In this document: positions 1-64,000 of the stretch, piece by piece
How the letters are laid out: each line of letters begins with the position of its first letter
How positions within the stretch are numbered: position 1 is the first letter of the stretch
Assembly: GCA_022574205.1 (NCBI GenBank)
Contig: JACZSL010000001.1
Span: 5,447 to 69,446 of the forward strand
Length of the DNA: 64,000 nucleotides
Origin: Patescibacteria group bacterium
GTDB lineage: Bacteria > Patescibacteriota > Minisyncoccia > Phycocordibacterales > JACZSL01
Reading direction: 5' to 3'
Notes under the pieces: model-generated
What the model was told of the DNA's origin: nothing
Database searches by the model: none
The model's input: only the letters and a program-made list of their open reading frames with translations
Translations under genes and position numbers: made by a program

Positions 1-289
1 TCTGATGCCACTTCTTCGCTTTCGAACTTAGCAATTGTCGCTTTGCGAGTAAGCGTTGTCATGACGTTAGCTCTCCTTTTGCTTATTATCCGAACCACTC
101 GGACTAGCGACTTGCCCCTATTGTTGAGACCAGTGTTTTAGGAGTTTTAAAAACGCCCAAAACACTGATCTCGTTGCCTTCCGTGCCAAAGAACTAATTA
201 CGCAACGAGCATAGCAAATCGTCAAAGAAAGTCAAGAATGTCTGAATAGAGAAAATTTTTTGTTAGTTTTGTTTTGATATACTTATGTT

Positions 290-769
290 GTGAATGATTT
301 ACAAGGTATTGTTATGGTTTTAGCAAAGATACTCATAGTCGCCGCAGTTGTCTTTGGCGGTTATTTTCTAGTGACACAGGACACTGTTGAAGAAATTAAG
401 GACTCGGATGACTTGGTGGTCATTGCTTCTTTTGAGGAATGCGCTGCGGCAGGAAACCCCGTTCTGGAAAGCTACCCAAGGCAATGCCGCACAGTAGACG
501 GACAACATTTTGTTGAAGATATTCAAGACGATGACTCTACGCCGGGAAGTGGGAATGCACAGGCCGGAACAGTGGCGTGTGCAGCGAAACAGCGTGGTAC
601 ATTTTGTACACAGCAGTACGAACCAGTTTGTGGTTTGGTTCGAGTTCGAGTGCAATGTATTACCACGCCGTGTCCTCTGATTTCTAAAACTTTTGGTAAT
701 GCATGCACCGCATGCAGTAACGAGTTTGTCGAAAGCTATACGGAGGGGGAGTGTCGTGCAGGAGAATGA
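290..769 (+). CDS. membrane-anchored protein with C-terminal Kazal-like cysteine-rich domain
   Basis: N-terminal hydrophobic helix. The C-terminal pattern C..YEPVCG...C...C....TFGNAC.AC resembles the Kazal consensus (Y.PVCG..TY.N.C). Confidence 0.45.
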   Translation: MNDLQGIVMVLAKILIVAAVVFGGYFLVTQDTVEEIKDSDDLVVIASFEECAAAGNPVLESYPRQCRTVDGQHFVEDIQDDDSTPGSGNAQAGTVACAAKQRGTFCTQQYEPVCGLVRVRVQCITTPCPLISKTFGNACTACSNEFVESYTEGECRAGE

Positions 770-1036
770 GCAGTCAGAATAAATAATAAATACGGGAAGA
801 ACATTACCGGAATGATGAAATTATTATTAAAGTGAAAGGTGTGGGGGCAAGCTTAAAGTACAAGGTAATCTTATGTAGTCAATGTCTGTCAGACATACAG
901 GCTTGGTTTGGTAAGTCTAAGACAGGTGGAAATTCAAAAATAAAACCGGCTACTGCGTGAGCCGGTCTATGATTTTGTAAAACTCCTATGAGTTCGTTTT
1001 TATTTGTAGTTTTTTATTGAGTTTCCACGCCTCGTA

Positions 1037-1654
1037 TCAAGCAGCCTGTTCAGTCAGGTATTGGAGTTCGAGAATCTCGAACAATCCAACTTCTGAACAC
1101 CCTTTTCGTATTGGGTATTCAAATTCCCTTCCCGGTACAGCTCCGCATAAACATCTGGCAATCATCATCTTATGGGAAATATGACCTTTACCATTCAGAT
1201 CGTTTTCCCCGTTTACGACAGTGAAAGTCTCCACTCTCGGTTCCCCGTTTGGTGGTGTAAGACGAACTTTTACCTGCATTTCAAGCGCAAAACAATCGCA
1301 CGGCAAGTCCGCGACTGCGCCGCTTTGTATAAGCTGCGCACGCACCTTATTGATGCGCTGATGTGCCGTGTTGATGCGATCTCGAATCCGCCTAATTTCC
1401 AGGTCACAGCATTCACCGGAAACCTCCCTTTCCAGAAGAAGTAATCGGTGCTGTATTCCAGCGACAATGAGCTTCCTTTGGTATTTACGTATACACTTAT
1501 GCTTTCTTTCGATGTCTGCTGTTTTTGGTGCATTTATTACGCTATGATGCTCTACCATGTCCTTTCCCCCGTACGGTTTTGATGTAGTTAAAGAACAATA
1601 TGTGCTCAAAACAGCACATATCTTCAATTTACTGGCTTTTGTGTAGTCCGTCAA
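1037..1654 (-). CDS. hypothetical Cys-rich protein; visibly GC-richer than surroundings; true start may be internal
   Basis: Longest ORF in a GC-rich patch. It contains CDC...CLCG...GC cysteine pairs. No family recognised. Confidence 0.3.
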   Translation of the reverse strand: MTDYTKASKLKICAVLSTYCSLTTSKPYGGKDMVEHHSVINAPKTADIERKHKCIRKYQRKLIVAGIQHRLLLLEREVSGECCDLEIRRIRDRINTAHQRINKVRAQLIQSGAVADLPCDCFALEMQVKVRLTPPNGEPRVETFTVVNGENDLNGKGHISHKMMIARCLCGAVPGREFEYPIRKGCSEVGLFEILELQYLTEQAA

Positions 1655-1769
1655 GAGATTTTACTTATATCCAGGCATAATAAAACTAAATACTGTTTTG
1701 GAGGGTATTAAAAGAATAGACAAATGTGTGGTAGAATCGCTGTGGTAACAGTCGATAAGGAGGCATATT

Positions 1770-1982
1770 GTGTACACTGAAAGTGAACGAGATCTTTTTA
1801 TTTGCTATGGAAGATTCGTGTGCGAGTCTAAATGCAACCAAAGTGAAGGCCTGTACAAATTCAAATCAAGCCGAGGAGATATTTATCTCACTAGGAAAGG
1901 ATTGCAGGCGCGTCTAGAGCATCTGATAAACAAGAGAGAACTTCATGATCAGACTGAAAGAGCACTTGAATTACATCCATAG
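1770..1982 (+). CDS. small hypothetical protein (70 aa)
   Basis: GTG start lies 7 nt after AAGGAGG. A hairpin terminator follows directly downstream. Confidence 0.5.
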   Translation: MYTESERDLFICYGRFVCESKCNQSEGLYKFKSSRGDIYLTRKGLQARLEHLINKRELHDQTERALELHP

Positions 1983-1995
1983 CATCCACAACCAA

Positions 1996-2030
1996 TAGCC
2001 GCCCTGTAAAAAGGGCGGCATTACTGTATT
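1996..2030 (+). terminator. hairpin gccgccc-tgtaaaaa-gggcggc
   Basis: GC stem-loop directly after the 1982 stop. Confidence 0.4.
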
Positions 2031-2086
2031 TATCTATTTGTTATTATACGCTAGAACAAAAACTAATGTATTTCGCACAAAATTCA

Positions 2087-2112
2087 GACGTAAGGACGCA
2101 CGTCCTTACGTC
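2087..2112. repeat. perfect 26-bp palindrome gacgtaaggacgcacgtccttacgtc
   Basis: Read directly from the sequence. The two 12-bp arms are exact reverse complements. Confidence 0.7.
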
Positions 2113-2286
2113 GCGGTAATGCTTGCCAGCCTTTGGATGGGAACTCTATAAAAAAAGCTGTTTGGTGAACCATACTGTCTTCAGTGTTTAGTGGACGTAG
2201 AGTCCGCTTTGCTCCTGAACAAATTCAGGAGCAAGTTCAGGAGCAAAATTCTGAAGCGATTTTGGGGCTTAAAATAGCAAGAGAAA

Positions 2287-2347
2287 GAATCCTTGAATTT
2301 CATCCGAAGGCAGATCCGCCTCTGGCGGAAATTCAAGGATTTTTTTG
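2287..2347 (+). terminator. long hairpin (aatccttgaatttc ... gaaattcaaggatt) followed by T7
   Basis: 14-bp inverted repeat with a GC-rich inner stem, then tttttttgg. It belongs to the GAATCCTTG/CAAGGATTC palindrome family seen at 13022 and 19411. Confidence 0.5.
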
Positions 2348-2399
2348 GTGGACATAACGCACGAAACTTGCTTATGTCCTGAGTGGAGCGAAGGAGAAC
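2348..2399. repeat. 52-bp direct repeat, copy 1 (gtggacataacgcacgaaacttgcttatgtcctgagtggagcgaaggagaac)
   Basis: Near-identical to 3012-3063 (3 mismatches). It contains the internal hairpin ggacataa..ttatgtcc. Confidence 0.85.
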
Positions 2400-2433
2400 A
2401 AACTACATTCAAGGATCAAACTCTCTTATTTTC

Positions 2434-2934
2434 TTAAAGTTTATATTCTTCAAAAAACTCTTTGAGTTCTTCTTTTGTCCACCATCCAAAATCATCTGGA
2501 ATTGAGTTTTTATCAAATAAGATTACTTCTGTTACTTCTTGATTGGTCCGTGGGATATCTGCTAATTCAGCAATAACATATGGTGTAAAAGACCATTGGT
2601 TGTCTTTATTTTGAACATCAGACTCAATATCAATTATCTTATAGTCCTTCACTCTAACACCAGCTTGATCTTTAACAATCCTATTGACGCACTTCTCGAT
2701 TGATTCCCCGTACCGGATTAAATTGTGGCAAAAATAAAGTAAACCATTAGGATAATCTTTCGCCTTAGGTGGCAACTCGTGTTCGGGTATCGCGTTTGGA
2801 CGGCGTAAGGCAATATATTTACCATCCTTTTTTAGAAGAATCTCAAAAGTGATATGCAAGCCGCCACTTGCTTGTTTAGCAATTGGAGGAGCAAAATTTG
2901 CCTCTTTATTTTTCCAATCATATTCAAAAGTCAT
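2434..2934 (-). CDS. Nudix-like hydrolase (degenerate Nudix box); start taken at internal ATG (MTFEYDW..)
   Basis: The segment GESIEKCVNRIVKDQAGV approximates the GX5EX7REUXEEXGU Nudix box. The longer ORF version would read through the upstream repeat. Confidence 0.4.
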   Translation of the reverse strand: MTFEYDWKNKEANFAPPIAKQASGGLHITFEILLKKDGKYIALRRPNAIPEHELPPKAKDYPNGLLYFCHNLIRYGESIEKCVNRIVKDQAGVRVKDYKIIDIESDVQNKDNQWSFTPYVIAELADIPRTNQEVTEVILFDKNSIPDDFGWWTKEELKEFFEEYKL

Positions 2935-3011
2935 AGATAAATTATACCAAAAGTTCCAACATAAAGTTGGGTAGGTTAAAAATATGTTGAGAAATAAAGA
3001 TAAATTTGATT

Positions 3012-3063
3012 GTGGACATAGCGGACGAAACTTGCTTATGTCCTGAGTGGAGCGAAGGAGAAC
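3012..3063. repeat. 52-bp direct repeat, copy 2
   Basis: Matches 2348-2399. Both copies are in the same orientation and flank the Nudix-like gene. Confidence 0.85.
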
Positions 3064-3238
3064 CGCATGCATGAATGGATATTCGAAGCGCCCACTTTGG
3101 CTCGCGCCAAGCGAGACAGGTCAGAGGCGATTTCTGTGCTAAATAGCGAAAAAACAGCTTTGGTTTAGGTACAGTTGACATACTTAATCTCAATGATATT
3201 ATTGTCTGGGTCTTGGACCTTAACAATATAGTTATTCT

Positions 3239-3820
3239 ATGGAAATAAGGAGTTTTATTGTGAATAATTGGAAAAAACTTTCCAGCGGCGTTCTCGGCGT
3301 CTTTGTTGTAATTGGACTTTTGTGTGCAATTACGGGCTGTGGAGGCGGAGGTGTTGATACACCACCACCACTTTCATCGCCACCTCCAGTTGACTCCGGT
3401 TTGCCTCCGGATCCCGGAGAAGCAGGTCTCGTAGGTCTTCTCGGTGTTGACTCAGATAACGATGGTGTGCGTGATGACATTCAACGATACATTGCTCTCA
3501 CTTATCCTGATTCTGAAAAGACGCAAGCTGCGTTGACGGAGTTTACCAAAGGTATGCAAGAAGAGTTGGTTAATGCTGAGGACAAGGAATTGTCGATCGA
3601 GATTGCCATCAAAGGCAATATGATGATTTCCTGTATTAAGTACATTAATCCTGAGAATGGTTCGAGGATTTGGAGGGAACTTCGTGCAGAGATCTTAAAT
3701 ACTGAAGAGAGGTCTCGTGCATACATACAATACAACGATCAACTTGGAGGGGAGGTCTTTAGTCTCTTCCCCAGAGCTGCCAGTTCTTGTGGTTTTGACG
3801 TAGATTCACTTCCAAACTAA
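3239..3820 (+). CDS. lipoprotein (signal peptide + lipobox ..LCAITGC, then GGGGVDTPPP linker)
   Basis: Hydrophobic N-terminus ending in Cys, then a Gly/Pro-rich linker. It lies 18 nt upstream of the hydrolase gene. Confidence 0.6.
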   Translation: MEIRSFIVNNWKKLSSGVLGVFVVIGLLCAITGCGGGGVDTPPPLSSPPPVDSGLPPDPGEAGLVGLLGVDSDNDGVRDDIQRYIALTYPDSEKTQAALTEFTKGMQEELVNAEDKELSIEIAIKGNMMISCIKYINPENGSRIWRELRAEILNTEERSRAYIQYNDQLGGEVFSLFPRAASSCGFDVDSLPN

Positions 3821-3837
3821 TCTGAAGGAGACGAAAA

Positions 3838-5115
3838 GTGAACAGAATATATCTTGTACTGCTTGCAGTGCTTTTCGCGGTTGTTCCATTTACTGTTGCC
3901 GCTCAGGGCGTTTGTGAAGTCAGAGAGGTGAGTACTGTTGTGGTGTTTGGCAATGGAATTAACACTCCCGAAAAAGATGCTTACGACTTACTTGAGGTAT
4001 TAGAAAAACGTTTAGAGGCAAAACTGCCAGCTGATAAGTTTGAGGGGCTGGAGTTTAACATCGCCTACAATCGCACTGCGGGAATCCTGCTTGACCTCTT
4101 GGAAGCTGCAAAAGACAAGTATCTAATCGATGCAACCAGAGAAATCAGAGATTTCTCAATTGCTTTCTGGAGAGCTCTTGGATACTTGGATATTCTTCCG
4201 GATTGGTTTCAGGAGGCCGCATTGGAATCTGCTGAAAGTCTTACCAGTGCTTCGCTTGTAAACGACAGGGATTTGAGCAACCATTTGGCTCTCTATCGTT
4301 CGAGCATACTTGAAGGCAAAACCGTGCTTTTGGTCGCTCATTCTCAAGGCAATTTCTTTGCCAACAGAGCGTATGAAATTCTCTATGAGGGCTCAAATCC
4401 GATAACAACACAAAGCTTCGGCATAGTGTCAGTCGCAAATCCGTCAAGTTTTGTCGGAGGAAACGGCCCTTATTGGACACTTCATGAAGATGAGGTGATT
4501 AAGAGCGTTGCAAGATGGTCCGCAAGGTTTCTACAACCACCTCCTCTTGTTTCTAACATCGGTAACGACCCAAATGCAGAGCATGATTCATTGACCCACG
4601 GTTTTGTGACATCATATCTTGTAAGAGGAACTAATAGTGAAGAGAAGATTCTCGCTGGCATCGAGACGAGTATTGGGATGCTTGAAATTCCGTTTCCTGT
4701 TGCAGAAGACGGCATTATCACTGTAACGCTTACATGGGGAGTAGAGCCTGACGTTGACCTGCACGTGTTTGAACCAAACGGAACACATGTCTACTATGCC
4801 AATCGATTCGGAATTTCCGGATTTCTGGACGTGGACGATGTTACGTCGTTTGGCCCGGAGCATTACTTTGTCGGGTGCGACACTCTGGAAGAAGGTATGT
4901 ACCGGATTGGTGTCAACTACTTCAGAGGCTTCAATCCTGAAGTTGCACTCGTGCAAATACAGGCAGGCTTTATCATACGAAGCTTTGAGACTCCGCTTGA
5001 AACAGCTGTCGGCTCTTCGGGCAATAACTCACCGATTCTTGTCGCTGATGTTATTGTCGGCATAAACGCCGACGGCGTCTACGAGTTTAGTATAATGTCC
5101 CTTGGTGTTCAGTAG
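3838..5115 (+). CDS. secreted alpha/beta-hydrolase (lipase/esterase/cutinase-like nucleophile elbow AHSQG) with C-terminal beta-sandwich (pre-peptidase C-terminal-like) domain
   Basis: Signal peptide MNRIYLVLLAVLFAVVPFTVAAQG. The nucleophile elbow is LVAHSQGNF. The C-terminal segment TLTWG.EPDVDLHVFEPNG is PPC-like. Confidence 0.6.
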   Translation: MNRIYLVLLAVLFAVVPFTVAAQGVCEVREVSTVVVFGNGINTPEKDAYDLLEVLEKRLEAKLPADKFEGLEFNIAYNRTAGILLDLLEAAKDKYLIDATREIRDFSIAFWRALGYLDILPDWFQEAALESAESLTSASLVNDRDLSNHLALYRSSILEGKTVLLVAHSQGNFFANRAYEILYEGSNPITTQSFGIVSVANPSSFVGGNGPYWTLHEDEVIKSVARWSARFLQPPPLVSNIGNDPNAEHDSLTHGFVTSYLVRGTNSEEKILAGIETSIGMLEIPFPVAEDGIITVTLTWGVEPDVDLHVFEPNGTHVYYANRFGISGFLDVDDVTSFGPEHYFVGCDTLEEGMYRIGVNYFRGFNPEVALVQIQAGFIIRSFETPLETAVGSSGNNSPILVADVIVGINADGVYEFSIMSLGVQ

Positions 5116-5170
5116 CAAATAACCTTAAGTAAAACTTTCCGTAAGAGGATAACTTATATAATTATATAAA

Positions 5171-5205
5171 CCCCACCTGCGCAAGCGCGGGTGGGGGTTT
5201 TTGTT
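5171..5205. terminator. bidirectional hairpin ccccacctgcgc-aa-gcgcgggtgggg + T-run
   Basis: Perfect GC stem followed by tttttg. It sits between the hydrolase gene (+) and a small minus-strand ORF. Confidence 0.6.
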
Positions 5206-5218
5206 TCGCACCGAGAAC

Positions 5219-5368
5219 TTAATTCTCTTTGTTGTGCTTCACAGGAGAAAAAGTGGCCGAGTTGCGGTGAGACCAGGTTTGCGTCTGCGGGTCGTATTGA
5301 CCCCGAACAGCACCTGAGATCTTCGATAGCAACTGTAGCGCCACGGGTTTTGTGGGCTTGTTCAACAT
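5219..5368 (-). CDS. possible small ORF (49 aa, MLNKPTKPVALQLLSKISGAVRGQYDPQTQTWSHRNSATFSPVKHNKEN)
   Basis: GAGGA lies 8 nt upstream of the ATG, and the ORF ends at the shared terminator. It is divergent from the ATP-grasp gene and has no recognisable family. Confidence 0.2.
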   Translation of the reverse strand: MLNKPTKPVALQLLSKISGAVRGQYDPQTQTWSHRNSATFSPVKHNKEN

Positions 5369-5547
5369 GAGAATATCCTCAAAGTCAGTTTAGAAAGAAC
5401 AAACCAAACGTTGTTGTACACAACAAAAACATCTGGACCCATGAAGTGTGACATAATTTATAGTTTCTATCAATATGTTGACATATTGATATTTTATAGT
5501 ATTTTGTAACTAGATCATTATGTTTACAGCTTAGAGGAGTAGCAGCA

Positions 5548-6489
5548 ATGACTATCTTCATAATCACCCATCAGGCAGGATTTGAGGTTGATCCAGTTAT
5601 TGACAGATTAAAAAGTCTCAAACTTCCTTTTGTTCGCTTTAATCAGGACGATGGCGACAATATTTCTAAAGTCGGATTTCTTCGGTCAGATAGCAAGGAA
5701 AATATCTTTTGGACTAGCGACAATAAATCAGTTTCTTTAACCAATGTTGGTTGCGCGTGGTTTCAACAACCCCCGCCATTCACTGGGCAACCGGATAATT
5801 TTGAACAGGCTGTACAAAGAAACAATTTAATAGCATTTCTTGAAGCCACGTTTGACTTTTTGCCAGTAAAATGGCTTAACAGGGTAGCAAACGCGCGTCG
5901 AGCGGCAAATAAAGTTTTGCAGCTACACCTTGCTCCCTCAGTAGGATTAGCAGTTCCGAATACATGTATTTCAAATGACCCACTTACAGTACGCTCGTTT
6001 TGTTCCAAGGGACCGAGTATTGTTAAAAATCTCAATTCCTCATGGATAGCACAGGAGAATGATGCCGTCGTGTCCTCCACAAAGTTCGTGCAAGATGACT
6101 ACATAAAAGATGACCAAGCAATTATATTCTGCCCTCTCATATATCAACAATTCATTGAGAGAAGATATGATTACCGTGTAGTTATACTGGGAGACGCAAC
6201 GTTTGTATCTCGGTGTGATTCAACACTTGGTGATCCCGCAGATGTACGCGTTGACAACAAAACGGGAGCTAACTTCTACCGGGATAAAATACCTCCTGAA
6301 TATATTGAAAAGCTCAAAAATCTAATGGAGATCTTGGGTGTCGACTACTGTTCTGCAGACTTCATTGAGGACCGCGGAGGCAAAATCTTCTTTTTGGAAA
6401 TGAATATCTGCGGTGCCTGGTGGTGGATGGATGAACTCCATGGGGGTGAAATACTTGATTCTTTCGTGAAATACCTGACAACTCGATGA
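5548..6489 (+). CDS. ATP-grasp ligase, RimK/MdnC-like (RiPP/graspetide-maturase type)
   Basis: The N-terminus TIFIITHQAGFEVDPVIDRL and C-terminal FFLEMNICGAWWW resemble the ATP-grasp peptide maturase fold (E-x-N...W). Confidence 0.55.
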   Translation: MTIFIITHQAGFEVDPVIDRLKSLKLPFVRFNQDDGDNISKVGFLRSDSKENIFWTSDNKSVSLTNVGCAWFQQPPPFTGQPDNFEQAVQRNNLIAFLEATFDFLPVKWLNRVANARRAANKVLQLHLAPSVGLAVPNTCISNDPLTVRSFCSKGPSIVKNLNSSWIAQENDAVVSSTKFVQDDYIKDDQAIIFCPLIYQQFIERRYDYRVVILGDATFVSRCDSTLGDPADVRVDNKTGANFYRDKIPPEYIEKLKNLMEILGVDYCSADFIEDRGGKIFFLEMNICGAWWWMDELHGGEILDSFVKYLTTR

Positions 6490-6571
6490 GCCATCAAGAT
6501 GTGTTATCAGCGGTGGTGTGTACACTTCACATCACCGCTATTTTTTAACATATTAAATATTAAAGCAACCT

Positions 6572-7090
6572 ATGAAACTGCGAGAACAACTGGATAAAAT
6601 AATACATATTAACAAAGGTGAAAATTGGTGGAAGCCAAGGTTATTTAAAGATATAACACTCCCACAGCTTCCGAAAGAATTAAAGATTCTTGAATTTCCA
6701 CCTCTCAAAAACAATAATTACAACTGTTTTATTCATACACTCGGTCTCTCCAAGGATGTTGGAATTATAAAAAATAGTGGCGGTTTTATTTATGACACTT
6801 TTTTCCAAAAATTGATTGATAAAAAGGCGCTTATCCCTACAGACCATCCCAAAAACGGAGACTATATTTTATACAGAGACTCCCAAAATTATCCCGACAA
6901 AATCACCCATTCAGGTGTTCTTGACAATGGGAAAGTGGTGTCAAAGTGGGCGTGGGGACCACTTTTGTGCCATGACGTTTTTGATGTTCCCGCGTCTTAT
7001 GGAGACGAGATTTCTTACATAAAGGCAGTCGATCATAAAAAAGCACGGGATCTCTACTGGAAGTATAAAAAGTTTAATAAACTTCCATAG
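6572..7090 (+). CDS. papain-fold (NlpC/P60- or CHAP-like) Cys/His hydrolase candidate
   Basis: Candidate Cys sits in NCFIHTLG. Downstream, GDYILYR....ITHSGVLDNG resembles the GD..ff....HvgIy His motif. Confidence 0.35.
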   Translation: MKLREQLDKIIHINKGENWWKPRLFKDITLPQLPKELKILEFPPLKNNNYNCFIHTLGLSKDVGIIKNSGGFIYDTFFQKLIDKKALIPTDHPKNGDYILYRDSQNYPDKITHSGVLDNGKVVSKWAWGPLLCHDVFDVPASYGDEISYIKAVDHKKARDLYWKYKKFNKLP

Positions 7091-7433
7091 AAGAGTATTA
7101 CGACACACGAGGCTCAACATTGGGTGTATCGGGTGTGGCTTTTCGTTACTCTTTTTCCGTGTTTAGATGCTGTGTATTAACAATGGGGAAATATGCTAGT
7201 ATGGTATAAGGAAAAGTGTAATTATAATTAACACTTGTATGGCGAAAGGTAGAAATCATCAAAAAAGAGAGAAAAAGAAGCCGAAGAAGAGTAAGAAGCC
7301 TCATATTTTCTAACGCTTGTTTTATATTTGCTCGTGGCGTAACCACCACTGTGTGAGAATACCCCCGATCTCTATCGGGGGCACCTTTTATAAAAATTTG
7401 CATTGTTGAATACTGATAGTTAAACTGAACAAA

Positions 7434-8351
7434 GTGACTACCATAGAACAATTAAAAAAGAGTAAAAATATATATGACATTAAGGCGGTTAAACTGACCA
7501 GCTGTATTGGTTTGCTAAAGAAAAGATGTACATCTGAAGTTTTGCGTGAAATAACTAAAAATTCACGATTAATTAATGTTTATGACATTACGTATCGCTC
7601 ACAAGGACATAAAGTTAAAGGTTTTATTGTCGAGCTAAAAAAACTAAAAGGGAAGTTACCATGCATTATTTATAATCGTGGCGGGTCGGGAGAATTTTGC
7701 GCAATTAAAATCGGGGAAACATTTCTGCGGTTGGGTAGGTTTGCCAAATGGGGATACATAGTTATAGCTTCACAATATTCTGGAAACGCGGGAAGTGAAG
7801 GTAAGGATGAAGTTGGCGGAAGTGATATTGAAGACGTTTTAAATCTTAAAAAGATATTAAAAAACCATCTGCACGCTGATGAAAAAAGAATCGGTATGTT
7901 TGGTATTAGTCGTGGAGGGATGATGACATATTTATCTCTTGCGAGAGTAAAGTGGCTAAAAGCAGCTGTATCGATTGCAGGACCAACAAATTTTAAGCGT
8001 GAAGAAAAGTTGAGGCCAGATATGAAGCGGAGGAACAAAATGTTCTTTGGGGGAAGTAAAAAGGCGCTTAGAGATCGTTCTGCCGTTTATTGGACTGATA
8101 AATTTACCAAGAAAACACCACTTCTCATGCTTCATGGCACTGCGGACTGGCGCGTAAGTCCGTTGGATTCGTTGGATTTGGCAGAAAAGCTTTATGAAAA
8201 TAAGGTCCCGTATCGCTTAATTATGTACGAAGGTGCAGATCATGGATTAAGTGAAGTTCGTGAAGAGGCAATGCTAGAGGTCAGAAAATGGTTTGATAAA
8301 TATCTAAAAAATAACGGAAAATTACCTGATTTAAAACCACACGGCAAATAG
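7434..8351 (+). CDS. S9-family (prolyl oligopeptidase/acylaminoacyl peptidase-like) alpha/beta serine hydrolase
   Basis: The nucleophile motif is GMFGISRGG. LMLHGTADWRV and EGADHGL form the Asp/His part of the triad region. Confidence 0.65.
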   Translation: MTTIEQLKKSKNIYDIKAVKLTSCIGLLKKRCTSEVLREITKNSRLINVYDITYRSQGHKVKGFIVELKKLKGKLPCIIYNRGGSGEFCAIKIGETFLRLGRFAKWGYIVIASQYSGNAGSEGKDEVGGSDIEDVLNLKKILKNHLHADEKRIGMFGISRGGMMTYLSLARVKWLKAAVSIAGPTNFKREEKLRPDMKRRNKMFFGGSKKALRDRSAVYWTDKFTKKTPLLMLHGTADWRVSPLDSLDLAEKLYENKVPYRLIMYEGADHGLSEVREEAMLEVRKWFDKYLKNNGKLPDLKPHGK

Positions 8352-8437
8352 AAACAAAAGTAAACAAAGAAGGGAAAAGAAGAAGCCGAAGAAGGCTAAA
8401 AAGTAGCTTAAACGGCTTATTTTCTGGGTAATTAGAC

Positions 8438-8507
8438 GTTCTATGCGCGAGGACCGACCTCGTGTGTGGACCGTTCTGTGCGCGAGGACCGACCTCGTGT
8501 GTGGGCC
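8438..8507 (+). repeat. 35-bp tandem direct repeat x2 (gttctRtgcgcgaggaccgacctcgtgtgtggRcc), each with internal cgagg/cctcg hairpin
   Basis: Two adjacent units differ at two positions. They lie 160 nt upstream of the 8670 gene. Confidence 0.85.
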
Positions 8508-8669
8508 TCGTTGTGTAGTGGAAAAGGCGCAATACCTTGCAGGAGGTTGTGCTTTTTTGAGAAGGTTGTACAATTTGGGGTAGACAGTGTTCTAAAATCA
8601 TGTTGTTTTTAGGACATTTTTTGACATTTATACATATTCTGTAAACAAACTTACACCAGGAGGTGTACC

Positions 8670-10337
8670 ATGAAAACACAATTTGGTTTTCTAAAGCTCT
8701 CGCGAGTGGTTACGCCACTCTTCCTCTTCTTTTTTCTGACAAGCTGCGGAGGTGGAGGCGGAGATACGCCCCCACCGCCACCACCTGTGGCCGATAACCC
8801 ACCCACCGTATCGATAGATTTGCCAACAAATGGCGCGACTGTGTCCGATATGGTTTCAGTCGAAGTAACGGCATCCGACGACAGGGGGGTTTCAAAAGTT
8901 GAACTCTTTGTCGACAATGTGTTGTCGTCGTTTATGACATCGGCGCCGTATGACTTTAGTTGGGATTCAACGGCGGTTGCAGACGGAGCGCATATCCTTA
9001 AGGTGGTTGCAACTGACACCAATAATCAGACCGCCACCAGTCAAATCACGATAACAAGTGATAATGGTCCTGTTACATTTCGCATAGACAAGCATCTATT
9101 GACGCCAGTGGCGGTTTACAAAGATGAACTTCCCACTGCTCTTATCACGTATCAAATAGAGATGCAACTTCCGGAGGGTTGGACAGCTTTTGTTCGATTT
9201 AACCGCAATACATTTGTGGTTGGAAACCATGACCTTGTCAATATTCCAATCGAGGATGACGATGGCGACGGTGTTTGGGAAGTAACTTTTGCTACCGGCA
9301 TTCCAGAACCTACTATTGAGTCGCGCGATGGAAAAACGGGTTATGTCAATATTCACATTTTCCTTCTTGATGAAAATGGTATGGAGGTTTTCATTAATTC
9401 TCCAAACGGAGCAAGCTCTAGAACATATCTGGGTGTAGTAGACCGTTCGATTAACTCCACCTTGAGCGCCACGTCCTCTCCTTCAATCATGAGGACTCGC
9501 TCCGCAATATTTTTGCGCGCGGATGACTTCCAGGGAACACTTCAGGATGTCCCAAGAGTCACGCGAACTGTGTACAGCGTCTACGACGATCGTTTTGACT
9601 ATCTGATTGTGTCAAACATTGGGTGGTCATACGGAACTGGTCCAAGAGGCGGGGGTATAAATCCTGCTTCTTTCGGTAGTGCGGGACGTCTCAAAGCAAG
9701 AGCATGGATGAATGACAGCCACAGCCATATAGGTGCAATACACGAAATACTGCATCATCGTCTGTTTTTCTTCAACGATCCCGCTCTTAATATGACCGTA
9801 GGAGATCTTAGGGGAGTTCATATGGGCGCCTGTAGTGACATTGGCCCCGTGTCCATAGGAAGATTTCTGACTGACAATGGAGACGGAACATCCACTTCGG
9901 GAGAACTAAGAACAGCCGATGGCGGTCCGTTAAGTCAACTCGCACTTCGGATGGCGGAGATATCGGCCTGGTGGAATGGTTTCCTTCCGTCGTTCACGCC
10001 TTTCAGGTGTGTGACGGATGAAAGCGTAGATGTGTGGTCCTCTGAACCAATATCAAATTCGTTGATTTCAACAATTGACGAAAATGCGGTCATATCTGTC
10101 TACGGCAATCCACCCTTGTCATACGCAACAGGTCAAAAGGATTATAACGGCATTCTGCTCGTCATATCCCAAGACGGATTTCCTGACGCGGCAACAGCTG
10201 ATTATTTCACGGCGCTCGGAGATCATCTGGCCGGAACAAGCGCCGGATACATGACGAGCAAATTCTTTGCAAGTCCCGGAAGTTTTAACTGGACTACCCG
10301 TGGCGAAGCAATACTGTCGTTTCCGACAGTTCCGTAG
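8670..10337 (+). CDS. lipoprotein zinc metallopeptidase (HEILHH) with N-terminal Ig-like domain
   Basis: Signal peptide plus lipobox (LTSCGGGGGDTPPPPPP). An Ig-like segment VSVEVTASDDRGVSKVELFVDN follows, then the HExxH motif HEILHH. Confidence 0.6.
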   Translation: MKTQFGFLKLSRVVTPLFLFFFLTSCGGGGGDTPPPPPPVADNPPTVSIDLPTNGATVSDMVSVEVTASDDRGVSKVELFVDNVLSSFMTSAPYDFSWDSTAVADGAHILKVVATDTNNQTATSQITITSDNGPVTFRIDKHLLTPVAVYKDELPTALITYQIEMQLPEGWTAFVRFNRNTFVVGNHDLVNIPIEDDDGDGVWEVTFATGIPEPTIESRDGKTGYVNIHIFLLDENGMEVFINSPNGASSRTYLGVVDRSINSTLSATSSPSIMRTRSAIFLRADDFQGTLQDVPRVTRTVYSVYDDRFDYLIVSNIGWSYGTGPRGGGINPASFGSAGRLKARAWMNDSHSHIGAIHEILHHRLFFFNDPALNMTVGDLRGVHMGACSDIGPVSIGRFLTDNGDGTSTSGELRTADGGPLSQLALRMAEISAWWNGFLPSFTPFRCVTDESVDVWSSEPISNSLISTIDENAVISVYGNPPLSYATGQKDYNGILLVISQDGFPDAATADYFTALGDHLAGTSAGYMTSKFFASPGSFNWTTRGEAILSFPTVP

Positions 10338-10369
10338 CTTCACGCAGTTTACAGACCAATGTAGATTTA

Positions 10370-10399
10370 CCCGCTCTTGCAATGAGAGCGGGTTTTTTT
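10370..10399 (+). terminator. hairpin cccgctct-tgcaatg-agagcggg + T7
   Basis: Canonical intrinsic terminator directly after the 10337 stop. Confidence 0.6.
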
Positions 10400-10529
10400 A
10401 TTCATCACAGTAGGGTGTGGGGGTGTGTATAACACCACTATACTTCAGTTCATTTTCGCAATACAATACAGACCAAGAAAGCCGTGGAATGCGGCAGAGC
10501 TTGTTTTTATAACATTTTATATTTCTATG

Positions 10530-10991
10530 GGAAACAAACACACGCTATTCACTATTATTGTCATAGTTATCGTGGCCGTTGGTGTATATCAGATTTTTGA
10601 TTCTGGAGGTAATTCCGGCGGGTCTGCAGTAGTTGACAAAGAAAAGGCAGTCGAAGCTGCTTTTGAGGAACTTCTGGATACTCTGAACGTGAACGTGGTC
10701 AGACTTGCAGACAATGACGCCAATGGGCTATATCTGGTTCATCCAGACACCGGCATGACGTTCTACACAACTCCCGGAGAATGTGTCGGGGAGTGTTTGG
10801 TCAGGTGGCCGCCTCATACGGCCAAACAGGCGTTTGAGGATGGAAGTATAGGAACCACGCTTCGATCTGACACGGGAGAATACCAGTACACATGGAAAGG
10901 AGAAGCGCTTTATACATTTACTGACGATGAGTTTCCAAACAGTGTTTTAGGCGATGGATTTAAGGATGTTTGGAGGATTGCAAGGCCATAA
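10530..10991 (+). CDS. secreted/membrane-anchored protein with COG4315-like (Y.Y..D...GDG..W) motif; start at MGNKHTL
   Basis: TM/signal segment followed by a short Gly/Ser-rich linker (DSGGNSGGS). The C-terminal region YQYTWKGEALYTFTDDE...GDGFKDVW is COG4315-like. Confidence 0.45.
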   Translation, partial: GNKHTLFTIIVIVIVAVGVYQIFDSGGNSGGSAVVDKEKAVEAAFEELLDTLNVNVVRLADNDANGLYLVHPDTGMTFYTTPGECVGECLVRWPPHTAKQAFEDGSIGTTLRSDTGEYQYTWKGEALYTFTDDEFPNSVLGDGFKDVWRIARP

Positions 10992-11007
10992 TGTTTAGTT
11001 CGCGTAT

Positions 11008-13002
11008 ATGTCAGCGCAAAATATTTTCAGCATAAACAGAAAAAAACTCTTTCTAGTTCTCATAGTGCTTTTTGCCGTGCTGGTTTTTGCATTTCCACAA
11101 ACCACGTCGGCGGCATCTATAGCAACCACCGGACAATCCGCGGATGGATTTCTATGTAGTGATTCTTGGACTACGCCTTTTATGAGTACTGCCATCACCT
11201 GGGCTACAAACCAAGGTGTGCCAGGGCCGGATGTTCTAAACATGAGAAATGATATTTTTAGTTTTTTTGGGGCTCCAGGCGGACCAGAAGGAAATATAAA
11301 AACATTGTCAGATAGCAGTGGAGTTTTAAGTTGGAATCTTCGTCAAGTTCAGGGAATTCCTGGGGATGGTCAACGTTGCCAGGCGAGAATCACCGCGGCC
11401 ACTAGTTTTCCACCTCCTCTACCACCAGAAATAACAATAGACGCAAATGGAAATGATCCAGAAACAATAACAGAAGGAGAGAGTGTAATAATAAACTGGT
11501 CTGTTGCAAATAATAATTCTGGCAGTTGCTCTGCAAGCGGAGACTGGTTTGGGTCGAAAAATCCAACAGTAGGCAGTGAGTCCCAAGGTTCACCGAGCGC
11601 AGGACCATATACCTACACATTAGAGTGTACTAACTCCGACGGCTCTGATACCAAGTCTGTAAACGTTACCGTCAATTCTGCACCTCCAGAACTCACTGTC
11701 ACTCCTCCGTCCCTTGCTTTTGGGGATGTGACTGTGCTCTCCCCATCATTACTTGACTTTACTGTAACGAACACGGGAGGTGGAACGCTTTCAGGAGATG
11801 TTCTGTCCGCCGGTCTCACTACCCCGGAATTTGAGTGTTTAAGTAACTGTTTCTACGGTCCAATTTCTGTCGGTGCCCCATGGGATGTCACAATACGTTT
11901 CATTCCAACTGACACGATAAGCTACAGTGATACAGCAATATTTTCTTGCACATCAGGGTGCAGTAATGCTGATCAAAGCAGAGATGTGACAGGAAACGGG
12001 GTTGCGGGGCCGCCGCCAACAGCTGACTCGTTTGATCCTCCAACCGCTACAATTGCACAAGGCAGCACTGTCACACTTACATGGACGAGTACAGGCGCAG
12101 ATCCGGACGGGTGCACAATTGATGACTCAACCACAGGAATTCCGTACACCCCTCTTGCCGAAGATGGAACTTTGGATGTACAGCCTGACTCTGACACAAC
12201 ATATACTCTCACCTGTTCAAATGCATCCGGCGCATCGAACGCGCTCACATCAGTTATTACCGTAAATCCTCCTCCACAGATCACAGATTTTAGAGCCACA
12301 CCAGACACATTTACTGCTCCGGGATCCTCCATACTTGATTGGGATTCTACTGGAGCGACAAGTTGCTTAGGATCTGGATTTAATACAGGTGGAGCAACAA
12401 ACGGTTTTGTTACTGTCTCACCAAGCGTCACAACAACATACATGCTAACGTGCTCAGGTCCTGGCGGACCAGATCATGTTCTGACTGTTGACGTGACTGT
12501 GAACGAGCCGCTGAATGTAACTTTGGACCCGGGAGATAGTAGTGTGGTCGAAGGACAATCAACAATTCTCAGTTGGGATGGTGGAGGAGCGACGAGCTGC
12601 ACAGGATTTGGATTTAATACAGGCGGAGCAACAAGCGGTAACGTGCAAGTGACACCAGTGGCACCTGCGTCAACATACAGAGTGACATGTACTGTTCCCG
12701 GAGACTCAGACACCGCTGAAGTAATAATAACGGTAAAAAGCCCTGCAATTAGCATTAGTGTTAATCCTCGGATAGTAATTCCCGACAGGACAATAGTGAT
12801 ATCGTGGACGACAGTAGACATGGACTCCTGTGAATTGCTTGACCCCGGGGGCATTGGTGTTGCAAGCGGTATCAATAGTTCCTACACCACGCCAGCAATC
12901 ACAGCTGACGGCACGTATACGCTAAACTGTACCGCATTGGGCGAGCTCTTTTCAGCCACAGTCATGGTAAAAATATTCAGCCCACGGTTTGAAGAAATTT
13001 AG
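11008..13002 (+). CDS. large secreted surface protein with repeated Ig-like beta-sandwich domains
   Basis: Signal peptide present. Three ~90-aa internal repeats follow (e.g. TGGATNGFVTVSPSVTTTYMLTCSGPGGPD and TGGATSGNVQVTPVAPASTYRVTCTVPGD). Confidence 0.6.
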   Translation: MSAQNIFSINRKKLFLVLIVLFAVLVFAFPQTTSAASIATTGQSADGFLCSDSWTTPFMSTAITWATNQGVPGPDVLNMRNDIFSFFGAPGGPEGNIKTLSDSSGVLSWNLRQVQGIPGDGQRCQARITAATSFPPPLPPEITIDANGNDPETITEGESVIINWSVANNNSGSCSASGDWFGSKNPTVGSESQGSPSAGPYTYTLECTNSDGSDTKSVNVTVNSAPPELTVTPPSLAFGDVTVLSPSLLDFTVTNTGGGTLSGDVLSAGLTTPEFECLSNCFYGPISVGAPWDVTIRFIPTDTISYSDTAIFSCTSGCSNADQSRDVTGNGVAGPPPTADSFDPPTATIAQGSTVTLTWTSTGADPDGCTIDDSTTGIPYTPLAEDGTLDVQPDSDTTYTLTCSNASGASNALTSVITVNPPPQITDFRATPDTFTAPGSSILDWDSTGATSCLGSGFNTGGATNGFVTVSPSVTTTYMLTCSGPGGPDHVLTVDVTVNEPLNVTLDPGDSSVVEGQSTILSWDGGGATSCTGFGFNTGGATSGNVQVTPVAPASTYRVTCTVPGDSDTAEVIITVKSPAISISVNPRIVIPDRTIVISWTTVDMDSCELLDPGGIGVASGINSSYTTPAITADGTYTLNCTALGELFSATVMVKIFSPRFEEI

Positions 13003-13021
13003 GAGGTAGATATTGAAGAAA

Positions 13022-13056
13022 AAGAATCCTTGCTTTAAAGCAAGGATTCTTTTTTG
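13022..13056 (+). terminator. hairpin aagaatccttgc-tttaaa-gcaaggattctt + T6
   Basis: Perfect 12-bp stem, again built on GAATCCTTG/CAAGGATTC. Confidence 0.6.
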
Positions 13057-13214
13057 TATCACCTTATACGGTGGGAGTCCTAGTCATTACCCGTGACACT
13101 TGACTTCCGTTTATTTTTCAGTCACGATATATGAAGATGTTCAGGGCTTTTTTATGCTTGGCTAGCTAAACGCGTAAATGCCGTCATAATCAACCCTAAA
13201 CAGCAGTATGTGGC

Positions 13215-13228
13215 GGTATTTGTATTCC
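13215..13228. repeat. 14-bp direct repeat ggtatttgtattcc, copy 1
   Basis: Exact copy at 14221-14234. The two copies bracket the two-gene module 13252-14060. Confidence 0.7.
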
Positions 13229-13251
13229 AACTAACTAAAAAGAGTTAGAAA

Positions 13252-13710
13252 ATGAACGTACAACCAAGAACTGTCAAACAGGCATACGATGCTATGAAGA
13301 AATGGGATTTCAGCGTCGTTGAGAATTACCTGGAACGGAAAAAGGGTTATGCTGTCGAGAAGATCGCTGGTATGAAGGAAGAGTATATGCGCTTCCTCTC
13401 GCTGGTGATCGGCGAGCAAACCCCTGCTCCGATCTCGTATGAGGTCGATCCTTTCTGGCATGTGCATGTTCTGCATACGATGAACTACATCCCCTTCTCG
13501 CAAGAAGTGGCTGGTGGCTTCCTTCATCACAATCCTGTTGCGACTGAAGAAGAGCGTCTGGCACTACAAGATGAATACGATGGATTCATCGCGCTGTACA
13601 AGAAGCATTACGGCGAACCTGACCCTGCATTCTGGGGTGGTAGCGACATGGTGTGCATATGCTGCTGTCCTGGTAGTATTTCGCCCCTGCCACAAGGCAT
13701 GGCGGCTTGA
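13252..13710 (+). CDS. hypothetical protein with DPFWHVHVLHT motif and Cys-rich C-terminus (CICCCPG); possibly DUF1399/glycine-rich-domain-like (uncertain)
   Basis: Visibly GC-richer than neighbouring genes. The family name is recalled from the motif only. Confidence 0.4.
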   Translation: MNVQPRTVKQAYDAMKKWDFSVVENYLERKKGYAVEKIAGMKEEYMRFLSLVIGEQTPAPISYEVDPFWHVHVLHTMNYIPFSQEVAGGFLHHNPVATEEERLALQDEYDGFIALYKKHYGEPDPAFWGGSDMVCICCCPGSISPLPQGMAA

Positions 13711-14060
13711 TGAGTAAAGGACGTGGTGTAAAAACCGCGTCCAATTTTATTACTATGATTATAGAAAAAATAAAAAAAGAAAAAGTAGAAGAACTCAAAG
13801 CATGGGGCAAACGTCTCATGGGTGATTTGCATGAAGAAGCAATAGCCTCAATGCGAGAGGAAAATATAACACACGAGTACATGGGCATCTTTGAGATTGA
13901 TGGAGAATGGTATGGAGTTGGTTTTATGCAAGGAGAAAATATACAGCCAGCAACTGATAAAGAAATTAATAATGCACATAAAAAGATTATGAAAGAAGCA
14001 TGCGGTAAGAGAATATCTATTGAGACTATCTATCGTTTAAAAGATAAGGATGATTCCTAG
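13710..14060 (+). CDS. small Lys/Glu-rich hypothetical protein, translationally coupled to upstream gene
   Basis: Its start overlaps the upstream stop (cTTGATGAgt). It is much more AT-rich than the partner gene. Confidence 0.4.
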   Translation: MSKGRGVKTASNFITMIIEKIKKEKVEELKAWGKRLMGDLHEEAIASMREENITHEYMGIFEIDGEWYGVGFMQGENIQPATDKEINNAHKKIMKEACGKRISIETIYRLKDKDDS

Positions 14061-14185
14061 TTTCTATTAAGAGTTTGTATTTGAAATATACACGACGGAA
14101 ACATATCAATAATTTCACTCTGCTCTAATTCTTCCTGTATCTTCCTCCAATTAAGAGTTCTGAACCTACCCTGTCGCTGGAGCAA

Positions 14186-14223
14186 AAAATAATTTACCAA
14201 GGTCCGACCTCCGCACGGAGGTC
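14186..14223. terminator. perfect 18-bp-stem hairpin accaaggtccgacctccg-ca-cggaggtcggaccttggt
   Basis: A/T runs flank it on both sides, consistent with a bidirectional terminator. Confidence 0.6.
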
Positions 14224-14234
14224 GGACCTTGGTA
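14221..14234. repeat. 14-bp direct repeat ggtatttgtattcc, copy 2
   Basis: Exact match to 13215-13228. It overlaps the right arm of the hairpin. Confidence 0.7.
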
Positions 14235-14364
14235 TTTGTATTCCTCGTCCACATAAAAAAGATTGACACTTTGTCACTTCTAGTGTACACATACGCACAG
14301 ACTGGAAACTAAGTCTAGATCTTTTCAAAATTCAACTTCATAAATTACAGAAAGGAGAGCTATT

Positions 14365-15450
14365 ATGCTCAAGAAACTACTGCTTACGCTTGTACTCATG
14401 CTCGTCTCGAGTATGACATTTGCAGGTCAGTTTGCTATACCGCAGCACTCTGTTATTGCACAACGTGGAGACACAGTTCTCGGGACGTGGTGGAGTTTAC
14501 ACCACATCGGATTTGAGGCAATTGGTATCAATCAAAATGCCTATTGCGACATTTTCCGAGCTCGGAATGCACAGTTTTTCTCAATCAACACTCGTGGCTG
14601 CACAAACTCCGGATTCAATAAGTTAGGGACAGGAGTTGTTTGGAACATTCCGATTCCCCCCGTAAAACTTGTCGCCGCTTCCGGTGAGGTAATCATTCTT
14701 GCCGAAAGGCCCGATGGTTCATTAGTCCCCGAAATTATGTCGCAAGAGGAGGTGGCAATAGCAGGGGCAATGGCCACGGAGCGTGAAATGTCTGCTTTGC
14801 AAGTCAGCGAGCTTAAAAGTGAGCTTCTAAATGCATCCGACACAATTGTGGAGAATGAGTCAGAAATTCGAGCGCTAGAAATTGTTGTAGGTCAATACCG
14901 ACAGGCCGAGGAGAGCACGTCTCTTCTGGCAAAGTCTCTTGGCATTGTTGGCCTGCTGTCAGCCACTCTTATAGCAGTGGGTGCGGCATTGCTCATATCT
15001 CTATACCCACTGATGAAGCGAAAAAACAGGAAGCTTGCGGCAGAACTGGAGGAGGTTAAGAAATCACGCGATGCTTTACGCTCCACTCTGGAGGGAGAGA
15101 ATAAGGCGCTTATGGCAAAGATAAAGGAGATTCGTAACCGAGAGAAAAGACTGCGTAGGGCGATATTAAGAACGAACGTTTTGCTGGAGTTGCCAAGCGA
15201 TTTAAGGCAGGTTGACGGCCTTGATGTGTACTTACCGATACTTCGTTTTGTAGACAAGGATGTCAATAACATTCCTGTAGTATATCTTCTGGGGGCGCCG
15301 AACGGGATTGTCTTTGATAACCCAAAGAAAGTGTGGAAGCATCTTTCAGAATACGGAGAGGCTGCAGAAAAGTCCCGGAGGCAATTGGGCATCGAAAGGT
15401 GTGTTGTCACACTAAGGAGCGGTCAAGACGTCGCTCAACTCCAAAAATAA
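14365..15450 (+). CDS. secreted/membrane protein (signal peptide, one TM, C-terminal coiled coil)
   Basis: The start is MLKKLLLTLVLMLVSSMTFAG. A hydrophobic segment LGIVGLLSATLIAVGAALLISLY lies mid-protein. Confidence 0.5.
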   Translation: MLKKLLLTLVLMLVSSMTFAGQFAIPQHSVIAQRGDTVLGTWWSLHHIGFEAIGINQNAYCDIFRARNAQFFSINTRGCTNSGFNKLGTGVVWNIPIPPVKLVAASGEVIILAERPDGSLVPEIMSQEEVAIAGAMATEREMSALQVSELKSELLNASDTIVENESEIRALEIVVGQYRQAEESTSLLAKSLGIVGLLSATLIAVGAALLISLYPLMKRKNRKLAAELEEVKKSRDALRSTLEGENKALMAKIKEIRNREKRLRRAILRTNVLLELPSDLRQVDGLDVYLPILRFVDKDVNNIPVVYLLGAPNGIVFDNPKKVWKHLSEYGEAAEKSRRQLGIERCVVTLRSGQDVAQLQK

Positions 15451-15733
15451 CTACTTATGAAACTGGAAGGCGAGGGAAACCGAGTGCGGAAGGTATTCAT
15501 CATAGGTTTGACTCTGAAGGTCTTAAACAGATGCGGAAGAGTAGATAGAGTAGATATGGTAGATTGGGGCGCTGTTGTGGTAAAACACACAGCGCCTTTT
15601 CATTTTACCCCCACACCTTTCATGGCGTTGTGGTTTTTGCTAAGTAAGTCAATATGGTGGTGTACACAGAATTTAATGATGAATTTAGTTATTATTGCAG
15701 TATGTTAAACAAACCACGTTTCGCCACGCCATT

Positions 15734-15777
15734 AAAGGTGTGGGGGTTTACATATAAAGGTGTGGGGGTTTACATAA
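15734..15777 (+). repeat. 22-bp tandem repeat x2 (aaaggtgtgggggtttacata)
   Basis: Adjacent near-identical units. An inverted partial copy, acccccacaccttt, lies at 15607-15620. Confidence 0.8.
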
Positions 15778-15803
15778 AAAAAACCCGCCTTTTTAAGGGC
15801 GGG
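15773..15803 (-). terminator. hairpin cccgcc-tttttaag-ggcggg with A8 on plus side (T8 on minus)
   Basis: Lies between convergent genes and would serve the minus-strand gene 15826-17118. Confidence 0.55.
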
Positions 15804-15825
15804 CCTCCATAATGAAGTTTGGGAA

Positions 15826-17118
15826 CTAGGGTGTAACGTATTCTATTTGCCTAAGCCCAAAATCGTTCGGACCACGGTCGAGGATTATCGTATCAGCGAC
15901 TGGCGGGGAAGTAGGGTCTGGCGCTTTGGCAACCTCTTCTGTCGGAGGCGCTTCCGGCATTTCTTCTTCGGTTTCCGATACCTTTTTCGGCTTGAACTTA
16001 ATAGGAATACCGCCAGGATCAGGCGTCGCCACAATCCAAGTATTGCCTAAGAGCGCTCGAGTGAAGGATTTTCCGTCGGTAATTGCACCACCTCCACCAA
16101 ACCCTGCAACAGAACGTTCAGATGAAAATGCCTTTGAAATGCTCGTAAGAAGATTGAGTCCACGGCCGCCTGTCGTGACACTGCGGTTGGCAGTCACTGA
16201 CTCCGGCATCGCCACAAGGTTAATTTCCCCAACGCCTTTTACATACCTCAAGACATACTTTGCAACGTCTGCTTGTATTGCCCCCAAGGGATTTATTTTC
16301 TTTGACTCTGACTCTGCGGTCACAATCCCAAGGCACTTCTGCGATCCTTCCGGCAATAAAAACCTCACCGTGTCAGCACGGCTTTTTCTTGCTTTAGCCA
16401 CGAGGTTCTGGTGTGGGACAAAAACAATGCGCGTGCCGCCAACCTTTCCTTCCTCCGGTATAAGAGGCTTACCGCGAGTATACTGCTGTTCGCACTCAGA
16501 GTTAAACCACTCTGCCAACCTTATTCCTCCTTCGGCTGCGTCCACTGACTCATTGAAGAGCTGTGGTTCCGGCAAAAATGGAGTACTGACATGCAGTATA
16601 CCCGGCAGTGGTTCGGGCGAGACAAACGTAACGGTCTGCGTTGGAGCAACATTTACGTCTCCGGTGGAGACGTTTACGTCACCTGTGGTGAGACTCACGT
16701 CGCCGTCGTTAACCGTCACACTTTGGTCACCGGTTCTTATCGCGCCATCAGCAATATTTACGCTGCCGCCAGTTGCCGTGGCACTACTACCTTCTACGTT
16801 AACCGTGTTGCTATTATCGTTCTTGTTAACGTTTTTGTTTTTGATGTCGATATCGTTCTTGTTAACGTTTTTGTTGTGAATGTCGATATCGTTCTTGTTA
16901 ACGTTTTTGTTGTGAATGTCGACTGTGGCACTACCCCCATACGCGGTCGATTTAGCAACCGCTTTCGCGCTTTGGCTTTGCTTCTGACCCTGCTTTTGCT
17001 TCTGTTTCTGACTCTGCTCCTGATTTGGAGCCGACGGTTTGTATCGATCATCTGCGAACGTGGTTGTCGACGCGAAAAGCGCAATAACAAACAGTACAAA
17101 CAACATTTTTGTATTCAT
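15826..17118 (-). CDS. secreted protein with KQ-rich region and 12-aa tandem repeats (DIHNKNVNKNDI x3)
   Basis: The signal peptide is MNTKMLFVLFVIALFASTTTFA. The repeats and low-complexity region are read from the translation. Confidence 0.55.
   Translation of the reverse strand: MNTKMLFVLFVIALFASTTTFADDRYKPSAPNQEQSQKQKQKQGQKQSQSAKAVAKSTAYGGSATVDIHNKNVNKNDIDIHNKNVNKNDIDIKNKNVNKNDNSNTVNVEGSSATATGGSVNIADGAIRTGDQSVTVNDGDVSLTTGDVNVSTGDVNVAPTQTVTFVSPEPLPGILHVSTPFLPEPQLFNESVDAAEGGIRLAEWFNSECEQQYTRGKPLIPEEGKVGGTRIVFVPHQNLVAKARKSRADTVRFLLPEGSQKCLGIVTAESESKKINPLGAIQADVAKYVLRYVKGVGEINLVAMPESVTANRSVTTGGRGLNLLTSISKAFSSERSVAGFGGGGAITDGKSFTRALLGNTWIVATPDPGGIPIKFKPKKVSETEEEMPEAPPTEEVAKAPDPTSPPVADTIILDRGPNDFGLRQIEYVTP
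16815..16922 (-). repeat. 36-bp tandem repeat x3 inside the 15826-17118 CDS
   Basis: The units are tatcgttcttgttaacgtttttgttKtKaatgtcga. Confidence 0.85.
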
Positions 17119-17234
17119 TTTCGCCTACCTCTCTGTGTATCAAGTTACAAGTTGTCCTATATTCCGTAGCCATTTTACGTAGCTTTTTCAAATTGTCAAG
17201 GTTTTAAAACCATAAGACTACCGGTGGTTTTTGC

Positions 17235-17283
17235 CTACCTTTAAAACAGCGTTATTTTCTGGTACTATTTTGCCGATGGCAGA
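17235..17283. repeat. 49-bp direct repeat, copy A (ctacctttaaaacagcgttattttctggtactattttgccgatggcaga)
   Basis: About 85% identical to 19518-19568. It covers the last 11 codons of the 17252-17764 gene and includes a degenerate trpS-like start ATGGCAGA. Confidence 0.8.
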
Positions 17284-17764
17284 GAAGGGATTGCTTTATT
17301 CCTCTTTTATATTTTTCAAGTGAGGGAAGACCGAGTGACTCTCGTCGCTTATCTACATTTTTTTCGTCTCTTATGGGTAGAAAAGCAACGCTACCATTTT
17401 TTACTTTGTATTGTGTGCCGTACATTTGCTCACCACCTGAAATTACTTTAATTTTATCTACCAACATCGCCTCATCTTTTCTTTCTACATTTGAATCATT
17501 CTGTCGGTGCATTTCTAAGTATTGCTTCATAAGGGGAATATCACCAGAGTGTAGAACCAATACTAACATTGCTTTATATGTGTTTTCTCCGTATTGCTTT
17601 GTGACAATACCATGTTGTTTAAGAATTTGTTTAACCCTTGTTGTATTCTTTTTCACTCGCTCCAGCCAGATTCGTCTGTCAATTTTGCGTTGAGAAAATG
17701 CAGCGATTATTTCTTGATCGTTTTTGAGAAGCCCTCTTAGCTCTTTGATTATATCTTTCGTCAC
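17252..17764 (-). CDS. hypothetical protein (170 aa), last gene of graspetide cassette
   Basis: GTG start. Its C-terminus is encoded by repeat copy A. No family recognised. Confidence 0.45.
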   Translation of the reverse strand: MTKDIIKELRGLLKNDQEIIAAFSQRKIDRRIWLERVKKNTTRVKQILKQHGIVTKQYGENTYKAMLVLVLHSGDIPLMKQYLEMHRQNDSNVERKDEAMLVDKIKVISGGEQMYGTQYKVKNGSVAFLPIRDEKNVDKRRESLGLPSLEKYKRGIKQSLLCHRQNSTRK

Positions 17765-17783
17765 ATTCTCATTCTACAAAAAG

Positions 17784-17813
17784 GGCCGCGAACACACAAA
17801 CGTGTTCGTGGCC
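17784..17813 (-). terminator. hairpin ggccgcgaacac-acaaac-gtgttcgtggcc followed (minus strand) by cttttt
   Basis: Sits directly after the precursor ORF and 6 nt before the next gene start. It looks like an attenuator. Confidence 0.5.
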
Positions 17814-17853
17814 TTGCTGGTTACCCTAATCACCGACTGATTTGTCGTGTCGG

Positions 17854-18009
17854 TTAGATGGTGTCACTACAATCGGAATAAGGATCCTTCGTGTCGGTTT
17901 CCATCGCAATGCCAGGTTCACTGGCATCTGCCACATCCACCTCAACTTGTTCCGCAAATTGAAACATGAAGGGGTCCAGCGGTGTTGAAGGATCGTCGCT
18001 CTTTTTCAT
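17854..18009 (-). CDS. candidate graspetide (microviridin-like) precursor peptide, 51 aa: MKKSDDPSTPLDPFMFQFAEQVEVDVADASEPGIAMETDTKDPYSDCSDTI
   Basis: GGAGA lies 5 nt upstream of the ATG. The leader has PFxFxF like the PFFARFL motif. The C-terminal core TDTKDPYSDCSD is T/K/S/D-rich. The ORF is 75 nt downstream of the ATP-grasp gene. Confidence 0.5.
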   Translation of the reverse strand: MKKSDDPSTPLDPFMFQFAEQVEVDVADASEPGIAMETDTKDPYSDCSDTI

Positions 18010-18084
18010 ACATTTCTCCAATCGGCCGTGTTGATTCAGAGTCGTTGTAGCTTCAGATTTACTCTAACAAAAACTTGTTACTTG

Positions 18085-19095
18085 TCAACCGTGTAATAAG
18101 TCTATCAGAGCTTGCGAAATCGGTAGCCCCACCTCAAGTTCGGATGGTAGCCATTGTCCTTGAGGGTTAATTTCAAAGAATGTATAACCATCTCTTTCTG
18201 AATAACCTAAATCTATACAACCAAAGACTAGCCCTAGCGAAAAAGTTATATCACGGCAGAGTGCCGCAATCTTAGTGGGGAGAATATGCTCGGAGTAAAT
18301 TCTGCGATAGTTATGATGTCTCCAATCAACGCCATGGTTGTATCCATAAAGAGATTCGCCCACAATTTTTACTGCAAAGACCTTTTTACCCACCACCGTA
18401 ACGCGTACATCAAATTCCTTTTTTACCTCCTCCTGTAGAATAAATGGGCAGAGAGGAATACTGTCCAGATGTGCCTTAATCACTTTTTGCGACACCCGTC
18501 TAGTATATATGACTCTATTAAGCCTCTCCTTATCCTCTTTTGCGGGATTCAGTCGCACAAAACTACTGCAAACAGGTTTCACTATCATGGGCTTACCACT
18601 AAGATGTTCCAAAAAAGCAAGTGCCGCCTTCCGAGAATTACCAACACACGTTTCAGGGATACGCCATCCGATGCGTTGTGCAACGTGTAGCTGGTATGGC
18701 TTACGACCAGATATTCTTGTTGCCTCAGGCTCGGAAACCCACCTCACACCGTTGAGTAAGTGTGGAAAAGACCTTACGTATGCTTCCGTCTCCTCCAATA
18801 TATATCTCTCTTTCATGTCATAAGGCTCAGCTCGGTACTTGCCGCGAGGACGTCGCCACCAAACGCTCTTAACATTCTCCACAGAGAAGTTAGCGGCACT
18901 AGTGAGGAACCTTCTGTCTGGGCCATTTTGTCCGACTAGATACGATGATTCGAAACCATTGGGGTATCCACCTATGTCAAGTGTGACGTGGTCAACTCCA
19001 CGCTGATTCATTCTCTCTTGCACATATTTTGCGTGTGCGTCAAGAGAATGAGAAACAATTAAAACAGTGTTCTTCTGCATTTCAACTCTCCTCAA
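18085..19095 (-). CDS. ATP-grasp ribosomal-peptide maturase (MdnC/MvdD-like)
   Basis: N-terminus TVLIVSHSLDAHAKYVQERMNQRGVDHVTLD. ATP-grasp C-terminal motif TFFEINPQGQW. Confidence 0.65.
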   Translation of the reverse strand: MRRVEMQKNTVLIVSHSLDAHAKYVQERMNQRGVDHVTLDIGGYPNGFESSYLVGQNGPDRRFLTSAANFSVENVKSVWWRRPRGKYRAEPYDMKERYILEETEAYVRSFPHLLNGVRWVSEPEATRISGRKPYQLHVAQRIGWRIPETCVGNSRKAALAFLEHLSGKPMIVKPVCSSFVRLNPAKEDKERLNRVIYTRRVSQKVIKAHLDSIPLCPFILQEEVKKEFDVRVTVVGKKVFAVKIVGESLYGYNHGVDWRHHNYRRIYSEHILPTKIAALCRDITFSLGLVFGCIDLGYSERDGYTFFEINPQGQWLPSELEVGLPISQALIDLLHG

Positions 19096-19410
19096 GGTAC
19101 AGTAAATAAACTGAGCAGATTATACTCTGTTTATGTATTTTAGTCAAGGTTTCCGCAATGGTTCAATGGCATGTAATCGAACCTTGAGTATGTTGGGATT
19201 TGTTGTGTGTGCCGTATACCTTATTTTAGCCTCTAAGGTGATGCAAAGGTATTGAAACATTACGGCTTCTTAACAATGACTGATAATGTTTCAGTAATTT
19301 AACGCAGAGGAAAGCAAAAGCTCCGTGCCGTAAGGCGCGGGGTTTTTTGTAAAGAGTGTAGCTTTTGGAGATTATATGTCACAGAAAACATTCCAAACTC
19401 TCTTGAGAGT

Positions 19411-19473
19411 TGGAATGAGAATCCTTGATTTAATCCTTGATTTAATCCTTGAATTAAATCAAGGATTCTTTTG
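19411..19473. repeat. composite palindrome agaatccttga-(tttaatccttga)x2..-attaaa-tcaaggattct + T-run
   Basis: 11-bp inverted arms with internal direct repeats. It sits near the right end of the cassette, between the divergent ATP-grasp and trpS genes. Confidence 0.7.
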
Positions 19474-19517
19474 ATCTCCACCCTTGTGCGAGGGGAGCCA
19501 TCGTGTACATATAAAAA

Positions 19518-19568
19518 CTACCTTTAAAACAGCGTTATTTTCTGATACTATTTGACCATTATGGCAGA
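19518..19568. repeat. 49-51-bp direct repeat, copy B (contains the real trpS ATG)
   Basis: Matches 17235-17283. Its reverse strand would read VCHNGQIVSEN*, a degenerate copy of the 170-aa protein's C-terminus LCHRQNSTRK*. Confidence 0.8.
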
Positions 19569-20514
19569 CAAGCAAAGACTACTCTCTGGCATCAAGCCGA
19601 CAGGGAGACTCCATATAGGTAACTATTTCGGCGCTATGCGGCAGTTCGTTGAACTGCAGGATAAGTATACAAGCTATATTTTCATCGCTGATTACCACGC
19701 ACTAACTTCGGTACAAAACGCGGAGAGTCTTCAAGAGCTCATATTAAACACCGCTATTGATTATCTTGCAGTCGGCTTAAATCCCAAAAAAGTAGTACTT
19801 TTCAAGCAGTCCGATGTACCGCAACATACAGAGTTAGCATGGATTTTTAACTGTATTACTACAATGCCATATTTACAGCGCTCCCACGTATTTAAAGATG
19901 CGCAGGCAAAAAATAAAGAGATTGATGTTGGAACATTTGTTTATCCGATGCTTATGGCGGCAGATATTTTGCTCTATAGTCCGGACGTGGTGCCGGTGGG
20001 TGCTGACCAGAAGCAGCATATTGAATATGCGCGGGACACAGCGCAAAAGTTTAATAATATTTTTGGAGAAACATTTAAACTTCCTAAAGAGTATACGCCA
20101 AAAGACAGCGCAACAATTCCTGGAGTTGATGGGCAAAAGATGAGTAAGAGCTACAATAACACAATTCCGTTGTTTGGCTCGAGGGATGATGTAGAAAAAG
20201 CAGTAATGGGTATTGTTACAGATTCAGGGGGTGATTTTCCACAGCACGTGTACGCAATACACAAGCTCTACAAAAGTGAGGACGAGCTAAAAAATGTCTA
20301 TGATGATAATAAGGGTAACTATAAAGCTTTAAAAGAAGCCTTAATAGCAGATGTTGAAGAGGTCGCTCGACCACTACGAGAAAAGCGTGAAGAGCTCACA
20401 AAAGATAAGGCATATGTCCTCTCTGTGTTGAAAGAGGGTGGCAAGATAGCGCGTGAAATAGCCGAAGAAAAAATGAAAGAGATTCGTGAAAAAATTGGTG
20501 TAACGTTGCAATAA
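19561..20514 (+). CDS. trpS: tryptophanyl-tRNA synthetase
   Basis: Class I motifs TGRLHIGNYFG and KMSKS; size about 318 aa. Confidence 0.9.
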   Translation: MADKQRLLSGIKPTGRLHIGNYFGAMRQFVELQDKYTSYIFIADYHALTSVQNAESLQELILNTAIDYLAVGLNPKKVVLFKQSDVPQHTELAWIFNCITTMPYLQRSHVFKDAQAKNKEIDVGTFVYPMLMAADILLYSPDVVPVGADQKQHIEYARDTAQKFNNIFGETFKLPKEYTPKDSATIPGVDGQKMSKSYNNTIPLFGSRDDVEKAVMGIVTDSGGDFPQHVYAIHKLYKSEDELKNVYDDNKGNYKALKEALIADVEEVARPLREKREELTKDKAYVLSVLKEGGKIAREIAEEKMKEIREKIGVTLQ

Positions 20515-20519
20515 AATAG

Positions 20520-21920
20520 ATGAAAAGAACATTAGTTAAAGATTTGCGCGAGAATATAGGAAATGTGGTTATGCTTTCCGGTTGGGTTCATGTTAGGCGT
20601 GACCATGGTAAGATTATTTTTATTGATTTACGAGAAGCAAGTGGAAAAGTACAGATGGTTGCTCTTCCGGCTCATGAAGATGCACACGCTGTTGCAATGA
20701 GCTTGCGACCCGAGTGGGTAATTGAAGTGTCCGGAGAAGTTAAAAAACGTCCGGAAAAAATGGTAAACGCCGATGAACCAAATGGTGATATAGAAATTGA
20801 AATAAGTGAGATCAATGTTCTAAACGAGAGCGAAACAACGCCGTTTGAGATAAGTGAAGATTCTATAAGTGTTGATGAGATCACACGCCTTAAATATCGC
20901 TACCTCGATCTTCGAACAGAGAGAATGCAAAAGAACATGAGGGTAAGAAGTGAATTTGTACGTAATTGTCGAGATTTTCTAAACCAGCGTGACTTTACAG
21001 AGATTGAAACACCTATTTTGACTGCAGCAACACTAGAGGGGTCTCGAGACTTTATTGTTCCTTCAAGGCTAAATCCTGGGAAGTTTTACGCGCTTCCACA
21101 ATCCCCACAGCAGTACAAGCAATTACTGATGACCGCCGGCTTTGAAAGGTATTTTCAAATTGCAAAAGCTATTCGTGATGAAGACTTACGCGCCGATAGG
21201 GGGTTTGAACATTCACAAATTGACATTGAAATGTCATTTGTTAGCGAGGGGGATGTATTGGAGATAGTTGAGAAAATGATCACTGTGGTTGTAGAATCGA
21301 TGGGCTACACAATTAAAGAAACGCCGTTTCCCAAAATCACATATAAAGAGGCCATGGAAAAACACGGTTCTGATAAGTTTGATTTGCGAAGCGAGGCTGA
21401 GAAAAAAGCTGGTGTCCTTGCATACGCGTGGGTTACAGACTTTCCACTATTTGGAAAAACCGATGAGGGAGAGTGGACATTTAGTCATAATCCATTTTCA
21501 ATGCCGAAGAATGAGTACATTGAAGATCTCCTTTCTGGTAAGAACATAGACAATATTCTTTCAACGCAGTACGACCTTGTCTGTAATGGCTATGAGGTTG
21601 GCGGTGGGAGTATGCGTTCTCACAGGGCTGACATTCTAAAAGCTGTATATAAAGTTATGGGTTACAGTGAAGAAGAAACTGAAGCCAGTGTGGGTCATAT
21701 GCTTCGCGCATTCAAATACGGAACGCCACCACACGGGGGGATTGCGCTTGGAATTGAAAGGAATATCATGATTCTTACCGGTGAAAAGGCGCTTCGGGAG
21801 GTTCAAGCATTTCCAATGACGCGTGGAGGGGTGACGGCTGTAATGGATGGACCGGGGGATGTGTCAAAAGAACAATTAGATGAGCTTGGTATTTCTATTA
21901 AAAAGAAAAAACATGATTAA
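20520..21920 (+). CDS. aspS: aspartyl-tRNA synthetase (short bacterial/archaeal-type)
   Basis: N-terminal OB fold. Class II motifs FRxE (FRDE), QSPQQYKQLLM and GGGSMRSHR. Confidence 0.85.
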   Translation: MKRTLVKDLRENIGNVVMLSGWVHVRRDHGKIIFIDLREASGKVQMVALPAHEDAHAVAMSLRPEWVIEVSGEVKKRPEKMVNADEPNGDIEIEISEINVLNESETTPFEISEDSISVDEITRLKYRYLDLRTERMQKNMRVRSEFVRNCRDFLNQRDFTEIETPILTAATLEGSRDFIVPSRLNPGKFYALPQSPQQYKQLLMTAGFERYFQIAKAIRDEDLRADRGFEHSQIDIEMSFVSEGDVLEIVEKMITVVVESMGYTIKETPFPKITYKEAMEKHGSDKFDLRSEAEKKAGVLAYAWVTDFPLFGKTDEGEWTFSHNPFSMPKNEYIEDLLSGKNIDNILSTQYDLVCNGYEVGGGSMRSHRADILKAVYKVMGYSEEETEASVGHMLRAFKYGTPPHGGIALGIERNIMILTGEKALREVQAFPMTRGGVTAVMDGPGDVSKEQLDELGISIKKKKHD

Positions 21921-23292
21921 AATAATTTACGCTAAAGTCCCGCCAAAAAATATTACAATAATACAATTTCATAAAGATAAGGAAATAAAATTTGTAGAGA
22001 AGGGGAAGAGTAGTGAGCTTTATATTAAAGCACCAAAAAATATTGATCGGCGCAAGCTTATTGTCTTGATTCGTAAGGCTATACGGGTCGCAAAAGAGCA
22101 AAAGCTTAAAAAAATAGCTTTCAATTTTTCCGCACTAAAGGCTTTGATCCCAAAAAAAATTACTAACGAAGAGTTTGCTTCAATCTTTGGTCAAAATATT
22201 GAGATGGCAAACTTTGAATTTACAGAGTTTCGTACCAGACCTAAAGAGGGATGGCCGAGTATTACTGAAATTACCATTATTGGATCTGTTTCTGCAAAAA
22301 CTAAAACTTTACTCAAGCGGGGTCAAACCATTGGCATATATGTAAATCATTGTCGACGTATTTCTAACACTCCCGGTGGTGATATGACACCTAAGATGAT
22401 GGTTTCCGAGGCCAAAAAACTGACAAAGGATGCAAAGATTAAAATGACCATATTGGGTCGAAAAGAGCTTAAAAAATTGAAGGCAGGCGCAATTTTAGGT
22501 GTTGCACAGGGTTCCAGGGAAGAACCACAGTTTATTGTGATGGAATATAAGGGAGGTTCCGTCAAGGAAAAACCTATTGTACTTGTAGGTAAGGGAGTAA
22601 CCTTTGACACTGGTGGTATTAATATAAAGACGGGAGACTCGGCGCTCGGCATGCATATGGATATGAGTGGGGGAGCCGCTGTGATATGTGCGATAGCATT
22701 GGCCTCTAAACTCAAAATAAAGAAAAATATTGTGGCACTTGTTCCAGCAGTTGAAAATATGCCTGGCGGAGCCGCGTATCGACCTGGAGACGTGTTGCGT
22801 TCCATGAGTGGAAAAACTATTGAGGTCAGAAATACTGACGCAGAGGGTCGCGTTATACTAGCTGATGCATTAACGTACGCAAGAAAGTATAAACCAAGAC
22901 TTGTTGTAGATGTAGCTACGCTTACAGGCAGTGCACTAGCTGCTCTTGGTGAACGCGCAAACGCAATCATGACTAAGAGTAAAAAACTACAGGATTTATT
23001 TGTTCACCTTGGTGAAGAAAGTGGAGATTATATGTGGCCATTACCTTTGTGGGAGGAATATGAGGAAGAGGTCAAGGGAATTCGTGGGGATGTAACCAAT
23101 ACTAATAATAAGAATAGCCGCTATGGAGGCGCAATAAACGGCGGTATTTTTCTACATGAGTTTGCAAAAGGGATGCCGTGGGTTCATATTGATATGGCGC
23201 CGCGTATGGAAAGTATTCCGAGCGACAACCTTGCACCTGGCGCAGCAGGTGAGCCAGTAAGATTCCTTCTTAAGCTTGTCGAGGCGTTTTAG
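21913..23292 (+). CDS. pepA: leucyl aminopeptidase (M17)
   Basis: Motifs NTDAEGRVILADAL and VGKGVTFDTGG. Start moved to the internal ATG to avoid overlap with aspS. Confidence 0.8.
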   Translation: MIKIIYAKVPPKNITIIQFHKDKEIKFVEKGKSSELYIKAPKNIDRRKLIVLIRKAIRVAKEQKLKKIAFNFSALKALIPKKITNEEFASIFGQNIEMANFEFTEFRTRPKEGWPSITEITIIGSVSAKTKTLLKRGQTIGIYVNHCRRISNTPGGDMTPKMMVSEAKKLTKDAKIKMTILGRKELKKLKAGAILGVAQGSREEPQFIVMEYKGGSVKEKPIVLVGKGVTFDTGGINIKTGDSALGMHMDMSGGAAVICAIALASKLKIKKNIVALVPAVENMPGGAAYRPGDVLRSMSGKTIEVRNTDAEGRVILADALTYARKYKPRLVVDVATLTGSALAALGERANAIMTKSKKLQDLFVHLGEESGDYMWPLPLWEEYEEEVKGIRGDVTNTNNKNSRYGGAINGGIFLHEFAKGMPWVHIDMAPRMESIPSDNLAPGAAGEPVRFLLKLVEAF

Positions 23293-23418
23293 GGCTAATT
23301 TCTTCATATATTATTGGGTATATTAGCTCCCTGGCTCGATCCACTTGAGACGGACTTTCCATCTACGTCGCTAATAAAAAGATGAAAGTGTGCTTGTAAT
23401 GGGCTATAATTAGAGTAC

Positions 23419-24156
23419 ATGGACAGCAATGTTTTCAATATACGCACAGAGGTGTTTACGGGCCCTCTGGAGCTTCTGCTTGTATTAATTGAGAAGCGAA
23501 AACTTCTCATCAATGATGTGTCGCTTGCAAAAGTTACAGATGACTTTATTCAACATGTAAAGGCGTCCGGTAAGTTACTTGTTCCACAGACGGCTCATTT
23601 TGTATACATTGCTTCTACGCTTCTTTTAATAAAATCGAAGTCGCTCTTACCAATTTTTTCGTTAACTGAAGACGAAGAGGGAAGTATTGAGGATCTTGAG
23701 CTGCAGTTGAAATTATACAAGTATTTTAAGAAACTTGCACAAAACATTGATCAAATGTTTGGCAAAAGAATTATATTTTTCAAGTCACCAGAGAAAATCT
23801 CAGATCCAATTTTCTCTCCGCAGACAAATTTGACGCCTGATCTTTTGCTGCAATCCATTTTAGACATTGTTCAAAATCTCCCAAGAAAAAAAATTGTAAA
23901 AGAAGTAACTATTCAAAAAATGATGACCATTGAAGAAGTGGTGCAGAATTTGACTGCGCGTATTCAAAACAGTATATCACTTAGTTTTAGGGAATTTTCC
24001 GGCGCTGATAAAAGCGCAAAAATTGATATTATTGTGAGTTTTCTTGCAATGCTTGAGTTGGTAAAGCAGGAAATCATTTCAGTTAGGCAGGAAGTTCATT
24101 TTGATGACATACAAATGGAAAACAGAAACATTGGTGTGCCACATTATGGTGAATAA
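23419..24156 (+). CDS. scpA: segregation and condensation protein A
   Basis: Size and position upstream of scpB; typical N-terminus FxGPLELLL. Confidence 0.65.
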   Translation: MDSNVFNIRTEVFTGPLELLLVLIEKRKLLINDVSLAKVTDDFIQHVKASGKLLVPQTAHFVYIASTLLLIKSKSLLPIFSLTEDEEGSIEDLELQLKLYKYFKKLAQNIDQMFGKRIIFFKSPEKISDPIFSPQTNLTPDLLLQSILDIVQNLPRKKIVKEVTIQKMMTIEEVVQNLTARIQNSISLSFREFSGADKSAKIDIIVSFLAMLELVKQEIISVRQEVHFDDIQMENRNIGVPHYGE

Positions 24157-24161
24157 AAATT

Positions 24162-24710
24162 ATGCGACTAGAACAATTAATTGAGGCGCTTCTGTTCTTC
24201 AAAGGTGAGCCAATGAAGATTAACGAGCTAGTTAAACTTACAAAAAATAATGAGAGTGATGTTAAATGGGCCGTTGTAAATCTCGGAAAAAATCTTGACG
24301 GCAGAGGTGTTGTACTTATGGAGAAAGATGGAGAAGTTGCACTTGGTACGAGTCCTGAAGCTTCCGAGACAATTGAGGAGATGCGTCAGATAGAACTTTC
24401 ACGCGACATTGGCAAGGCTGGACTGGAGACATTAGCGATTGTAATCTATAAAGGGCCAGTGGCTCGAAGTGAGATTGACTATATTAGGGGTGTTAATTCA
24501 ACCTTTACCTTACGAAACTTGATGATCCGTGGCCTTGTGGAGCGCAAAGCGAACCCGACCGACGCACGTGGATTCCTCTACAAACCAACATTAGAGCTTC
24601 TAGCCTTTCTTGGTGTTGGCTCTATGGAGGACTTACCCAGATATCTAGAAGTCGAGCAGGAATTAGAGACTTTTGTTAGTGAATTTCAAAATAATAATGG
24701 ATCCCGATAG
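24162..24710 (+). CDS. scpB: segregation and condensation protein B
   Basis: Winged-helix region GPVARSEIDYIRGVNSTFTLRNLMIRGLV. Confidence 0.75.
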   Translation: MRLEQLIEALLFFKGEPMKINELVKLTKNNESDVKWAVVNLGKNLDGRGVVLMEKDGEVALGTSPEASETIEEMRQIELSRDIGKAGLETLAIVIYKGPVARSEIDYIRGVNSTFTLRNLMIRGLVERKANPTDARGFLYKPTLELLAFLGVGSMEDLPRYLEVEQELETFVSEFQNNNGSR

Positions 24711-24839
24711 TTATCGCGGACGCAAAAGCTATAGCTATTATCATTGAAATCATGAACGTAAAGGTTGAGTCATTATTTATAAGCAATAATACAAACCCGC
24801 TGTGCTTTGTAGCGATGGCAGGCTGGTAACTATCGCGGG

Positions 24840-25823
24840 ATGGAGGAGAATAATCAACAGAATAATCATAGTGAGCGTGGACAATTGAGCTATTTTAAAG
24901 GTGTCGTTTTTATACTTGTTTTATTTATAATAGGTATTTTAGTGTGGCTACCATACCGAAGTGGTGATGCCGTACAAACTATTATAGAGAGAGAAGGCGA
25001 CAGTGCGGAGGTGATTGTCATGGAAAACCCGTTTGACACAATATCGCTTGAAGCTCAGGCCGCACATGTGTGGGACATAAACTCGAAGGAAACACTGTAT
25101 GATCTAAATGCTGAAAGTCAATTGCCGTTAGCTTCTCTAACAAAGCTTATGACAGTTCTTGTTGCTGCAGAAATTCTTGAACCGTCTCAGACTATCGTTG
25201 TAGAACTTGACTCACTTAAAGAAGAGGGAGACAACGGACTATTTTCGAATGAAAGTTGGAAGCTAAAAGATCTTCTTGATTTCACACTTATTGTTTCCAG
25301 CAACGATGGGGCAAATGTTCTGGCAAGTGCTGCTGGGAGCAAACTAATCGGTGGAGGAGCATATGACAAAACTGAAGAGGCTTTTATTCAAAAAATGAAT
25401 GAAATTGCGCTTGAAATCAATCTTACTCAAACATACTTTGTTAATGAAACAGGTCTTGACCCAACAATTGAGACAAGTGGTAGTTATGGGTCTGCTCGCG
25501 ACGTAAATCGTCTCTTGAAACATATATTAGAGATAAACCCTGTTATTTTAAGTGCCACAATATATGAAACTCTCAATTTTCAATCACAAAGTGGATATTA
25601 TCATCTGGCCACAAATACTAATAATATAATTGGGGACATACCTGGCCTTATAGCCTCAAAAACAGGGTTTACCGATCTTGCCGGAGGAAATATTTCTATT
25701 GCATTCGATGCTGGTTTAAATCGACCAATTATTATTACCGTTCTTGGTTCAAGTGTGGAGGGGAGGTTTGTTGATATCCAAAAGTTAGTAGCGGCGACTT
25801 TGAGTTATCTTAAAATGAAATAA
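24840..25823 (+). CDS. D-alanyl-D-alanine carboxypeptidase (S11, PBP5-like)
   Basis: Motifs SLTKLMT (SxxK), SSND (SxN) and KTGFT (KTG); N-terminal TM. Confidence 0.75.
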   Translation: MEENNQQNNHSERGQLSYFKGVVFILVLFIIGILVWLPYRSGDAVQTIIEREGDSAEVIVMENPFDTISLEAQAAHVWDINSKETLYDLNAESQLPLASLTKLMTVLVAAEILEPSQTIVVELDSLKEEGDNGLFSNESWKLKDLLDFTLIVSSNDGANVLASAAGSKLIGGGAYDKTEEAFIQKMNEIALEINLTQTYFVNETGLDPTIETSGSYGSARDVNRLLKHILEINPVILSATIYETLNFQSQSGYYHLATNTNNIIGDIPGLIASKTGFTDLAGGNISIAFDAGLNRPIIITVLGSSVEGRFVDIQKLVAATLSYLKMK

Positions 25824-25825
25824 TT

Positions 25826-26899
25826 ATGATTATTGATGTTGTAAAAGTCTTTCTTCCTGCTACTGTCGCCTTTTTTATTGGGATGCTAATTACGCCAATA
25901 TTGACGCATTATTTATATAAGTTTAAGGCTTGGAAGAAAAGGGGTGTGCAAGAAACAGTTGATGGTCTCGATAGCCCCATCACTCGCGCGCTTCACCAAG
26001 ATGAAACAAAGAAAACTCCTCGCATGGGGGGTATTGTCATTTGGGGTAGCGCCCTTATAACGACGCTTCTCATCTTCTTTATCTCCAAGCTCTTCCCTGT
26101 AGAGGTGACTCAAAAGTTAGATTTTTTCAGTAGAAATCAAACATGGATTCCTTTTTTTGCACTGCTTGTAGGGGCCGGTGTGGGGCTAATTGATGACATA
26201 TATGAGGTGTCGCAGCGCGGTAGTAGAAGAGCCGGTGGGCTGTCTTTAACTTTTCGCCTTTCTATTGTTGGCGCAGTTGCACTCTTTATTGGCGGATGGT
26301 TTTACTTCAAGCTTGATGTCGTTTCACTGGGTATTCCTTTCTATGGCGACTTCTTTATTGGACCGCTAATTATTCCAGCCTTTATTTTAGTCGCACTGGC
26401 TCTATACGCAAGCGGTATTATTGATGGCATAGACGGACTCTCTGGGGGAGTTTTTGCGGCAATTTTTACAGCATACGCTGCAATTGCTTTTTATCAGCAA
26501 CAAATTGACCTTGCCGCCTTTTCTGCGATGCTCGTTGGGTCAATTCTTGCATTTTTATGGTTTAACATTCCGCCAGCGCGTTTCTATATGTCGGAGACTG
26601 GTACAATGGGGCTGACTCTGACTGTCGCTGTTCTTGCTTTCATGACAGATTCACTTGGAGGAGGTGTTGGTGTATTTGTGCTCCCAATAATTGCTTTGCC
26701 GCTTGTTGTGACAGTGTTGTCGGTTATTATTCAGGTGTTATCGAAAAGATTTCGTGGTGGAAAAACAGTATTTCTAGTCTCACCACTTCATAACCATTTT
26801 CAAGCACTCGGTTGGCCAGGATATAAAGTAACGATGCGATATTGGATCATTAGTATGATTTTTGCAATTTTGGGCGTAATTGTAGCGCTTATTGGCTAA
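25826..26899 (+). CDS. mraY: phospho-N-acetylmuramoyl-pentapeptide transferase
   Basis: Polytopic membrane protein with the TPRMGG motif and a D..DGIDGL aspartate motif. Confidence 0.85.
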   Translation: MIIDVVKVFLPATVAFFIGMLITPILTHYLYKFKAWKKRGVQETVDGLDSPITRALHQDETKKTPRMGGIVIWGSALITTLLIFFISKLFPVEVTQKLDFFSRNQTWIPFFALLVGAGVGLIDDIYEVSQRGSRRAGGLSLTFRLSIVGAVALFIGGWFYFKLDVVSLGIPFYGDFFIGPLIIPAFILVALALYASGIIDGIDGLSGGVFAAIFTAYAAIAFYQQQIDLAAFSAMLVGSILAFLWFNIPPARFYMSETGTMGLTLTVAVLAFMTDSLGGGVGVFVLPIIALPLVVTVLSVIIQVLSKRFRGGKTVFLVSPLHNHFQALGWPGYKVTMRYWIISMIFAILGVIVALIG

Positions 26900-26929
26900 T
26901 ATGAGTCCCGTTAGAGATAACTAATAGTT

Positions 26930-27190
26930 ATGTACTACGTCTATTTGTTAAAAAACAAGAAAGATAAGAAGATGTACACTGGAAGTACCAATAATCTACG
27001 GAAACGCTTGAAGGAGCACAACGATAAGAAGTCTACATGGACTAAGGCGAGTACTCCGTGGCAATTAATATATTACGAAGCGTGTCTAAATGGAGACGAT
27101 GCTAGGTCGAGAGAGAAATATTTAAAATCAGGAACTGGGAAACGTTATCTCAATAATAGAATCAAGCGTTTCCTATCTCTAACGGGATGA
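26930..27190 (+). CDS. small GIY-YIG nuclease-superfamily protein
   Basis: The start YYVYLLKN...YTGSTNNLRKRLKEHN carries the GIY-YIG core. Confidence 0.7.
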   Translation: MYYVYLLKNKKDKKMYTGSTNNLRKRLKEHNDKKSTWTKASTPWQLIYYEACLNGDDARSREKYLKSGTGKRYLNNRIKRFLSLTG

Positions 27191-28284
27191 GGCGCACAAC
27201 TATTGACAGGCCATTTCTTGTCATGGTGGTCACTCTTGTGGTACTTGGTTTTTTTATATTTACAAGCGCGTCGCTAGGGCTACTCGCGCGTGATGGAGCA
27301 AGTTTTTCGTCTGTTGCGTTTAGTCAAATTTTTCTCGGCATAGTTCTTGGTACAATAGCGCTCCTAATAAATACGAGAATACATTACTCTTTTTTTAGGA
27401 GGTACTCACTTTTTATCTTTCTACTATCCATTGCTACAACACTCCTTGTCTTTGTCCCTGATCTAGGAGTAGAGATTAATGGTGCGCGCAGATGGGTTGA
27501 TATAGGGCTTGTTTCATTTCAACCAGCTGAATTTTTGAAAATTGGTTTTGTAATATATTTTGCCGCATGGCTTTCGCGTGTCCGCGATAAGATGCACTCT
27601 TTCTCGTATAGTGTTGTTCCTTTTGTTATTCTATTGGGATTTGTTGGGGCAATTCTATTAGCACAGCCGGATACTGGTACTTTTATTGTTATTGTATCAA
27701 CTGGATTTGTTATGTTTTTGGTTGGTGGAGCTAAATGGCGGCACGTGGCAGCTGTTGTCGGCCTTTCAGTTATTAGTGCTGCCACACTCGCACTTACCCG
27801 ACCGTATGTAATGGAGAGGGTGCTGGCCTTTCTTGACCCTTCGAAAGATCCATTGGGCTCAAGCTATCAGATACAACAATCACTCATCGCTATAGGCTCG
27901 GGAGGCCTGTTCGGTAGAGGTTTTGGACAAAGTATCCAAAAGTTTAACTTCCTTCCTGAGCCCGCGAGTGACTCTATTTTTGCCGTTATTGGTGAAGAAT
28001 TTGGCTTTGTTGGGGCTGTTATATTAATCAGTCTTTTTCTTGCGCTGGCGTTGCGTGGCCTTAAAATTGCTTCACGTGCGCCGGATTATTTTAGTGGACT
28101 GCTAGTTGTCGGTATTGTTATACTTATTACGTCGCAATCGTTTATAAACATTGCATCAATGCTCGGTATTTTCCCACTCATTGGACTACCGCTCTTGTTC
28201 GTGAGCCATGGTGGAACTGCTTTTCTGTTTGTACTGTTTGAGGTAGGAATCGTTCTTGGTATTTCGCGGTATATGAAGCGCTAG
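27187..28284 (+). CDS. ftsW: SEDS family lipid II flippase/peptidoglycan polymerase FtsW/RodA
   Basis: About 10 TM segments. SEDS family assigned from size, about 10 TM segments, and position between mraY and murG. Confidence 0.75.
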   Translation: MRRTTIDRPFLVMVVTLVVLGFFIFTSASLGLLARDGASFSSVAFSQIFLGIVLGTIALLINTRIHYSFFRRYSLFIFLLSIATTLLVFVPDLGVEINGARRWVDIGLVSFQPAEFLKIGFVIYFAAWLSRVRDKMHSFSYSVVPFVILLGFVGAILLAQPDTGTFIVIVSTGFVMFLVGGAKWRHVAAVVGLSVISAATLALTRPYVMERVLAFLDPSKDPLGSSYQIQQSLIAIGSGGLFGRGFGQSIQKFNFLPEPASDSIFAVIGEEFGFVGAVILISLFLALALRGLKIASRAPDYFSGLLVVGIVILITSQSFINIASMLGIFPLIGLPLLFVSHGGTAFLFVLFEVGIVLGISRYMKR

Positions 28285-28438
28285 CGCGCAAGTCGAAAGT
28301 ATAAAGTACTGGGTATTATGTTGTGGTATGAGACCTGTCTAGGCAGAAATTATGAATAGGCTAAATTATGCATAAACGTAAAGATGACAAGATGAACGTA
28401 TTATTATGTTCATATTATAAGAATAGTTTTCCAATGGG

Positions 28439-29569
28439 ATGAAAATTCTATTTACTGGAGGTGGCACTGGCGGACATTTTTATCCAATTATCGCAGTTGC
28501 TGAGGAGGTGAACGCTATTGCAAGTGAAAAAAAACTTTTAGTTCCCAAGCTTTATTTCATTTCACCAAACCCATTTGACTCAGATTTGCTGTTTAAAAAT
28601 AATATAATTTTTAAGAAAAGTCCTGCCGGAAAAATACGTACATACTTTTCAATTTTAAATTTCTTTGACCTCTTCAAAACAGCATTTGGTTCTATAAAAA
28701 CTGCATTTCAGATATTTTTTATTTACCCGGATGTTATTTTCTGTAAAGGTGGTTACGGATCATTTCCAACAGTACTCGCTTCAAGGCTTTTCAAAATCCC
28801 ACTCGTTGTTCATGAGTCCGATACTGTGCCGGGACGTGTTAATGTGTGGGCTGGAAAATATGCCCGAAAAGTCGCTGTGTCTTTCCCTGAAGCGGCAAAG
28901 TATTTTCCGGAAGACAAAGTTGCCTTAACGGGAGTTCCAATTCGGCGTGAACTTCATACTGTTGCTACTGAGGGTGCTGTTGAGTTTCTTGGACTTGAGG
29001 ACAATGTTCCAGTTGTCCTTATTCTCGGTGGCTCTCAGGGCTCTAAAGTGATTAATGAAATTATCTTAGACGCACTTCCTCAACTTGTAGGAGATTTTCA
29101 GATCATACATCAGGTTGGAAAAGGGAATATTGAAGACGTAAAAAATACAGCTCTCATTGTGCTTGAAGGTAATGAAAATTCCTCTAGGTATCGACCATTC
29201 GATTATTTAAATGCACTTGCGCTCCGCATGGCTGCAGGTGCGGCGGATATTATTGTTTCGCGTGCTGGTGCAAGCGCAATCTTTGAAATAGCCCTGTGGG
29301 GTATTCCAAGTATAATAATTCCTATAAAAGAAGAAGTTTCAAGGGATCAAAGATCAAATGCATTTTCATATGCCAGGAGCGGGGCGGCGGTCGTAGTTGA
29401 AGAAGAAAATCTATCTGTAAGTATTATTGTGTCAGAGATTAGAAGAATTGTTAACAATGCTGAGGTCAGGGAGAGAATGGGGAAATGTGCAAAGCAGTTT
29501 GCCAAAGCTGATGCTGCAAAAAAGATTGCCACAGTACTTATTGATATAGCCTTGGAACATGAGCGATAG
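28439..29569 (+). CDS. murG: UDP-GlcNAc:undecaprenyl-PP-MurNAc-pentapeptide GlcNAc transferase
   Basis: N-terminus GGGTGGHFYPIIAVAEE; GT28 C-terminal domain. Confidence 0.8.
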   Translation: MKILFTGGGTGGHFYPIIAVAEEVNAIASEKKLLVPKLYFISPNPFDSDLLFKNNIIFKKSPAGKIRTYFSILNFFDLFKTAFGSIKTAFQIFFIYPDVIFCKGGYGSFPTVLASRLFKIPLVVHESDTVPGRVNVWAGKYARKVAVSFPEAAKYFPEDKVALTGVPIRRELHTVATEGAVEFLGLEDNVPVVLILGGSQGSKVINEIILDALPQLVGDFQIIHQVGKGNIEDVKNTALIVLEGNENSSRYRPFDYLNALALRMAAGAADIIVSRAGASAIFEIALWGIPSIIIPIKEEVSRDQRSNAFSYARSGAAVVVEEENLSVSIIVSEIRRIVNNAEVRERMGKCAKQFAKADAAKKIATVLIDIALEHER

Positions 29570-30932
29570 CAGGATGAATGAGCACATTCCAAAAAAAGGA
29601 CCTGTGGTCACACGTATTGCACCTAGCCCTACGGGGGTACTCCACGTTGGTACGCTTCGAACTGCTTTATTTAATTATTTATACGCTAAAAAATATGGCG
29701 GGAAATTTTTACTACGTATCGAAGATACTGATAAAGGGCGCTCTACAAAAGCGTTTGAACAGGATATTCTGGAGGGTTTAGAGTGGGCCGGATTAAAATT
29801 TGACGGCAAAATAATTCGGCAATCGCAAAGGAATGATATTTATGCTAAATACATAAAAAAACTTATTGATGATGGTAATGCTTATATATCAAAAGAATCA
29901 AAGAAAAATCACCCCAAAGAGAGGATTGAAGTTGTTAGACTTAAGAATCCAAATAAGAAAATAACATTCATTGATTTAGTTCGTGGAGATATAACATTTG
30001 ACACTACAGAACTAAAGGACTTTGTGATTGCTAGAAGTGTAACCGAACCACTGTATCATCTTGCAGTTGTTATTGATGATCATGACATGAATGTAACACA
30101 TGTAATACGTGGGGAAGATCACATTTCTAACACTCCGAGACAAATTTTAATACACGAAGCACTCGGGTTTAAAATACCGAAATACGGACATCTTCCGTTA
30201 ATACTAAATGAAAATAGATCGAAACTTTCCAAGCGGGATGATGCAGCGTCCGTAACTTCATATAAAGATAAGTATCTGCCAGAGGCACTTATTAATTATT
30301 TAGCTCTTCTAGGTTGGAATCCAGGAACAGACCAAGAGATATTTTCACTTTTAGAGCTTATTGAGGCTTTTGAGATTTCAGATGTACAGAGGGGTGGGGC
30401 AATCTTTAATGAAGAAAAACTAAAATCAATAAACCATGAGTATATAAAGAAATTATCCGAAAAGATTTGGAATAAGATCGTTCTGGAAAATCTGCCAAAG
30501 ATAATTACTTCACACAAGTCTTTCGACAATACATTACTTCAAAATATTGCAGGCCAACTTAAGGAACGAGTAAAAACGTTTGAAGAAATACGTAAGTTAA
30601 GCAAGAGTGGGGAACTTAATTTTTATGTGAGGGCGCCCGAATACAATTCTTCTGACCTTGTACCAAAACGTGATTCGGATAGTTCAATAAAACAACACCT
30701 TGAAACACTTATTTTGCTTTTAGGGAAGATTTCTGAAGATAAATTTACAGAAATTAATATCAAAGAAGCTGTTTGGGATTACGCAGAGAAAGAAGGGAAA
30801 GGTTCGATACTTTGGCCAATGCGATTTGCTCTGACAGGGCTGGAAAAATCTCCTGATCCGTTTACTGTTTCCGGAATATTAGGTAAAAGCACGACCCTGG
30901 AAAGGCTGAAAAGCGCCTATCAATCACTTTGA
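29559..30932 (+). CDS. gltX: glutamyl-tRNA synthetase
   Basis: Motifs TRIAPSPTGVLHVGT (HIGH-like) and KLSKR (KMSKS). Confidence 0.85.
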   Translation: MSDSRMNEHIPKKGPVVTRIAPSPTGVLHVGTLRTALFNYLYAKKYGGKFLLRIEDTDKGRSTKAFEQDILEGLEWAGLKFDGKIIRQSQRNDIYAKYIKKLIDDGNAYISKESKKNHPKERIEVVRLKNPNKKITFIDLVRGDITFDTTELKDFVIARSVTEPLYHLAVVIDDHDMNVTHVIRGEDHISNTPRQILIHEALGFKIPKYGHLPLILNENRSKLSKRDDAASVTSYKDKYLPEALINYLALLGWNPGTDQEIFSLLELIEAFEISDVQRGGAIFNEEKLKSINHEYIKKLSEKIWNKIVLENLPKIITSHKSFDNTLLQNIAGQLKERVKTFEEIRKLSKSGELNFYVRAPEYNSSDLVPKRDSDSSIKQHLETLILLLGKISEDKFTEINIKEAVWDYAEKEGKGSILWPMRFALTGLEKSPDPFTVSGILGKSTTLERLKSAYQSL

Positions 30933-30936
30933 AATT

Positions 30937-32232
30937 ATGAAATTAGTTAGAAAAATATGCGTTCATGCACTAGTTATATTATTTGTGGTATTTATAACAT
31001 TTGTTGATGAGGTTGAATCGGCTTTAATTGATGATTTACGATCTCAAATAAGTGACCGGGCAACTAGAATAGAGCTGATTGAGCAGGAAATCACCCAATA
31101 CCAAAATGAGCTTACACGAGTGGGGAAAGACAAAAGAACGCTACAAAACGCTGTACGAACTCTTAATCTTTCTAAGAAAAAACTTGAGGCGGATATAAGA
31201 GTTACACAAAACCGGATTAGTGCCACCACTTACCAAGTAGAGGAGCTTGCTATACAGATATTTGATCACGAGCGTCAGATAAGTACCCATTCCAAAGCCC
31301 TTGCTGAAAGTATACGACGTATAGACGCGGCTGAGTCGAACACTTTTATTGAGTCGCTTTTGGCAAAGTCTGATTTCTCGGAGATATGGGAAGATGTTGA
31401 AGATACTGAACGTTTTCAGGCTCAATTGCGGCAAAATCTTGAAGAGTTAAAGGCGATAAAGAGCAACCTCGAGATCTCCAGAGATAGTAGAAAAAAGAAA
31501 CGGAGGGAGCTCGTTAATTACGAATACGAGCTTGATAATCAAAAAACTGTGGTTTTGATAAATAAAAGAGAGAAAGATACATTGCTGACACAAACAAAAA
31601 ATCAGGAGTCGAATTATCAAAAACTACTTAATGAAAAAGTTGCTGCAAGAAAAGAATTTGAGCGTGAACTTTTGGATTTTGAAGCACGACTTCAAATCAT
31701 CATTGATCCAAACAGTATACCTAGTCCCAAAAACGGTATACTCTCATGGCCGCTTGATAAAATCACCGTGACACAATATTTCGGGGACACAGCGTTTGCC
31801 AAGAGCGGTGCGTACAACGGTAGGGGACACAATGGAGTTGATTTTCGAGCGTCGCCCGGAACCACGGTGCGATCACCGCTTTCCGGAACAGTAACTGCAA
31901 CCGGAGATACTGATATATATGCCGGCTGTTACTCCTATGGAAAATGGGTGCTTATAAAACATAACAACGGTTTATCAAGTTTGTATGCGCACCTATCATT
32001 AGTTAGCGTTAATACTGGAAGTCAAGTATTGTCTGGTCAGGCGATAGGCTATAGTGGCAATACTGGTTATTCTACCGGACCACACCTTCATATGGGACTT
32101 TTCGCTTCTCAAGGTGTTAGACTTGTAAAATTTAAAGATATTAAAAGCAACACGAATTGTGCTGAAGCAACGGTTCCGGTAGCGCCACATGCGGCTTACT
32201 TGAATCCGCTGTCGTATCTTCCAAAAATTTAA
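30937..32232 (+). CDS. M23 family peptidase with N-terminal coiled coil (EnvC-like)
   Basis: Motifs HNGVDF and GPHLHM; long coiled-coil region. Confidence 0.75.
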   Translation: MKLVRKICVHALVILFVVFITFVDEVESALIDDLRSQISDRATRIELIEQEITQYQNELTRVGKDKRTLQNAVRTLNLSKKKLEADIRVTQNRISATTYQVEELAIQIFDHERQISTHSKALAESIRRIDAAESNTFIESLLAKSDFSEIWEDVEDTERFQAQLRQNLEELKAIKSNLEISRDSRKKKRRELVNYEYELDNQKTVVLINKREKDTLLTQTKNQESNYQKLLNEKVAARKEFERELLDFEARLQIIIDPNSIPSPKNGILSWPLDKITVTQYFGDTAFAKSGAYNGRGHNGVDFRASPGTTVRSPLSGTVTATGDTDIYAGCYSYGKWVLIKHNNGLSSLYAHLSLVSVNTGSQVLSGQAIGYSGNTGYSTGPHLHMGLFASQGVRLVKFKDIKSNTNCAEATVPVAPHAAYLNPLSYLPKI

Positions 32233-32255
32233 TAGCTATAATAAGTAGAAACAAT

Positions 32256-32507
32256 ATGGAAAATAAACTGACTCCGCAAAGAGAGCTAAAAATTAATGTT
32301 CCGACAGGGCATGTTCCTGTGTACGCAAACTCTGTACAAATCAGTGTGTCAAATGAAGAGGTAACGTTACAATTTCTGTTCGTGCGTCCAAACACAGACC
32401 ATGGACTGCTTGTCTCAGAGGTTGTCATAACACCTAATCATGCGATGAAGCTCCAAAAAGCACTTGACGAAACAGTCAAGAAACACTTTACAAAGCACAT
32501 AAAATAG
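32256..32507 (+). CDS. DUF3467-like small protein
   Basis: The N-terminal segment LKINVPTGHVPVYANSVQISVSNEEVTLQF resembles DUF3467. Confidence 0.45.
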   Translation: MENKLTPQRELKINVPTGHVPVYANSVQISVSNEEVTLQFLFVRPNTDHGLLVSEVVITPNHAMKLQKALDETVKKHFTKHIK

Positions 32508-32641
32508 CTTACCTAAGCCATATATAAGCCATTTTTCATAAACACTTTTGCACGTACTTACTTACGTCTGTTAAATGTTATGTGGTAAAATGTAAGTGAG
32601 TCGATCATCTCATTATTATTGGCGCTTTTTAACACATATGT

Positions 32642-32899
32642 ATGAGCAATAAAAAAATACACATGCTTACATTCCTTCTCCTTGTAGTTGGGGGTCTTAA
32701 TTGGCTTCTTTTCGGGCTTTTTGAGTGGGAGATTGGAGAGATTTTTGGTGGCTCTGACAGCGTCATTTCTAGGATAATTTATATCCTTATTGGACTTGCC
32801 GCTGTGTACGAACTGCTTACACACAAGAACAACTGTAAGACATGCGCAACTCCAAACGGCCCTGGGACAGCTAGTTCGCCAACGAGCGATTTTAGGTAG
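32642..32899 (+). CDS. DUF378-like small membrane protein
   Basis: Segments LLVVGGLNWLLFGLF and YILIGLAAVYEL fit the DUF378 pattern. Confidence 0.5.
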   Translation: MSNKKIHMLTFLLLVVGGLNWLLFGLFEWEIGEIFGGSDSVISRIIYILIGLAAVYELLTHKNNCKTCATPNGPGTASSPTSDFR

Positions 32900-32961
32900 T
32901 ATACCCAAATACAAAAAACCACCTAGAAGTAGGAGGTTTTTGTATTTGAGGGTTGGAAAAT

Positions 32962-34761
32962 TTATATTTCCAATGTAACAAATGTTTGCTCAGTGGATGA
33001 AGCTGTGTTTGAGAGTAGATCGCTTGAGATAACGATATAATAATATGTCGTACTTGCGGTCAGACCAAAGATGGAGAGTGAGTGATTAACTGTAAGTGTT
33101 GCATCTGAATTAAATAATGCTTCCTCGAGTACAATTGGTGTAGTAGTTCCATACCACAGAGTGCTGTCTGCATCTTCGTCAGTGTCCCATGTAATTGTAG
33201 CTTCAGTCGTTGTTGCGTTCGCCACAATGTTTGAAAGCACTGGTGCAGTTTCATCTACTGGTTCAGGTTCTGCCAATGTTGTTTCAAATGAGTTCTCTGT
33301 GCTCGTTGCGGTATTTCCAGATTCATCAGCAGATACAACAAGGTAATAATAGGTTGTACTTGCAGTCAGGCTAAAGATTGAGAGCGAATGACTCTGTGTA
33401 AGTGTCACGTCTTCAACTGTATTTGCCGAATTGGGGTCAACAGGGGCTGTCGTGCTATAAAATACTGTGCTGTCTGCATCTTCGTCAGTGTCCCATGTAA
33501 TTGTAGCTTCAGTCGTTGTTGCGTTCGCCACAATGTTTGAAAGCACTGGTGCAGTTTCGTCATCAACCTCTCCAGCATCGTCGTTTTCATCATCCTCATC
33601 ACACTTTCCTAACTTGTCCCCGTGGAAAATATGTGCCCATCGTGCATTTTTAGAGATTTGTATCGTATTCTCGCCTTTGTGGCACATGTAAACTTTTTTA
33701 CTTTTCTTTCCATTGTTATCTTTGTCGTCGTTGTCGTCTCCATTATCGTCATTATTATTATCATCATCATCATCAACATCATTCTTTTTTCCACCAAAGC
33801 TAAACTTGAACTTGAATCCTCCATCATCGTCTATTTTCAAGGTTGATTTCGAGTCGGCATTACTTAGTGTCACGCGTTGTTTTGTGCTCCCATTGCCGTC
33901 GGTTTCTTTGGTAAAGTTAAACTTTATTTTAAGTTCTTTTGAAGACGCGTGTATTTTTATTTTTACGGCATCATTTCCGTCGTCGTTAATGGTTACTGAA
34001 ACACGATCAAGTTTTGCGATGTGATTCTCTGCAAGATCAACGAGCTCGTCAATAAATGAATTAACTGCAGCCACACCAGACGCATTACCTTGGGAGGCGA
34101 ATACTGCTTTGGCTTCTTCAAGTTGTGCAAGAGCAAAAAGAAGAGCGTCCTGTACAGTATTCACATCAAAATCAAAGTTGCTTAGAAATTCTTCCTCAAG
34201 CAAATCAACACCATTGTCATTAGTACTTGTTGTAGTGCTTGCATTATTGTCCGAGCTATTCGATGTTGAGATTGTTGTGGTTTCGTTGGACTCGTTTTGA
34301 GTTGACGTACCATGGATGGTGCTAAAATTTATTTCAACGCTTTCGGCCAGCGCAAGTATTGCTTTTACCTCATCGATACGTTCTTCCGCAAACCGGAGGC
34401 GAAAAGAGTCTTCAGTGTCACCAAAAGTAATTGTGAGAAGGATTTTTTCTGCCGCTATGTCAAAAGGGAAGAAAAAATCACCAGGTTGTGAGTGATCAGC
34501 AAAAACCGCTGTGGTGGAAACTGATCCAACAAGAAACGCTAAAATGAGGGCGGGTATAAAAACATACCTGGAATAATTAAAAGTAGAGAACATATACCAA
34601 AATGATCCCTGAAGACGTGCTTTGTCTTTTGCTGTTACCGTTTCCGCACTTACATCAGGCTGTATATTCCTTTCAACACGTGACCAGAGAATTTTTTTCT
34701 CATTTTCTGTAAGACGTTTTGGTTCCATATGTTCTAAAATATCTTCAAACTTTGGCTTCAT
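32962..34761 (-). CDS. anti-sigma factor-like membrane protein with DN-rich linker and two fibronectin type III repeats
   Basis: Lies directly downstream of the ECF sigma gene. It has one TM and two near-identical FN3 units (ETAPVLSNIVANATTTEATITWDTDEDADST). Confidence 0.55.
   Translation of the reverse strand: MKPKFEDILEHMEPKRLTENEKKILWSRVERNIQPDVSAETVTAKDKARLQGSFWYMFSTFNYSRYVFIPALILAFLVGSVSTTAVFADHSQPGDFFFPFDIAAEKILLTITFGDTEDSFRLRFAEERIDEVKAILALAESVEINFSTIHGTSTQNESNETTTISTSNSSDNNASTTTSTNDNGVDLLEEEFLSNFDFDVNTVQDALLFALAQLEEAKAVFASQGNASGVAAVNSFIDELVDLAENHIAKLDRVSVTINDDGNDAVKIKIHASSKELKIKFNFTKETDGNGSTKQRVTLSNADSKSTLKIDDDGGFKFKFSFGGKKNDVDDDDDNNNDDNGDDNDDKDNNGKKSKKVYMCHKGENTIQISKNARWAHIFHGDKLGKCDEDDENDDAGEVDDETAPVLSNIVANATTTEATITWDTDEDADSTVFYSTTAPVDPNSANTVEDVTLTQSHSLSIFSLTASTTYYYLVVSADESGNTATSTENSFETTLAEPEPVDETAPVLSNIVANATTTEATITWDTDEDADSTLWYGTTTPIVLEEALFNSDATLTVNHSLSIFGLTASTTYYYIVISSDLLSNTASSTEQTFVTLEI
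33060..33600 (-). repeat. approx. 306-bp tandem duplication (FN3 units) with a 95-bp perfectly identical core
   Basis: Segment 33161-33255 is identical to 33467-33561. Confidence 0.8.
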
Positions 34762-34769
34762 AAAATAAT

Positions 34770-35303
34770 CTATAATAAAGCGGATAAATTACCTCGTAAT
34801 AATCTTATTGCCCTGTGGTGCCACACTTTGGCCGTCCCTTCTCTTATGTTCATAAAATCTGCAATTTCGCTATATGTAAGCGCTGACCAATAACGAAGTC
34901 GTAGGAGTTCTTGATAGTTCTTCGGAAGTTTTTTCATATTTTTTTCTAAATATCGATAATCCTCGACTTCAACTTCAAAGCTTTCAGTTATGTGGTGTTC
35001 TTCAAGCTCCACAGATAAAGTTGTTTTTTTGTAATAACTGTAAATGCGGCGCTTTAAAATAATGAACACAAAACCGTAAAACTCTCCTTCACTGCTATAG
35101 GTAAATCCATCCAGTGCTTTCCAAAGTTCTATAAAAGTTTCTTGTACAATGTCGAGCGCATCATCCCGTGATTTTGAACGTGATAATGCGTACCTAAAAA
35201 GCCTGTCACTCAACAGTTCAAATATCGCTTGAAAAGCCCGCGCGTCTCTATTTTTGGTCTTTTCAATCAGTTTTTGGAGTTCCGTAGGGTATATTTCATC
35301 CAC
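34770..35303 (-). CDS. ECF (sigma-70 family) RNA polymerase sigma factor
   Basis: Region 2 FIELWKAL and region 4 YSEIADFMNIREGTAKVWHHRA. Confidence 0.8.
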   Translation of the reverse strand: MDEIYPTELQKLIEKTKNRDARAFQAIFELLSDRLFRYALSRSKSRDDALDIVQETFIELWKALDGFTYSSEGEFYGFVFIILKRRIYSYYKKTTLSVELEEHHITESFEVEVEDYRYLEKNMKKLPKNYQELLRLRYWSALTYSEIADFMNIREGTAKVWHHRAIRLLRGNLSALL

Positions 35304-35421
35304 GTTACGTAATCACATCCCTCACTAACACTATGCAACCTTACGCTAAAAAAGTTACAATGCAAGTCCAGTTCCAGGAAAGTGAGTTATAATACAGCTA
35401 TAATTGCTATACTAATGGAAA

Positions 35422-36024
35422 ATGGGGAATTTGAGTAAACAACAGAAAATAGTGGATTTTTGGTTTGGAGAGCTTTTTGCCGACGGCTTAGCGGAGAAGA
35501 AAATAAGTAAACGTTGGTATAAAAATGATCCGAATTTTGATAAGTTAATGCGCGAAAATTTTGAAAATGATATTGAGATGGCCAAGAAAGGGAAGTACGG
35601 AAAATGGAAAGAAACTACTTTGGGTTCACTTACTTTAATTTTACTGTGTGACCAGTTTACACGAAATATTTATCGTGATACTGAAAAAATGTTTTCTTGC
35701 GACGAAATCGCGCGGGTGGTTGCACAAGAAGCAATTGAAAAGGGGTTTGACAGGGAACTTCCGATGGCACAAAGACAGTTTATCTATATGCCATTTATGC
35801 ACGCAGAGAGCAACGAGCTCCAGGAAAAATCTGTTGAATTATTTCAAAGATTACGGGTGGAAGTTGTTGAACATGTTAAGGAATATGTCCCTGTAAAATA
35901 TGCTAAAGCACATCAGGAGATTATTCGTAAATTCGGTCGCTTTCCACAGAGAAATAAAATTCTTGGACGTACCTCAACAAGTGACGAGATAGAATTTCTG
36001 AAAGGTCCAAATTCTAACTTCTAA
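35422..36024 (+). CDS. DUF924 family protein
   Basis: Signature DQFTRNIYR. Confidence 0.6.
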   Translation: MGNLSKQQKIVDFWFGELFADGLAEKKISKRWYKNDPNFDKLMRENFENDIEMAKKGKYGKWKETTLGSLTLILLCDQFTRNIYRDTEKMFSCDEIARVVAQEAIEKGFDRELPMAQRQFIYMPFMHAESNELQEKSVELFQRLRVEVVEHVKEYVPVKYAKAHQEIIRKFGRFPQRNKILGRTSTSDEIEFLKGPNSNF

Positions 36025-36154
36025 CCGAAGAATCTTATCCTTTTAAACATATAAGGTAATATTGGGTGCCTAGGCATAAATAAGCCCATACAGGGCAATT
36101 TTGGGCTCTATATATAAGCTGGGTGCCAGTGTATGCACCATGTAAAATGAATAA

Positions 36155-37204
36155 ATGTGTGGAAAAGTTCTCCTCATGTTGTTCGTTTTACATATATTGT
36201 GCGAACCAGTTCTATGTTATTATGTATGTATGAAAAGCGACAAACCCATGCGTAAATACATACTCCCCTTTCTTGAATACTGCGAAGTTGAGAAAGGGCT
36301 TTCAAATAATACGCAACGCAATTACCAACAATATCTTAAGCTGTTTACTGTATGGTTAAAGCATATTCGGGAAGAAAATTTACTTCCCCATAAACTAACG
36401 CCTGATCATATATGGAATTATCGCCTTTATTTGGCACGTACTCATAAGAGCCCTACTGGAAAACTTTTAGCTAAAAAGTCCCAAAATTATTACTTAATAG
36501 CGTTACGTGTTTTTTTAGATTTTTTGGCGGACAGAGACATTGAATCCCTACCCTCCTCGAAAGTAAAGCTTGCGAAACAGAAAACTACCGAGAGTATTTC
36601 TTTCTTGGAAGTTCGTGATGTTGAAAAAATGTTAGCAGTTCCTGATATTGATACTTCAGGCGGCCTGCGGGATAGAACAATTATTGAGCTTTTCTTTTCA
36701 TCCGGTATGCGTATTTCTGAATTGATTGCCCTTAACGTAGATCAAATGTCATTTCTCGACGACAAAAAAACAGATAGGACATATGAGCTGTCTATCGTTG
36801 GAAAGGGCTCATATGTTCGAACTATTTTCATTTCTCCAAGAGCAGCTAAATTCCTTAGGAAATATATCCTCTTGCGGCACAATGACATGTATAAACCTCT
36901 GTTTATAAATTTTCGTTCAAAAAGCGCTGACTCAAAACGACTTTCATCTAGATATATACAAAAAATGATCTCGAAGTCTGCCCTCTTAGCGGGTCTTTCA
37001 AAAAGAGTAACTCCTCACACCCTACGACACACATACGCAACCGATTTACTTTCCCACGGAGCTGATCTTAGGAGCGTACAAGAGCTTCTGGGACATAAAA
37101 ATGTTTCTACTACGCAGGTTTACACACACGTTACAAACAAGCAGCTTCGAGATATCCATGAAAAATTTCACGGTGGAGGTGATATTAAGGACAAGAGCCT
37201 TTAA
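36155..37204 (+). CDS. xerC: tyrosine site-specific recombinase XerC/XerD-like (alternative start about 36230)
   Basis: C-terminal HTLRHTYATDLL..GADLRSVQELLGHKNVSTTQVYTHV with catalytic R, H, R and Y. Confidence 0.8.
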   Translation: MCGKVLLMLFVLHILCEPVLCYYVCMKSDKPMRKYILPFLEYCEVEKGLSNNTQRNYQQYLKLFTVWLKHIREENLLPHKLTPDHIWNYRLYLARTHKSPTGKLLAKKSQNYYLIALRVFLDFLADRDIESLPSSKVKLAKQKTTESISFLEVRDVEKMLAVPDIDTSGGLRDRTIIELFFSSGMRISELIALNVDQMSFLDDKKTDRTYELSIVGKGSYVRTIFISPRAAKFLRKYILLRHNDMYKPLFINFRSKSADSKRLSSRYIQKMISKSALLAGLSKRVTPHTLRHTYATDLLSHGADLRSVQELLGHKNVSTTQVYTHVTNKQLRDIHEKFHGGGDIKDKSL

Positions 37205-37307
37205 GGTATATAAATCCGCTACTTACAAATCTTCTTTCTCTCCCCTTCCGTATTTGCTACAATCTAGTTGTATTTATTAATAACTATTAGTATTTGAGTA
37301 TAGAAAC

Positions 37308-37730
37308 ATGATGAAATCTTGCATGTGGGTGCAGCCATTGGGGCGCATCTTTCTTTCGACAATATTTATTGTTTCGGGACTTGGTAAAGCCTTCAATTTT
37401 GGAGGAACAGTCACTTTCATGGATTCCGTTGGTGTACCGTTTGCGGGCATTGCGCTTATATTGGCTCTGATTCTAGAAATAGGTGGAGGATTAGCTTTGC
37501 TTTTAGGATGGAGGGTACGATATGCCGCATATGCACTTATAGGTTTTAGTGTGCTTGCAACATTATTTTTTCACCTCGACTTTAGCCAGCAAGCAAATCA
37601 AGTTGCGTTCTTCAAGAACATTGGCCTTGCTGGTGGTCTTATGTACGTCATAATGTTTGGCGCCGGAAAATGGAGTATTGATAATAAAAATGACAACTCT
37701 TCCGAGTCGCCTCAGAATTCTGTGGCGTAG
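37308..37730 (+). CDS. DoxX family membrane protein
   Basis: Four TM helices; IFLSTIFIVSGLGK is DoxX-like. Confidence 0.65.
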   Translation: MMKSCMWVQPLGRIFLSTIFIVSGLGKAFNFGGTVTFMDSVGVPFAGIALILALILEIGGGLALLLGWRVRYAAYALIGFSVLATLFFHLDFSQQANQVAFFKNIGLAGGLMYVIMFGAGKWSIDNKNDNSSESPQNSVA

Positions 37731-37784
37731 CGGTCAAGAAAAATTATTCTAAATCAAAAACCCGTCACAATACGGGTTTTTGAT

Positions 37785-38225
37785 TTAACGCATAGCTATG
37801 AGGTTTTTGCTGCTCCAACAATCCGAAGACGAAAGCCACGGGGCTGTTCCCTCTTTCTCATAGAGGTGGCGAGCATATTCTAGATTTCCAGTTAGCGTAT
37901 AAATATCGTGGCTTAGTCGGCGAGATATCTCTAGATGATAATATTCATTGATTTGCATCACGCCTATGTCGAGATAGTTTTCTTTTCCCCTCAGTGTGTC
38001 ACCGCTTTCGTTGAACTGTCGAAATGTGGATTCACAAAAAGCAATATCTGCCATAATAGGAATGTCGTTAAAATATTCAGTCACATACTCTTCTACTGTG
38101 GGTGGTGCTCCGAACAAGCTATACGTCTCCCCCACCCCAATCGACATTGATGGTGAGATAGAAGCGAATACAAATGATAGAGCAACTGCAATTTGATATA
38201 TAATAAGTTTTTTATTATCCAACAA
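37785..38225 (-). CDS. secreted transglycosylase SLT-domain-like protein
   Basis: Signal peptide. Motifs CESTFRQFN (catalytic E) and DIGVMQIN. Confidence 0.5.
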   Translation of the reverse strand: MLDNKKLIIYQIAVALSFVFASISPSMSIGVGETYSLFGAPPTVEEYVTEYFNDIPIMADIAFCESTFRQFNESGDTLRGKENYLDIGVMQINEYYHLEISRRLSHDIYTLTGNLEYARHLYEKEGTAPWLSSSDCWSSKNLIAMR

Positions 38226-38355
38226 AAAATCCGGTAGTCGTCTACGTCTAACCGGAATGTCGCTATCATAGCCCTGACAAACTCTTTGTCAAGCACGAGA
38301 AATCAGGGAAAGAGCCTAAGCTCTAAAATATGGCTCAAAATAAGAGTTATGTAGA

Positions 38356-38865
38356 TTATCTACGCCTTTTTGTGACTTTTTTTCTAACTACTGACTTTTT
38401 TCTCGAAACTGTCTTTCTTTTAGTCGTTTTTTTAGGAGCTGTTGCCCTATGGATCTTTCTCTTCCCTTTTGCAATTATTTTCCTGCCTTTTACCACCGCT
38501 CTTTTACCTGAAGTTTTTCCATTTTCAAACTCTCGCTCAACATGCTTCCACTGCGCCTTCAAGTCTCGCTTTAGTTTTGCAATGTCCTTATTGTCGATTG
38601 AACGCACTTTTCTATACTTTGCCTCCATTTGTTTCAAAAGAGCTTCATATGTTTTTCTATCAATCTCTTTTAGTCTCTCTGCTTTTTCCATAACTTCACC
38701 ACTAGCCTTAAGCATCCACCCTCGAAGTTGTTTTCGATGTCGTACTCCCTTTGGACCGTAGAGATAGTAAGCCCCGGCACTTGCCGCAGCCGCTGCCCCA
38801 GCAAACACAGCATCTAGTCCGAGACCACCTTTTGAATTCTTTCCCTTTTTTCTTTTAGCTACCAT
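38356..38865 (-). CDS. highly basic Lys/Arg-rich protein (YtxH-like N-terminus)
   Basis: N-terminus GLGLDAVFAGAAAAASAGAYY, then a long K/R-rich tail. Confidence 0.4.
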   Translation of the reverse strand: MVAKRKKGKNSKGGLGLDAVFAGAAAAASAGAYYLYGPKGVRHRKQLRGWMLKASGEVMEKAERLKEIDRKTYEALLKQMEAKYRKVRSIDNKDIAKLKRDLKAQWKHVEREFENGKTSGKRAVVKGRKIIAKGKRKIHRATAPKKTTKRKTVSRKKSVVRKKVTKRRR

Positions 38866-38866
38866 A

Positions 38867-39172
38867 TTATTTTGTTTTACGTTTTTTCACCTTGTGTTTT
38901 TTCCCTGTCTGCGTGCGATCACGCACAGGCAGGGGTGAAGCCTTTTTTATAATCTTTCTAATTTTTCTACCTCCTTTTTCCAAACCACGTCGTAATTTGC
39001 TTATATCTTTCACAATTTCCTCACCCTCCTCTTCTATTGCTTCTGAGAGCGAGAAGATGTTTCTTAGAATTCGAACTATATAGTAAAGGGCAGCAAGAAC
39101 GACAATGGTTAAAAGTACTACGGCCGCCCCAGTTATGAAAAAGAATATGTCAGACTTTACTAACTCCTCCAT
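38867..39172 (-). CDS. small membrane protein with basic tail
   Basis: One TM followed by a Lys-rich C-terminus. Tightly spaced with the downstream gene. Confidence 0.35.
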   Translation of the reverse strand: MEELVKSDIFFFITGAAVVLLTIVVLAALYYIVRILRNIFSLSEAIEEEGEEIVKDISKLRRGLEKGGRKIRKIIKKASPLPVRDRTQTGKKHKVKKRKTK

Positions 39173-39362
39173 CCCATTAGAACATTATTATTTTAATATT
39201 TGTGCGTAGTAATATGTTCACTTTCCTATCGTTACATATGTACATAATCTCGAATATCCATAATGTCTAACGGGACAAGCCCTATCAGAGAATTATCATC
39301 ACTTTCAACTTTATAACTTTCTACTTCCCACTCGCTCTAGTATACAACACCTTTGTGTTGCG

Positions 39363-40340
39363 CTACAAGGTTTTTAGGAAGTTTTCTGTGACTTTCTCAA
39401 CCTCATCTGCCGTATTTTTCTGCATAAGCTCTCCTCTCAATTCACGTGCGCCTGGAAAATCATTTACATACGCCTTATAGTGCTTCTTCATAATTGCAAA
39501 GTTTTTTTGAGGCAATAATTCTACAAAAAGTCTTGTGTGCTTTAGCATTGTCTCCAGTTTTTCCCTGACATCTGCGGTATGCACAGGATCGCAAAATAGC
39601 CATGGATTTCCGAAAATTGCCTTCCCGAGCATTATGCCGTCTGCGCCAGTTTCATATATCTTTTGTTTTGCCTCTCCAATACTCATTACATCACCGTTTC
39701 CTACAATTAAGGTTTTGCTGTTCATTTTGTCTCGTATCTTAACTGCACGAGATATTGCGTCCCAATGTACGGGTACTTTTGACATTTCGCGCCGCGTGCG
39801 GGCGTGAATGGATATTGCTGAAGGTTTAGCAGACAGCAAGACCGGAAGCCATGTATCTAGTTCGTCTTCGTTATATCCAATGCGTGTCTTAATTGAGACA
39901 GGAATTTGTCTATCAGCGGATTCAGCTCCGGTTTTTGCTGCGGCTATAATTTCTTTTGCTAAAGTAGGATTTTTTATTAAAGCCGCACATGCGCCTTGTT
40001 TTTCTATATTCCGATCAGGGCATCCCATATTTATATCAACTCCATCAAAGCCCATATCTAGCGCTAAACGTGCTGCTTTTTCCATTAGCCCTGGCTTTGA
40101 TGTAAAAAATTGAGCAACAATCGGCTTTTCTTCTCTACTATAGATTAAATCCTGCATTAGAAGATTTCGTGCGTGTTCCCCACCAAGAAATAGCCCGTCT
40201 GCTGATACAAACTCTGTAAACATAACGTTGGGTTTTCCAAGGCTAGATATTAACTTTCGAAAAGCAGCATCTGTGACATTAGCCAATGGTGCTAGCACAA
40301 AAAACGGCTCTGCAAGTTGTTCCCAAAATCCTTTGTTCAT
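39363..40340 (-). CDS. dus: tRNA-dihydrouridine synthase
   Basis: N-terminus PFFVLAPLANVTDAAFRKL; TIM-barrel FMN motifs. Confidence 0.8.
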   Translation of the reverse strand: MNKGFWEQLAEPFFVLAPLANVTDAAFRKLISSLGKPNVMFTEFVSADGLFLGGEHARNLLMQDLIYSREEKPIVAQFFTSKPGLMEKAARLALDMGFDGVDINMGCPDRNIEKQGACAALIKNPTLAKEIIAAAKTGAESADRQIPVSIKTRIGYNEDELDTWLPVLLSAKPSAISIHARTRREMSKVPVHWDAISRAVKIRDKMNSKTLIVGNGDVMSIGEAKQKIYETGADGIMLGKAIFGNPWLFCDPVHTADVREKLETMLKHTRLFVELLPQKNFAIMKKHYKAYVNDFPGARELRGELMQKNTADEVEKVTENFLKTL

Positions 40341-40401
40341 TAAAAATTAGCAGTCAATTACTCTTACCTGCCTACTGGCAGTCTGATACTTTCTCTTTTA
40401 T

Positions 40402-41244
40402 TTACTTGGTCTTGTAGAATACCTTATTTCCGTAGCGTAAATCAATATATTCGACATTCTTTATACCCTGCTCTAGAAAAATGCTGGATAGAAGTATTGA
40501 TCTGAAATTCTCGAGAATCGTGTTTAGATTTTGGTCCGTTCTAAAGAGTAGTACGGCTCCACTTTCAAATTTAAGATGGAGGTCCGAATCTTCATCTCTA
40601 ACGAGAGCAACTGGGTTTACCTTAAGGTCACGGAGCGCCTCCAAGAAAAGATTATAACCGAGAAATTGGGCGGCGGGAAGATACTGCATTCCAAGCGGGT
40701 CTGTTACGATAAAAGTGTCATGAAGTGGTCCGTAATAGCGAAAGAATATGTCGCCAGAAAAATTTGGTGATTGTGCAAAAATATATCCTCTGTTGTCAAG
40801 ATAAAAACACTTGGAACCTTCTTTTGCCGCCAGCTTATCGGTTGCACCGCACCAAAGACCAAACGGAACCCTCTCCTTTACTTCAACTGTGATGGTGTGA
40901 AAGTCGACAAATGAGACTGAGACTCCTTTAATTCTCGGAAACTGCTCCGTCAGGAGTAAACTCATGCTACGTCTGGGATAGAGAAAGATATTTGAGCGCG
41001 GAACGAGGAACATATATGTACCGTCGAGCTCTGTATCAATAATATCTCGCAATGACTTGCTCGTTGTAATGGCGTTTCCAGAAATTTCCACCGCATCGAT
41101 ATTGATTTGTGGCAGTCGAACTAACCACGTGGAAACTGCAATAAATGAAATTGAAATAACTAACGTTAGTAAAGCTTTGACTGTTAAAATTTTTTTCTTA
41201 CGTTTTCCCAGACGCGCGCGGCCTCTTCGGCTTCTCAGGATCAT
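40402..41244 (-). CDS. cell division protein FtsQ-like (POTRA)
   Basis: Single N-terminal TM, POTRA-like region, and dcw context. Confidence 0.55.
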   Translation of the reverse strand: MILRSRRGRARLGKRKKKILTVKALLTLVISISFIAVSTWLVRLPQINIDAVEISGNAITTSKSLRDIIDTELDGTYMFLVPRSNIFLYPRRSMSLLLTEQFPRIKGVSVSFVDFHTITVEVKERVPFGLWCGATDKLAAKEGSKCFYLDNRGYIFAQSPNFSGDIFFRYYGPLHDTFIVTDPLGMQYLPAAQFLGYNLFLEALRDLKVNPVALVRDEDSDLHLKFESGAVLLFRTDQNLNTILENFRSILLSSIFLEQGIKNVEYIDLRYGNKVFYKTK

Positions 41245-41248
41245 AGTT

Positions 41249-42508
41249 TTATTCTATTGTTTTTTTTCCAAAGTAGGGTTGGAGAACTTTTGGTATCACT
41301 ATTGAACCGTTAGCCTTCTGGTTGTTCTCAATTAGCGCCACTAGAACACGTGGTGTAGCTATTGCTGTCGCGTTTAAGGAGTGTACATATTTATTTACGC
41401 CCTCTTCAGCATAGCGAATATTGAAACGGCGTGCTTGGAAATCATGATAGTAAGAAGCGCTGCCAATTTCCCTATACTTCCCCTCCGATGGTACCCAGAG
41501 TTCGGTGTCGTATGACCGAACGTGAGCACTTTTCAAGTCACCGGTGCAAATCTCTAGCTGTCTATATGGAAGTTCTAAGGATTCAATAAATTCCTCTGTA
41601 TTTCTATTTATCTCTTCGTGTAGGCGCTCGCTCTCCTCATGACTAGCCTCACACAGTATGAGTTGCTCCAGTTTGTAAAATTCATGAACTCGAACGAGAC
41701 CTTTTGTATCCTTTCCGTGGCTTCCTGCTTCGCGTCGGAAGCAAGGAGAAAACGCCAGGTATCGTAACGGTAGAGTTTCTTTTTTTAGAATTTCGTCGGC
41801 GTGATATGCCATCATTGGCACTTCTGCTGTACCAGAGAGATAATCTTCGTTTTGTGTTTTAAAGAGGTCGTTGGCGTCTCCGGGAAGGTGTCCTGTTCCG
41901 TAGAAGTATTCTTTCTTAACAATAGCTGGGGCAATAAATGGCATGAAATTTCTTTTATGAAAGAAATCGCGCGCATAATTTAACACTGCCCACGATAATA
42001 ATGCCCCATCATTTTTGAGAAAGTAACCACGAAAACCATGTACTTTTATTCCACGCTTAAAGTCCACCATGTCGTGCATTTCCATAAGTTCAATATGATT
42101 TTTTGGTTCGAAGTCAAATCTTGGCGATGTGCCCCACGTTTTAAGCTCAACGTTGTCGTCCTCACCGTCTCCTTCCGGAACTGACATGCTTGGCATGTTT
42201 GGCACTTTGAGCATTATAGATTGCCACTCATCCATCACTTTCTTCAACTTTTTTTCGCTTTTTTGTAAATTATCTTTAATCTCCTTCATGCGAGCGATGA
42301 GTTCGGTCTTCTCATTGTCACTTATGCCCTCCGACACACGGGCTGTAGCGTTATTCTGCTCCGCGCGTTTCTCCTCCACACTCGCTAGTAACTTCCTACG
42401 TTCTACATCGACAAAAAGCAAACGATCGATGTCGATTTCAATATGTTTTTTCCTCGCTCCTTCTTTTACAAGTTTGCTATTATCCCGAATAAATGTGATG
42501 TCAAGCAT
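41249..42508 (-). CDS. serS: seryl-tRNA synthetase
   Basis: N-terminal coiled coil. Class II motifs FRRE, GTAEVP and SASYYHDFQARR. Confidence 0.9.
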   Translation of the reverse strand: MLDITFIRDNSKLVKEGARKKHIEIDIDRLLFVDVERRKLLASVEEKRAEQNNATARVSEGISDNEKTELIARMKEIKDNLQKSEKKLKKVMDEWQSIMLKVPNMPSMSVPEGDGEDDNVELKTWGTSPRFDFEPKNHIELMEMHDMVDFKRGIKVHGFRGYFLKNDGALLSWAVLNYARDFFHKRNFMPFIAPAIVKKEYFYGTGHLPGDANDLFKTQNEDYLSGTAEVPMMAYHADEILKKETLPLRYLAFSPCFRREAGSHGKDTKGLVRVHEFYKLEQLILCEASHEESERLHEEINRNTEEFIESLELPYRQLEICTGDLKSAHVRSYDTELWVPSEGKYREIGSASYYHDFQARRFNIRYAEEGVNKYVHSLNATAIATPRVLVALIENNQKANGSIVIPKVLQPYFGKKTIE

Positions 42509-42532
42509 AATTTCTTTTGATGGCCTGTCTTA

Positions 42533-43414
42533 GTGTTACAATACTACAATACCATAATGAAAGGCGGCATACGACAACTTAAGGAAAGTGATTTTCCTGA
42601 GCTTTTGAGGCAAATCCCCGACCCACCCGAGAGGCTTTTCATAGAGGGGCCTGTTCCCTCAAGCAAATCGAAGCTTCTTTGTGTAGTCGGGTCGAGGCAC
42701 TATTCCCCATATGGTAAGGATGTGTGTGAGAGATTGATCTCTGGTTTATCTGGTTATAACGTGACGATTGTTTCCGGACTTGCAATCGGTATGGATAGCA
42801 TCGCGCATCGCGCTGCCATTTCGGCGAGGCTAGATACGCTTGCAATACCTGGCTCCGGGCTTGATCCGAGTGTACTCTACCCTGCTTCTCATAGAGCATT
42901 AGCAAGGCAAATTGTTGAAAGAGGCGGAACGCTTCTCTCTGAATTTGAACCAAACACACCGGCCGCGCCATTCACATTTCCACAAAGAAACAGGATAATG
43001 GCAGGGATATCGCACGCAACTCTTGTCATTGAAGCGACTCTAAAGTCAGGGACTCTCATTACGGCAAGGCTTGCTACGGACTATAATAGAGACGTGCTTA
43101 CAGTTCCGCATCCAATTTATTCTAAGACTTCCCGTGGTCCACACATGTTGCTTCGTCTTGGGGCAACATTGATAGAAAAAAGCGAGGATATACTGGAGGC
43201 ACTCCATATTGATCTTAAAAAGAGTAGTAGTTTGAAGCGCTCTCTCCTTTCCGAAGATGAGAGGAAGGTGATAGATGCATTGTATCACCCCTTGGAGAGA
43301 GACGTGCTTGTTAAAATACTCGGCATGCCAGCACGTGAAGTCAATGTCCTCTTAACAGCAATGGAAATTAAAGGTTTAATTGCTGAACGACTTGGAGAAA
43401 TACATATACTTTAA
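42533..43414 (+). CDS. dprA: DNA processing protein DprA/Smf
   Basis: Rossmann motif VVGSRHYSPYG...IVSGLAIGMDSIAHRAA. Confidence 0.8.
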   Translation: MLQYYNTIMKGGIRQLKESDFPELLRQIPDPPERLFIEGPVPSSKSKLLCVVGSRHYSPYGKDVCERLISGLSGYNVTIVSGLAIGMDSIAHRAAISARLDTLAIPGSGLDPSVLYPASHRALARQIVERGGTLLSEFEPNTPAAPFTFPQRNRIMAGISHATLVIEATLKSGTLITARLATDYNRDVLTVPHPIYSKTSRGPHMLLRLGATLIEKSEDILEALHIDLKKSSSLKRSLLSEDERKVIDALYHPLERDVLVKILGMPAREVNVLLTAMEIKGLIAERLGEIHIL

Positions 43415-43599
43415 GATTAAAATTTGACAAAATAATGTTTTTGAGTTACTAGTATATATCAATACTTGTCGCGCCTGCCCTGTTGTGAGCTTGCTCTACT
43501 ATGGGGTTAGAAAGTACGGATATATTAATTTGTTATAAATGCAAAAAAACGGGACACACTGTGTTGTGGTATATTTTAAAAGGATAATTTTCTAATTGG

Positions 43600-45825
43600 A
43601 TGAAGTTGTTAATCGTTGAGTCGCCAGCGAAGGCGAAGACAATTGAAAAATATTTGGGTAGCGAATATCGCGTTGAGGCAAGCATTGGCCATATTCGTGA
43701 TCTCCCAAAAAGTAATAAAAAAGCCATCGACATAGATGGTGGTTTTATTCCGCATTATGAAATATCTAAAGGAAAGGAAAAAATAATAAAAACACTAAAA
43801 AGCCTATCGAGGGAGGCCGAGGAAGTTGTGCTTGCTACTGACCATGACCGCGAAGGTGAGGCGATTGCGTGGCACCTTAAAGAGGTACTTGGTTTAAAGA
43901 ATCCAAAACGCATTGTCTTCAACGAAATCACAAAAGATGCAGTAAGAAATGCTATGGAGAATCCTAGAGAAATTGACGACTCCCTACGAGAAGCGCAAGA
44001 AGCAAGACGTGTACTCGATCGAATTGTCGGATATGAGCTGTCAGGATTGATTTGGAAAAAACTTCGATATGGGTTAAGCGCCGGTCGTGTGCAGAGTCCC
44101 GCACTTCGAATCATTATGGAGCGTGAACGTGAAATACGTAAATTTATTCCAGAAGACTTTTGGGTTGTCACAGCGCTTGTAGAAAATAGGAGAGGGGTGT
44201 CGTTTGAACTTGTTTGTAAAGAAGAGCCGCGCGATGAAAAAAGGATGGAATATATTCTTAAAATTGGTAAACAAGCAGATTGGCTAATAAAAAACACGAA
44301 AGAAAGTGAGGTGAAACGTGCACCGAGAGCTCCATTTATTACTTCGACACTTCAGCAGGTCGCAAGTTCCAGACTGGGCTACTCTCCCTCGAACACCATG
44401 CGTATTGCCCAGAGGCTGTATGAGGCTGGGCATATTACATATATGCGTACTGACAGTACTATTTTAAGTGCCACTGCAAAGACTCAAATCTCTGAGGTTA
44501 TTTTAAAAAAGTACGGCAAGGAGTACTTGGAGTCTCGTGTATATTCCGGAAAGAGCAAGTCAGCACAGGAAGCACACGAGGCTATCAGGCCTACAAATGC
44601 CGCTATAGTTTCAGCCGGTACCTCTCCTGATCAGAAAAAATTATACGACTTAATCTGGGCACGAACAACGGCTAGCCAAATGTCTTCTGCAACTATTGTA
44701 AAAACAAAAATTGTTGTGGAGGTGAAGAGTACCGACATTCCTGATTTTTCTATTAGTGGTTCTCGAGTTAAGTTTTCCGGTTGGCTAAAGGCTGATGTGT
44801 TAGCGCGCAGTGAAGATGTTGAACTTCCTAAAGTAAAAGCAGGTGAAATTCTTGAGTTAAAGAACCTCGACTCTCTCGCGAAGCAAACTCAACCGCTTCC
44901 TCGCTATAGCGAGGCCGGACTTGTTAAAGAATTGGAAAAGCGTGGTATAGGACGCCCAAGTACGTACGCTAGCACAATGAAGACACTTGTTGATCGAGGG
45001 TATGTCGAGAAACGTGGAAAGACGCTCTTTCCAACTGACACAGGGGATGCTGTTAGTAGTTTTCTCGAAAAATATTTTGAAAACTATATAAGTGATTCGT
45101 TTACTTCAAAGATGGAAAGTGAGCTGGACGAGATTGCTGCGGGAAAACGAAAGTATGTTGATACACTAGCTGATTTTTATAAGCCATTCCTAGCAGAGGT
45201 GAAGAATAAAGAGAACGTTGAGAAAATCACTAATCTTGGTGATGCGCCAAAAGAATTTGTTTGTCCAACTTGTAAAAGTTCTATGATTTACAAATTGAGT
45301 AGATCCGGGAAGTTTATGAGCTGTTCAAAATTCCCCGACTGTACTGGCGCACGAACGGTTGAGGGTGTTGCGCTCGAGGGCCCCAAAGAGACTGGGGAAA
45401 GTTGCCCTGACTGCACAAAGGGTAAGCTTATGGAACGTGACGGTAGATTTGGACGTTTTGTTGCATGTGATAAGTACCCGAAATGCCGGTACGTAAAACA
45501 AAGCGAGGAGGCAGTCAAACGCGCCTCAACCGGAATTAAGTGTCCAGTGTGTAAAGTCGGCCTGCCTGCGCCAAGTGAAGCGCGGCAGGCAGGTGAGATG
45601 ATTGAGCGACGAGGTCGCTTTGGTGTTTTCTATAGTTGTTCGAGTTATCCTAAATGTAAGTATGCTATAAAAGCAAAGCCAACTGGTGCTGTGTGCGAAT
45701 ATGATCGTGAAGATAAGGGGGTGTGTAATGCTCTCATGATGGAAGGCACAAAAACAATACCGGAGCGCTGTAGCGATAAAACATGCCCTAATCATAATCC
45801 TCATAAACTCACAAAGGTAGAATAA
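43600..45825 (+). CDS. topA: DNA topoisomerase I with C-terminal zinc ribbons
   Basis: TOPRIM domain MKLLIVESPAKAKTIEKYLG. The active-site Tyr region and four C4 Zn fingers are present. Confidence 0.9.
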   Translation: MKLLIVESPAKAKTIEKYLGSEYRVEASIGHIRDLPKSNKKAIDIDGGFIPHYEISKGKEKIIKTLKSLSREAEEVVLATDHDREGEAIAWHLKEVLGLKNPKRIVFNEITKDAVRNAMENPREIDDSLREAQEARRVLDRIVGYELSGLIWKKLRYGLSAGRVQSPALRIIMEREREIRKFIPEDFWVVTALVENRRGVSFELVCKEEPRDEKRMEYILKIGKQADWLIKNTKESEVKRAPRAPFITSTLQQVASSRLGYSPSNTMRIAQRLYEAGHITYMRTDSTILSATAKTQISEVILKKYGKEYLESRVYSGKSKSAQEAHEAIRPTNAAIVSAGTSPDQKKLYDLIWARTTASQMSSATIVKTKIVVEVKSTDIPDFSISGSRVKFSGWLKADVLARSEDVELPKVKAGEILELKNLDSLAKQTQPLPRYSEAGLVKELEKRGIGRPSTYASTMKTLVDRGYVEKRGKTLFPTDTGDAVSSFLEKYFENYISDSFTSKMESELDEIAAGKRKYVDTLADFYKPFLAEVKNKENVEKITNLGDAPKEFVCPTCKSSMIYKLSRSGKFMSCSKFPDCTGARTVEGVALEGPKETGESCPDCTKGKLMERDGRFGRFVACDKYPKCRYVKQSEEAVKRASTGIKCPVCKVGLPAPSEARQAGEMIERRGRFGVFYSCSSYPKCKYAIKAKPTGAVCEYDREDKGVCNALMMEGTKTIPERCSDKTCPNHNPHKLTKVE
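45766..45816 (+). repeat. topA 3'-end segment (copy 1, native, encodes ..CSDKTCPNHNPHKLTK)
   Basis: Reference copy for the two downstream diverged copies. Confidence 0.75.
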
Positions 45826-45983
45826 ATGCATGCAACCTACGTTGCATGCATTATTGTTTTTGTGGGGCGGAGCGATGTTTCGCGACTAGCGAAACCGCGA
45901 GCCGGGGTCGACGAGCACTTAGTAGATTGCGAGCACTTGGAGCAATATACTTGAGTTGCTTGTGACCAAAAACTATTCCTGAA

Positions 45984-46035
45984 CGTTGTAGTGACAAAAC
46001 GTGTCCGAACCATAACCCGCATAAGTTAGATAAAG
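45984..46035 (+). repeat. diverged copy 2 of topA 3' end (would encode ..CSDKTCPNHNPHKLDK)
   Basis: About 75% identical to copy 1 at DNA level, with same-frame conservation of the peptide. Confidence 0.75.
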
Positions 46036-46185
46036 TAGTAAAGAAAAAAGTGCAAAATAATGTTGTAGTCTTCGTTTGTTATTATCTCTTATAATATTTT
46101 TCTCAAATTCATAAGTTTAGATTATTTTCTAAACTAGATTTTAAGTTCTTTGTAATCATCAGTTGTAAATTCAGGAAAGGTACTT

Positions 46186-47085
46186 GTGGTAAAAGCATAT
46201 ACATATACAATTAGGCAAATTATGAAAATTGTATACACTATAGCAATTATTGGCAGTGGCGTGATTGGTGGTGCAACAGGAACTGGATTTGCATCACTTG
46301 GAAATATCGTAATATTCATAGATAATAATCCAGACACGCTTGCTAGACTTACCCGCAATGGACACACTACTAGTAGCATTAATGAATTGCCTCAACACAA
46401 TCCAAATATCATATTCATGTGCTTGCCAATACCAACCACCTATAAAGGTGTTGACTTGTCGGCACTCGAGAACACCCTTTGCAGTGTAGCTGAATACCTT
46501 GCGACTACTGAAACTGATTATCCAATAATCGTTTTACGAAGCACTGCTCCAATTGGCACAACACACTCTGCAATAAGATTACTTGAAAAGTACAGTGGTA
46601 AAAAATGTGGACAAAACTTTGGTGTATGTGTAAATCCTGAATACCTACGTGAGCGATATGCGGAGGACGATTTTCTTAATCCACACGTTGTAATTATTGG
46701 CTCAGAAGACACAAAGGCAACTAAGCGCCTCACTGAACTCTATATAACAATTACCGACAACATAGCAGTTATTGGTATTAGAGAAGCCGAACAACATAAG
46801 TACATCCATAATCTTTATAATGCGTGTAAAATTTCATTCTTTAATGAACATAGATATGTGTGTAACGTACTCGGTATTGATGCCGATACCGTATTTCCCC
46901 TAGTCGTAGAAAGCTCCGAGGCGTCATGGAACCCTATATATGGAACTAAAGATATGGGTGCGTTTTGTGGCAGTTGTTTACCAAAAGATACAAAAGGTTT
47001 CTTGAAGTTTGCGAAGCAACATGCATTATCTATGCCTCTGCTTGAAGCAATTATTGTTGTCAATGAACGAACTAAATCTGTTTAA
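46186..47085 (+). CDS. UDP-glucose/GDP-mannose dehydrogenase-family protein, short (lacks C-terminal domain); start may be 46222
   Basis: NAD-binding motif IGSGVIGG and catalytic-Cys motif GAFCGSCLPKD. The protein ends after the central domain. Confidence 0.55.
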   Translation: MVKAYTYTIRQIMKIVYTIAIIGSGVIGGATGTGFASLGNIVIFIDNNPDTLARLTRNGHTTSSINELPQHNPNIIFMCLPIPTTYKGVDLSALENTLCSVAEYLATTETDYPIIVLRSTAPIGTTHSAIRLLEKYSGKKCGQNFGVCVNPEYLRERYAEDDFLNPHVVIIGSEDTKATKRLTELYITITDNIAVIGIREAEQHKYIHNLYNACKISFFNEHRYVCNVLGIDADTVFPLVVESSEASWNPIYGTKDMGAFCGSCLPKDTKGFLKFAKQHALSMPLLEAIIVVNERTKSV

Positions 47086-47256
47086 ACCTCTTTCTTCCAT
47101 TATTTTCTCCTAAACGTGCGAATAGTCAAATTTTGTCTACAACTTTTTGAAAATCTAAAAATAACGCGTCAAATCTTATAATTTTAAACAAGGTGAAAAG
47201 TAAATATTTATATCTTTACAATAATTTGAGTAAATAAATTATATGTTTTACATATT

Positions 47257-47817
47257 CTATAAGAAGTCTTTAGTAAAAAGCACATTCTTATATTGTAAAA
47301 CATCAATCCAGTTGTTATGAAAACACAAATGTATGACACCTGTGTTTTGCAGACCATAAATTGTGTTAAAGTGTTTAAATACCTCCTCGTTTGGACTAGT
47401 ACCATGTAGGGCAATCCAAAGCATTTGTTTAATAAATGCGGCATGACTACACACAAGTATGCACTGGGAATTGATCACTGCTATAAAACGAAGTGCGTCG
47501 TGTGCGCGCCGCTTAAATACACTATAGGACTCTAATGGACTAAGTTCACGCTCATTAAACATGGTATTTGGAACATTTTTTACTCCACATATTTCCCCTA
47601 TAATTGTAGCGGTTTCTATTGATCGTACCAGCGCGCTAGACATAATACAATCTATTTTTTCTATACCAACAAAAGCCCGTGCTGCCTGCTGAACCTGCCG
47701 CACACCATTTATACTTAATGATTCACTTGTACTTGGTTCTGCATTACGAATGTTACTGAATGTCTCGCCATGCCTCATAAGATACACGTGTTTATACTTA
47801 TGCTTTGACGTATACAT
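47257..47817 (-). CDS. histidine phosphatase (phosphoglycerate mutase family)
   Basis: Motif LMRHGETFSN (RHG). Confidence 0.7.
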   Translation of the reverse strand: MYTSKHKYKHVYLMRHGETFSNIRNAEPSTSESLSINGVRQVQQAARAFVGIEKIDCIMSSALVRSIETATIIGEICGVKNVPNTMFNERELSPLESYSVFKRRAHDALRFIAVINSQCILVCSHAAFIKQMLWIALHGTSPNEEVFKHFNTIYGLQNTGVIHLCFHNNWIDVLQYKNVLFTKDFL

Positions 47818-47866
47818 ACATGTATATTAACATGCTGATCATCTTATACTCATATGTGATATAAAT

Positions 47867-49111
47867 GTGTCTTGGATACACAGTATGATTTGGGAAAAAC
47901 ATAACATAATTAACGTAATACTCTTTATTGATAACTACCCCATACCTAGTGGTGGTATGGAAATGCACGCACACGCATTTATGCAGCACTTCAAAAACCA
48001 CTCTCGTATTCGTATACAACACGTTATTGCATTCTCCAACAGTCCGCATGATGTACAGAATAATAAGGACGGAATTCTGGTATTACCAAAAAGTATCATA
48101 CACAACCCAAATGGTTTAATAACCGCTCTCAGGAAAGTAGGTATTAGTGATCATGGTGTATTCTTTTTTAATAGTCTCTACTGGATAGAAACACTTGCAG
48201 TACTAAAAAAAACATTTCCTGACACAGTGTACATACAACGATCTGGTGGTAACGATATCATGCAATCGCGTGTTCCCGCAGGCGGAAACACTCTCGCTGA
48301 AAGACAGAAGTTTGTCGTCTCAACACTTAATGCACATTTAGACACACTTATTATTAACAGCGAATATACACGCAGTCGTTTTAAGATACTGGGTATATGC
48401 GACGCATTGATGTATACAATTGTTGGCGGTGTTGATACAAAAATATTTCATCCTATAACAAAAGACCAACAAAGAATATTGCGGTTAAATATGCAATTAC
48501 CACTCGACAAAACGATAATACTAAGTGTGTGCAGAATGGTGTCCTTCAAGGGGTTGCCGTATCTAATATGTGCGATCGCAAAACTTGCCGCACGCAATAT
48601 ACACTATATTATTGTGGGTGATGGGCCAGAAAAACAACGAATACAAACACTAATTGACCAAAATGGGCTACAAGACTCAGTAACACTAGTCGGTGAAATA
48701 CCTATGCAAGACATTCATAAGTATTACAAAGCATCTGATATATATGCCCTAACACCAATCGAAGAATTAGTAATCATTAAAGAGGAATCATATATCCGCA
48801 CTGAGACTATGGGGAGAAGTTTCTGTGAAGCAATTGCCACCAACCTGCCAATAGTGGCGTCATTAGTGGGTGGAATACCCGAAGTTTTAAAAAAATATCC
48901 ACATGCCGTGCTTGTATCACAACAAAACACCGTTGCAACTACACATGCGATTATGACTAAACTTGAGCCGTGTTATCAATATATTAAATCTAATATTACA
49001 TTACCGAACACACACTCTTGGTATGCTATATTTAACACATATGAACAACTATTTACTACAACATCAGCGCATCGCCATACTTGCAGGACGAGACCCAGCA
49101 ATGAAACATGA
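47867..49111 (+). CDS. glycosyltransferase family 4
   Basis: E-x7-E region ETMGRSFCEAIATNLPIVASLVGGIPEV. Confidence 0.7.
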   Translation: MSWIHSMIWEKHNIINVILFIDNYPIPSGGMEMHAHAFMQHFKNHSRIRIQHVIAFSNSPHDVQNNKDGILVLPKSIIHNPNGLITALRKVGISDHGVFFFNSLYWIETLAVLKKTFPDTVYIQRSGGNDIMQSRVPAGGNTLAERQKFVVSTLNAHLDTLIINSEYTRSRFKILGICDALMYTIVGGVDTKIFHPITKDQQRILRLNMQLPLDKTIILSVCRMVSFKGLPYLICAIAKLAARNIHYIIVGDGPEKQRIQTLIDQNGLQDSVTLVGEIPMQDIHKYYKASDIYALTPIEELVIIKEESYIRTETMGRSFCEAIATNLPIVASLVGGIPEVLKKYPHAVLVSQQNTVATTHAIMTKLEPCYQYIKSNITLPNTHSWYAIFNTYEQLFTTTSAHRHTCRTRPSNET

Positions 49112-50303
49112 TACAGACGGCGGATCGGTATATTTAGAGTACCTAGTAGAAACACTCACCAAGTGCGGCGCATATATAGATGTATATATACCGTCTGGTG
49201 TAAAAGGCGCTATTTATAACAAAGAAAGAGATTCTCAGCAAAAAAGTAGTACTGGTAGCAATATATGGGACAATGAAATCGTACGGGTAATCTATTTTCC
49301 AGTGGATCAATGTACGCGCAATGATGTAGATATAACAGAGGACTACTTCTGTGCGCGAATAGAGAAATCGAGTTACATAGCAAAATTTTTTGCAGACAGA
49401 AAACTATATTCGTACAATGCTGTATATATACTGCATATGGCAAATGCATTTGCTGTTATACAAGAACGATTAACTGATGTGGATAATACTGTGGTCTTCC
49501 CTATGATGACCAGTGTTCATTATGAAAAATTTTCGGAAGTACCAAAAGAATACATTGAGGCAGAACAATCTGTATTTGATTGTATTAAACACATATGCAG
49601 CCCTTCAGAAGATGAAATTTGTAACATACAAAAAAGGTTTAGTGTACCTAAGCACAAACTCTTCAAGGTACACAGAGGATTTTCGGACAATGATTTCCCA
49701 CCTCAAAAGCACTGTGTCACAAATACAAACATTATTACACTTTTTTCAGCAAATGGTATCCGCCCACAAAAAGATCATCTTTTCCTCATACCACTCGTTG
49801 TAGAGCTACTACGTCACAACCTACATGTACATGTACACCTAACCGGCAACAACGGACATAGCCACAACCCGGTTTATAATGCATACACAAAAAAGTTTTG
49901 GGGTGCTGTAAAAGATAGTGGTCTTACTAATCACTTTACTGCACATGGTGTTGTTAATCGCACAGAGCTAGTGCGTATCATGTCATCGTGTGACTATGCA
50001 ATCTATCCTTCTATATCAGAAACATTTGGAAAATCAGCGCTAGAAAGTGTAGTAAGTGGATTACCGACAGTTGTATTTGATGACGTACCTGCATTCGGTG
50101 AATTCATCATACATAATGATACTGGTATCATAACCCCTAGAGAACCAATTGCCTGCGTAAAGACAATTTTAGATATTCATAAAAATCCAAACTTGTATAA
50201 AAATATAAGAACACAAGGATTGAAGCTACGAGACACCTTTACATGGAATTCTATAATGCGCGATTTTATACAAAAACAACACTCTCGTTATATTCTTTAC
50301 TAA
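49041..50303 (+). CDS. glycosyltransferase family 4-like (start moved to MNNYLL to limit overlap)
   Basis: Motif SETFGKSALESVVSGLPTVVFDDVPAFGE. Confidence 0.6.
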   Translation: MNNYLLQHQRIAILAGRDPAMKHDTDGGSVYLEYLVETLTKCGAYIDVYIPSGVKGAIYNKERDSQQKSSTGSNIWDNEIVRVIYFPVDQCTRNDVDITEDYFCARIEKSSYIAKFFADRKLYSYNAVYILHMANAFAVIQERLTDVDNTVVFPMMTSVHYEKFSEVPKEYIEAEQSVFDCIKHICSPSEDEICNIQKRFSVPKHKLFKVHRGFSDNDFPPQKHCVTNTNIITLFSANGIRPQKDHLFLIPLVVELLRHNLHVHVHLTGNNGHSHNPVYNAYTKKFWGAVKDSGLTNHFTAHGVVNRTELVRIMSSCDYAIYPSISETFGKSALESVVSGLPTVVFDDVPAFGEFIIHNDTGIITPREPIACVKTILDIHKNPNLYKNIRTQGLKLRDTFTWNSIMRDFIQKQHSRYILY

Positions 50304-50310
50304 TATAACA

Positions 50311-50362
50311 GCGATACAATGACAAGATGTGTCCCAACCATAACTCGCATAAATTAAACAAG
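50311..50362 (+). repeat. diverged copy 3 of topA 3' end (would encode ..MCPNHNSHKLNKNK)
   Basis: About 70% identical to copy 1. A hairpin at about 50365-50390 follows. Confidence 0.65.
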
Positions 50363-50424
50363 AACAAATAAAAAGGCGCCACTAAGTGGCGTCTCTATTG
50401 TGTTGTGCCGTGAAGAGCCGTTGG

Positions 50425-50655
50425 CTATGACCCAAAGCCTACTTCTTTCTGCAGATCATGCGAGCGCTGTCTCATTGCGTCAACTCCACGGCCACCTCCG
50501 TACTTCTGGACATGTCGGACAGCTACATCATACACACATGTGAACATGTTGTGTCCGGGTTCTAACTCTGAAAAACGCTCTGTACATCCAGGACAGCGAT
50601 TGACGTCGCAGTCATCCAAAAAAGCAGGCGTGTGGTCCGTTACCATAATTAGCAC
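50425..50655 (-). CDS. small Cys-containing hypothetical protein
   Basis: ORF with a downstream hairpin plus T-run on the minus strand. Contains C..C pairs. Confidence 0.3.
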   Translation of the reverse strand: MLIMVTDHTPAFLDDCDVNRCPGCTERFSELEPGHNMFTCVYDVAVRHVQKYGGGRGVDAMRQRSHDLQKEVGFGS

Positions 50656-50673
50656 CTCGTTGCATATTTACCA

Positions 50674-52233
50674 GTGAAAAGTATAATGATCATTATGCTC
50701 AATGTCAAGGACATTATTTCACTTATGCCCAGCGTCCCGTCACAAGAAGGTGTCGAGCTTATTAAAAAGGCATATGCGTTTGCAGAAAATGCTCACCAAG
50801 AAGACGACAGGCTTTCCGGCGAAACTTACATGATACATCTTCAGTCCACAGCCGGAACACTTGCCGAACTTGGTCTCGGCCCGCGAGCTATTTCCGCAGG
50901 GCTCCTTCATGATGTGATTGAGGACGGAAGAGCTGATGAAAATACATTAAAAAAAGAGTTCGGAGAAGAAGTACTTTTTCTTGTTCAAGGTGTCACCAAG
51001 CTTGGTCATTTGAAGTACCGGGGTGTAGAGCGACATGTTGGAAGCCTGCAAAAATTATTTGTTGCGACTTCTCAAGATGTCAGAGTGCTTCTCATAAAAC
51101 TTGCAGATAGACTGCACAACATGAGAACTCTTGATGCGCAGCCAAAAGTAAAGCAGAAACGTATTGCTCTTGAGACACTCGAAATATATGTTCCTCTTGC
51201 CTATCGTCTTGGCGTACGCCGTATTAATCGTGAATTAGAAGATCTTTCTTTTATGTATATTTATCCTAAAGAGTATGCTGAAGTAAAGGAGATTCTCAAG
51301 CAGCGGGCGGCGGAAACAAACAAGCGTCTTGATAAACTTCGCAAATCGATTCGGAAAGCATTTGCAAAGGAAAATCTGGAAATTATTGAAACTTACTGCA
51401 GAATTAAGGGGCTGTTTAGCCTTTACAAAAAATTGCAGCGAAAGGATAAAGACATTGAAAAAGTTTATGACGTTGCTGCGCTTCGCATTATCGTTTCAAC
51501 GGTTAGTGACTGTTATAGTGCGCTCGGTATCATACACGGTATCTACAGGCCACTCACAGGCCGCATAAAAGACTATATTGCACTCCCCAAACCAAACGGT
51601 TACCAAAGTTTACATACAACTGTTTTTGCAGGAGATGGAAGTATTGCTGAAATACAAATCAGAACAGCGGAAATGCATAAACAAGCCGAGTTTGGTATCG
51701 CATCACATTTCACTTATAAACCTGGAGATACGAAAGGAATCTTTAACCAAAATTTTGATTGGCTTCGCCAACTACTCCCAAATGTAATGATGCCGACTAA
51801 TGTAAATGTCGATGGTTTTTTTAAGACAACGCCTAAGCAAGAAGACGTGAAATCCCCACGTTGGATTAAAGAACTTGCTCGTGAACAACAGGGTGCGTCT
51901 TTAGAGCCACAAGAATTTATTAAAATTTTAAAAGCCGATTTTTTCGACTATCGAATATTTGTCTTCACGCCAAAGGGTGACACAGTTGACCTACCCACTG
52001 GTTCGAGCCCTATTGATTTTGCATACGCTATTCACTCTTATATAGGAAATCATATTTCGGGTGCAAAAGTGAATGGTAAGCTTACCGCGCTCGATGCAGA
52101 ATTGGAAAATGGTGACATAGTTGAAATTCTTACAAAGGATAGTAGCCATCCGACTCAAAAGTGGATGGGCTTTGCAAAAACAACGCTTGCACGTCGTCAT
52201 ATTCGTACTGTTTTGCAGAAAAAGAAATCCTAA
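50674..52233 (+). CDS. relA: short bifunctional (p)ppGpp synthetase/hydrolase (HD + synthetase + TGS, no ACT)
   Basis: HD motif HLQSTAG...LHDVIED. RelA/SpoT synthetase region YKPGDTKG...; TGS motif GDIVEILT. Confidence 0.8.
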   Translation: MKSIMIIMLNVKDIISLMPSVPSQEGVELIKKAYAFAENAHQEDDRLSGETYMIHLQSTAGTLAELGLGPRAISAGLLHDVIEDGRADENTLKKEFGEEVLFLVQGVTKLGHLKYRGVERHVGSLQKLFVATSQDVRVLLIKLADRLHNMRTLDAQPKVKQKRIALETLEIYVPLAYRLGVRRINRELEDLSFMYIYPKEYAEVKEILKQRAAETNKRLDKLRKSIRKAFAKENLEIIETYCRIKGLFSLYKKLQRKDKDIEKVYDVAALRIIVSTVSDCYSALGIIHGIYRPLTGRIKDYIALPKPNGYQSLHTTVFAGDGSIAEIQIRTAEMHKQAEFGIASHFTYKPGDTKGIFNQNFDWLRQLLPNVMMPTNVNVDGFFKTTPKQEDVKSPRWIKELAREQQGASLEPQEFIKILKADFFDYRIFVFTPKGDTVDLPTGSSPIDFAYAIHSYIGNHISGAKVNGKLTALDAELENGDIVEILTKDSSHPTQKWMGFAKTTLARRHIRTVLQKKKS

Positions 52234-53234
52234 ACGGAGAAGTTGCGTATGGAATACAAATCATCCGGGGTCTCCGTGCTCTTAGTGTCATCTTCTTGTT
52301 TATCTTCTGTGTGGGCATCTCTTTCTTCTGTTGAAGAGCTTTCGTTAAGTGTATCTTCGCCATCATTTATCTTCTCGGGTTCAGGCGCTCTTGATAGAAC
52401 CTGGGTGTCCCCAGAACGCAATATAGTTAACAGGTTTCTCAGATCGTCCTCCGAGAAATAGTCAATAACGATTTTTCCTCCAACTTCCCTGCTCTCTATC
52501 TGTACACGCGTACCAAGACTTTCCGTAAGTTTCTGCTCAAGTTCAATAATTTCTGGAGAGAATAACCGGCTTTTCTTTCGTACACGATCTCTGGCAATTC
52601 GTCTGGCAATAGCTTCAGCTTCGCGTACCGTTAGTTTTTTATACTGAATTTCCTTAAAGAGCGTCTCCTGTTCCTCCGGCCTATCTGAAAGCATCATGAT
52701 TGGACGCGAGTGGCCTTCTGTAATCTCACCGTTTGCAAGCGCTTGTTGCATGTGCTCCGGAAGAGTCAGTAGCCGCAGGCTATTTGTGACATACTCACGA
52801 CTTTTTCCTATTTTCTTTGCAATTTGAGTGTGTTTAAATTTAAATTTTATAACAAGTTGCGCAAACGCGTGTGCGCGATCAATTGGGTTTAAATCCTCAC
52901 GTTGAATGTTCTCGATAATCGCAAGTTCGAGCTTCATCTGATCGCTGTCGTCTCCTGTACGAATAATCAGAGGAACACGCTCGAGTCCGGCTATTTTTGA
53001 CGCTCTAAGACGCCGCTCACCAGCAATAAGTTCGTATTCAACAAACAACCCACCGTCTTCTTTAATAGTCTCTTTGCGAGTGGCAACTAGCGGTTGTAAA
53101 ATACCGTACTCTCGTATAGAATCGGCAAGATCAGCAAGTTTGTGCTCGCTGAACTGACGCCGTGGTTGAAATGGATTGGGTTTGATGCGGTCAACTTCCA
53201 CCCAAAAAACTGAATCTCCTTTTATAGATGACAT
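52230..53234 (-). CDS. parB: chromosome partitioning protein ParB with acidic C-terminal extension
   Basis: ParB box GERRLRASKIAGLERVPLIIR and the HTH region. Confidence 0.8.
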   Translation of the reverse strand: MSSIKGDSVFWVEVDRIKPNPFQPRRQFSEHKLADLADSIREYGILQPLVATRKETIKEDGGLFVEYELIAGERRLRASKIAGLERVPLIIRTGDDSDQMKLELAIIENIQREDLNPIDRAHAFAQLVIKFKFKHTQIAKKIGKSREYVTNSLRLLTLPEHMQQALANGEITEGHSRPIMMLSDRPEEQETLFKEIQYKKLTVREAEAIARRIARDRVRKKSRLFSPEIIELEQKLTESLGTRVQIESREVGGKIVIDYFSEDDLRNLLTILRSGDTQVLSRAPEPEKINDGEDTLNESSSTEERDAHTEDKQEDDTKSTETPDDLYSIRNFSV

Positions 53235-53424
53235 TTTTACTTTAATGTAGTAATTATATCACGAAAAAAAGTCGACTCAAATTGAAAAAAGGGTGGCTTT
53301 GTCGTAGAGTTATAGGATCCGGTTCACATATTGGGCGAGTGGCCAGGAGAATCTGATGGTATACGCGCAAAGCGGCATTGCTAAATTAAATACTTAGTTT
53401 AGAGTGGAATAGAATCGAATGTAT

Positions 53425-53505
53425 GCCGCGGTGGCGGAATTGGTATACGCGCACGACTCAAAATCGTGTGGAGCAATCCATGAGGGTTCGACCCCCTCCC
53501 GCGGC
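53425..53505 (+). tRNA. tRNA-Leu (anticodon CAA), type II with long variable arm
   Basis: Acceptor GCCGCGG/CCGCGGC, anticodon loop CTCAAAA, T-arm GAGGGTTCGACCCCCTC. No encoded CCA. Ends may be off by a few nt. Confidence 0.75.
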
Positions 53506-53751
53506 ACATAAAACACTAGGCCCTGGTGCAAGAGCACTGGGGTCTTCGTGTTTTACCGTTGGGGATGGAGTTGAAAGGCGGAGACGGTACACAAGACGAG
53601 CGAAGCGAGGACTTGTCGCCGAGTCGTGGTTAAGAACGCTTAGTATTTTGCGAATGTTTGGAGCAAAATACTTAGTGATTTGTGACCAACTCCCTCCTCG
53701 CAAACAAAAATAACAGCTGAGTACAAAATGTACTTGGCTGTGTTTTTTATA

Positions 53752-54294
53752 TTACTTATTTCTTAAGTAATCCAGCATTGTATCAACATCGCTTATCTCA
53801 AACGGATCGGTTGGGCAATCATTTTGGAAACCTGGTTCGATAAATATTTTTTCTATTTTTCCATCGTCTACAAACATGCTGTAACGCCAACTTCTCTCAC
53901 CAAATCCAAGATCATCCTTTTTAACAGCCATGTCCATTGCCCGAGCGAAATTTCCTGAGCCGTCTGGAAGCAACTTAACATTTTTAATGTTCTGGTCTTT
54001 ACCCCACTGGTACATTACAAAAGCATCGTTTACAGAAATACAATATACTTCGTCAACTCCAAGAGCTATTAGCTCATCATATTTTTTTTCATACCCAGGT
54101 AAATGTGTTGAACTACACGTTGGCGTAAACGCACCGGGTAAAGAAAATACAACAATCTTTTTTCCTCTAAATAAATCCTCTGTCATAACATCCTCCCAAC
54201 GAAATGGGTTATCGCCTGGCACCGATTCGTCGCGGACACGAGTTTTCAATGTTACATTAGGTACTCGGGTGGGGGTTTTTGGTTCTTGTGTCAT
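53752..54294 (-). CDS. peroxiredoxin (Prx5-like, thioredoxin fold)
   Basis: Motif PGAFTPTCS with the peroxidatic Cys. Confidence 0.8.
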   Translation of the reverse strand: MTQEPKTPTRVPNVTLKTRVRDESVPGDNPFRWEDVMTEDLFRGKKIVVFSLPGAFTPTCSSTHLPGYEKKYDELIALGVDEVYCISVNDAFVMYQWGKDQNIKNVKLLPDGSGNFARAMDMAVKKDDLGFGERSWRYSMFVDDGKIEKIFIEPGFQNDCPTDPFEISDVDTMLDYLRNK

Positions 54295-54344
54295 ATTTAC
54301 TTTTGAGTTTATAGTTATATGGTGGCATTGTATCACATATTATT

Positions 54345-55244
54345 ATGAGTAATAAAAAACAAAAGATTTTGGTAGTCGTAGGTCCAACAGCTTCTGGAAA
54401 AACAAGACTTTCTATAAGTTTGGCGAAAAAATTTAATGGGGAGATCATTTCCGCTGATTCAAGGCAGGTGTATAAAGGTCTCAACATTGGAACAGAAAAA
54501 GCATCAAATAAAGAAATGCAGGGTATCCCCCATCACTTAATAGATGTGTGTGATCCATCTGATACTTTTACGGTTCGTGATTTTAAGAAACATGCTAAAG
54601 ATGCTATTCGTGAAATTGCTTCGCACAGCAAACTTCCAATAGTGACCGGTGGCTCAGGATTTTATATAGATGCTCTTTTGTACAAAATAGATTTTCCGGA
54701 AGTGCTACCAAACAAGAGTTTGCGTAAAGAGCTAGAACATAAGTCAAAGGATGAGCTGTTCACCGTATTAGAGGAAAAGGATCCAGAGAGGGCGAAGACT
54801 ATAGATCCACACAATAAAAGACGTCTTATTCGTGCGCTTGAAATAATAGAAAAGCTAGGGAGCGTCCCGGAGATTGGTGTAAGAGAGGGTGTATACGACA
54901 CGCTTATAATAGGCATCAAAACCAGTGATCATAAACTAAAAGAAAAAATTGAGGAGAGGTTTGGAGAAACTATGGAAAAAGGTCTGATAAATGAAATAAT
55001 GTTACTACGAAACAACGGAATTTCAGATGAGCGGATCAATGAATTTGGACTTGAGTATAGAGTTGGTTTGGAGTTTTTAAATGATGATATATCTGAAGTT
55101 GATATGAGAGAGAGGATTATTGGCGAGTTGTGGAAGTACGTGAAGCGACAAAAAACGTGGTTTAAGAGAAACAAAGATATACTGTGGTTTGAGATTGATA
55201 ATATCGAGGAAATTGAAAAAGAAATCAACAATTTTTTAAACTAA
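54345..55244 (+). CDS. miaA: tRNA dimethylallyltransferase
   Basis: P-loop GPTASGKT plus DSRQVYKGL. Confidence 0.85.
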   Translation: MSNKKQKILVVVGPTASGKTRLSISLAKKFNGEIISADSRQVYKGLNIGTEKASNKEMQGIPHHLIDVCDPSDTFTVRDFKKHAKDAIREIASHSKLPIVTGGSGFYIDALLYKIDFPEVLPNKSLRKELEHKSKDELFTVLEEKDPERAKTIDPHNKRRLIRALEIIEKLGSVPEIGVREGVYDTLIIGIKTSDHKLKEKIEERFGETMEKGLINEIMLLRNNGISDERINEFGLEYRVGLEFLNDDISEVDMRERIIGELWKYVKRQKTWFKRNKDILWFEIDNIEEIEKEINNFLN

Positions 55245-55321
55245 ACTCAACACGCCAGCTGCGATCGAGCGTAGTGGGTACTTCTTTCGAACCCTCGTGG
55301 GCTAACGCGTGGTTACAAAAA

Positions 55322-55347
55322 AGGCCATGAAAAACATGGCTTTTTTG
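55322..55347. terminator. hairpin gccatg-aaaaa-catggc + T6 (bidirectional)
   Basis: Directly after miaA and also 3' of the minus-strand tRNA-Trp. Confidence 0.6.
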
Positions 55348-55351
55348 TTAC

Positions 55352-55425
55352 TGCGGGTCCACCAGGACTTGAACCTGGGACGGTGGTTTTGGAGACCACT
55401 GTTTTACCAACTAAACTATGGACCC
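55352..55425 (-). tRNA. tRNA-Trp (anticodon CCA)
   Basis: Reverse complement: GGGTCCA...anticodon loop CTCCAAA...T-arm GGTTCAAGTCC...TGGACCC-G. Confidence 0.75.
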
Positions 55426-55719
55426 AAAAATCTCTGAGAGAGATTTTTTGACCATTGTGGGAGACTTTTACAAATCATACCACAAACTCTAAGTGGCTTA
55501 TTTTTTGACTTCCGTATGAAGTAAGTGCTTTCTGTCCCACTTACAATACTTCTTGAGCTCGATTTTACGCGTAACCTGTTTACGATTTTTTCTGGTCCAG
55601 TAGTTAATCCGATTACATTTACTACAAGCTAGTTTTATTAATTTATCTTGTGACATAATTTCCGTGTCTATGTTTAGTAGACGCCATTATAGAGTATGTT
55701 TGGAGAGTAGTCAAATTAT

Positions 55720-56823
55720 CTACCCTCCAATAATTCTTAAAATATCGTTGTAGGAAATGAGTAAAATGAGAAGTATTAAGAGTATGAAAAAGATGTTGTG
55801 AAGTGAATTTATTACATTTGGTTGAAGTGGTGAACCTTTTACAACTTCTATAAGTAGAAACAATAAACGTCCCCCATCAAGTGCTGGAATTGGAAGAATA
55901 TTTATAACTGCTAGATTTATTGAAATGATTGCTGTAAAGAATAGGAGGGAGACTATACCAAGTTCTGCTGCATCCCCCACGACGCTTACAATGCCAATTG
56001 GCCCAGCAATATCCGAAAGATCTGCAGACAATGTAAATGCGCCTACTATGAGAGCACCGATGGCTACAGCTACGGTTTTAGTAATTTGATACGTTATTTT
56101 TCCTCCTTCCCACAGTGCAATGTGTACAGGGTATTTAAGATCTCCAATGAGGGCCATTGATATGCCAATGGCTCTACGATCCGGGTCACCGCTAATCAGG
56201 CCTAATTCAGGCATAATTCGCAAGGTTACCTCCTCGTCTGCGCGCATAAGAACAAGCTCTATGTCACCGCTACCCCCTACAATGTACGTAACAATTTTAT
56301 CTATGCCATTCAGAGGATCGATTTTATTTCCATCAAGTGAAATTATGCGGTCGTCCGATAAAATTCCTGCTATAGCTCCCGGAGAGCCTTCTAATGTCTC
56401 CATAATTACTACCTCAACGTTTTTGCTGTACTTGAGATCAGTATCGGAAACTACGGTTGTTACTCCAATCAAAAATATAACGGCAAATATAAACCAAGCA
56501 AAAATCAGATTAAAGACTACACCAGCAACCAACACTAAGGCCTGAATAATCTTTGGTTTGTTTACAAAACTCCTCTCGCTATCAGGTCCCGATATTGATT
56601 CTTCATTTGGATTCTCACCAAAAATTTTTACAAATCCACCGAGCGGAATCCAGTTTAGCGTATATTCTGTCCCATTTTTCCTTCCTAACGTTAAAATTTT
56701 TGGTGGAAAACCAATGCCAAACTCATCTACCCGAATACCGTTTTTTTTGGCAACAATAAAATGCCCAAATTCATGAACAAGTATTAAAATCACGAGTATG
56801 ACAAGGAAAATAATGACTGACAT
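55720..56823 (-). CDS. rseP: RseP-like site-2 zinc metalloprotease with PDZ domain
   Basis: HEFGHF motif near the N-terminus; PDZ region; C-terminal LDGGRL. Confidence 0.8.
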   Translation of the reverse strand: MSVIIFLVILVILILVHEFGHFIVAKKNGIRVDEFGIGFPPKILTLGRKNGTEYTLNWIPLGGFVKIFGENPNEESISGPDSERSFVNKPKIIQALVLVAGVVFNLIFAWFIFAVIFLIGVTTVVSDTDLKYSKNVEVVIMETLEGSPGAIAGILSDDRIISLDGNKIDPLNGIDKIVTYIVGGSGDIELVLMRADEEVTLRIMPELGLISGDPDRRAIGISMALIGDLKYPVHIALWEGGKITYQITKTVAVAIGALIVGAFTLSADLSDIAGPIGIVSVVGDAAELGIVSLLFFTAIISINLAVINILPIPALDGGRLLFLLIEVVKGSPLQPNVINSLHNIFFILLILLILLISYNDILRIIGG

Positions 56824-56825
56824 AT

Positions 56826-57380
56826 TTACGTGTTTAGGATCTCCTGTTCTTTCTTTGCAAGATGCGAGTCAAGAAGATTGTTGCCTGTTGTCACAATCTT
56901 CTCCATTTCCTCCTTATATCGAAACTTGTCGTCTTCGCTTATTTCACCATCTTTCTCTTGGCTTTGAATATCATTCCAAACAGCATCACGCTCTGCGCGG
57001 AGTGACACGTGAGCCTGCTCGCATTTGTTTTTTATTACTTTTGCGAGTGCTGTTCTGTTTTCACTTGTAAGCTCAGGAAAAAAGACCCTAACACCTTTAT
57101 CGTCTAAAGAGACTGACAGACCAAGGTTTGAGGAGACAATTGCTTTCTCAAGTGCTTTAGATTGTGTTGGGTCGTACGGAACGACTCGTAAGGTTCTGGC
57201 GTCTTCGGTTGATACACTGGCAACTTGGCTTATTGGAACAGATATTCCATATGAATCGACACGTAGTGAGTCTAAAACTTGTGGTGTTGCTCTTCCGATA
57301 CGAATATTAAAATATTCTTTTTTAAGCCACTCCTTTATATCATCCACTTTTTTATTCAGATGTGAAAAATCGTATGTCAT
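56826..57380 (-). CDS. frr: ribosome recycling factor
   Basis: Size 184 aa and the typical RRF N-terminus. Confidence 0.85.
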   Translation of the reverse strand: MTYDFSHLNKKVDDIKEWLKKEYFNIRIGRATPQVLDSLRVDSYGISVPISQVASVSTEDARTLRVVPYDPTQSKALEKAIVSSNLGLSVSLDDKGVRVFFPELTSENRTALAKVIKNKCEQAHVSLRAERDAVWNDIQSQEKDGEISEDDKFRYKEEMEKIVTTGNNLLDSHLAKKEQEILNT

Positions 57381-57506
57381 CCCATTATAGAGTTGTTCCT
57401 TTAAAATATTTCATTAGATTATGTTTGTTCCGTTTGGTCACACATACCTGTTTTGCGGACTAATCGTAACTCCTAATGGGACAGGTATTGCTATCTTAAC
57501 AGAAAA

Positions 57507-58172
57507 TTAAGCCGTAAGCGCGATATGTTCCAAAATCATCTTCATAAGAGACCCTCGATCAAATAAGTACCCCTTACAAACAGCGAGCTCTCTTAATAAA
57601 TGTAATCTTTCCTTTGATGGCTTTTTAAGAAGCTCATGACGTAAAGATAGTTCGAATTCATCCAAAAATGTGAGGGCTTCGTCTTTATTTTTTGCTTCAA
57701 TAATAGGTTGTAAGTAACGTAGGCGTTCTGGCCCTTTCATTCTCAAAAATTTATCTCCTTGGATGCAGAGTGTTTTCTTTGTCTTTTGGCTTATTACAAA
57801 GAGCCTGGAAAAAAGTGTTGGGAGTATTGTTTCTGGTGTTTTTGTGACGAGAAAAAAATGTGTGTTTAGTGTCGGTTCTTCAAAGAGTTTTAGGAGCGCG
57901 TTCTGCGCCTCGTGTGTCATTGATCGAAAAGTGATTACGGTAATCTGTTTTTCGCCAATTGCTTTTCTAGAACTGTTTTCTTTAAGTATCCTGCTGTCGT
58001 TTATGCCAAAAGTTTCAGTGATAATGTGCGAGAAATCAGGATTTCCTTTTAGTGAGACGAGAAGATCTCTCTCAATAAAAGAAAGCAGGTCACTCGTTAG
58101 TGTCTCGTCAATGAGATAGGCGTGATGAAGAAATCCTGTCCTTTTGTACGTATCACTAATTCTTTTCAGCAT
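57507..58172 (-). CDS. DNA polymerase III delta'-like AAA+ protein (short)
   Basis: HAYLI motif near the N-terminus and clamp-loader-like size. The assignment is weak. Confidence 0.45.
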   Translation of the reverse strand: MLKRISDTYKRTGFLHHAYLIDETLTSDLLSFIERDLLVSLKGNPDFSHIITETFGINDSRILKENSSRKAIGEKQITVITFRSMTHEAQNALLKLFEEPTLNTHFFLVTKTPETILPTLFSRLFVISQKTKKTLCIQGDKFLRMKGPERLRYLQPIIEAKNKDEALTFLDEFELSLRHELLKKPSKERLHLLRELAVCKGYLFDRGSLMKMILEHIALTA

Positions 58173-58352
58173 GTAGTAGTTATTTGTGCCTTAAAATATA
58201 GCCTTTTTAAGCTATAACAGATATGGGTGTAGAAAGACATTGACAATTATTTTCCTTATAATAACATTTTCCTGCTGTTTGGCGTACCGTGTCGTGGTTC
58301 TCGCCGGCAGCGGTCTGTGGCTCGCTTAAACAGGGGCTGCAGACCTTATTTT

Positions 58353-59366
58353 TTATCTTTTCGCAATAATACTCTTTTTGTATAGATCCAAATGATTGAG
58401 TGCTACACCAGTTCCTTTTGCAACACAGCTCTGCGCGTCTTTTGAAAGAATGGCTTTCACTCCGGTTCGTCTAAATACAAGCTCTGGTAGGTGGCGAAGC
58501 TGTGACAAACCACCCGTCATGATAATACCGCGGTCAATAATGTCTGCAGAAAGTTCTGGAGGTGTTTCCTGTAGTACGCTACGGATTGCTTTAATCATTT
58601 CTCGAAGTTCTCTATTGATAGCCCGAACAATCTCGTTTGTTTTAATCTCTGTTGTGCGTGGTAATCCTGTTATATAATCACGCCCCTTAATAAGCATTGA
58701 GAGCTCCTCTTCAATAGGCACCGCGGCACCGATTTGTATTTTTACTTCTTCTGCCGTTTTATCGCCAATCGCAAGATTGTGCGTTTTTTTCACATAATCG
58801 ATAATTGCCTGATCAATTCTGTTGCCTGCACATTTCACACTTGTTGACACAACAATGCCTCCAAGTGATATGACCGCAACATCAATAGTTCCACCCCCAA
58901 TGTCAACTATCATGTGTCCGTGTGCTTCCTGAATGGGGATGCCTGCTCCAATAGCCGCGAGAATCGGTTCTTTGATGACGTATGCATTCTTGGCTCCTGC
59001 TTTTATGGTAGCTTCAATAACCGCACGCTTTTCTGTTGAGGTAACACCAGCGGGGACAGACACCATCACATCTGGTTTAAAAATATTCCATTTTCCCAGA
59101 ACCTTCTTTATGTAATGACGAAGCATTATCTCCGTCATACGATAATCAGCAATCACACCGTCACGCATTGGTCGATAAGCCACAATTGTTTCAGGAGTGC
59201 GTCCGATCATCTCTTTTGCTTCGGTACCAATTGCAAGTATTGTATTTTCCTCTTCAGAGACTGCCACAACAGAAGGTTCATTCAAGACAACCCCTCGACC
59301 TGGAAGATATACGAGTATGTATGTAGTACCAAGATCAATTCCGAGTTTTTTACTAAATAATGCCAT
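58353..59366 (-). CDS. mreB: rod shape-determining protein MreB
   Basis: Actin-fold motifs IDLGTT and DIGGGT. Confidence 0.85.
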   Translation of the reverse strand: MALFSKKLGIDLGTTYILVYLPGRGVVLNEPSVVAVSEEENTILAIGTEAKEMIGRTPETIVAYRPMRDGVIADYRMTEIMLRHYIKKVLGKWNIFKPDVMVSVPAGVTSTEKRAVIEATIKAGAKNAYVIKEPILAAIGAGIPIQEAHGHMIVDIGGGTIDVAVISLGGIVVSTSVKCAGNRIDQAIIDYVKKTHNLAIGDKTAEEVKIQIGAAVPIEEELSMLIKGRDYITGLPRTTEIKTNEIVRAINRELREMIKAIRSVLQETPPELSADIIDRGIIMTGGLSQLRHLPELVFRRTGVKAILSKDAQSCVAKGTGVALNHLDLYKKSIIAKR

Positions 59367-59527
59367 GTTTGAGACTATGCTTTGAGCAAAGAAAATCGTG
59401 TATATATGTAACCATAATTATCAGCGTGAATGGTTCATATTTTCAATCCCTATATAGTATCGTATAAACCGCATGTTGCAATGATGCGAATCCGTCCACT
59501 ATATAGCATATATGCTATACTTCATTA

Positions 59528-61048
59528 ATGAAAAATCGATTGGAACACATAGGCCCTATTATTGCAAAGATTCGCGAGGATAAAGAGATGACTCAAAAAG
59601 TACTAGCGAAAAAAATCATGACAACTCAATCCGCCGTAGCACGCATGGAAAAAGGTGAACAGAATTTGACTACAGAAATGCTCGCCCGTATTGGTCGTGC
59701 TTTAAAAGCGGAGATTTTGAGTGTTTCTTCAGGAAAAATGAACCTGAAAATCAAAGGTGGGGAAAAACTTCATGGTAAAATACGGGTAAATACATCAAAA
59801 AACGGAGCAATGGGTCTTCTTTCGGCTTCTCTTTTAAATAGAGGAACAACGGTTCTAAAAAATGTGCCAAATATTGAGGAAGTGAACCGAATCGTCGAAG
59901 TATTAAAGAGTATTGGAGTACGTGTAAAACGCTCGCGTGGAAATATTGAAATAATTCCGCCAAAGAAATTTACATTTTCTAAGTTGGACAAAAAAGCTGC
60001 TGGGCAGACACGTAGCATAATTATGTTCATTGGACCTCTAGTACATAGCCTTAAAACGTTCACTCTACCAAACACCGGTGGGTGCGAATTGGGGGTTCGA
60101 AGTATTCGACCTCACCACTATGCTCTAGAAAAACTTGGAGTAGTTATAGAAACGAGGCAGAATGATTTTGTGGTGCGCCATAAGGGACTTAAAAAGAACC
60201 AGGAAATTATTCTATACGAAGCCGGTGATACAGTAACTCAAAACGTGCTGATGGCCGCAAGTCTTATACCAACAACAACAACTATCAAATACGCCTCAGC
60301 AAACTATCAGGTTCAGGAATTATGTTTTTTCCTCGAAAAACTTGGAGTAAAAATAGGTGGTGTTGGCACTTCTACGCTTGTTGTTTCGGGGGTCTCAACC
60401 ATAAACAAACATATGGAGTACGAGATAAGCGAGGATCCAACAGACGCAATGTTTTTTTTGGCAGCAGCAATCATGACAAAAAGTTCTATAATAATTGAAA
60501 GATGTCCTATAGAGTTTCTTGAGATAGAGCTTTTAACTTTGGAAAAAATGGGCTTTAAATATAGTAAGAGTAAACCCTACCTCTCACGTAATGGTAGAAC
60601 TAAATTAGTTGATATTAAAACACAAAGCTCAAATCTTTTCGCACCTCCAGAAAAAATTCATCCTCTTCCCTACCCTGGATTAAATATAGACAATCTTCCA
60701 TTTTTTGCTGCAATAGCAACGATCGCAAAAGGTCAAACATTGATTCACGATTGGGTCTACGATAAGCGTGCGCTTTATTATACAGAGCTAGATAAGCTTG
60801 GGGCGAGTACTGTTCTTGCTGACCCGCATCGCCTATACATTACAGGACCAACCAAATTAAGAGCCACGGAGCTTGTGTGTCCGCCCGCGCTTCGCCCCGC
60901 TACCATACTGCTCATATGCATGCTTGCGGCTGAAGGAACCTCGGTTTTGCGCGACGTTTACAGCATTAATCGTGGATACGAGAATTTGACAAAGAGGCTT
61001 AATTCTATTGGGGCTGAAATAAGTATCATACGTGATTTTACATACTAG
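59528..61048 (+). CDS. murA: UDP-N-acetylglucosamine 1-carboxyvinyltransferase with N-terminal XRE-type HTH extension (about 65 aa)
   Basis: The MurA core starts at MNLKIKGGEKLHGKIRV and the active-site Cys sits in NTGGCELG. It is preceded in-frame by the HTH QKVLAKKIMTTQSAVARMEKGEQNLTTEMLARIGRAL. Confidence 0.8.
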   Translation: MKNRLEHIGPIIAKIREDKEMTQKVLAKKIMTTQSAVARMEKGEQNLTTEMLARIGRALKAEILSVSSGKMNLKIKGGEKLHGKIRVNTSKNGAMGLLSASLLNRGTTVLKNVPNIEEVNRIVEVLKSIGVRVKRSRGNIEIIPPKKFTFSKLDKKAAGQTRSIIMFIGPLVHSLKTFTLPNTGGCELGVRSIRPHHYALEKLGVVIETRQNDFVVRHKGLKKNQEIILYEAGDTVTQNVLMAASLIPTTTTIKYASANYQVQELCFFLEKLGVKIGGVGTSTLVVSGVSTINKHMEYEISEDPTDAMFFLAAAIMTKSSIIIERCPIEFLEIELLTLEKMGFKYSKSKPYLSRNGRTKLVDIKTQSSNLFAPPEKIHPLPYPGLNIDNLPFFAAIATIAKGQTLIHDWVYDKRALYYTELDKLGASTVLADPHRLYITGPTKLRATELVCPPALRPATILLICMLAAEGTSVLRDVYSINRGYENLTKRLNSIGAEISIIRDFTY

Positions 61049-61066
61049 TGTTTTTTTGACACTATA

Positions 61067-61870
61067 ATGGCAATGGAAACATTCGGAAATAAATGGGGGC
61101 TTGCGGTCGTGATCCTCCTTATAGCAACCGGTACAGTTTGGCTTTTTGGAGCGAGCGGTTTTCGAATCGGAGAAGGTTTCCTCCTTGTGCGCACTGGCTC
61201 AGTGGAGCTACAATATGTTTTGCCAGAAGCCGTCGTATTCTTAAACGATGAAGAAAGGAGGGGTAAGAAAAACCTAGATGGTAGTTTTTCTATTAAAAAC
61301 ATAGAACCGGGAACATATACAATAATGGTTGCCAAAGAAGATCATTGGCCTTGGATCAAAAAAATTAATTTGAGCGAGCAGCAAGTACTTGTACTGCATC
61401 CATTTACCATTTCAAAAAGTCCAAAGGTGACGAAAGTTTCCGAGGATGACGAACTATACCTTACTTCCATATCTAGTATTAAGCTAGAATTACTACCGAC
61501 AATGCAGTCGAAAAAAACCTCAATAGATGGCTTAACCGCGATATGGCTAGAAGACAATGCAGTAATGATTGAGTGGCTTGGAGACCTTGAAGATCTTCCG
61601 TCTATTTTCTGCAGTACGAGCAACACTTGTGATCAACAGATTATTGTATATTCTGGTACTGACACTGTAAGTAGTATAGATTTCTATCTAAATCAGACTG
61701 ATGTTTTGCTCATAGCTTCAGGTAATAAACTTATCGTTGTTGATGTTGACTCAAAAAATGTTCAAAATATTCAACCACTATACGAAGGCACTGAACCTGT
61801 TTTTAAAGTTATGGAAGGAGAGACTCTATATATTCTTGACGCAGGAGAACTCTACGTTATGACACTTTAA
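61067..61870 (+). CDS. membrane-anchored PEGA-domain protein
   Basis: N-terminal TM. GSFSIKNIEPGTYTIMVAKEDHWPW is PEGA-like. Confidence 0.45.
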   Translation: MAMETFGNKWGLAVVILLIATGTVWLFGASGFRIGEGFLLVRTGSVELQYVLPEAVVFLNDEERRGKKNLDGSFSIKNIEPGTYTIMVAKEDHWPWIKKINLSEQQVLVLHPFTISKSPKVTKVSEDDELYLTSISSIKLELLPTMQSKKTSIDGLTAIWLEDNAVMIEWLGDLEDLPSIFCSTSNTCDQQIIVYSGTDTVSSIDFYLNQTDVLLIASGNKLIVVDVDSKNVQNIQPLYEGTEPVFKVMEGETLYILDAGELYVMTL

Positions 61871-61882
61871 ACGCTTTTCTTT

Positions 61883-63739
61883 ATGAACCTCGTGCACGTC
61901 ATCCCGATAGCAAGAGGTATTGCTCGTAATCGACTTTCCTACTTTACATCAAAGAATGTTGTGAAAGGTAGCCTTGTATCCGTTCCTTTGAGAAACAAGG
62001 TGGTGCCTGCTCTTGTCATTCAAGTTGAGGATCTTAGATTTGCACGTAGCCAACTTCGTAAAGCTAAATACGCAGTCAAAAAGATAGTGGTGCTAAAAAA
62101 TAGAAGCGTATTGTCTGATGCATATCTAAAAGCCGCAGAAAGCACGGCTATTTATACAGCTTCTTCGGTCGGAGCGGTGTTTTATGCTTTAATTCCAAAG
62201 GTGTTCCTAGACAATATAGACGCTATGCCAGCACTGAAAAACCCGAGGTTAAAAAAGGGCACACGCACAACATATATCATTGAAGCTCCGCGATTAGAGC
62301 GTGTAGCACAATACGCTAAGCAAATAAAGTTAGAGCTTAAGTTAAATAAATCAGTTTATATATGTGTTTCAACAAGAGAAGAAGCCCAGCGTATTGGGTG
62401 CGAGTTAGCTTTTCTAAATGAGCGAATTTTTGTTTTTCATGGTTTTATACCAAGAAAGGAGTTGGTGTCGCGCATGGAAGCCATGTTACAAGAAAAGAGG
62501 GCGGTTGTTATTGTTGGCACAGGAAACTTTTTAGCTTTGCCAAGGACTGACATTGGTACAATCATAATTGAAAGAGAGTCATCCGGAGCCTACAAAAAGC
62601 GCTCTAGACCATTTGTTGATATTAGAGTATTTGCTACATACCTATCTAAATACTCAGGCGCGCGCTTAATCATTGGTGATGATGCGTTGCGTATTGAAAC
62701 AATGTACGGATTGACTTACGATCAAAAAGTTAAACGGAGATCAAATATGCCCAGTCAGTTTCCAAAGAAAAAAGTCGTAGACATGCGGAAATATAAAGGT
62801 AAGACGTTTAAGGTGTTGAGCCTTGAGCTTGAAAAACTTTTGATGGAAGCTTCTGGCCACGTCTTTCTATTTACTGCTACTCGCGGTGTATCATCGAATA
62901 CGATATGCGAAGATTGCGGTGAGGTTGTCTTGTGTCAAAATTGTGAGGCTCCAGCCGTATTGCACAAAGGAACACCTGAAAATATATTTGTCTGCCATAA
63001 CTGTGGGGAGTCCAGGAGTGCTAAAGAACGTTGCAGAACGTGTAATAGTTGGAAGCTAAAGCCAATAGGTGTTGGAATTGAGCGTGTAGTTGATGAAGTT
63101 AAAAAAAATGTTGGAGACGTTAGTGTGTTTGTTATAAGTAGCGACCACACAAAAACCCATAGCCGAATCAAAAAGGAAATGAAATCTTTTATGGAATCTG
63201 AGGGTGGTATTCTCATTGGTACTGAAATGGCCCTAAACTATTTAGAGGAAAGAGTGGACTTCGTGGCTGTCGTTTCTATTGACGCTCTTTTGTCTGTGCC
63301 GGATCCAAAAATCTTTGAGCGTGTATATACACTTTTACTTGCACTTATCTCTAATGCAAAAAAAACATTTCTATTGCAGACAAGACAACCGGAGTTGAGC
63401 CTTATACAGCAGGCTTTAGATGGTTATACAAAACAATTTTATAAAGATGAACTGGAGGAGAGAAAGCGTTTTGGTTACCCTCCATTTACTGTACTAATTA
63501 AAGTCAGTGTTTCCGGCACACGCTTGTGGGTTGCTGCAAAAATGGAGGAAATAAAAAAACAACTTGAAGACTATGACTTTCGGATTTATCCTGCATTTGG
63601 GCGCACAAAGCGTGACTATGTACTAAATGCGCTGATTCGTGTCTCAAAAAAATCATGGCCAAATACCAAGTTAATTGAGCTTTTAAGGAGCCTGCCTCCA
63701 AACGTTATGATAGATGTTGAACCAGAAAGCGTGCTTTAA
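61883..63739 (+). CDS. priA: primosomal protein N' (PriA)-like with degenerate helicase motifs
   Basis: 3' DNA-binding N-terminus and the Cys4-Cys4 zinc region (CEDCGEVVLCQNCE...CHNCGESR). Walker A and DExH appear to be replaced (IIEAPRLER / IIIERESS). Confidence 0.6.
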   Translation: MNLVHVIPIARGIARNRLSYFTSKNVVKGSLVSVPLRNKVVPALVIQVEDLRFARSQLRKAKYAVKKIVVLKNRSVLSDAYLKAAESTAIYTASSVGAVFYALIPKVFLDNIDAMPALKNPRLKKGTRTTYIIEAPRLERVAQYAKQIKLELKLNKSVYICVSTREEAQRIGCELAFLNERIFVFHGFIPRKELVSRMEAMLQEKRAVVIVGTGNFLALPRTDIGTIIIERESSGAYKKRSRPFVDIRVFATYLSKYSGARLIIGDDALRIETMYGLTYDQKVKRRSNMPSQFPKKKVVDMRKYKGKTFKVLSLELEKLLMEASGHVFLFTATRGVSSNTICEDCGEVVLCQNCEAPAVLHKGTPENIFVCHNCGESRSAKERCRTCNSWKLKPIGVGIERVVDEVKKNVGDVSVFVISSDHTKTHSRIKKEMKSFMESEGGILIGTEMALNYLEERVDFVAVVSIDALLSVPDPKIFERVYTLLLALISNAKKTFLLQTRQPELSLIQQALDGYTKQFYKDELEERKRFGYPPFTVLIKVSVSGTRLWVAAKMEEIKKQLEDYDFRIYPAFGRTKRDYVLNALIRVSKKSWPNTKLIELLRSLPPNVMIDVEPESVL

Positions 63740-63870
63740 CAAGAAAGTTGTGCAATCACTCATACCCAAGGAAGCCCTCGGACATTTGCTGGTGCCAAGC
63801 TGTTTGGTCATTACAGAAGATTGGCTGTTTATTTTATAAAATAATGGCTCCTGACCCTATTTTCCTCAAG

Positions 63871-63899
63871 TTTTGATCGAGATCCGATCTCGATCAAAT
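63871..63899. repeat. 29-bp palindrome tttgatcgagatc-cga-tctcgatcaaa
   Basis: 13-bp perfect arms about 130 nt after priA. It contains GATC sites. Confidence 0.6.
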
Positions 63900-64000
63900 T
63901 GGGGTTGTTTGTTATTTACGATGTCTTGATAAGACTTCGTATACGTGTCATTATGAAATCGCTTTATATGCAAAATATTATTAAAATTGTTCAGGCAAAT

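Follow-up and report, generated by a model that had tools for sequence, protein, structure and literature searches.

Two near-identical direct repeats, each able to form a hairpin, bracket a single Nudix-like gene in a Patescibacteria genome, and the locus raises the question of whether this is a gene cassette with recombination sites, as the original prediction proposed, or whether the repeats arose in another way. The window analysed here (the whole stretch of DNA, 64 kb) derives from the chromosome of a Patescibacteria (CPR) MAG and has a GC content of 0.41. The remainder of the window carries housekeeping genes, including those for TopA, SerRS, a short AspRS, GltX, RelA/SpoT, MurA, PriA, MreB, FtsW, MurG, ParB and DprA. 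A neighbouring gene encodes a 425-aa protein identical to the NCBI entry ‘hypothetical protein IID26_00055 [Patescibacteria group bacterium]’, and IID26_00045 is a member of the 90% cluster of the Nudix-like protein. Copies of the repeat in this genome were sought in the window plus 4.8 kb upstream of it (about 69 kb).

The two copies of the 52-bp repeat (GTGGACATARCGSACGAAACTTGCTTATGTCCTGAGTGGAGCGAAGGAGAAC) were confirmed in the same orientation on either side of the gene, with copy 1 at 2348-2399 and copy 2 at 3012-3063 (both plus strand). They are 96% identical and differ in the window at position 10 (A/G; G for A at 3021 in copy 2) and position 13 (C/G; G for C at 3024), both within the left hairpin arm. 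Three differences had been reported; the window has two, whereas three is correct for several sister strains in which copy 1 carries G2350A. Similarity between the copies ended sharply at 52 bp, with none beyond it on either flank, and no target-site duplication was found. The copy number was two in the 69 kb covered, as the window held no further copy at up to 3 mismatches (0 expected from 100 shuffles) and an nhmmer --max profile search of it recovered no degenerate copies. A 75% match to the 5' half of the repeat, lying inside the Dus gene (40155-40190), is probably a chance occurrence. A DGR VR/TR pair was ruled out: the differences between the copies show no adenine specificity, and a reverse transcriptase is absent.

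Each copy folds as predicted, with the GGACATAA..TTATGTCC stem extended to about 11 bp around a 7-nt loop (-11.7 to -12.9 kcal/mol), although the z-scores are only modest (-1.3 to -3.0). The other 20 nt of the 52-mer are unpaired in the minimum-energy fold. In copy 1 the hairpin core (2350-2379, plus strand) consists of 11-12-nt arms (GGACATAACGCA and TGCTTATGTCC) and the loop CGAAACT; the 3' core lies at 2375-2399 (plus strand; TGTCCTGAGTGGAGCGAAGGAGAAC). The corresponding hairpin in copy 2 lies at 3014-3043, and at 30 nt both fall within the size of a REP-type palindromic unit (20-40 bp). No occurrence of the 5' hairpin half elsewhere was found in scans of JGI metagenome contigs (0 matches to GAAACTTGCTTATGTCCTGAG and CTGAGTGGAGCGAAGGAGAAC) or viral contigs (0 matches), and a plasmid BLAST returned nothing relevant. 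Rfam gave no family at the locus, either at gathering thresholds or at E values up to 10, and ARAGORN and Rfam, relaxed thresholds included, detected no tRNA or tmRNA at the repeats. Searching the literature with the sequence string and by subject brought up no account of the motif. The idea that the minus-strand hairpin is tRNA-like or a minihelix was also discarded, ARAGORN having returned nothing credible.

The interval between the repeats is 612 bp (664 bp with one repeat included) and holds one gene. This gene (2434-2934, minus strand) encodes 166 aa, not the 167 previously counted. Its 77-nt upstream region (2935-3011, minus strand) contains an extended -10 motif (TGGTATAAT, at 2941-2949 in plus-strand coordinates) that sits 6 nt before the ATG, from which we infer that the gene has its own promoter and that its mRNA is probably leaderless. 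A 34-nt spacer with a GC content of 0.29 (2400-2433, minus strand) separates the stop codon from copy 1, which belongs to the 3' UTR when the minus strand is read. The long terminator-like hairpin described directly to the left of the repeats is real (2284-2345), with 31-nt arms, a GAATCCTTG stem and flanking A and T runs; the 131-nt region around it folds at -47.6 kcal/mol (z -4.9). Its stem recurs in terminators at 13020-13053 and 19419-19472. It is likely a bidirectional intrinsic terminator, at which minus-strand transcription of the Nudix gene would stop.

Assignment of the encoded protein to the Nudix family was weak by sequence (Pfam NUDIX E=0.0015, below the cut-off; phmmer against PDB, E ~0.05 to NUDT12 and NUDX1). 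Structure prediction nevertheless bore out the description of the gene as Nudix-like: an AF2 model built from 26 homologues reached a pLDDT of 90.7, and the top 50 Foldseek matches in PDB were all Nudix proteins (E ~2e-8 to NudC, CDP-Chase and Ap4A hydrolase), so that the predicted fold is clearly Nudix. The Nudix box, compared with the reference pattern GX5EX7REUXEEXGU and its catalytic glutamates, is degenerate. The aligned segment reads H-NLIRY-G-E-SIEKCVN-R-I-V-K-D-Q-A-G-V and departs from that pattern: E77 and R85 are retained, the REUXEE glutamates are replaced in the 26 family members and the first glycine of the box is an invariant histidine. Invariant His, Cys and Glu residues characterise the protein family.

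The composition of the locus shifts at the repeats. The 612-bp unit has a GC content of 0.34 compared to 0.41 for the window; values between the repeats are 0.23-0.36 versus 0.42-0.50 just outside, the change falling at the repeat edges. The GC3 of the Nudix gene (0.287) was the lowest among 20 genes examined. A word-indexed search recovered 186 homologues, which form a compact family, spread over CPR bacteria and DPANN archaea at 60-80% identity (named sources included Parcubacteria, Nanoarchaeota, Aenigmarchaeota and Pacearchaeota), whereas the best non-self match of the neighbouring gene was only ~50% identical. The gene family was absent from viral contigs. At three homologue loci (L003, L004 and L007) the gene is set among unrelated housekeeping genes and has no flanking repeats. 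Two of these three loci lie directly 3' of tRNA genes: in L003 the upstream boundary of the module adjoins the 3' end of tRNA-Ala(CGC), and in L007 the gene begins 106 nt 3' of tRNA-Gln. Downstream of the L003 copy, a tRNA-derived repeat did not reach significance (p=0.06).

L003, an otherwise unrelated CPR genome, carries the closest allele, with 80% amino-acid identity for the Nudix protein versus 28% for RseP, and it shares both promoter and ORF with the window. The 37 nt next to the Nudix ATG are ~92% identical between the two. Similarity is still significant over the further 40 nt that reach copy 2 (p=0.005), and it is weak in the stretch of 34 nt behind the stop codon (p=0.026). Across the position of the 52-mer, similarity between the window and L003 is absent, and the start of homology and the inner edge of copy 2 are ~4 nt apart at most. 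Because the limits of homology fall at the repeat edges, the repeats bracket almost exactly the unit common to both genomes. GTCCAC(C) also occurs 86 nt after the stop codon in both the window and L003; this was noticed post hoc and is not relied on. Exchange of the gene was visible among close relatives of the window as well. The sister strain L037 matches the window exactly over the left flank, over copy 1 and over some 90 nt at the end of the gene, while from 2523 onward its allele is 93.8% identical at the DNA level to L003. This mosaic is an allelic replacement that took place through homologous recombination inside the gene. The L003 homology ending at the repeat edge and the mosaic allele of L037 together indicate that the repeats bound a horizontally shared single-gene module.

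Strain-level variation was followed in nine independent contigs from several samples that reach the gene (L001, L002, L028-L032, L037 and L038). In all nine, the Nudix gene lies beside whichever repeat copies the contig covers, and no empty site, excised circle, second insertion or alternative cassette was seen among them. Exact-protein look-ups of the gene returned strain-level contigs only, all carrying it. In a synteny comparison, the nearest relatives of the neighbouring gene were only ~50% identical and had no more than a two-gene pair in common. The window arrangement was reproduced in two independent assemblies and appears to be fixed in the sampled population. The region to the right of copy 2 was variable. 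A 4.0-kb segment from 3170 to 7160/7168, carrying four genes including an ATP-grasp peptide-maturase-like gene, was missing from three contigs; the junction of this indel shows 6-7 bp of microhomology (GTTTAG) and its left end is 106 bp right of copy 2. Neither this indel nor the allele breakpoint in L037 uses the 52-mer as a boundary. The intervening spacer (3064-3169) is non-coding and GC-rich (0.50). It spans a 33-aa ORF (3067-3168) for which copy 2 supplies the Shine-Dalgarno sequence (AAGGAG, 6 nt before the ATG); as a gene this ORF was ruled out by frameshifts in two strains (L029 and L031), and it is probably not coding.

We tentatively interpret the 52-mers as an attachment or target sequence that was duplicated when a foreign promoter-plus-gene module integrated into a resident hairpin element, an interpretation that falls somewhat short of being probable. 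It is put forward because the module begins and ends where the repeats do, because the same points mark a shift in composition and because the gene has demonstrably been exchanged. The module lacks a recombinase of its own while an Xer-type one is encoded in the window, which also counts in its favour. A 612-bp foreign module (promoter plus Nudix-fold ORF) would have integrated into an intergenic hairpin element of the Patescibacteria chromosome, duplicating the resident 52-mer so that one copy came to lie on each side. Two routes may be envisaged. Site-specific recombination may have occurred at the hairpin, whose alternative description as 11-12-nt arms around a 7-nt spacer would correspond to the geometry of a tyrosine-recombinase core site; equally, a single Campbell-type crossover may have joined the resident 52-mer to a copy on a circular donor. 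The gene is still being exchanged, through ordinary homologous recombination inside its own sequence. We infer both the mechanism of integration and which copy was the resident one.

A duplicated-site origin has parallels in CIMEs (integrase-less, att-flanked islets), in which recombinase-less foreign DNA likewise lies between direct repeats of tens of bp and, as in duplicated-att insertions generally, the repeat edges match those of the inserted DNA. The locus differs from CIMEs and tRNA-targeted islands in that its direct repeat is not the 3' part of a tRNA or tmRNA gene, and in that the unit measures 664 bp and holds one gene. We know of no cognate integrase-bearing element for the repeat-flanked Nudix unit. 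Several observations count against the same interpretation. The nine contigs contained no empty site, circle or second insertion; the JGI, viral and plasmid scans yielded no other 52-mer that could represent a resident or donor site; and the module copy in L003 lacks a comparable flanking repeat. There is no skew switch at the locus, and the arms have no dif match at a 6-bp spacer. The core-site geometry does not discriminate, since any hairpin has it. Finally, a duplicated site leaves without explanation the identity of the 3' core across phyla, described below.

We searched 185,579 species genomes (596 Gb) with the 20-mer TGTCCTGAGTGGAGCGAAGG and obtained 15 exact loci, against ~1 expected by chance. 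The first 20-21 nt of the 3' core were identical at all 15 loci, which come from genomes of at least nine phyla; represented are Terriglobia and other Acidobacteriota, Cytophagales, Anaerolineae and other Chloroflexota, Planctomycetota, Omnitrophota, Clostridia and Chlorobiaceae. In the Omnitrophota locus (L015) all 25 nt were identical, the match reaching the very last base of the 52-mer. The GC content of the core loci ranged from 0.37 to 0.69, and their flanks were unrelated except for a short consensus (~aGCC before, A(T) after). The core usually occurred once per 8 kb, between genes or at gene ends and in either orientation. It was nested at the tip of larger palindromes in L010 and L021, formed part of a 67-bp tandem array in L011 and was mixed with variants such as CCCTGAGCCTGTCGAAGGG in L020 and L024; variants with the architecture CCTGAG-N5-CGAAGG were found in the same loci as the core. 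A gene-neighbourhood comparison found no recurrent neighbouring gene family at these loci, and Rfam gave no family for the core, the two motif arrays included, at E values up to 10. An adapter or assembly artefact was ruled out, given that the matches are contig-internal and come from unrelated projects and sequencing technologies, and that two independent assemblies agree on the window arrangement. Hammerhead, k-turn and SECIS readings were dismissed on inspection. Strings similar to the core may be common intergenic repeats in environmental phyla.

This distribution is what gives weight to an alternative in which the 52-mer is a REP- or MITE-like dispersed intergenic hairpin, two copies of which flank the gene either by chance or by insertion on each side. 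The cassette appearance would then be incidental, and the repeats could still promote loss or gain of the gene by homologous recombination. The excess of exact cores over chance, their intergenic or gene-end position in either orientation, the lack of a recurrent neighbour family, the arrays and nested palindromes and the co-occurring variants all agree with such an element. REPs, BIMEs, REPINs and the NIMEs of Neisseria are likewise short hairpin-forming intergenic elements that recur in many genomes, some in arrays or larger palindromes (PMC3733652). REPs carry a GTAG or CGTC tag at one end and have a cognate RAYT (PMC3733652). Within a genome, REPs number dozens to hundreds of dispersed intergenic copies. 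The 5' end of copy 1 is GTGG in the window and GTAG in L028-L030, L032 and L037, which recalls GTAG-tagged REPs, but here the tag exists only as a strain polymorphism of copy 1. A dispersed element is nevertheless unlikely at this locus. Exact 20-25-nt identity across phyla is unusual for REPs. Only two copies occur in about 69 kb, in adjacent intergenic regions and the same orientation, and two random placements among ~60 intergenic regions would be adjacent and co-oriented in roughly 2% of cases. Independent insertions do not predict that the inner edge of copy 2 should coincide to ~4 nt with the end of foreign homology. No Y1/RAYT transposase was detected in the window by tblastn with CPR Y1_Tnp, and the 5' hairpin half had no other occurrence in the JGI metagenome and viral-contig scans.

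A further alternative is that the locus belongs to an active single-gene cassette system, with the hairpin as recombination site, which may be integron-like, Xer-dependent (IMEX/dif) or of the IS200/IS605 type and driven by a recombinase encoded elsewhere. Annotation of all window ORFs of at least 150 aa identified a sole recombinase, an Xer-like protein encoded at 36155-37204, 33 kb from the repeats, which is possibly this driver. The module has no recombinase of its own and a host Xer recombinase is present. The Xer-like protein scored ~220 bits over its full length to XerC/XerD, and it matched the integron-integrase model TIGR02249 through its C terminus only (103 bits; cut-off 265). No integron integrase was found in the 64-kb window, nor any recombinase within -7 to +12 kb of the locus. 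The layout itself, an ORF followed by a downstream hairpin site with another copy before it, is that of a cassette array, and it resembles integron cassettes (including Vibrio VCRs), where an ORF with a hairpin site after it likewise follows a near-identical site of the same orientation. The integron version, however, fails on every defining feature. Reading of both strands revealed neither GTTRRRY nor RYYYAAC, in agreement with the earlier statement that attC cores are lacking (the minus strand of the repeat begins GTTCTCC and its plus strand finishes GGAGAAC). In contrast to integron cassettes, the locus has no R''/R' cores, IntI, attI or Pc and consists of a single unit, its palindrome spans only 30 of the 52 nt and the gene has what appears to be its own promoter. 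An array was likewise absent, only two sites occurring in the window and the 4.8 kb upstream. What stands of the cassette originally proposed is a discrete, self-contained unit of one gene that is exchanged horizontally; a cassette in the sense of an integron-like system is not supported.

Positions directly 3' of tRNA genes, as seen in two of the three other loci of the family, are typical of site-specific insertion, and the region here is strain-variable; both points would suit an active cassette. So would the arm ends of the 52-mer (CATAA/TTATG), which resemble the inner ends of the E. coli dif arms. The Xer-dependent comparison is also apt in that IMEX elements and the dif modules of Acinetobacter are small and recombinase-less, have short palindromic sites and depend on a host Xer-type recombinase of the kind present here (PMC6449649, PMC7399989). 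Yet dif sites are 28 bp with XerC/XerD arms in an 11-6-11 arrangement that the 52-mer lacks, and site orientation alternates in dif modules whereas it is direct here. A canonical dif site was ruled out at the repeats, where ATAA and TTAT are spaced by 14 nt and not 6; the window contained no dif-like site in which matching arms enclose a 6-nt spacer. The locus is chromosomal and has no array of modules, and GC skew is positive on both sides of it, with no terminus-like switch. The IS200/IS605 version draws on elements with similar same-orientation subterminal hairpins and neither target duplication nor inverted repeats; here, there is no TnpA (Y1_Tnp) in the window, the ends are 96% identical over 52 nt and not over the hairpin alone, and no other copies were found there. 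No second cassette, empty site or re-use of the site was observed, and the indel and allele breakpoints lie elsewhere. Nothing positive speaks for the Xer-dependent or any other hairpin-site version, and nothing in the nine contigs or in the attC and integrase searches points to present-day mobility. Overall, we consider an active cassette system quite improbable.

We give little credence to the last alternative, in which the repeats are functional RNA or DNA elements that serve expression, not mobility, and are kept similar by selection or gene conversion: copy 1 would act as a 3'-UTR stabiliser or processing hairpin and copy 2 as an insulator or leader of the downstream operon, roles to which the placement of copy 1, on the minus strand, after the Nudix stop codon and before the terminator, the AAGGAG in the 3' tail of copy 2, the maintenance of ~11 pairs as the copy differences move the inner-stem register (anecdotal, from two sequences only) and the potential of the cross-phylum core (CCU-GA-G-N5-C-GA-AGG) to form a small hairpin containing tandem G.A pairs lend some appeal, but against which stand the lack of any Rfam family at E values up to 10, insignificant fold z-scores of wider regions, an uncompensated break of a stem pair by G2350A, the frameshifted 33-aa ORF in L029 and L031, homologous genes elsewhere without the element and the location of copy 2 upstream of both the Nudix promoter and the predicted promoter of the next gene.

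The tiny genomes of CPR bacteria and DPANN archaea contain few mobile elements that can be recognised, and yet these organisms share some genes at very high identity. The locus presents one such gene as a self-contained module of 612 bp with its insertion boundaries seemingly preserved as 52-bp repeats, and a swap of alleles was caught in the sister strain L037. The cross-phylum identity of the 3' 20-25 nt is unexplained and is the part most worth following up: this exact core (AGCCTGTCCTGAGTGGAGCGAAGGAT) of unrelated phyla, for which neither a curated RNA family nor a match in the literature was found, merits a systematic census. There is a slim chance that the 52-mer is the site of a recombinase-less CPR single-gene cassette system, driven by a host Xer-type or other enzyme, and that the core marks an unrecognised pan-bacterial family of tiny portable insertion or recombination sites, through which genes such as the Nudix module pass between distant lineages and even domains. 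The finding is of moderate interest in its own right, as an apparent insertion scar that a CPR genome has kept; were the repeat a recombination site, the locus would suggest a means by which these organisms exchange single genes without classical integrons or transposons.

The two copies of the 52-bp direct repeat (2348-2399 and 3012-3063, both on the plus strand) share a 20-mer core, TGTCCTGAGTGGAGCGAAGG, at window positions 2375-2394 and 3039-3058. This core was identical in 15 loci (L010-L024) whose source genomes span at least nine phyla, where it was mostly intergenic and surrounded by flanks unrelated to one another. Rfam returned no family for the core. At one of these loci (L011) the core lay within a 67-bp tandem array (6836-7021), and two others (L020 and L024) carried mixed arrays in which it occurred alongside CCCTGAGCCTGTCGAAGGG variants. 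Within the window, 36 nt on the minus strand inside the Dus gene (40155-40190) shared 75% identity with the 5' half of copy 1 and its left flank; this likeness is probably due to chance.

The Nudix-fold gene between the repeats (2434-2934, minus strand) had a mosaic allele in a sister strain (L037, 2164-2581, equivalent to window 2434-2784), which was identical to the window up to position 2522 and, past that point, showed about 94% DNA identity to the copy in an unrelated CPR contig, L003. Homologues of the gene lay downstream of tRNA genes in the same orientation, 78 nt from a tRNA-Ala(CGC) in L003 (1508-1579) and 106 nt from a tRNA-Gln(TTG) in another genome (L007, 3821-3894). The sequence GTCCAC was read at the module's boundary in L003 and likewise where the window's 52-mer ends on the minus strand. 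Post hoc, GTCCACC was also observed 86 nt past the stop codon in both the window genome and L003. The 64-kb window encoded a single recombinase, a 349-aa tyrosine recombinase resembling Xer (36155-37204), and cumulative GC skew levelled off near 35-38 kb.

Other repeats were also present. Terminator hairpins with the common stem AAAGAATCCTTG...CAAGGATTCTTTT occurred at 2284-2345, 13020-13053 and 19415-19472, the last preceded by three tandem ATTTAATCCTTG units, as well as in a sister-strain contig (L001, 744-778). Further repeats comprised two 35-bp tandem units with a GC-rich hairpin (8437-8506), three 36-bp tandem units (16815-16922) and two 124-nt copies 306 bp apart (33132-33561).

To the right of copy 2, a strain-variable segment of 4.0 kb (3170-7168), with the microhomology GTTTAG at its junction, was missing from three sister-strain contigs (L028, L029 and L031). 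A 33-aa ORF (3067-3168) has its stop codon at this junction, and its perfectly spaced Shine-Dalgarno sequence, AAGGAG, comes from the 3' end of copy 2. A 1-nt insertion frameshifts this ORF in L029 and L031, and it is therefore probably not a gene. The segment itself encodes a lipoprotein (193 aa), a YfaP-like protein (425 aa), a DUF7689-like protein (172 aa) and an ATP-grasp protein resembling RiPP maturases (313 aa), whose match to TIGR04187 (E = 2e-44) fell below the cut-off. In a related CPR contig (L026), a 222-aa Y1_Tnp gene (IS200/IS605 or RAYT-like; 6515-7183) lay directly upstream of a homologous lipoprotein/YfaP-like pair. ATP-grasp genes of MvdD/graspetide-maturase type were found at two positions less than 15 kb apart, 5548-6489 and 18085-19095 (the latter on the minus strand). 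This pair of genes suggests RiPP biosynthesis in this CPR genome.

Follow-up and report, generated by a model that had tools for sequence, protein, structure and literature searches.

The region analysed here, part of a 64,000-nucleotide stretch of Patescibacteria (CPR) DNA (hereafter the window), is probably a compact graspetide (omega-ester/omega-amide RiPP) locus, in which a 49-aa ORF on the minus strand and an ATP-grasp gene form a conserved pair that is divergently transcribed in the window. We consider it likely that one explanation covers the locus as a whole, with the ATP-grasp enzyme closing a ring at Glu48 of the peptide and accessory hydrolases of the DUF7689 and S9 types processing the precursor. 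A sequence-only reading had described the region as a three-gene module without an obvious precursor; its ORF positions, the 82-nt spacing, the Cys/GD/His motifs, the S9 gene and the 49-aa ORF with a good Shine-Dalgarno sequence were all reproduced. The features of the region are as follows.

5171..5196, no strand: G+C-rich hairpin between the end of the upstream gene (5115) and the precursor stop codon
5219..5368, minus: predicted precursor peptide gene, 49 aa, stop included, MLNKPTKPVALQLLSKISGAVRGQYDPQTQTWSHRNSATFSPVKHNKEN; conserved family
5369..5547, no strand: divergent control region, AT-rich (31% GC), separating the precursor and ATP-grasp genes
5548..6489, plus: predicted graspetide synthetase (ATP-grasp ligase), 313 aa, with a TIGR04187 match and solved relatives
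6509..6539, plus: terminator-like hairpin and T-run between the ATP-grasp and Cys/His hydrolase genes
6572..7090, plus: putative DUF7689-family protein, 172 aa, predicted NlpC/P60-like papain fold, without signal peptide
7239..7313, plus: putative mini-gene, 24 aa, MAKGRNHQKREKKKPKKSKKPHIF, which includes direct-repeat copy 1
7253-7298, plus: direct-repeat copy 1, inside the putative mini-gene
7434..8351, plus: single-domain S9/DLH-type alpha/beta serine hydrolase, 305 aa, PF00326
8358..8403, plus: direct-repeat copy 2, with one frame reading ...QRREKKKPKKAKK to a stop codon and no start codon

The 49-aa ORF has a GAGGA Shine-Dalgarno sequence 7 nt before its ATG and is missing from the gene predictions of the source. 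One small ORF matching the precursor profile at E<1e-3 was present in 34 of the 46 loci fetched via the ATP-grasp; the loci lacking a match lie mostly on short or cut contigs, and L051 and L052 hold a truncated ATP-grasp match only. The position and strand of the ORF relative to the ATP-grasp gene vary among loci, the distance is always within ~3 kb, and no other small ORF is conserved in the ATP-grasp loci compared. Database relatives number about 88 sequences (90% clustering), and 59 matches, about 45 of them peptide-sized, were found among 50%-identity cluster representatives. Large proteins matching the profile were considered as fused precursors and rejected, being beta-propeller repeat proteins with FDTSTQTWASLG blades.

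The leader carries the helix motif KPVALQLL here and SLLxRLFEPVPE in most relatives. The core, from about Gly23 to the C-terminus, is strongly conserved in alignments as G-x-Y-D-P-x-T-Q-T-W-S-H-R…S-P-x-K-x3-E, with Tyr25, Thr31, Arg35, Ser41, Pro42, Lys44 and Glu48 invariant and Q30, W32, S33 and H34 nearly invariant, and between loci 7-15 (mostly 9-13) of its 27 codons differ synonymously. Judged on its sequence and conservation, the 49-aa ORF is a conserved, unannotated graspetide precursor, and the earlier statement that the locus has no obvious precursor therefore fails. The accompanying statement that the plus strand holds none is borne out, since the precursor-family profile, searched across the whole window, matched the ORF at 5219-5368 (minus strand) and nothing else.

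The family appears to represent a new group of graspetides, one whose core is unusually poor in acceptors. Ser, Thr and Lys donors and an acceptor are present, and the single invariant acceptor, Glu48, is atypical for graspetides and misfits the acceptor-rich pattern of the RODEO module, [DE]x0-3[DE]x0-3[DE]. The core motif is absent from the searched text and supplements of Carter et al. 2026 (PMC13097080) and Makarova et al. 2022 (PMC8939145). The searchable literature yielded no description of the family, by which absence from the literature as such is not proven.

The ATP-grasp protein (N-terminus MTIFIITHQ, C-terminal FFLEMNICGAWWW) matches TIGR04187 over its full length (residues 2-310) with an E-value of 2.1e-44, and the MvdC and MvdD models at 1e-37 to 1e-36; Lys160, Asp271 and the Glu284-x-Asn286 motif occupy conserved columns of the family alignment. 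Its scores against TIGR04187, TIGR04185, TIGR04184 and TIGR04192 (152, 129, 125 and 64 bits, respectively) reach none of the cut-offs (350, 425, 475 and 230), and missing all four NCBIfam graspetide-maturase cut-offs implies a separate lineage within the superfamily. The closest solved relative is CdnC (7MGV, 1.8e-26), followed by 5IG8, 5IG9 and 7M4S, with AMdnB also among these enzymes. Five structures in all reach E <= 0.001, and each was deposited as a graspetide-type ATP-grasp ligase; 5IG8 and 5IG9, entered as 'ATP grasp ligase', we take to be MdnC/MdnB. PF21068, the model of the pre-ATP-grasp leader-binding domain, scores weakly against the window protein (E 0.005, below cut-off); for five of its relatives, precomputed PF21068 matches exist. 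The closest relative found, from L064, is 69% identical. A true PFF-type module lies elsewhere in the window (ATP-grasp at 18085-19095, precursor at 17854-18021), and its ATP-grasp shares only 23% identity with the one at 5548-6489. The MdnC-like assignment of the sequence-only reading is thus upheld by TIGR04187 (2e-44), CdnC and the relatives 5IG8/5IG9, and by these matches the enzyme belongs to the MdnB/MdnC graspetide-synthetase clade and is not a primary-metabolism enzyme.

Beginning 82 nt downstream of the ATP-grasp gene, the 172-aa ORF encodes a protein with Cys52 (NYNCF), Gly96-Asp97 and His113 (ITHSG); Cys52, His113 and His134 are invariant across 47 homologues. In an AlphaFold model (pLDDT 96), Cys52 lies at the N-terminal end of a helix, His113 is part of a strand, and the protein has an extra N-terminal segment of three helices. 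The best fold matches of this model, to NlpC/P60 and CHAP proteins, are weak (E ~0.02 against the PDB; in the viral set 5e-4, at a probability of 1.0). In sequence, matches of the family to NLPC_P60 (PF00877) and CHAP (PF05257) are below threshold, CHAP being matched by one of the 47 members (E 0.033), and the family profile found no match in the PDB. DUF7689 (PF24738) is matched by all 47 members at E <= 0.1 (best 3e-7) and by the window protein with 19.5 bits, below the cut-off of 22.6; nothing on DUF7689 was found in the searchable literature. The papain-fold assignment made earlier probably holds, the protein being predicted, from its invariant residues and its model, to have a papain/NlpC-P60-like Cys/His fold. 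Neither of the two outcomes that the sequence-only reading named as refuting it was seen.

Homologues of the ATP-grasp and papain-fold genes, whose co-occurrence the sequence-only reading proposed to check, adjoin in 11 locus records that represent 9 distinct loci and cover at least three ATP-grasp branches, with ATP-grasps 34-62% identical to that of the window. Among loci, the Cys/His gene and a long S9 peptidase of ~610 aa are nearly mutually exclusive; in L064 the long S9 gene is present, and all that is left of the Cys/His gene is a decayed 5' part. Between the ATP-grasp and Cys/His genes lies a terminator-like hairpin in six loci (the window, L001, L009, L024, L045 and L050), and in two loci the genes are convergent. 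Members of the family often occur with no ATP-grasp nearby (seven such contexts were sampled). One of the seven is that of the nearest homologue, in L065 (73% identity), which is on a contig from which an ATP-grasp is absent. The Cys/His gene is a recurrent but facultative, separately transcribed neighbour of the ATP-grasp gene. Many stand-alone copies lie in variable islands and have toxin-antitoxin, Fic, HNH and GIY-YIG genes as neighbours.

The third gene was rightly called S9, matching Peptidase_S9 PF00326 at 1.5e-24 (87 bits, cut-off 22.6) and carrying the catalytic set in order as GISRGG (Ser159), GTADW (Asp238) and GADHG (His270). At only 305 aa it has no N-terminal beta-propeller, its best solved relatives are small 252-aa alpha/beta hydrolases (9PIR, 1.2e-13), and the model of the lasso isopeptidase Atxe2 matches it weakly, far below cut-off (E 4.9e-4). 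No orthologue was found in the other fetched loci, the closest relatives included. The S9 peptidase conserved next to this ATP-grasp and its precursor, a pattern seen in 19 distinct loci, is the long, propeller-bearing form, which is closest to acylaminoacyl peptidase (1VE6, 2e-29) and has about 380 extra N-terminal residues, with weak or faint Tricorn_N/Tricorn_2nd matches in the L064 copy; L024 carries an Abhydrolase_6 near its cluster. The possibility that the window gene is a truncated long S9 was rejected: identity is 26% over 152 aa, and unrelated small hydrolases score better. The window S9 is a lineage-specific neighbour, at best a non-orthologous stand-in for the long S9. A conserved three-gene module, as proposed in the sequence-only reading, did not survive this comparison, given that the S9 is not orthologous to the long form and that the Cys/His gene usually lies behind a hairpin and is often found alone.

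Around these genes, the hairpin at 5171..5196, for which a terminator scan gave 9 G-C pairs out of 11 and a T-run, lies 23 nt beyond the precursor stop on the minus strand and is probably a bidirectional terminator. The control region includes a promoter-like TTGACA-16-TATTTT at 5478-5505 on the plus strand. The putative 24-aa mini-gene is flanked by a promoter-like site (7177-7205) and a hairpin terminator (7362-7381). An exact 14-mer, AGAAGCCGAAGAAG, was confirmed at 7276-7289 and 8381-8394, bracketing the S9 gene as previously noted; chance gave 0.04 matches per shuffle on average, and three matches in none of 100 shuffles. This 14-mer is the core of a longer imperfect repeat, with two direct copies of 46 nt (7253-7298 and 8358-8403) that share 78% identity. 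That the S9 gene might continue into the second copy by a -1 frameshift at TTTAAAA was considered and rejected, since the Lys-rich peptide of that copy is not in the -1 frame. GC content was uninformative on horizontal acquisition (0.37-0.42 at the locus against a window mean of 0.41). An Rfam scan of 4500-9500 gave sub-threshold chance matches only. One homologue, WP_246219490.1 (Phytoactinopolyspora), is from an actinomycete.

In the mechanism that we propose, the N-terminal pre-ATP-grasp domain would bind the leader helix, whether of the KPVALQLL or the SLLxRLFEPVPE form, and the enzyme would phosphorylate the side-chain carboxylate of Glu48, the only invariant acidic residue. Ring closure from Glu48 onto Thr31, Ser41 or Lys44, the invariant nucleophiles, would give a macrolactone or a macrolactam. 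The number of rings and their partners may differ from this scheme, which is read from conserved residues; a second ring might form in some members via Asp26 or residue 36. The DUF7689 enzyme would hold the place taken in most other loci by the ~610-aa acylaminoacyl-peptidase-like S9, and both most likely process the modified precursor, by removal of the leader or trimming near the G-x-Y-D-P junction. There are precedents for S9 proteases with RiPP precursors as substrates (PMC12957482; reference 120 of PMC10885120), and transglutaminase-fold proteins are recorded in graspetide clusters in the searched text of Carter et al. (PMC13097080).

The Cys/His hydrolase, or the long S9 elsewhere, might instead open a side-chain ester or isopeptide cross-link, or degrade the peptide, in immunity, editing or turnover. 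The classical activity of NlpC/P60 enzymes is the cleavage of gamma-glutamyl amide bonds, those made through the side-chain carboxyl, and a gamma-glutamyl amide is the bond type of a Glu-Lys lactam. There would be parallels in glutathionylspermidine synthetase/amidase, with its amidase half, and in Atxe2, the lasso isopeptidase of the S9 family whose model the window S9 weakly matches. The analogy with glutathionylspermidine chemistry in the sequence-only reading gained no homology support and survives as this one idea, that a hydrolase could reverse the bond made by the ligase. The hydrolase gene is usually its own transcription unit or convergent, and the stand-alone copies in the toxin-antitoxin, Fic, HNH and GIY-YIG contexts resemble a pattern of orphan immunity; lacking a signal peptide, the hydrolase could protect only the cytoplasm. 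However, a graspetide-opening enzyme was not found in the searchable literature, and complementarity with an acylaminoacyl-peptidase-like S9 is equally consistent with ordinary proteolysis, which leaves cross-link opening an unlikely reading that still deserves some weight.

Precursor processing by these hydrolases also has to be set against the view that the system consists of the precursor and the ATP-grasp only, with the Cys/His and S9 genes as chance downstream neighbours. Several points favour this view for the window S9: no other fetched locus holds an orthologue, it is nearer to unrelated small hydrolases than to the long S9 (26%), and it is set apart from the Cys/His gene by a 343-nt gap with a terminator and has the direct repeat on both sides. 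The terminator after the ATP-grasp gene, the many stand-alone copies and the L065 contig without an ATP-grasp point the same way for the Cys/His gene. Against it, this gene is the immediate neighbour of an ATP-grasp in 9 loci, and adjacency by chance in genomes of ~1000 genes would be far rarer; its distribution complements that of the long S9; and serine hydrolases that are not orthologous to one another recur near these clusters, three forms being seen (the long S9, the Abhydrolase_6 of L024 and the window S9). Chance association of both genes is doubtful.

A further alternative, which we regard as rather improbable, keeps the single-acceptor graspetide, as an undescribed group, and denies its hydrolase partners the part of leader peptidases, assigning to DUF7689 or the propeller S9 the opening or re-forming of the cross-link, as an isopeptidase/esterase, an immunity factor or a macrocyclase; the N-terminal half of the core, G-x-Y-D-P-x-T-Q-T-W, would then mimic the hairpin of a Kelch/beta-propeller blade, and stand-alone CPR DUF7689 genes would be orphan resistance against the graspetides of neighbours.

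A role for the 49-aa product as partner protein or chaperone of the ATP-grasp, of the 'LPL' or rosaritide partner-protein type, has a precedent in the small conserved non-precursor proteins that the searched texts report from graspetide loci (PMC8939145, PMC13097080), and would suit the acceptor-poor core. The loci, however, hold no other conserved small ORF, and an N-terminal helix motif followed by a conserved C-terminal Thr/Ser/Lys/Glu stretch is the standard leader-core layout, so this role is very improbable. Hardly any credence can be given to a glutathionylspermidine-like action of the ATP-grasp and a CHAP-like amidase on a small molecule or non-ribosomal substrate with no ribosomal precursor, a view favoured only by the co-location of the two genes and contradicted by the conserved precursor, by the homology of the ATP-grasp to graspetide synthetases (PF21068 being weak here and present in five relatives) and by the profile searches, where no GSP_synth match was listed for the ATP-grasp (Pfam and NCBIfam) and CHAP reached that single family member.

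Graspetides are macrocycles that inhibit proteases or have other bioactivities. What role they might have in ultra-small, host-dependent CPR bacteria is a question raised explicitly by Makarova et al. 2022 (PMC8939145), and the present locus supplies a concrete, previously uncalled precursor family. A core with one invariant Glu would define an unusually simple ring system of a kind that acceptor-rich heuristics would probably miss, and the two alternative hydrolase partners are new to graspetides in the searchable literature. The locus is also a warning of how easily a RiPP precursor encoded on the opposite strand can be dismissed.

Carter et al. 2026 (PMC13097080) distinguish 43 groups of graspetides, and CPR graspetide clusters are already known as branches 1 and 2 of Makarova et al. 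2022 (PMC8939145). S9 (PF00326) is not among the co-occurring families of the 43 groups in the searched supplement of the former, nor was an S9 partner of graspetide clusters found in the searchable literature. The 'cluster 23' lipoprotein of CPR, as Makarova et al. describe it (PMC8939145), is unlike the hydrolase of this locus, which has no signal peptide. The profile searches gave no homology support for a GSP_synth and CHAP pair of the glutathionylspermidine synthetase/amidase type. Like NlpC/P60 and CHAP enzymes, the Cys/His protein has, in the model, its Cys at the N-terminal end of a helix and its His on a beta-strand, as well as a second conserved His; it differs from them in lacking a signal peptide and a cell-wall-binding domain. 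The long, propeller-bearing S9 partner is comparable to the S9 peptidases of other RiPP systems (FlaP of class III lanthipeptides, WprP2 and Atxe2), whereas the window S9 is a different, propeller-less protein. Microviridin and chryseoviridin systems (MdnA-C, CdnC) provide the closest solved enzymes and a leader helix analogous to PFFARFL; unlike microviridin (group 1), the locus has one ATP-grasp and not two, and neither the TxKxPSDx(D/E)(D/E) core nor a GNAT gene. The precursor core departs from graspetides generally in having only one invariant acceptor, yet the locus shares with them an MdnB/MdnC-type ATP-grasp and a linked small precursor with a leader helix and a C-terminal Thr/Ser/Lys/Glu core.

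The 49-aa minus-strand ORF and the ATP-grasp gene of the window form a conserved pair, and the cluster they belong to is a graspetide locus of ordinary logic whose precursor had been overlooked. The ORF was not called in the source gene predictions, and searches with Pfam and NCBIfam matched no model to it. The sequence-only reading had likewise reported no obvious precursor and set this ORF aside as lacking a typical graspetide core, probably because the core is acceptor-poor; that view is overturned by the conservation described below, while the gene labels of the same reading were partly right. The ORF map and the sequence bear out all the features it described. The features of the cluster are as follows.

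5219-5368, minus strand: 49-aa precursor ORF, with GAGGA seven nt ahead of its ATG
5548-6489, plus strand: 313-aa ATP-grasp ligase
6572-7090, plus strand: 172-aa Cys/His protein (NCBI IID26_00065), beginning 82 nt downstream of the ATP-grasp gene
7177-7205: promoter-like site
7239-7313: Lys-rich mini-ORF of 24 codons, MAKGRNHQKREKKKPKKSKKPHIF
7362-7381: strong hairpin terminator
7434-8351, plus strand: 305-aa S9-family protein

In the locus of a 172-aa-protein homologue, a 46-aa minus-strand ORF lies upstream of an ATP-grasp that is 62% identical to that of the window, and this ORF and the ORF of the window share the motif YDxxTQTWSHRNxxxFSPVKHNxE. Of the 46 loci fetched through the ATP-grasp, 34 contain one small ORF matched (E<1e-3) by a search profile built from these two peptides; the loci without a match are mostly short or cut contigs, and two of them (L051 and L052) hold only a truncated ATP-grasp match. 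The precursor ORF may be divergent from the ATP-grasp gene, co-directional with it or located beyond a neighbouring gene, and it always lies within about 3 kb. Database searching with the profile returned 88 family proteins, all annotated as hypothetical; when 1.84 billion representatives were searched exhaustively, 59 matched, of which about 45 have the size of peptides. The family is mostly from Patescibacteria. It also extends beyond the CPR: Phytoactinopolyspora halotolerans, a cultured actinomycete, has a clear member (WP_246219490.1); one precursor-bearing locus (L012) is binned as Gammaproteobacteria, and one member (P0154) carries an Arg/Pro/Ala-rich N-terminal extension.

In the alignments, an N-terminus of variable sequence is followed by a leader motif, which reads SLLxRLFEPVPE for most members and KPVALQLL for the window, and then by a core at the end of the protein, G-x-Y-D-P-x-T-Q-T-W-S-H-R-x4-[MF]-S-P-V-K-H-N-x-E-x, i.e. 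a leader-plus-core layout. Among 40 sequences, Leu13, Gly23, Tyr25, Thr31, Arg35, Ser41, Pro42, Lys44 and Glu48 are invariant, and Gln30, Trp32, Ser33, His34 and His45 nearly so. Glu48 is the sole invariant acidic residue of the core; Asn often replaces Asp26, and position 36 may be Asn, Asp, Glu, Gln, Lys or Cys. Comparison of loci shows synonymous differences at 7-15 (mostly 9-13) of the 27 core codons; selection acts on the peptide and not on its DNA. In its first half (G-x-Y-D-P-x-T-Q-T-W-S; 5261-5302, minus strand, in the window), the core resembles a Kelch-like beta-propeller blade motif, a likeness that hints at a core folded as a beta-hairpin, and the profile also matches multi-repeat proteins with FDTSTQTWASLG units (e.g. 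P0200).

The ATP-grasp ligase had been called MdnC-like, and profile searches confirmed this. The NCBIfam graspetide-maturase model TIGR04187 matched at 2.1e-44 and the MvdC and MvdD models at 1e-37 to 1e-36, with matches spanning the full length of the protein, whereas the RimK and glutathione synthase models of primary metabolism reached no better than 1e-6 to 1e-2. Solved relatives at E <= 1e-3 were confined to CdnC, AMdnB, an MvdD-like protein and 5IG8 and 5IG9, the last two deposited as 'ATP grasp ligase' and which we take to be MdnC and MdnB. On these scores and solved relatives, the enzyme does not fall into a primary-metabolism family; by sequence comparison it is homologous to the graspetide synthetases. 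Every graspetide-maturase score fell under its curated cut-off, which makes the enzyme a separate lineage.

The 172-aa protein contains Cys52, Gly96-Asp97 and His113, and those of its 67 homologues with a source name are all from Patescibacteria. Asn51-Cys52-Phe53, His113, Ser124-Lys125, Trp128-Gly-Pro and His134 are invariant in the family. In the AlphaFold model (pLDDT 96), a helix has Cys52 at its N-terminus, and beta-strands carry His113 and His134. NlpC/P60 and CHAP proteins ranked first, weakly, in a Foldseek search against the PDB (E 0.02-0.1), and NlpC/P60 proteins were best in a fold search against viral models (E 5e-4, probability 1.0). These matches and the conserved residues support the earlier papain-fold reading at the level of fold; strict family membership is not proven. 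DUF7689 was matched by all 47 aligned members, and NLPC_P60 by four, below threshold.

The co-occurrence of this hydrolase with the ATP-grasp held in part. Its gene directly adjoins the ATP-grasp gene in 11 locus records, which represent 9 distinct loci from at least three ATP-grasp branches, but no ATP-grasp was present on any of the long contigs sampled through the Cys/His family without selection on the ATP-grasp (L003, L006, L055, L060, L062 and L063), nor on L065, the contig of the closest homologue. On most of these ATP-grasp-free contigs, the gene lies amid toxin-antitoxin, Fic, HNH or GIY-YIG genes, and in a neighbour-joining tree the ATP-grasp-linked copies form several basal groups while stand-alone copies make up other clades. 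A terminator-like hairpin with a T-run separates the ATP-grasp and 172-aa genes in the window and five other loci, and in two loci the genes are convergent. We conclude that the 172-aa protein is a real but facultative accessory of the cluster.

Loci without the 172-aa gene almost always carry a long S9 peptidase of about 610 aa instead (19 distinct loci). This enzyme matches PF00326 (2e-40), and acylaminoacyl peptidase 1VE6 comes closest to it (2e-29). This complementary distribution suggests that both hydrolases do the same job. L064, the locus with the ATP-grasp most similar to that of the window (69% identity), has a 608-aa S9 peptidase upstream of the precursor. Downstream of its ATP-grasp gene (3384-3600) the terminator hairpin is retained, but of the Cys/His gene there remains only a decayed stretch of the first ~25 codons, in which ATA replaces the ATG and a stop codon comes early (after …LQKQLDKII). 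This arrangement suggests that one hydrolase replaced the other.

The default reading of the 172-aa protein is a leader or processing peptidase. A serious rival is that it opens the bond made by the ATP-grasp, in immunity or turnover, and this is the defensible part of the glutathionylspermidine analogy proposed earlier. In the proposed mechanism, the leader helix would be bound by the pre-ATP-grasp domain and Glu48 activated as an acyl phosphate, to be captured by Thr31 or Ser41 (ester) or by Lys44 (five-residue lactam), giving one obligatory ring; a hydrolase would then free or trim the core close to the G-x-Y-D-P junction. Some loci (e.g. L001) have an ABC transporter that may serve for export; none adjoins the cluster of the window. 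By analogy with microviridins, the S-P-V-K loop would suit an inhibitor of trypsin-type proteases, which is speculation. Two further tailoring candidates were observed in other loci of this graspetide family: in L045 (7370-8797), a radical-SAM protein whose C-terminus is rich in Cys, encoded about 800 nt beyond the Cys/His gene, and in L009 (2883-3485), a convergent SAM methyltransferase.

The S9-family gene of the window, confirmed in the ORF map and sequence (Ser159/Asp238/His270 motifs), is regarded as a lineage-specific neighbour. It encodes no propeller, is only 26% identical to the long S9 over 152 aa and gives a higher score with unrelated 252-aa alpha/beta hydrolases (9PIR, 1.2e-13); none of the other fetched loci has an ortholog. 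The 343-nt spacer parting it from the Cys/His gene holds the promoter-like site, mini-ORF and terminator, which together look like a tiny transcription unit (7177-7381). Serine alpha/beta hydrolases nevertheless recur near the clusters, and their three forms are not orthologous: this S9, the long S9 and, behind the Cys/His gene of L024, an Abhydrolase_6 protein. A functional link is therefore possible, albeit one that we lean against.

The exact 14-mer reported on either side of the S9 gene (7276-7289 and 8381-8394) is present and not due to chance (shuffles average 0.04 matches); a 46-nt direct repeat (78% identity) that frames the gene has this 14-mer as its core. The copy after the gene (8358-8403) would encode a near-identical QRREKKKPKKAKK ending in a stop, with synonymous differences and no start codon, and the copies may be either a gene with its relic or a non-coding element rich in purines. 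At 8437-8506, past the S9 gene and ahead of the next one, are two 35-nt tandem direct repeat units of 94% identity, CGTTCT[A/G]TGCGCGAGGACCGACCTCGTGTGTGG[A/G]C, each with an internal inverted repeat.

A second graspetide module in the window is independent of the one at 5219-6489, the two ATP-grasps being 23% identical.

18085-19095, minus strand: second ATP-grasp (PF21068, 2.8e-10)
17854-18021, minus strand: 55-aa PFF-type precursor, MEKCMKKSDDPSTPLDPFMFQFAEQVEVDVADASEPGIAMETDTKDPYSDCSDTI, directly downstream of the second ATP-grasp
17252-17764: 170-aa gene after the PFF-type precursor

Other neighbouring genes include one for a 193-aa lipoprotein whose lipobox has a Cys-Gly-Gly-Gly-Gly tail (3239-3820, plus strand), followed by a secreted 425-aa protein with a lipase-like AHSQG nucleophile-elbow motif and no significant family match (3838-5115, plus strand). 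A 555-aa Big_7 protein (8670-10337) has the same Gly-rich lipoprotein start. L058, from another assembly of a near-identical genome (172-aa protein 100% identical), has two tandem 555-aa Big_7 genes (12099-15807), whereas the window has one followed by differing genes (8670-13002); strains may vary here, or the assemblies may differ.

Compared with known systems, the leader motif is reminiscent of the PFFARFL helix of microviridins and of the 'Phhx(1,2)h' leader signature (PMC8939145). The current RODEO graspetide module rewards a [DE]x0-3[DE]x0-3[DE] acceptor pattern and an acceptor-rich core, whereas the precursor has neither. This poverty in acceptors may also be why the core motif, the accession numbers and the co-occurrence with S9 (PF00326) were not found in the portions of the surveys PMC8939145 and PMC13097080 consulted, an absence that is not proof. 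The locus offers a good lead in RiPP chemistry and in the biology of the CPR, but it is not a new kind of system, and its precursor and ATP-grasp family appears to be an undescribed graspetide group, set apart by an acceptor-poor core and unusual hydrolase partners.

Follow-up and report, generated by a model that had tools for sequence, protein, structure and literature searches.

How does a small peptide operon come to be enclosed by a duplicated promoter and start codon that belong to an essential gene, and by what means might it have arrived there? The question is raised by the trpS locus of an uncultured Patescibacteria bacterium, within a 64,000-nucleotide stretch of its genome that was analysed as a whole (the window). 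The genomes of Patescibacteria are tiny and contain few mobile elements that can be recognised as such, and for this reason the gain and loss of accessory genes in the group are poorly understood. The trpS locus offers a concrete and testable case. Should its repeats recombine with no enzyme of their own, other small islands of Patescibacteria may be accounted for in the same way. The reading favoured here, with a probability of roughly 0.55, is that the operon is an accessory cassette lacking a recombinase, which was inserted and shuffled via recombination at short repeats.

The repeat pair around the start of trpS

The trpS gene (tryptophanyl-tRNA synthetase; 19561..20514, plus strand) is followed by aspS, pepA, scpA and scpB in conserved synteny. 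The order trpS-aspS-scpAB is kept downstream, and the upstream side is lineage-specific. A first-pass annotation of the window had reported a direct repeat delimiting the region upstream of trpS, and this repeat is present, with copy A at 17235..17283 and copy B at 19518..19568 (both plus strand). Copy B holds the working trpS promoter and, as had been claimed, the trpS start codon (ATG at 19561), and copy A is a decayed duplicate of this promoter (TTTTCTGGTACTAT) plus ATGGCAGA. The left edge is sharp, the sequence preceding CTACC being unrelated. Positions 17235-17270 and 19518-19553 match at 35 of 36 nucleotides, with one mismatch, and a gapped alignment that includes a 2-nt indel prolongs the likeness through ATGGCAGA(G/C)AAG, which gives 45/51 identical columns up to ATGGCAGA and 48/55 up to AAG (about 87%). 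One difference falls in the first 36 nt, against six mismatched or gapped columns in the last 19.

The possibility that this similarity is a chance or low-complexity coincidence, raised in the same annotation, is ruled out by shuffling: no repeat pair appeared in 100 shuffled sequences (0/100, allowing up to 3 mismatches), and the same search found only the two copies across the 64 kb. The repeat is not of low complexity and has no fold (folding z = -0.2). Since both copies occur in at least five independent assemblies, an assembly artefact is rejected.

The promoter in copy B reads TTTAAA-17-TACTAT with TG (an extended -10), and its ATG lies only 9 nt past the -10, from which it follows that the trpS mRNA is leaderless. 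This architecture is common to trpS of about 25 relatives, in which TGnTAnnAT is located 5-9 nt ahead of the ATG. An Rfam search upstream of trpS gave nothing significant for a known RNA (T-box, riboswitch). The 170-aa open reading frame at 17252-17764 runs, on the minus strand, into copy A and takes its final 10 codons and its stop from there, in keeping with the earlier description of copy A as the tail of that gene. A tandem duplication of trpS as the source of copy A is ruled out, nothing in copy A being trpS-like beyond codon 4.

A graspetide operon as cargo

The cargo consists of an MvdD/MdnC-like ATP-grasp ligase, a 51-aa precursor and a DUF6624 protein, all encoded on the minus strand. 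The graspetide ligase (331 aa, 18085..19080; ATG at 19080 with a GAGGAG Shine-Dalgarno) contains the PF21068 MvdD pre-ATP-grasp domain (2.8e-10, above cutoff) and a RimK domain, keeps the DWR motif and has full-length matches to MdnC (5ig8, 2e-28), AMdnB (7m4s), MdnB (5ig9, 9e-23) and CdnC (7mgv). It is 100% identical to NCBI IID26_00120 from a Patescibacteria group bacterium and has more than 200 homologues. The precursor (17854..18009) has DPFMFQFAE in its leader and the C-terminal core AMETDTKDPYSDCSDTI, which is rich in Thr/Ser/Lys donors and Asp/Glu acceptors. Aligned with the same-position peptides of three related contigs (L012, L013 and L014), it shows invariant residues in the leader (P..F..A) and in the core (G..ME.DTK.P..D.SDT), and other precursors of this kind were also found. 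The earlier call of an ATP-grasp maturase with a precursor-like peptide is borne out by the pre-ATP-grasp domain and the peptide alignments, and an MvdD/MdnC-type ligase with this domain next to a short precursor is what characterises a graspetide cluster. Judged from sequence, the cargo is a predicted microviridin-like RiPP system, in which the ligase would bind the PxxFxxAE leader of the precursor and install side-chain ester or amide cross-links, Thr/Ser/Lys with Asp/Glu, in the core ETDTKDPYSDCSDTI.

The third gene (170 aa, 17252..17764) had been listed as unknown cargo, with the advice to run an HMM search on it. That search identifies DUF6624 (Pfam PF20329, 1.6e-16), a published frequent partner of such graspetides, and the protein is a conserved partner in the ligase-precursor module. 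When it is aligned with its counterparts in other modules, its conserved part stops at '..KRGIKQ', and the tail LLCHRQNSTRK derives from copy A and is not conserved. The AF2 model has a pLDDT of 96 and is helical with a beta-hairpin; comparison with the PDB returned no informative neighbour. This high-confidence model and the invariant DUF6624 residues, namely D16, Q17, H72, D103, Q113, G116, T117 and R141, are useful for testing the role of the protein.

The likeness to the microviridin system (MdnA with MdnB/MdnC) lies in the end-to-end alignment of the ligase, the MvdD pre-ATP-grasp domain and the DWR motif. The leader sequence PFMFQFAE also resembles the PFFARFL leader of microviridins, and the core has a T.K.P..SD-like spacing reminiscent of microviridin motifs. 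However, the present operon has a single ligase and lacks both a GNAT acetyltransferase and an ABC transporter, with DUF6624 instead; the order of the Thr, Lys, Pro, Ser and Asp positions differs, and the host is a Patescibacteria bacterium.

Graspetide 'group 42' comprises 22 clusters, 82% with PF20329 and mostly from candidate phyla, and its description is silent on movement within genomes and on repeats at the cluster ends (Carter et al. 2026, ACS Chem Biol, PMC13097080). No product of the group is known to have been characterised. The trio described here probably belongs to this group, given its ligase, short precursor, DUF6624 and candidate-phyla host. The representative precursor is about the same size as the 51-aa peptide when compared by eye, and both close with ...AME... 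ahead of a C-terminal core rich in Thr, Asp and Ser, although the core reads ETDTKDPYSDCSDTI here and GFTTHGTPNDPDSGGTD there. The module is an intact, compact example of an uncharacterised ligase-precursor-DUF6624 graspetide type.

Promoter-like sites and hairpins

Two promoter-like sites lie on the minus strand of the cassette, one for the ATP-grasp operon (19119..19147; TTGACT-17-TATAAT, 11/12) and one before the precursor (18061..18088; TTGACA-16-TAGAGT with TG), which is a consensus match only. A terminator-like hairpin with a T-run lies between precursor and DUF6624 on the same strand (17777..17813, z = -3.1). The plus strand carries a terminator-like hairpin at 19314..19349 (z = -4.5) and a two-hairpin element at 19382..19479 (z = -5.3) made up of 'he' (19389-19417) and the terminator T' (19418-19469), a region for which Rfam found nothing. 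T' is related to a palindromic bidirectional terminator, T, at 13019..13054 (z = -7.9). A 38-nt segment (19480..19517, plus strand) lies directly left of copy B.

Structural variants in the population

Three structural alleles occur in nature: intact, ligase-deleted and relocated. Six other metagenome assemblies, which represent the same population at 99.8% identity, lack positions 17930-19479, and with them the ligase, the two internal promoters, he-T' and the half of the precursor that encodes the leader. One shared junction and two linked SNPs point to a single origin of this deletion.

The relocated allele is found on L009, a single 1.2-kb metagenome scaffold that is repeat-rich and may be misassembled. 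On this contig, sequence like 19382-19517 is joined to a copy-A-type repeat and the DUF6624 tail, the homologue of 19480-19517 lying directly left of the repeat. Copies of he-T lie on either side of the DUF6624 segment, and the whole is placed at another locus, the site of the 13-kb terminator. Terminator T is the second repeat family in the rearrangement. The topology of the hybrid junction is that of an excised circle (attP-like), though at another chromosomal site. Such an arrangement would be the expected outcome of excision by a crossover between A and B followed by re-integration at he-T.

The DUF6624 coding part is less diverged in L009, which purifying selection can explain, and a recent horizontal transfer into L009 is accordingly not claimed.

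Searches for an empty site and for the origin of the cassette

The first-pass annotation had proposed looking for an empty site in which trpS directly follows the 430-aa gene; none was found among 11 contigs of the same population. Exact-protein look-ups of TrpS, the 430-aa protein and DUF6624 returned only the deletion allele, short contigs or L009, with no free circle junction, and those of the ligase, the precursor and AspRS had nothing on record. Pattern scans of JGI metagenomes and viral contigs gave zero matches both for the repeat and for the hairpin element. A scan of species-representative genomes yielded a best TrpS match only 65% identical, which is too distant for a DNA-level empty site. 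A phage or plasmid origin was rejected: phage ligases are only 27-30% identical, no plasmid DNA matched, and no viral contig carried the ligase. The GC content of the cassette (0.419) equals that of the window (0.412), so that base composition does not mark the cassette as foreign.

The same module elsewhere

The trio of ATP-grasp ligase, 44-51-aa peptide and DUF6624, already catalogued in 2026, recurs in other Paceibacteria at unrelated loci, none adjoining trpS, and is conserved at ligase identities of 61%, 53%, 47% and 43%. The first-pass annotation had named the same three genes without a flanking repeat as the observation that would count against its reading. Such copies are seen on two contigs, L014 and L098, the latter inside a tRNA cluster with only tRNA genes as flanks; L012 and L106 offer too little flank for judging repeats. 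On L013, from a distant relative, the module lies between 67-nt repeats (91%). Given the two copies without repeats, the repeats are a feature of the site or event of insertion and not of the module.

Each L013 repeat combines an extended -10 promoter with an ATG and roughly the first 20 codons of a SET-like gene. Beyond a second cassette there is a third copy of the promoter, and both cassettes stop at the identical codon of the SET-like fragment. One of the promoter copies faces into the module, in sense orientation. The window itself also contains a 4.3-kb glycosyltransferase island flanked by two extra copies of the topA C-terminal tail. When the repeats of the trpS locus, L013, the topA island and a further module at 2.3 kb were compared, no common sequence or motif emerged, and a single dedicated recombinase is for this reason not indicated. 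Conserved non-coding ends were likewise absent across modules of different lineages. The trpS start and a small ORF beside the L098 module have 16 identical nucleotides in common (TGACCATTATGGCAGA), but the match does not extend further and is probably due to chance.

Proposed insertion by recombination at short repeats

In the favoured reading, the 2.28-kb stretch 17284-19517 would be an accessory graspetide operon whose point of entry into the chromosome was the leaderless trpS promoter and start codon, with the two repeats as the crossover sites of the insertion event. A version of the ~50-bp promoter-start unit that differed slightly from the resident one would have arrived on the incoming DNA, and a Campbell-type crossover within the 36-nt near-identical part would leave one copy per side. 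Essential trpS would have kept its promoter because copy B stayed joined to it, and copy A would have been left as a relic, fused to the DUF6624 gene at its 3' end. The clustering of A/B mismatches outside the first 36 nt is expected for a crossover core with diverged arms. Movement of the cassette would rely on host functions acting at short repeats, namely the promoter copy and the terminator-hairpin element he-T; the direction of the event, a circular intermediate and the enzyme are what we infer. Precedents for this reading are the H47 and dusA islands compared below. Counting against it are the empty site and the free circle junction that were sought without success, the dependence on the single repeat-rich scaffold L009, the ordinary GC content of the cassette, the copy of the module without repeats (L014), the lack of shared sequence between the repeats of different islands, and a junction that clips DUF6624 at its 3' end and so resembles an accident more than a purpose-made att site.

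The observation that no recombinase lies next to the module holds: gene tables place none in the cassette, with its three cargo genes, nor within about 17 kb, the nearest being an Xer-like tyrosine recombinase (ORF 36155-37204). Of the marks of an integrative genomic island, terminal direct repeats that take in part of the target gene are present here, and a linked integrase or recombinase gene and a deviant base composition are absent. The description as a repeat-bounded insert gains from the occurrence of the module at unrelated loci, the population polymorphism, the hybrid junction of L009 and the architecture of L013, but its variant as a duplicated target site is not supported, since duplications made by transposases are far shorter (2-14 bp) than the repeat of about 50 bp. 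A transposon or insertion sequence does not fit (no inverted repeats pairing the ends, no transposase domain), nor does an integron gene cassette (no IntI; he/T' hairpins terminator-like and on the 5' side of the operon).

The lack of a recombinase in or near the cassette would also suit a one-off illegitimate insertion of foreign DNA, by replication template switch or end-joining at trpS codon 4 and resuming about 50 nt upstream, with the repeats as scars and the cassette immobile since. This is a possible account to which we give perhaps one chance in a few: the junction truncates and extends the DUF6624 reading frame, the module occurs without repeats (L014) or with tRNA genes as its only flanks (L098), exact-protein look-ups recovered no empty site, and later changes in the population are plain deletions with little microhomology. 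However, such an event would require further recombination in L009 exactly at the repeat edge 17235, would not account for L013, which independently shows the promoter-plus-5'-end architecture with two cassettes ending at one SET-like codon, nor for the topA-tail copies flanking another island of the window, and sits poorly with A/B differences that are concentrated at one end instead of evenly spread. If the repeats were instead true att sites, a trans-acting tyrosine recombinase (the Xer-like protein of 36155-37204 or an integrase elsewhere) would recognise a core within the 36-nt repeat, much as in host-dependent satellite islands and Xer-exploiting elements. The sharp edges, the near-identical 36-nt core with diverged arms, a core that reads as the dyad TACCtttAAAA-N6-aTTTTctgGTA, the Xer-like recombinase in the window and the attP form of the L009 junction are consistent with this. 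Nevertheless we consider it unlikely, as the dyad is weak (7/11) and was spotted by eye, the repeats of L013, the topA island and the 2.3-kb module have no common motif, and no dif-like site was identified. Homology-driven exchange fits better because L009 also uses a second, unrelated repeat, he-T. Of the earlier proposal of an att-like junction, then, the junction repeats stand, and a strict att site, having no element-borne or adjacent recombinase, is unproven.

A very improbable alternative is that copy A was kept as functional, either as a second promoter for an antisense transcript across the graspetide operon or as a 15-codon ORF, co-regulated with trpS, so that the repeat would be a regulatory duplication and not a junction. 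The whole TTTTCTGnTACTAT promoter motif is kept (35/36) and the non-promoter part has decayed, and three plus-strand terminator hairpins (19314-19469) would halt an antisense transcript before trpS. Yet the origin of the duplication and the architectures of L009 and L013 would be left unexplained, the L013 promoter copy points into its module in the sense direction, and a residue of the small ORF differs between strains.

A wider and distinctly speculative proposal is that Patescibacteria may gain, lose and reshuffle small accessory operons recombinase-free, the crossovers falling in short copies of the leaderless promoter and gene-start units of housekeeping genes and in their terminator hairpins. 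Every such event would add a further promoter-start unit, keeping the essential gene expressed, and successive insertions would build cassette arrays separated by promoter copies. The window (trpS, topA tail) and L013 (SET-like gene, two cassettes) would then exemplify a single, general route by which genes come and go in streamlined genomes of this kind.

Comparison with known islands

The microcin H47 island of E. coli (13 kb) has imperfect direct repeats and no recombinase gene, forms hybrid repeats on excision and shows host-dependent, RecA-independent mobility (PMC3191183, PMC5426353). Both it and the trpS cassette are small chromosomal islands for ribosomal peptide systems with imperfect repeats and no recombinase, and a candidate hybrid junction occurs here only on L009. 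The cassette is 2.3 kb as against 13 kb, the H47 repeats are not a promoter and gene start, and excision and integration were shown experimentally for H47, whereas here they are deduced from one contig. Islands associated with dusA insert into a housekeeping gene at its 5' end, are bounded by repeats and leave the gene functional (PMC4482086). The cassette also lies at the 5' end of a housekeeping gene between repeats, but dusA islands always come with a dedicated tyrosine integrase, are much larger and have had their circles shown. The tycheposons of Prochlorococcus are reportedly cargo islands in a streamlined genome, stacked at one site between partial copies of the end of the target gene, and are said to target tRNA genes and to encode a tyrosine recombinase. 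In the window and its relatives the targets are ends of protein-coding genes with no linked recombinase, and the likeness to tycheposons lies in the L013 array and in the topA-tail copies.

The direct repeat and the trpS promoter

The direct repeat that the first-pass annotation had reported upstream of trpS was borne out at 17235-17283 (copy A) and 19518-19568 (copy B). Positions 17235-17270 and 19518-19553 agree over 36 nt with one mismatch, and in a gapped alignment with a 2-nt indel the similarity extends through ATGGCAGA(G/C)AAG, with 48/55 columns identical. The left edge is sharp, the flanks before CTACC being unrelated between the copies. A third copy was found neither in the 64-kb window nor in dinucleotide-preserving shuffles (0 in 100), and the repeat itself shows no secondary structure (z = -0.2). 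Five or more independent metagenome assemblies contain both copies, which rules out an assembly artefact. One contig of the same population, L002 (sample ERZ27267426), begins at exactly the first base of copy B (19518) and another from that sample, L010, continues across it; this start may reflect an assembly-graph branch, i.e. a different haplotype left of copy B.

The promoter elements of copy B are TTTAAA-17 nt-TACTAT, with TG before the second hexamer (an extended -10 element); the trpS ATG lies 9 nt further on. Of the trpS start regions extracted from 30 relatives, about 25 carry TGnTAnnAT 5-9 nt upstream of the ATG, often preceded by TTTTC. An extended -10 promoter therefore drives trpS in this clade and yields a leaderless mRNA; copy B comprises this promoter and the first four trpS codons. 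The promoter call is based on this comparison; the site is unlisted in a generic promoter scan because each hexamer matches only 4/6, and an Rfam search around trpS gave no match. In copy A the promoter part is near-intact (35/36) and the start region has decayed (TTTTGCCG--ATGGCAGAGAAGG), and its minus strand encodes the final 10 codons and stop of the 170-aa gene at 17252-17764. Since homologues of this protein stop 3-7 residues past a conserved 'GIxK' motif, and its tail LLCHRQNSTRK shows no conservation, the junction at copy A has both clipped and re-extended the reading frame. Differences between the copies are uneven (one in the first 36 nt versus six columns with a mismatch or gap among the last 19), which fits a crossover core with arms of different origin, but could alternatively result from selection maintaining copy A as a promoter.

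A 16-nt identity (TGACCATTATGGCAGA) links the trpS start region (19553-19568) with 4622-4637 (minus strand) of L098, a contig of a relative carrying the module, where it marks the beginning of a Cys-rich ORF (29 aa) that diverges from the graspetide ligase, the same geometry as trpS and ligase in the window. The identity does not extend beyond the 16 nt and is probably due to chance.

The graspetide cargo

The three cargo genes all lie on the minus strand. The earlier reading of an ATP-grasp maturase and a 51-aa precursor-like peptide was upheld: the ligase (18085-19080) has an MvdD pre-ATP-grasp domain and aligns over its full length with the microviridin ligases MdnC and MdnB, as well as AMdnB and CdnC, with the DWR motif retained, and the peptide (17854-18009) has a conserved leader and core. 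The 170-aa protein had been described as unidentified, which no longer holds, as it matches the DUF6624 profile (PF20329, 1.6e-16); fold searches with it were uninformative. Promoter-like sites stand 5' of the ligase (a strong one) and before the precursor, and a terminator-like hairpin lies between precursor and DUF6624. From these features the operon looks functional.

NCBI protein IID26_00120, from a 'Patescibacteria group bacterium' MAG, matches the ligase at 100% identity, and the runner-up homologue reaches just 61%. Relatives show the same gene order of ligase, 44-51-aa peptide and DUF6624 (contigs L012, L013, L014-17 and L098-105, with ligase identities of 61%, 53%, 47% and 43%), and the peptides of these modules have in common a PxxFxxAE-type leader and the invariant core M-E-x-D-T-K-x-P-x-x-D-x-S-D-T. 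DUF6624 is frequent in graspetide groups 18, 20, 23 and 42, the last comprising 22 clusters, 82% of them with DUF6624 and many from candidate-phyla hosts, and it has been proposed as a possibly undiscovered biosynthetic enzyme (Carter et al. 2026, PMC13097080). Because the ligase/DUF6624 association is published, the cargo is a new member of a graspetide type catalogued in 2026 and uncharacterised.

Population variants and the L009 contig

Exact-protein look-ups recovered 11 contigs of the same population from about eight samples, 99.6-99.9% identical except for the outliers L001 (96.4%) and L009 (98.6%). Positions 17930-19479 are missing in six samples (L001, L003, L004/6, L005/7, L008 and L010), so that the ligase, the hairpin element (19382-19479), both promoters within the operon and the half of the precursor that encodes the leader are lost, and DUF6624 and both repeat copies are kept. 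In all carriers the junction is the same and the precursor remnant has two linked SNPs, so this is one deletion allele that has since spread. The intact operon is recorded solely in the MAG that supplied the window. The Ig-domain surface-protein genes at 8400-12250 are hypervariable (93-98% identity plus indels versus L005/L007, against 99.9% elsewhere), and one strain has a 1038-aa Ig-domain gene in place of the 664-aa gene of the window.

L009, from a separate study and 98.6% identical across 17235-17935, has a different arrangement. In window orientation, it runs from the 3' end of a large Ig-like gene through a palindromic bidirectional terminator (T, 13019-13054) and 200 nt of new sequence to a homologue of 19382-19517, which in the window lies left of copy B and contains a hairpin (he, 19389-19417), a terminator (T', 19418-19469) and a 38-nt segment (19480-19517). 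A copy-A-type repeat, DUF6624 and the precursor remnant to 17935 follow, then a further he-T copy and the part of the window beyond T, from 13055. The join of 19517-like sequence, repeat and DUF6624 tail corresponds to the junction expected of a circle excised by crossover between copies A and B, and the placement between two he-T copies would be the expected product of re-integration via he-T homology, the reverse path being equally possible. Two repeat families suffice to convert either arrangement into the other. No other evidence speaks as strongly for the repeats being recombination sites, and it comes from one short scaffold rich in repeats.

Repeat-flanked islands elsewhere

L013 offers an independent parallel: its three module genes (6401-8101) are enclosed by 67-nt direct repeats, 91% identical (6186-6252 and 8169-8235). 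In each repeat an extended -10 promoter (TGGTATAAT or TGCTATACT) is followed by an ATG and some 20 codons from a SET-domain-like gene fragment, both fragments stopping at the identical codon. The module is followed by a second cassette, which encodes a small peptide rich in Gly and Cys along with an S9 peptidase, and after this cassette a third promoter copy stands 5' of a small membrane-protein gene and the intact SET gene. In the window itself, the topA C-terminal zinc-ribbon tail (DKTCPNHNPHKL, 45774-45815) has two extra copies (45992-46033 and 50320-50361, 83% mutually identical) enclosing a 4.3-kb sugar-modification island with UDP-glucose dehydrogenase, histidine phosphatase and two glycosyltransferase genes, the second island in the window with gene-end duplicates at its borders. 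Because the L013 repeats and the topA-tail copies both show such ends, duplicated gene ends around small accessory islands are recurrent, and the mode of insertion hints at a wider pattern in Patescibacteria.

No flanking repeat was found in L014, and the L098 module is flanked by tRNA genes only; the repeats are a property of particular insertion events and not of the module. Just 5' of the L014 module, two tRNA 3'-end-like fragments (GGAATCGAACC, minus strand, 7510-7528 and 7803-7821), uncalled as tRNAs, could be left over from integration at a tRNA gene. Next to the L098 module, directly after tRNA-Ala(cgc), starts a large serine recombinase gene with perfect 133-nt inverted repeats on both sides (7204-9034; repeats 7252-7384 and 8902-9034); L104 is without this element, and a strain variant of the locus has a Na/Ca exchanger gene instead.

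Origin of the duplication

The proposal that the module is a repeat-bounded insert, with a duplicated target site or att-like junction, stood in part. Recurrence elsewhere, polymorphism and the L009 junction support it; against it, a precise empty site, with trpS directly after the 430-aa gene at 15826-17118, occurs in none of the 11 population contigs, and the cassette and its surroundings are free of recombinase genes, a Xer-like tyrosine recombinase at 36.2 kb being the closest. The order aspS-(pepA)-scpA-scpB 3' of trpS is kept across Paceibacteria and the 5' side is lineage-specific; in one relative (L027) a homologue of the ORF at 7434-8351 lies immediately 5' of trpS. None of the other module copies adjoins trpS, and that of L098 lies within a tRNA gene cluster. 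Base composition gives no insertion signal (GC 0.419 in the cassette, 0.412 in the window), JGI metagenomes and viral contigs, scanned for the repeat and hairpin element, returned 0 matches, phage and plasmid searches nothing relevant, and no non-coding motif is common to the module copies.

The length of the repeat, together with the lack of terminal inverted repeats and of a transposase, excludes a transposase-type target duplication. The cassette has no integron features. The favoured reading (probability about 0.55) is that the cassette entered by Campbell-type insertion and was later shuffled by host recombination at short repeats. A one-off template-switch scar is a possible but rather doubtful origin, against which the recurrence of duplicated gene ends and the L009 arrangement speak. 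True att sites served by a recombinase in trans, for which the attP-like form of the L009 join would speak, are unlikely. A regulatory duplication, in favour of which the near-intact promoter part of copy A would count, has very little probability.

By analogy, Campbell-type insertion here would be a variant of known recombinase-less islands. The microcin H47 island of E. coli is likewise a ribosomal-peptide island with imperfect flanking repeats and without a recombinase, and it gives rise to hybrid sites and does not need RecA for its movement (PMC3191183, PMC5426353). The dusA islands also target the 5' end of a housekeeping gene, but carry an integrase (PMC4482086).

Other repeats and small genes

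A 76-nt direct repeat (83%) with a hairpin (GGACATAAGC..GCTTATGTCC) at 2341-2416 and 3005-3080 surrounds an ORF at 2434-3072 (minus strand, 212 aa); the ORF has no Pfam match and the repeat no Rfam match. The stretch from the S9-like hydrolase gene to the first Ig-domain gene holds a tandem duplication (8437-8506) of a 35-nt unit that includes a GC-rich hairpin (GCGCGAGGACCGACCTCGTGT). Within the 430-aa secreted-protein gene, three tandem 36-nt units (16815-16922) encode NKNVNKNDIDI(H/K) motif repeats, and in the intergenic region 3' of it a 22-nt unit (TAAAGGTGTGGGGGTTTACATA) is tandemly duplicated with an inverted copy 100 nt upstream (15607-15628, 15733-15776); a string akin to it, GGGGGTTTAC, occurs upstream of the L013 ligase. 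At about 26930-27190, in the mraY/ftsW interval of the cell-wall cluster, lies a small GIY-YIG domain gene (86 aa), as read from the gene table of the near-identical L004. RiPP-like genes are dense in L013, where promoter copies stand between cassettes: a fused YcaO-nitroreductase gene (2061-4265) lies 2 kb upstream, and the second cassette (8236-10408), next to the graspetide module, encodes a 71-95-aa peptide with a Gly/Cys/Asp-rich end and an S9 peptidase of the prolyl-oligopeptidase type.
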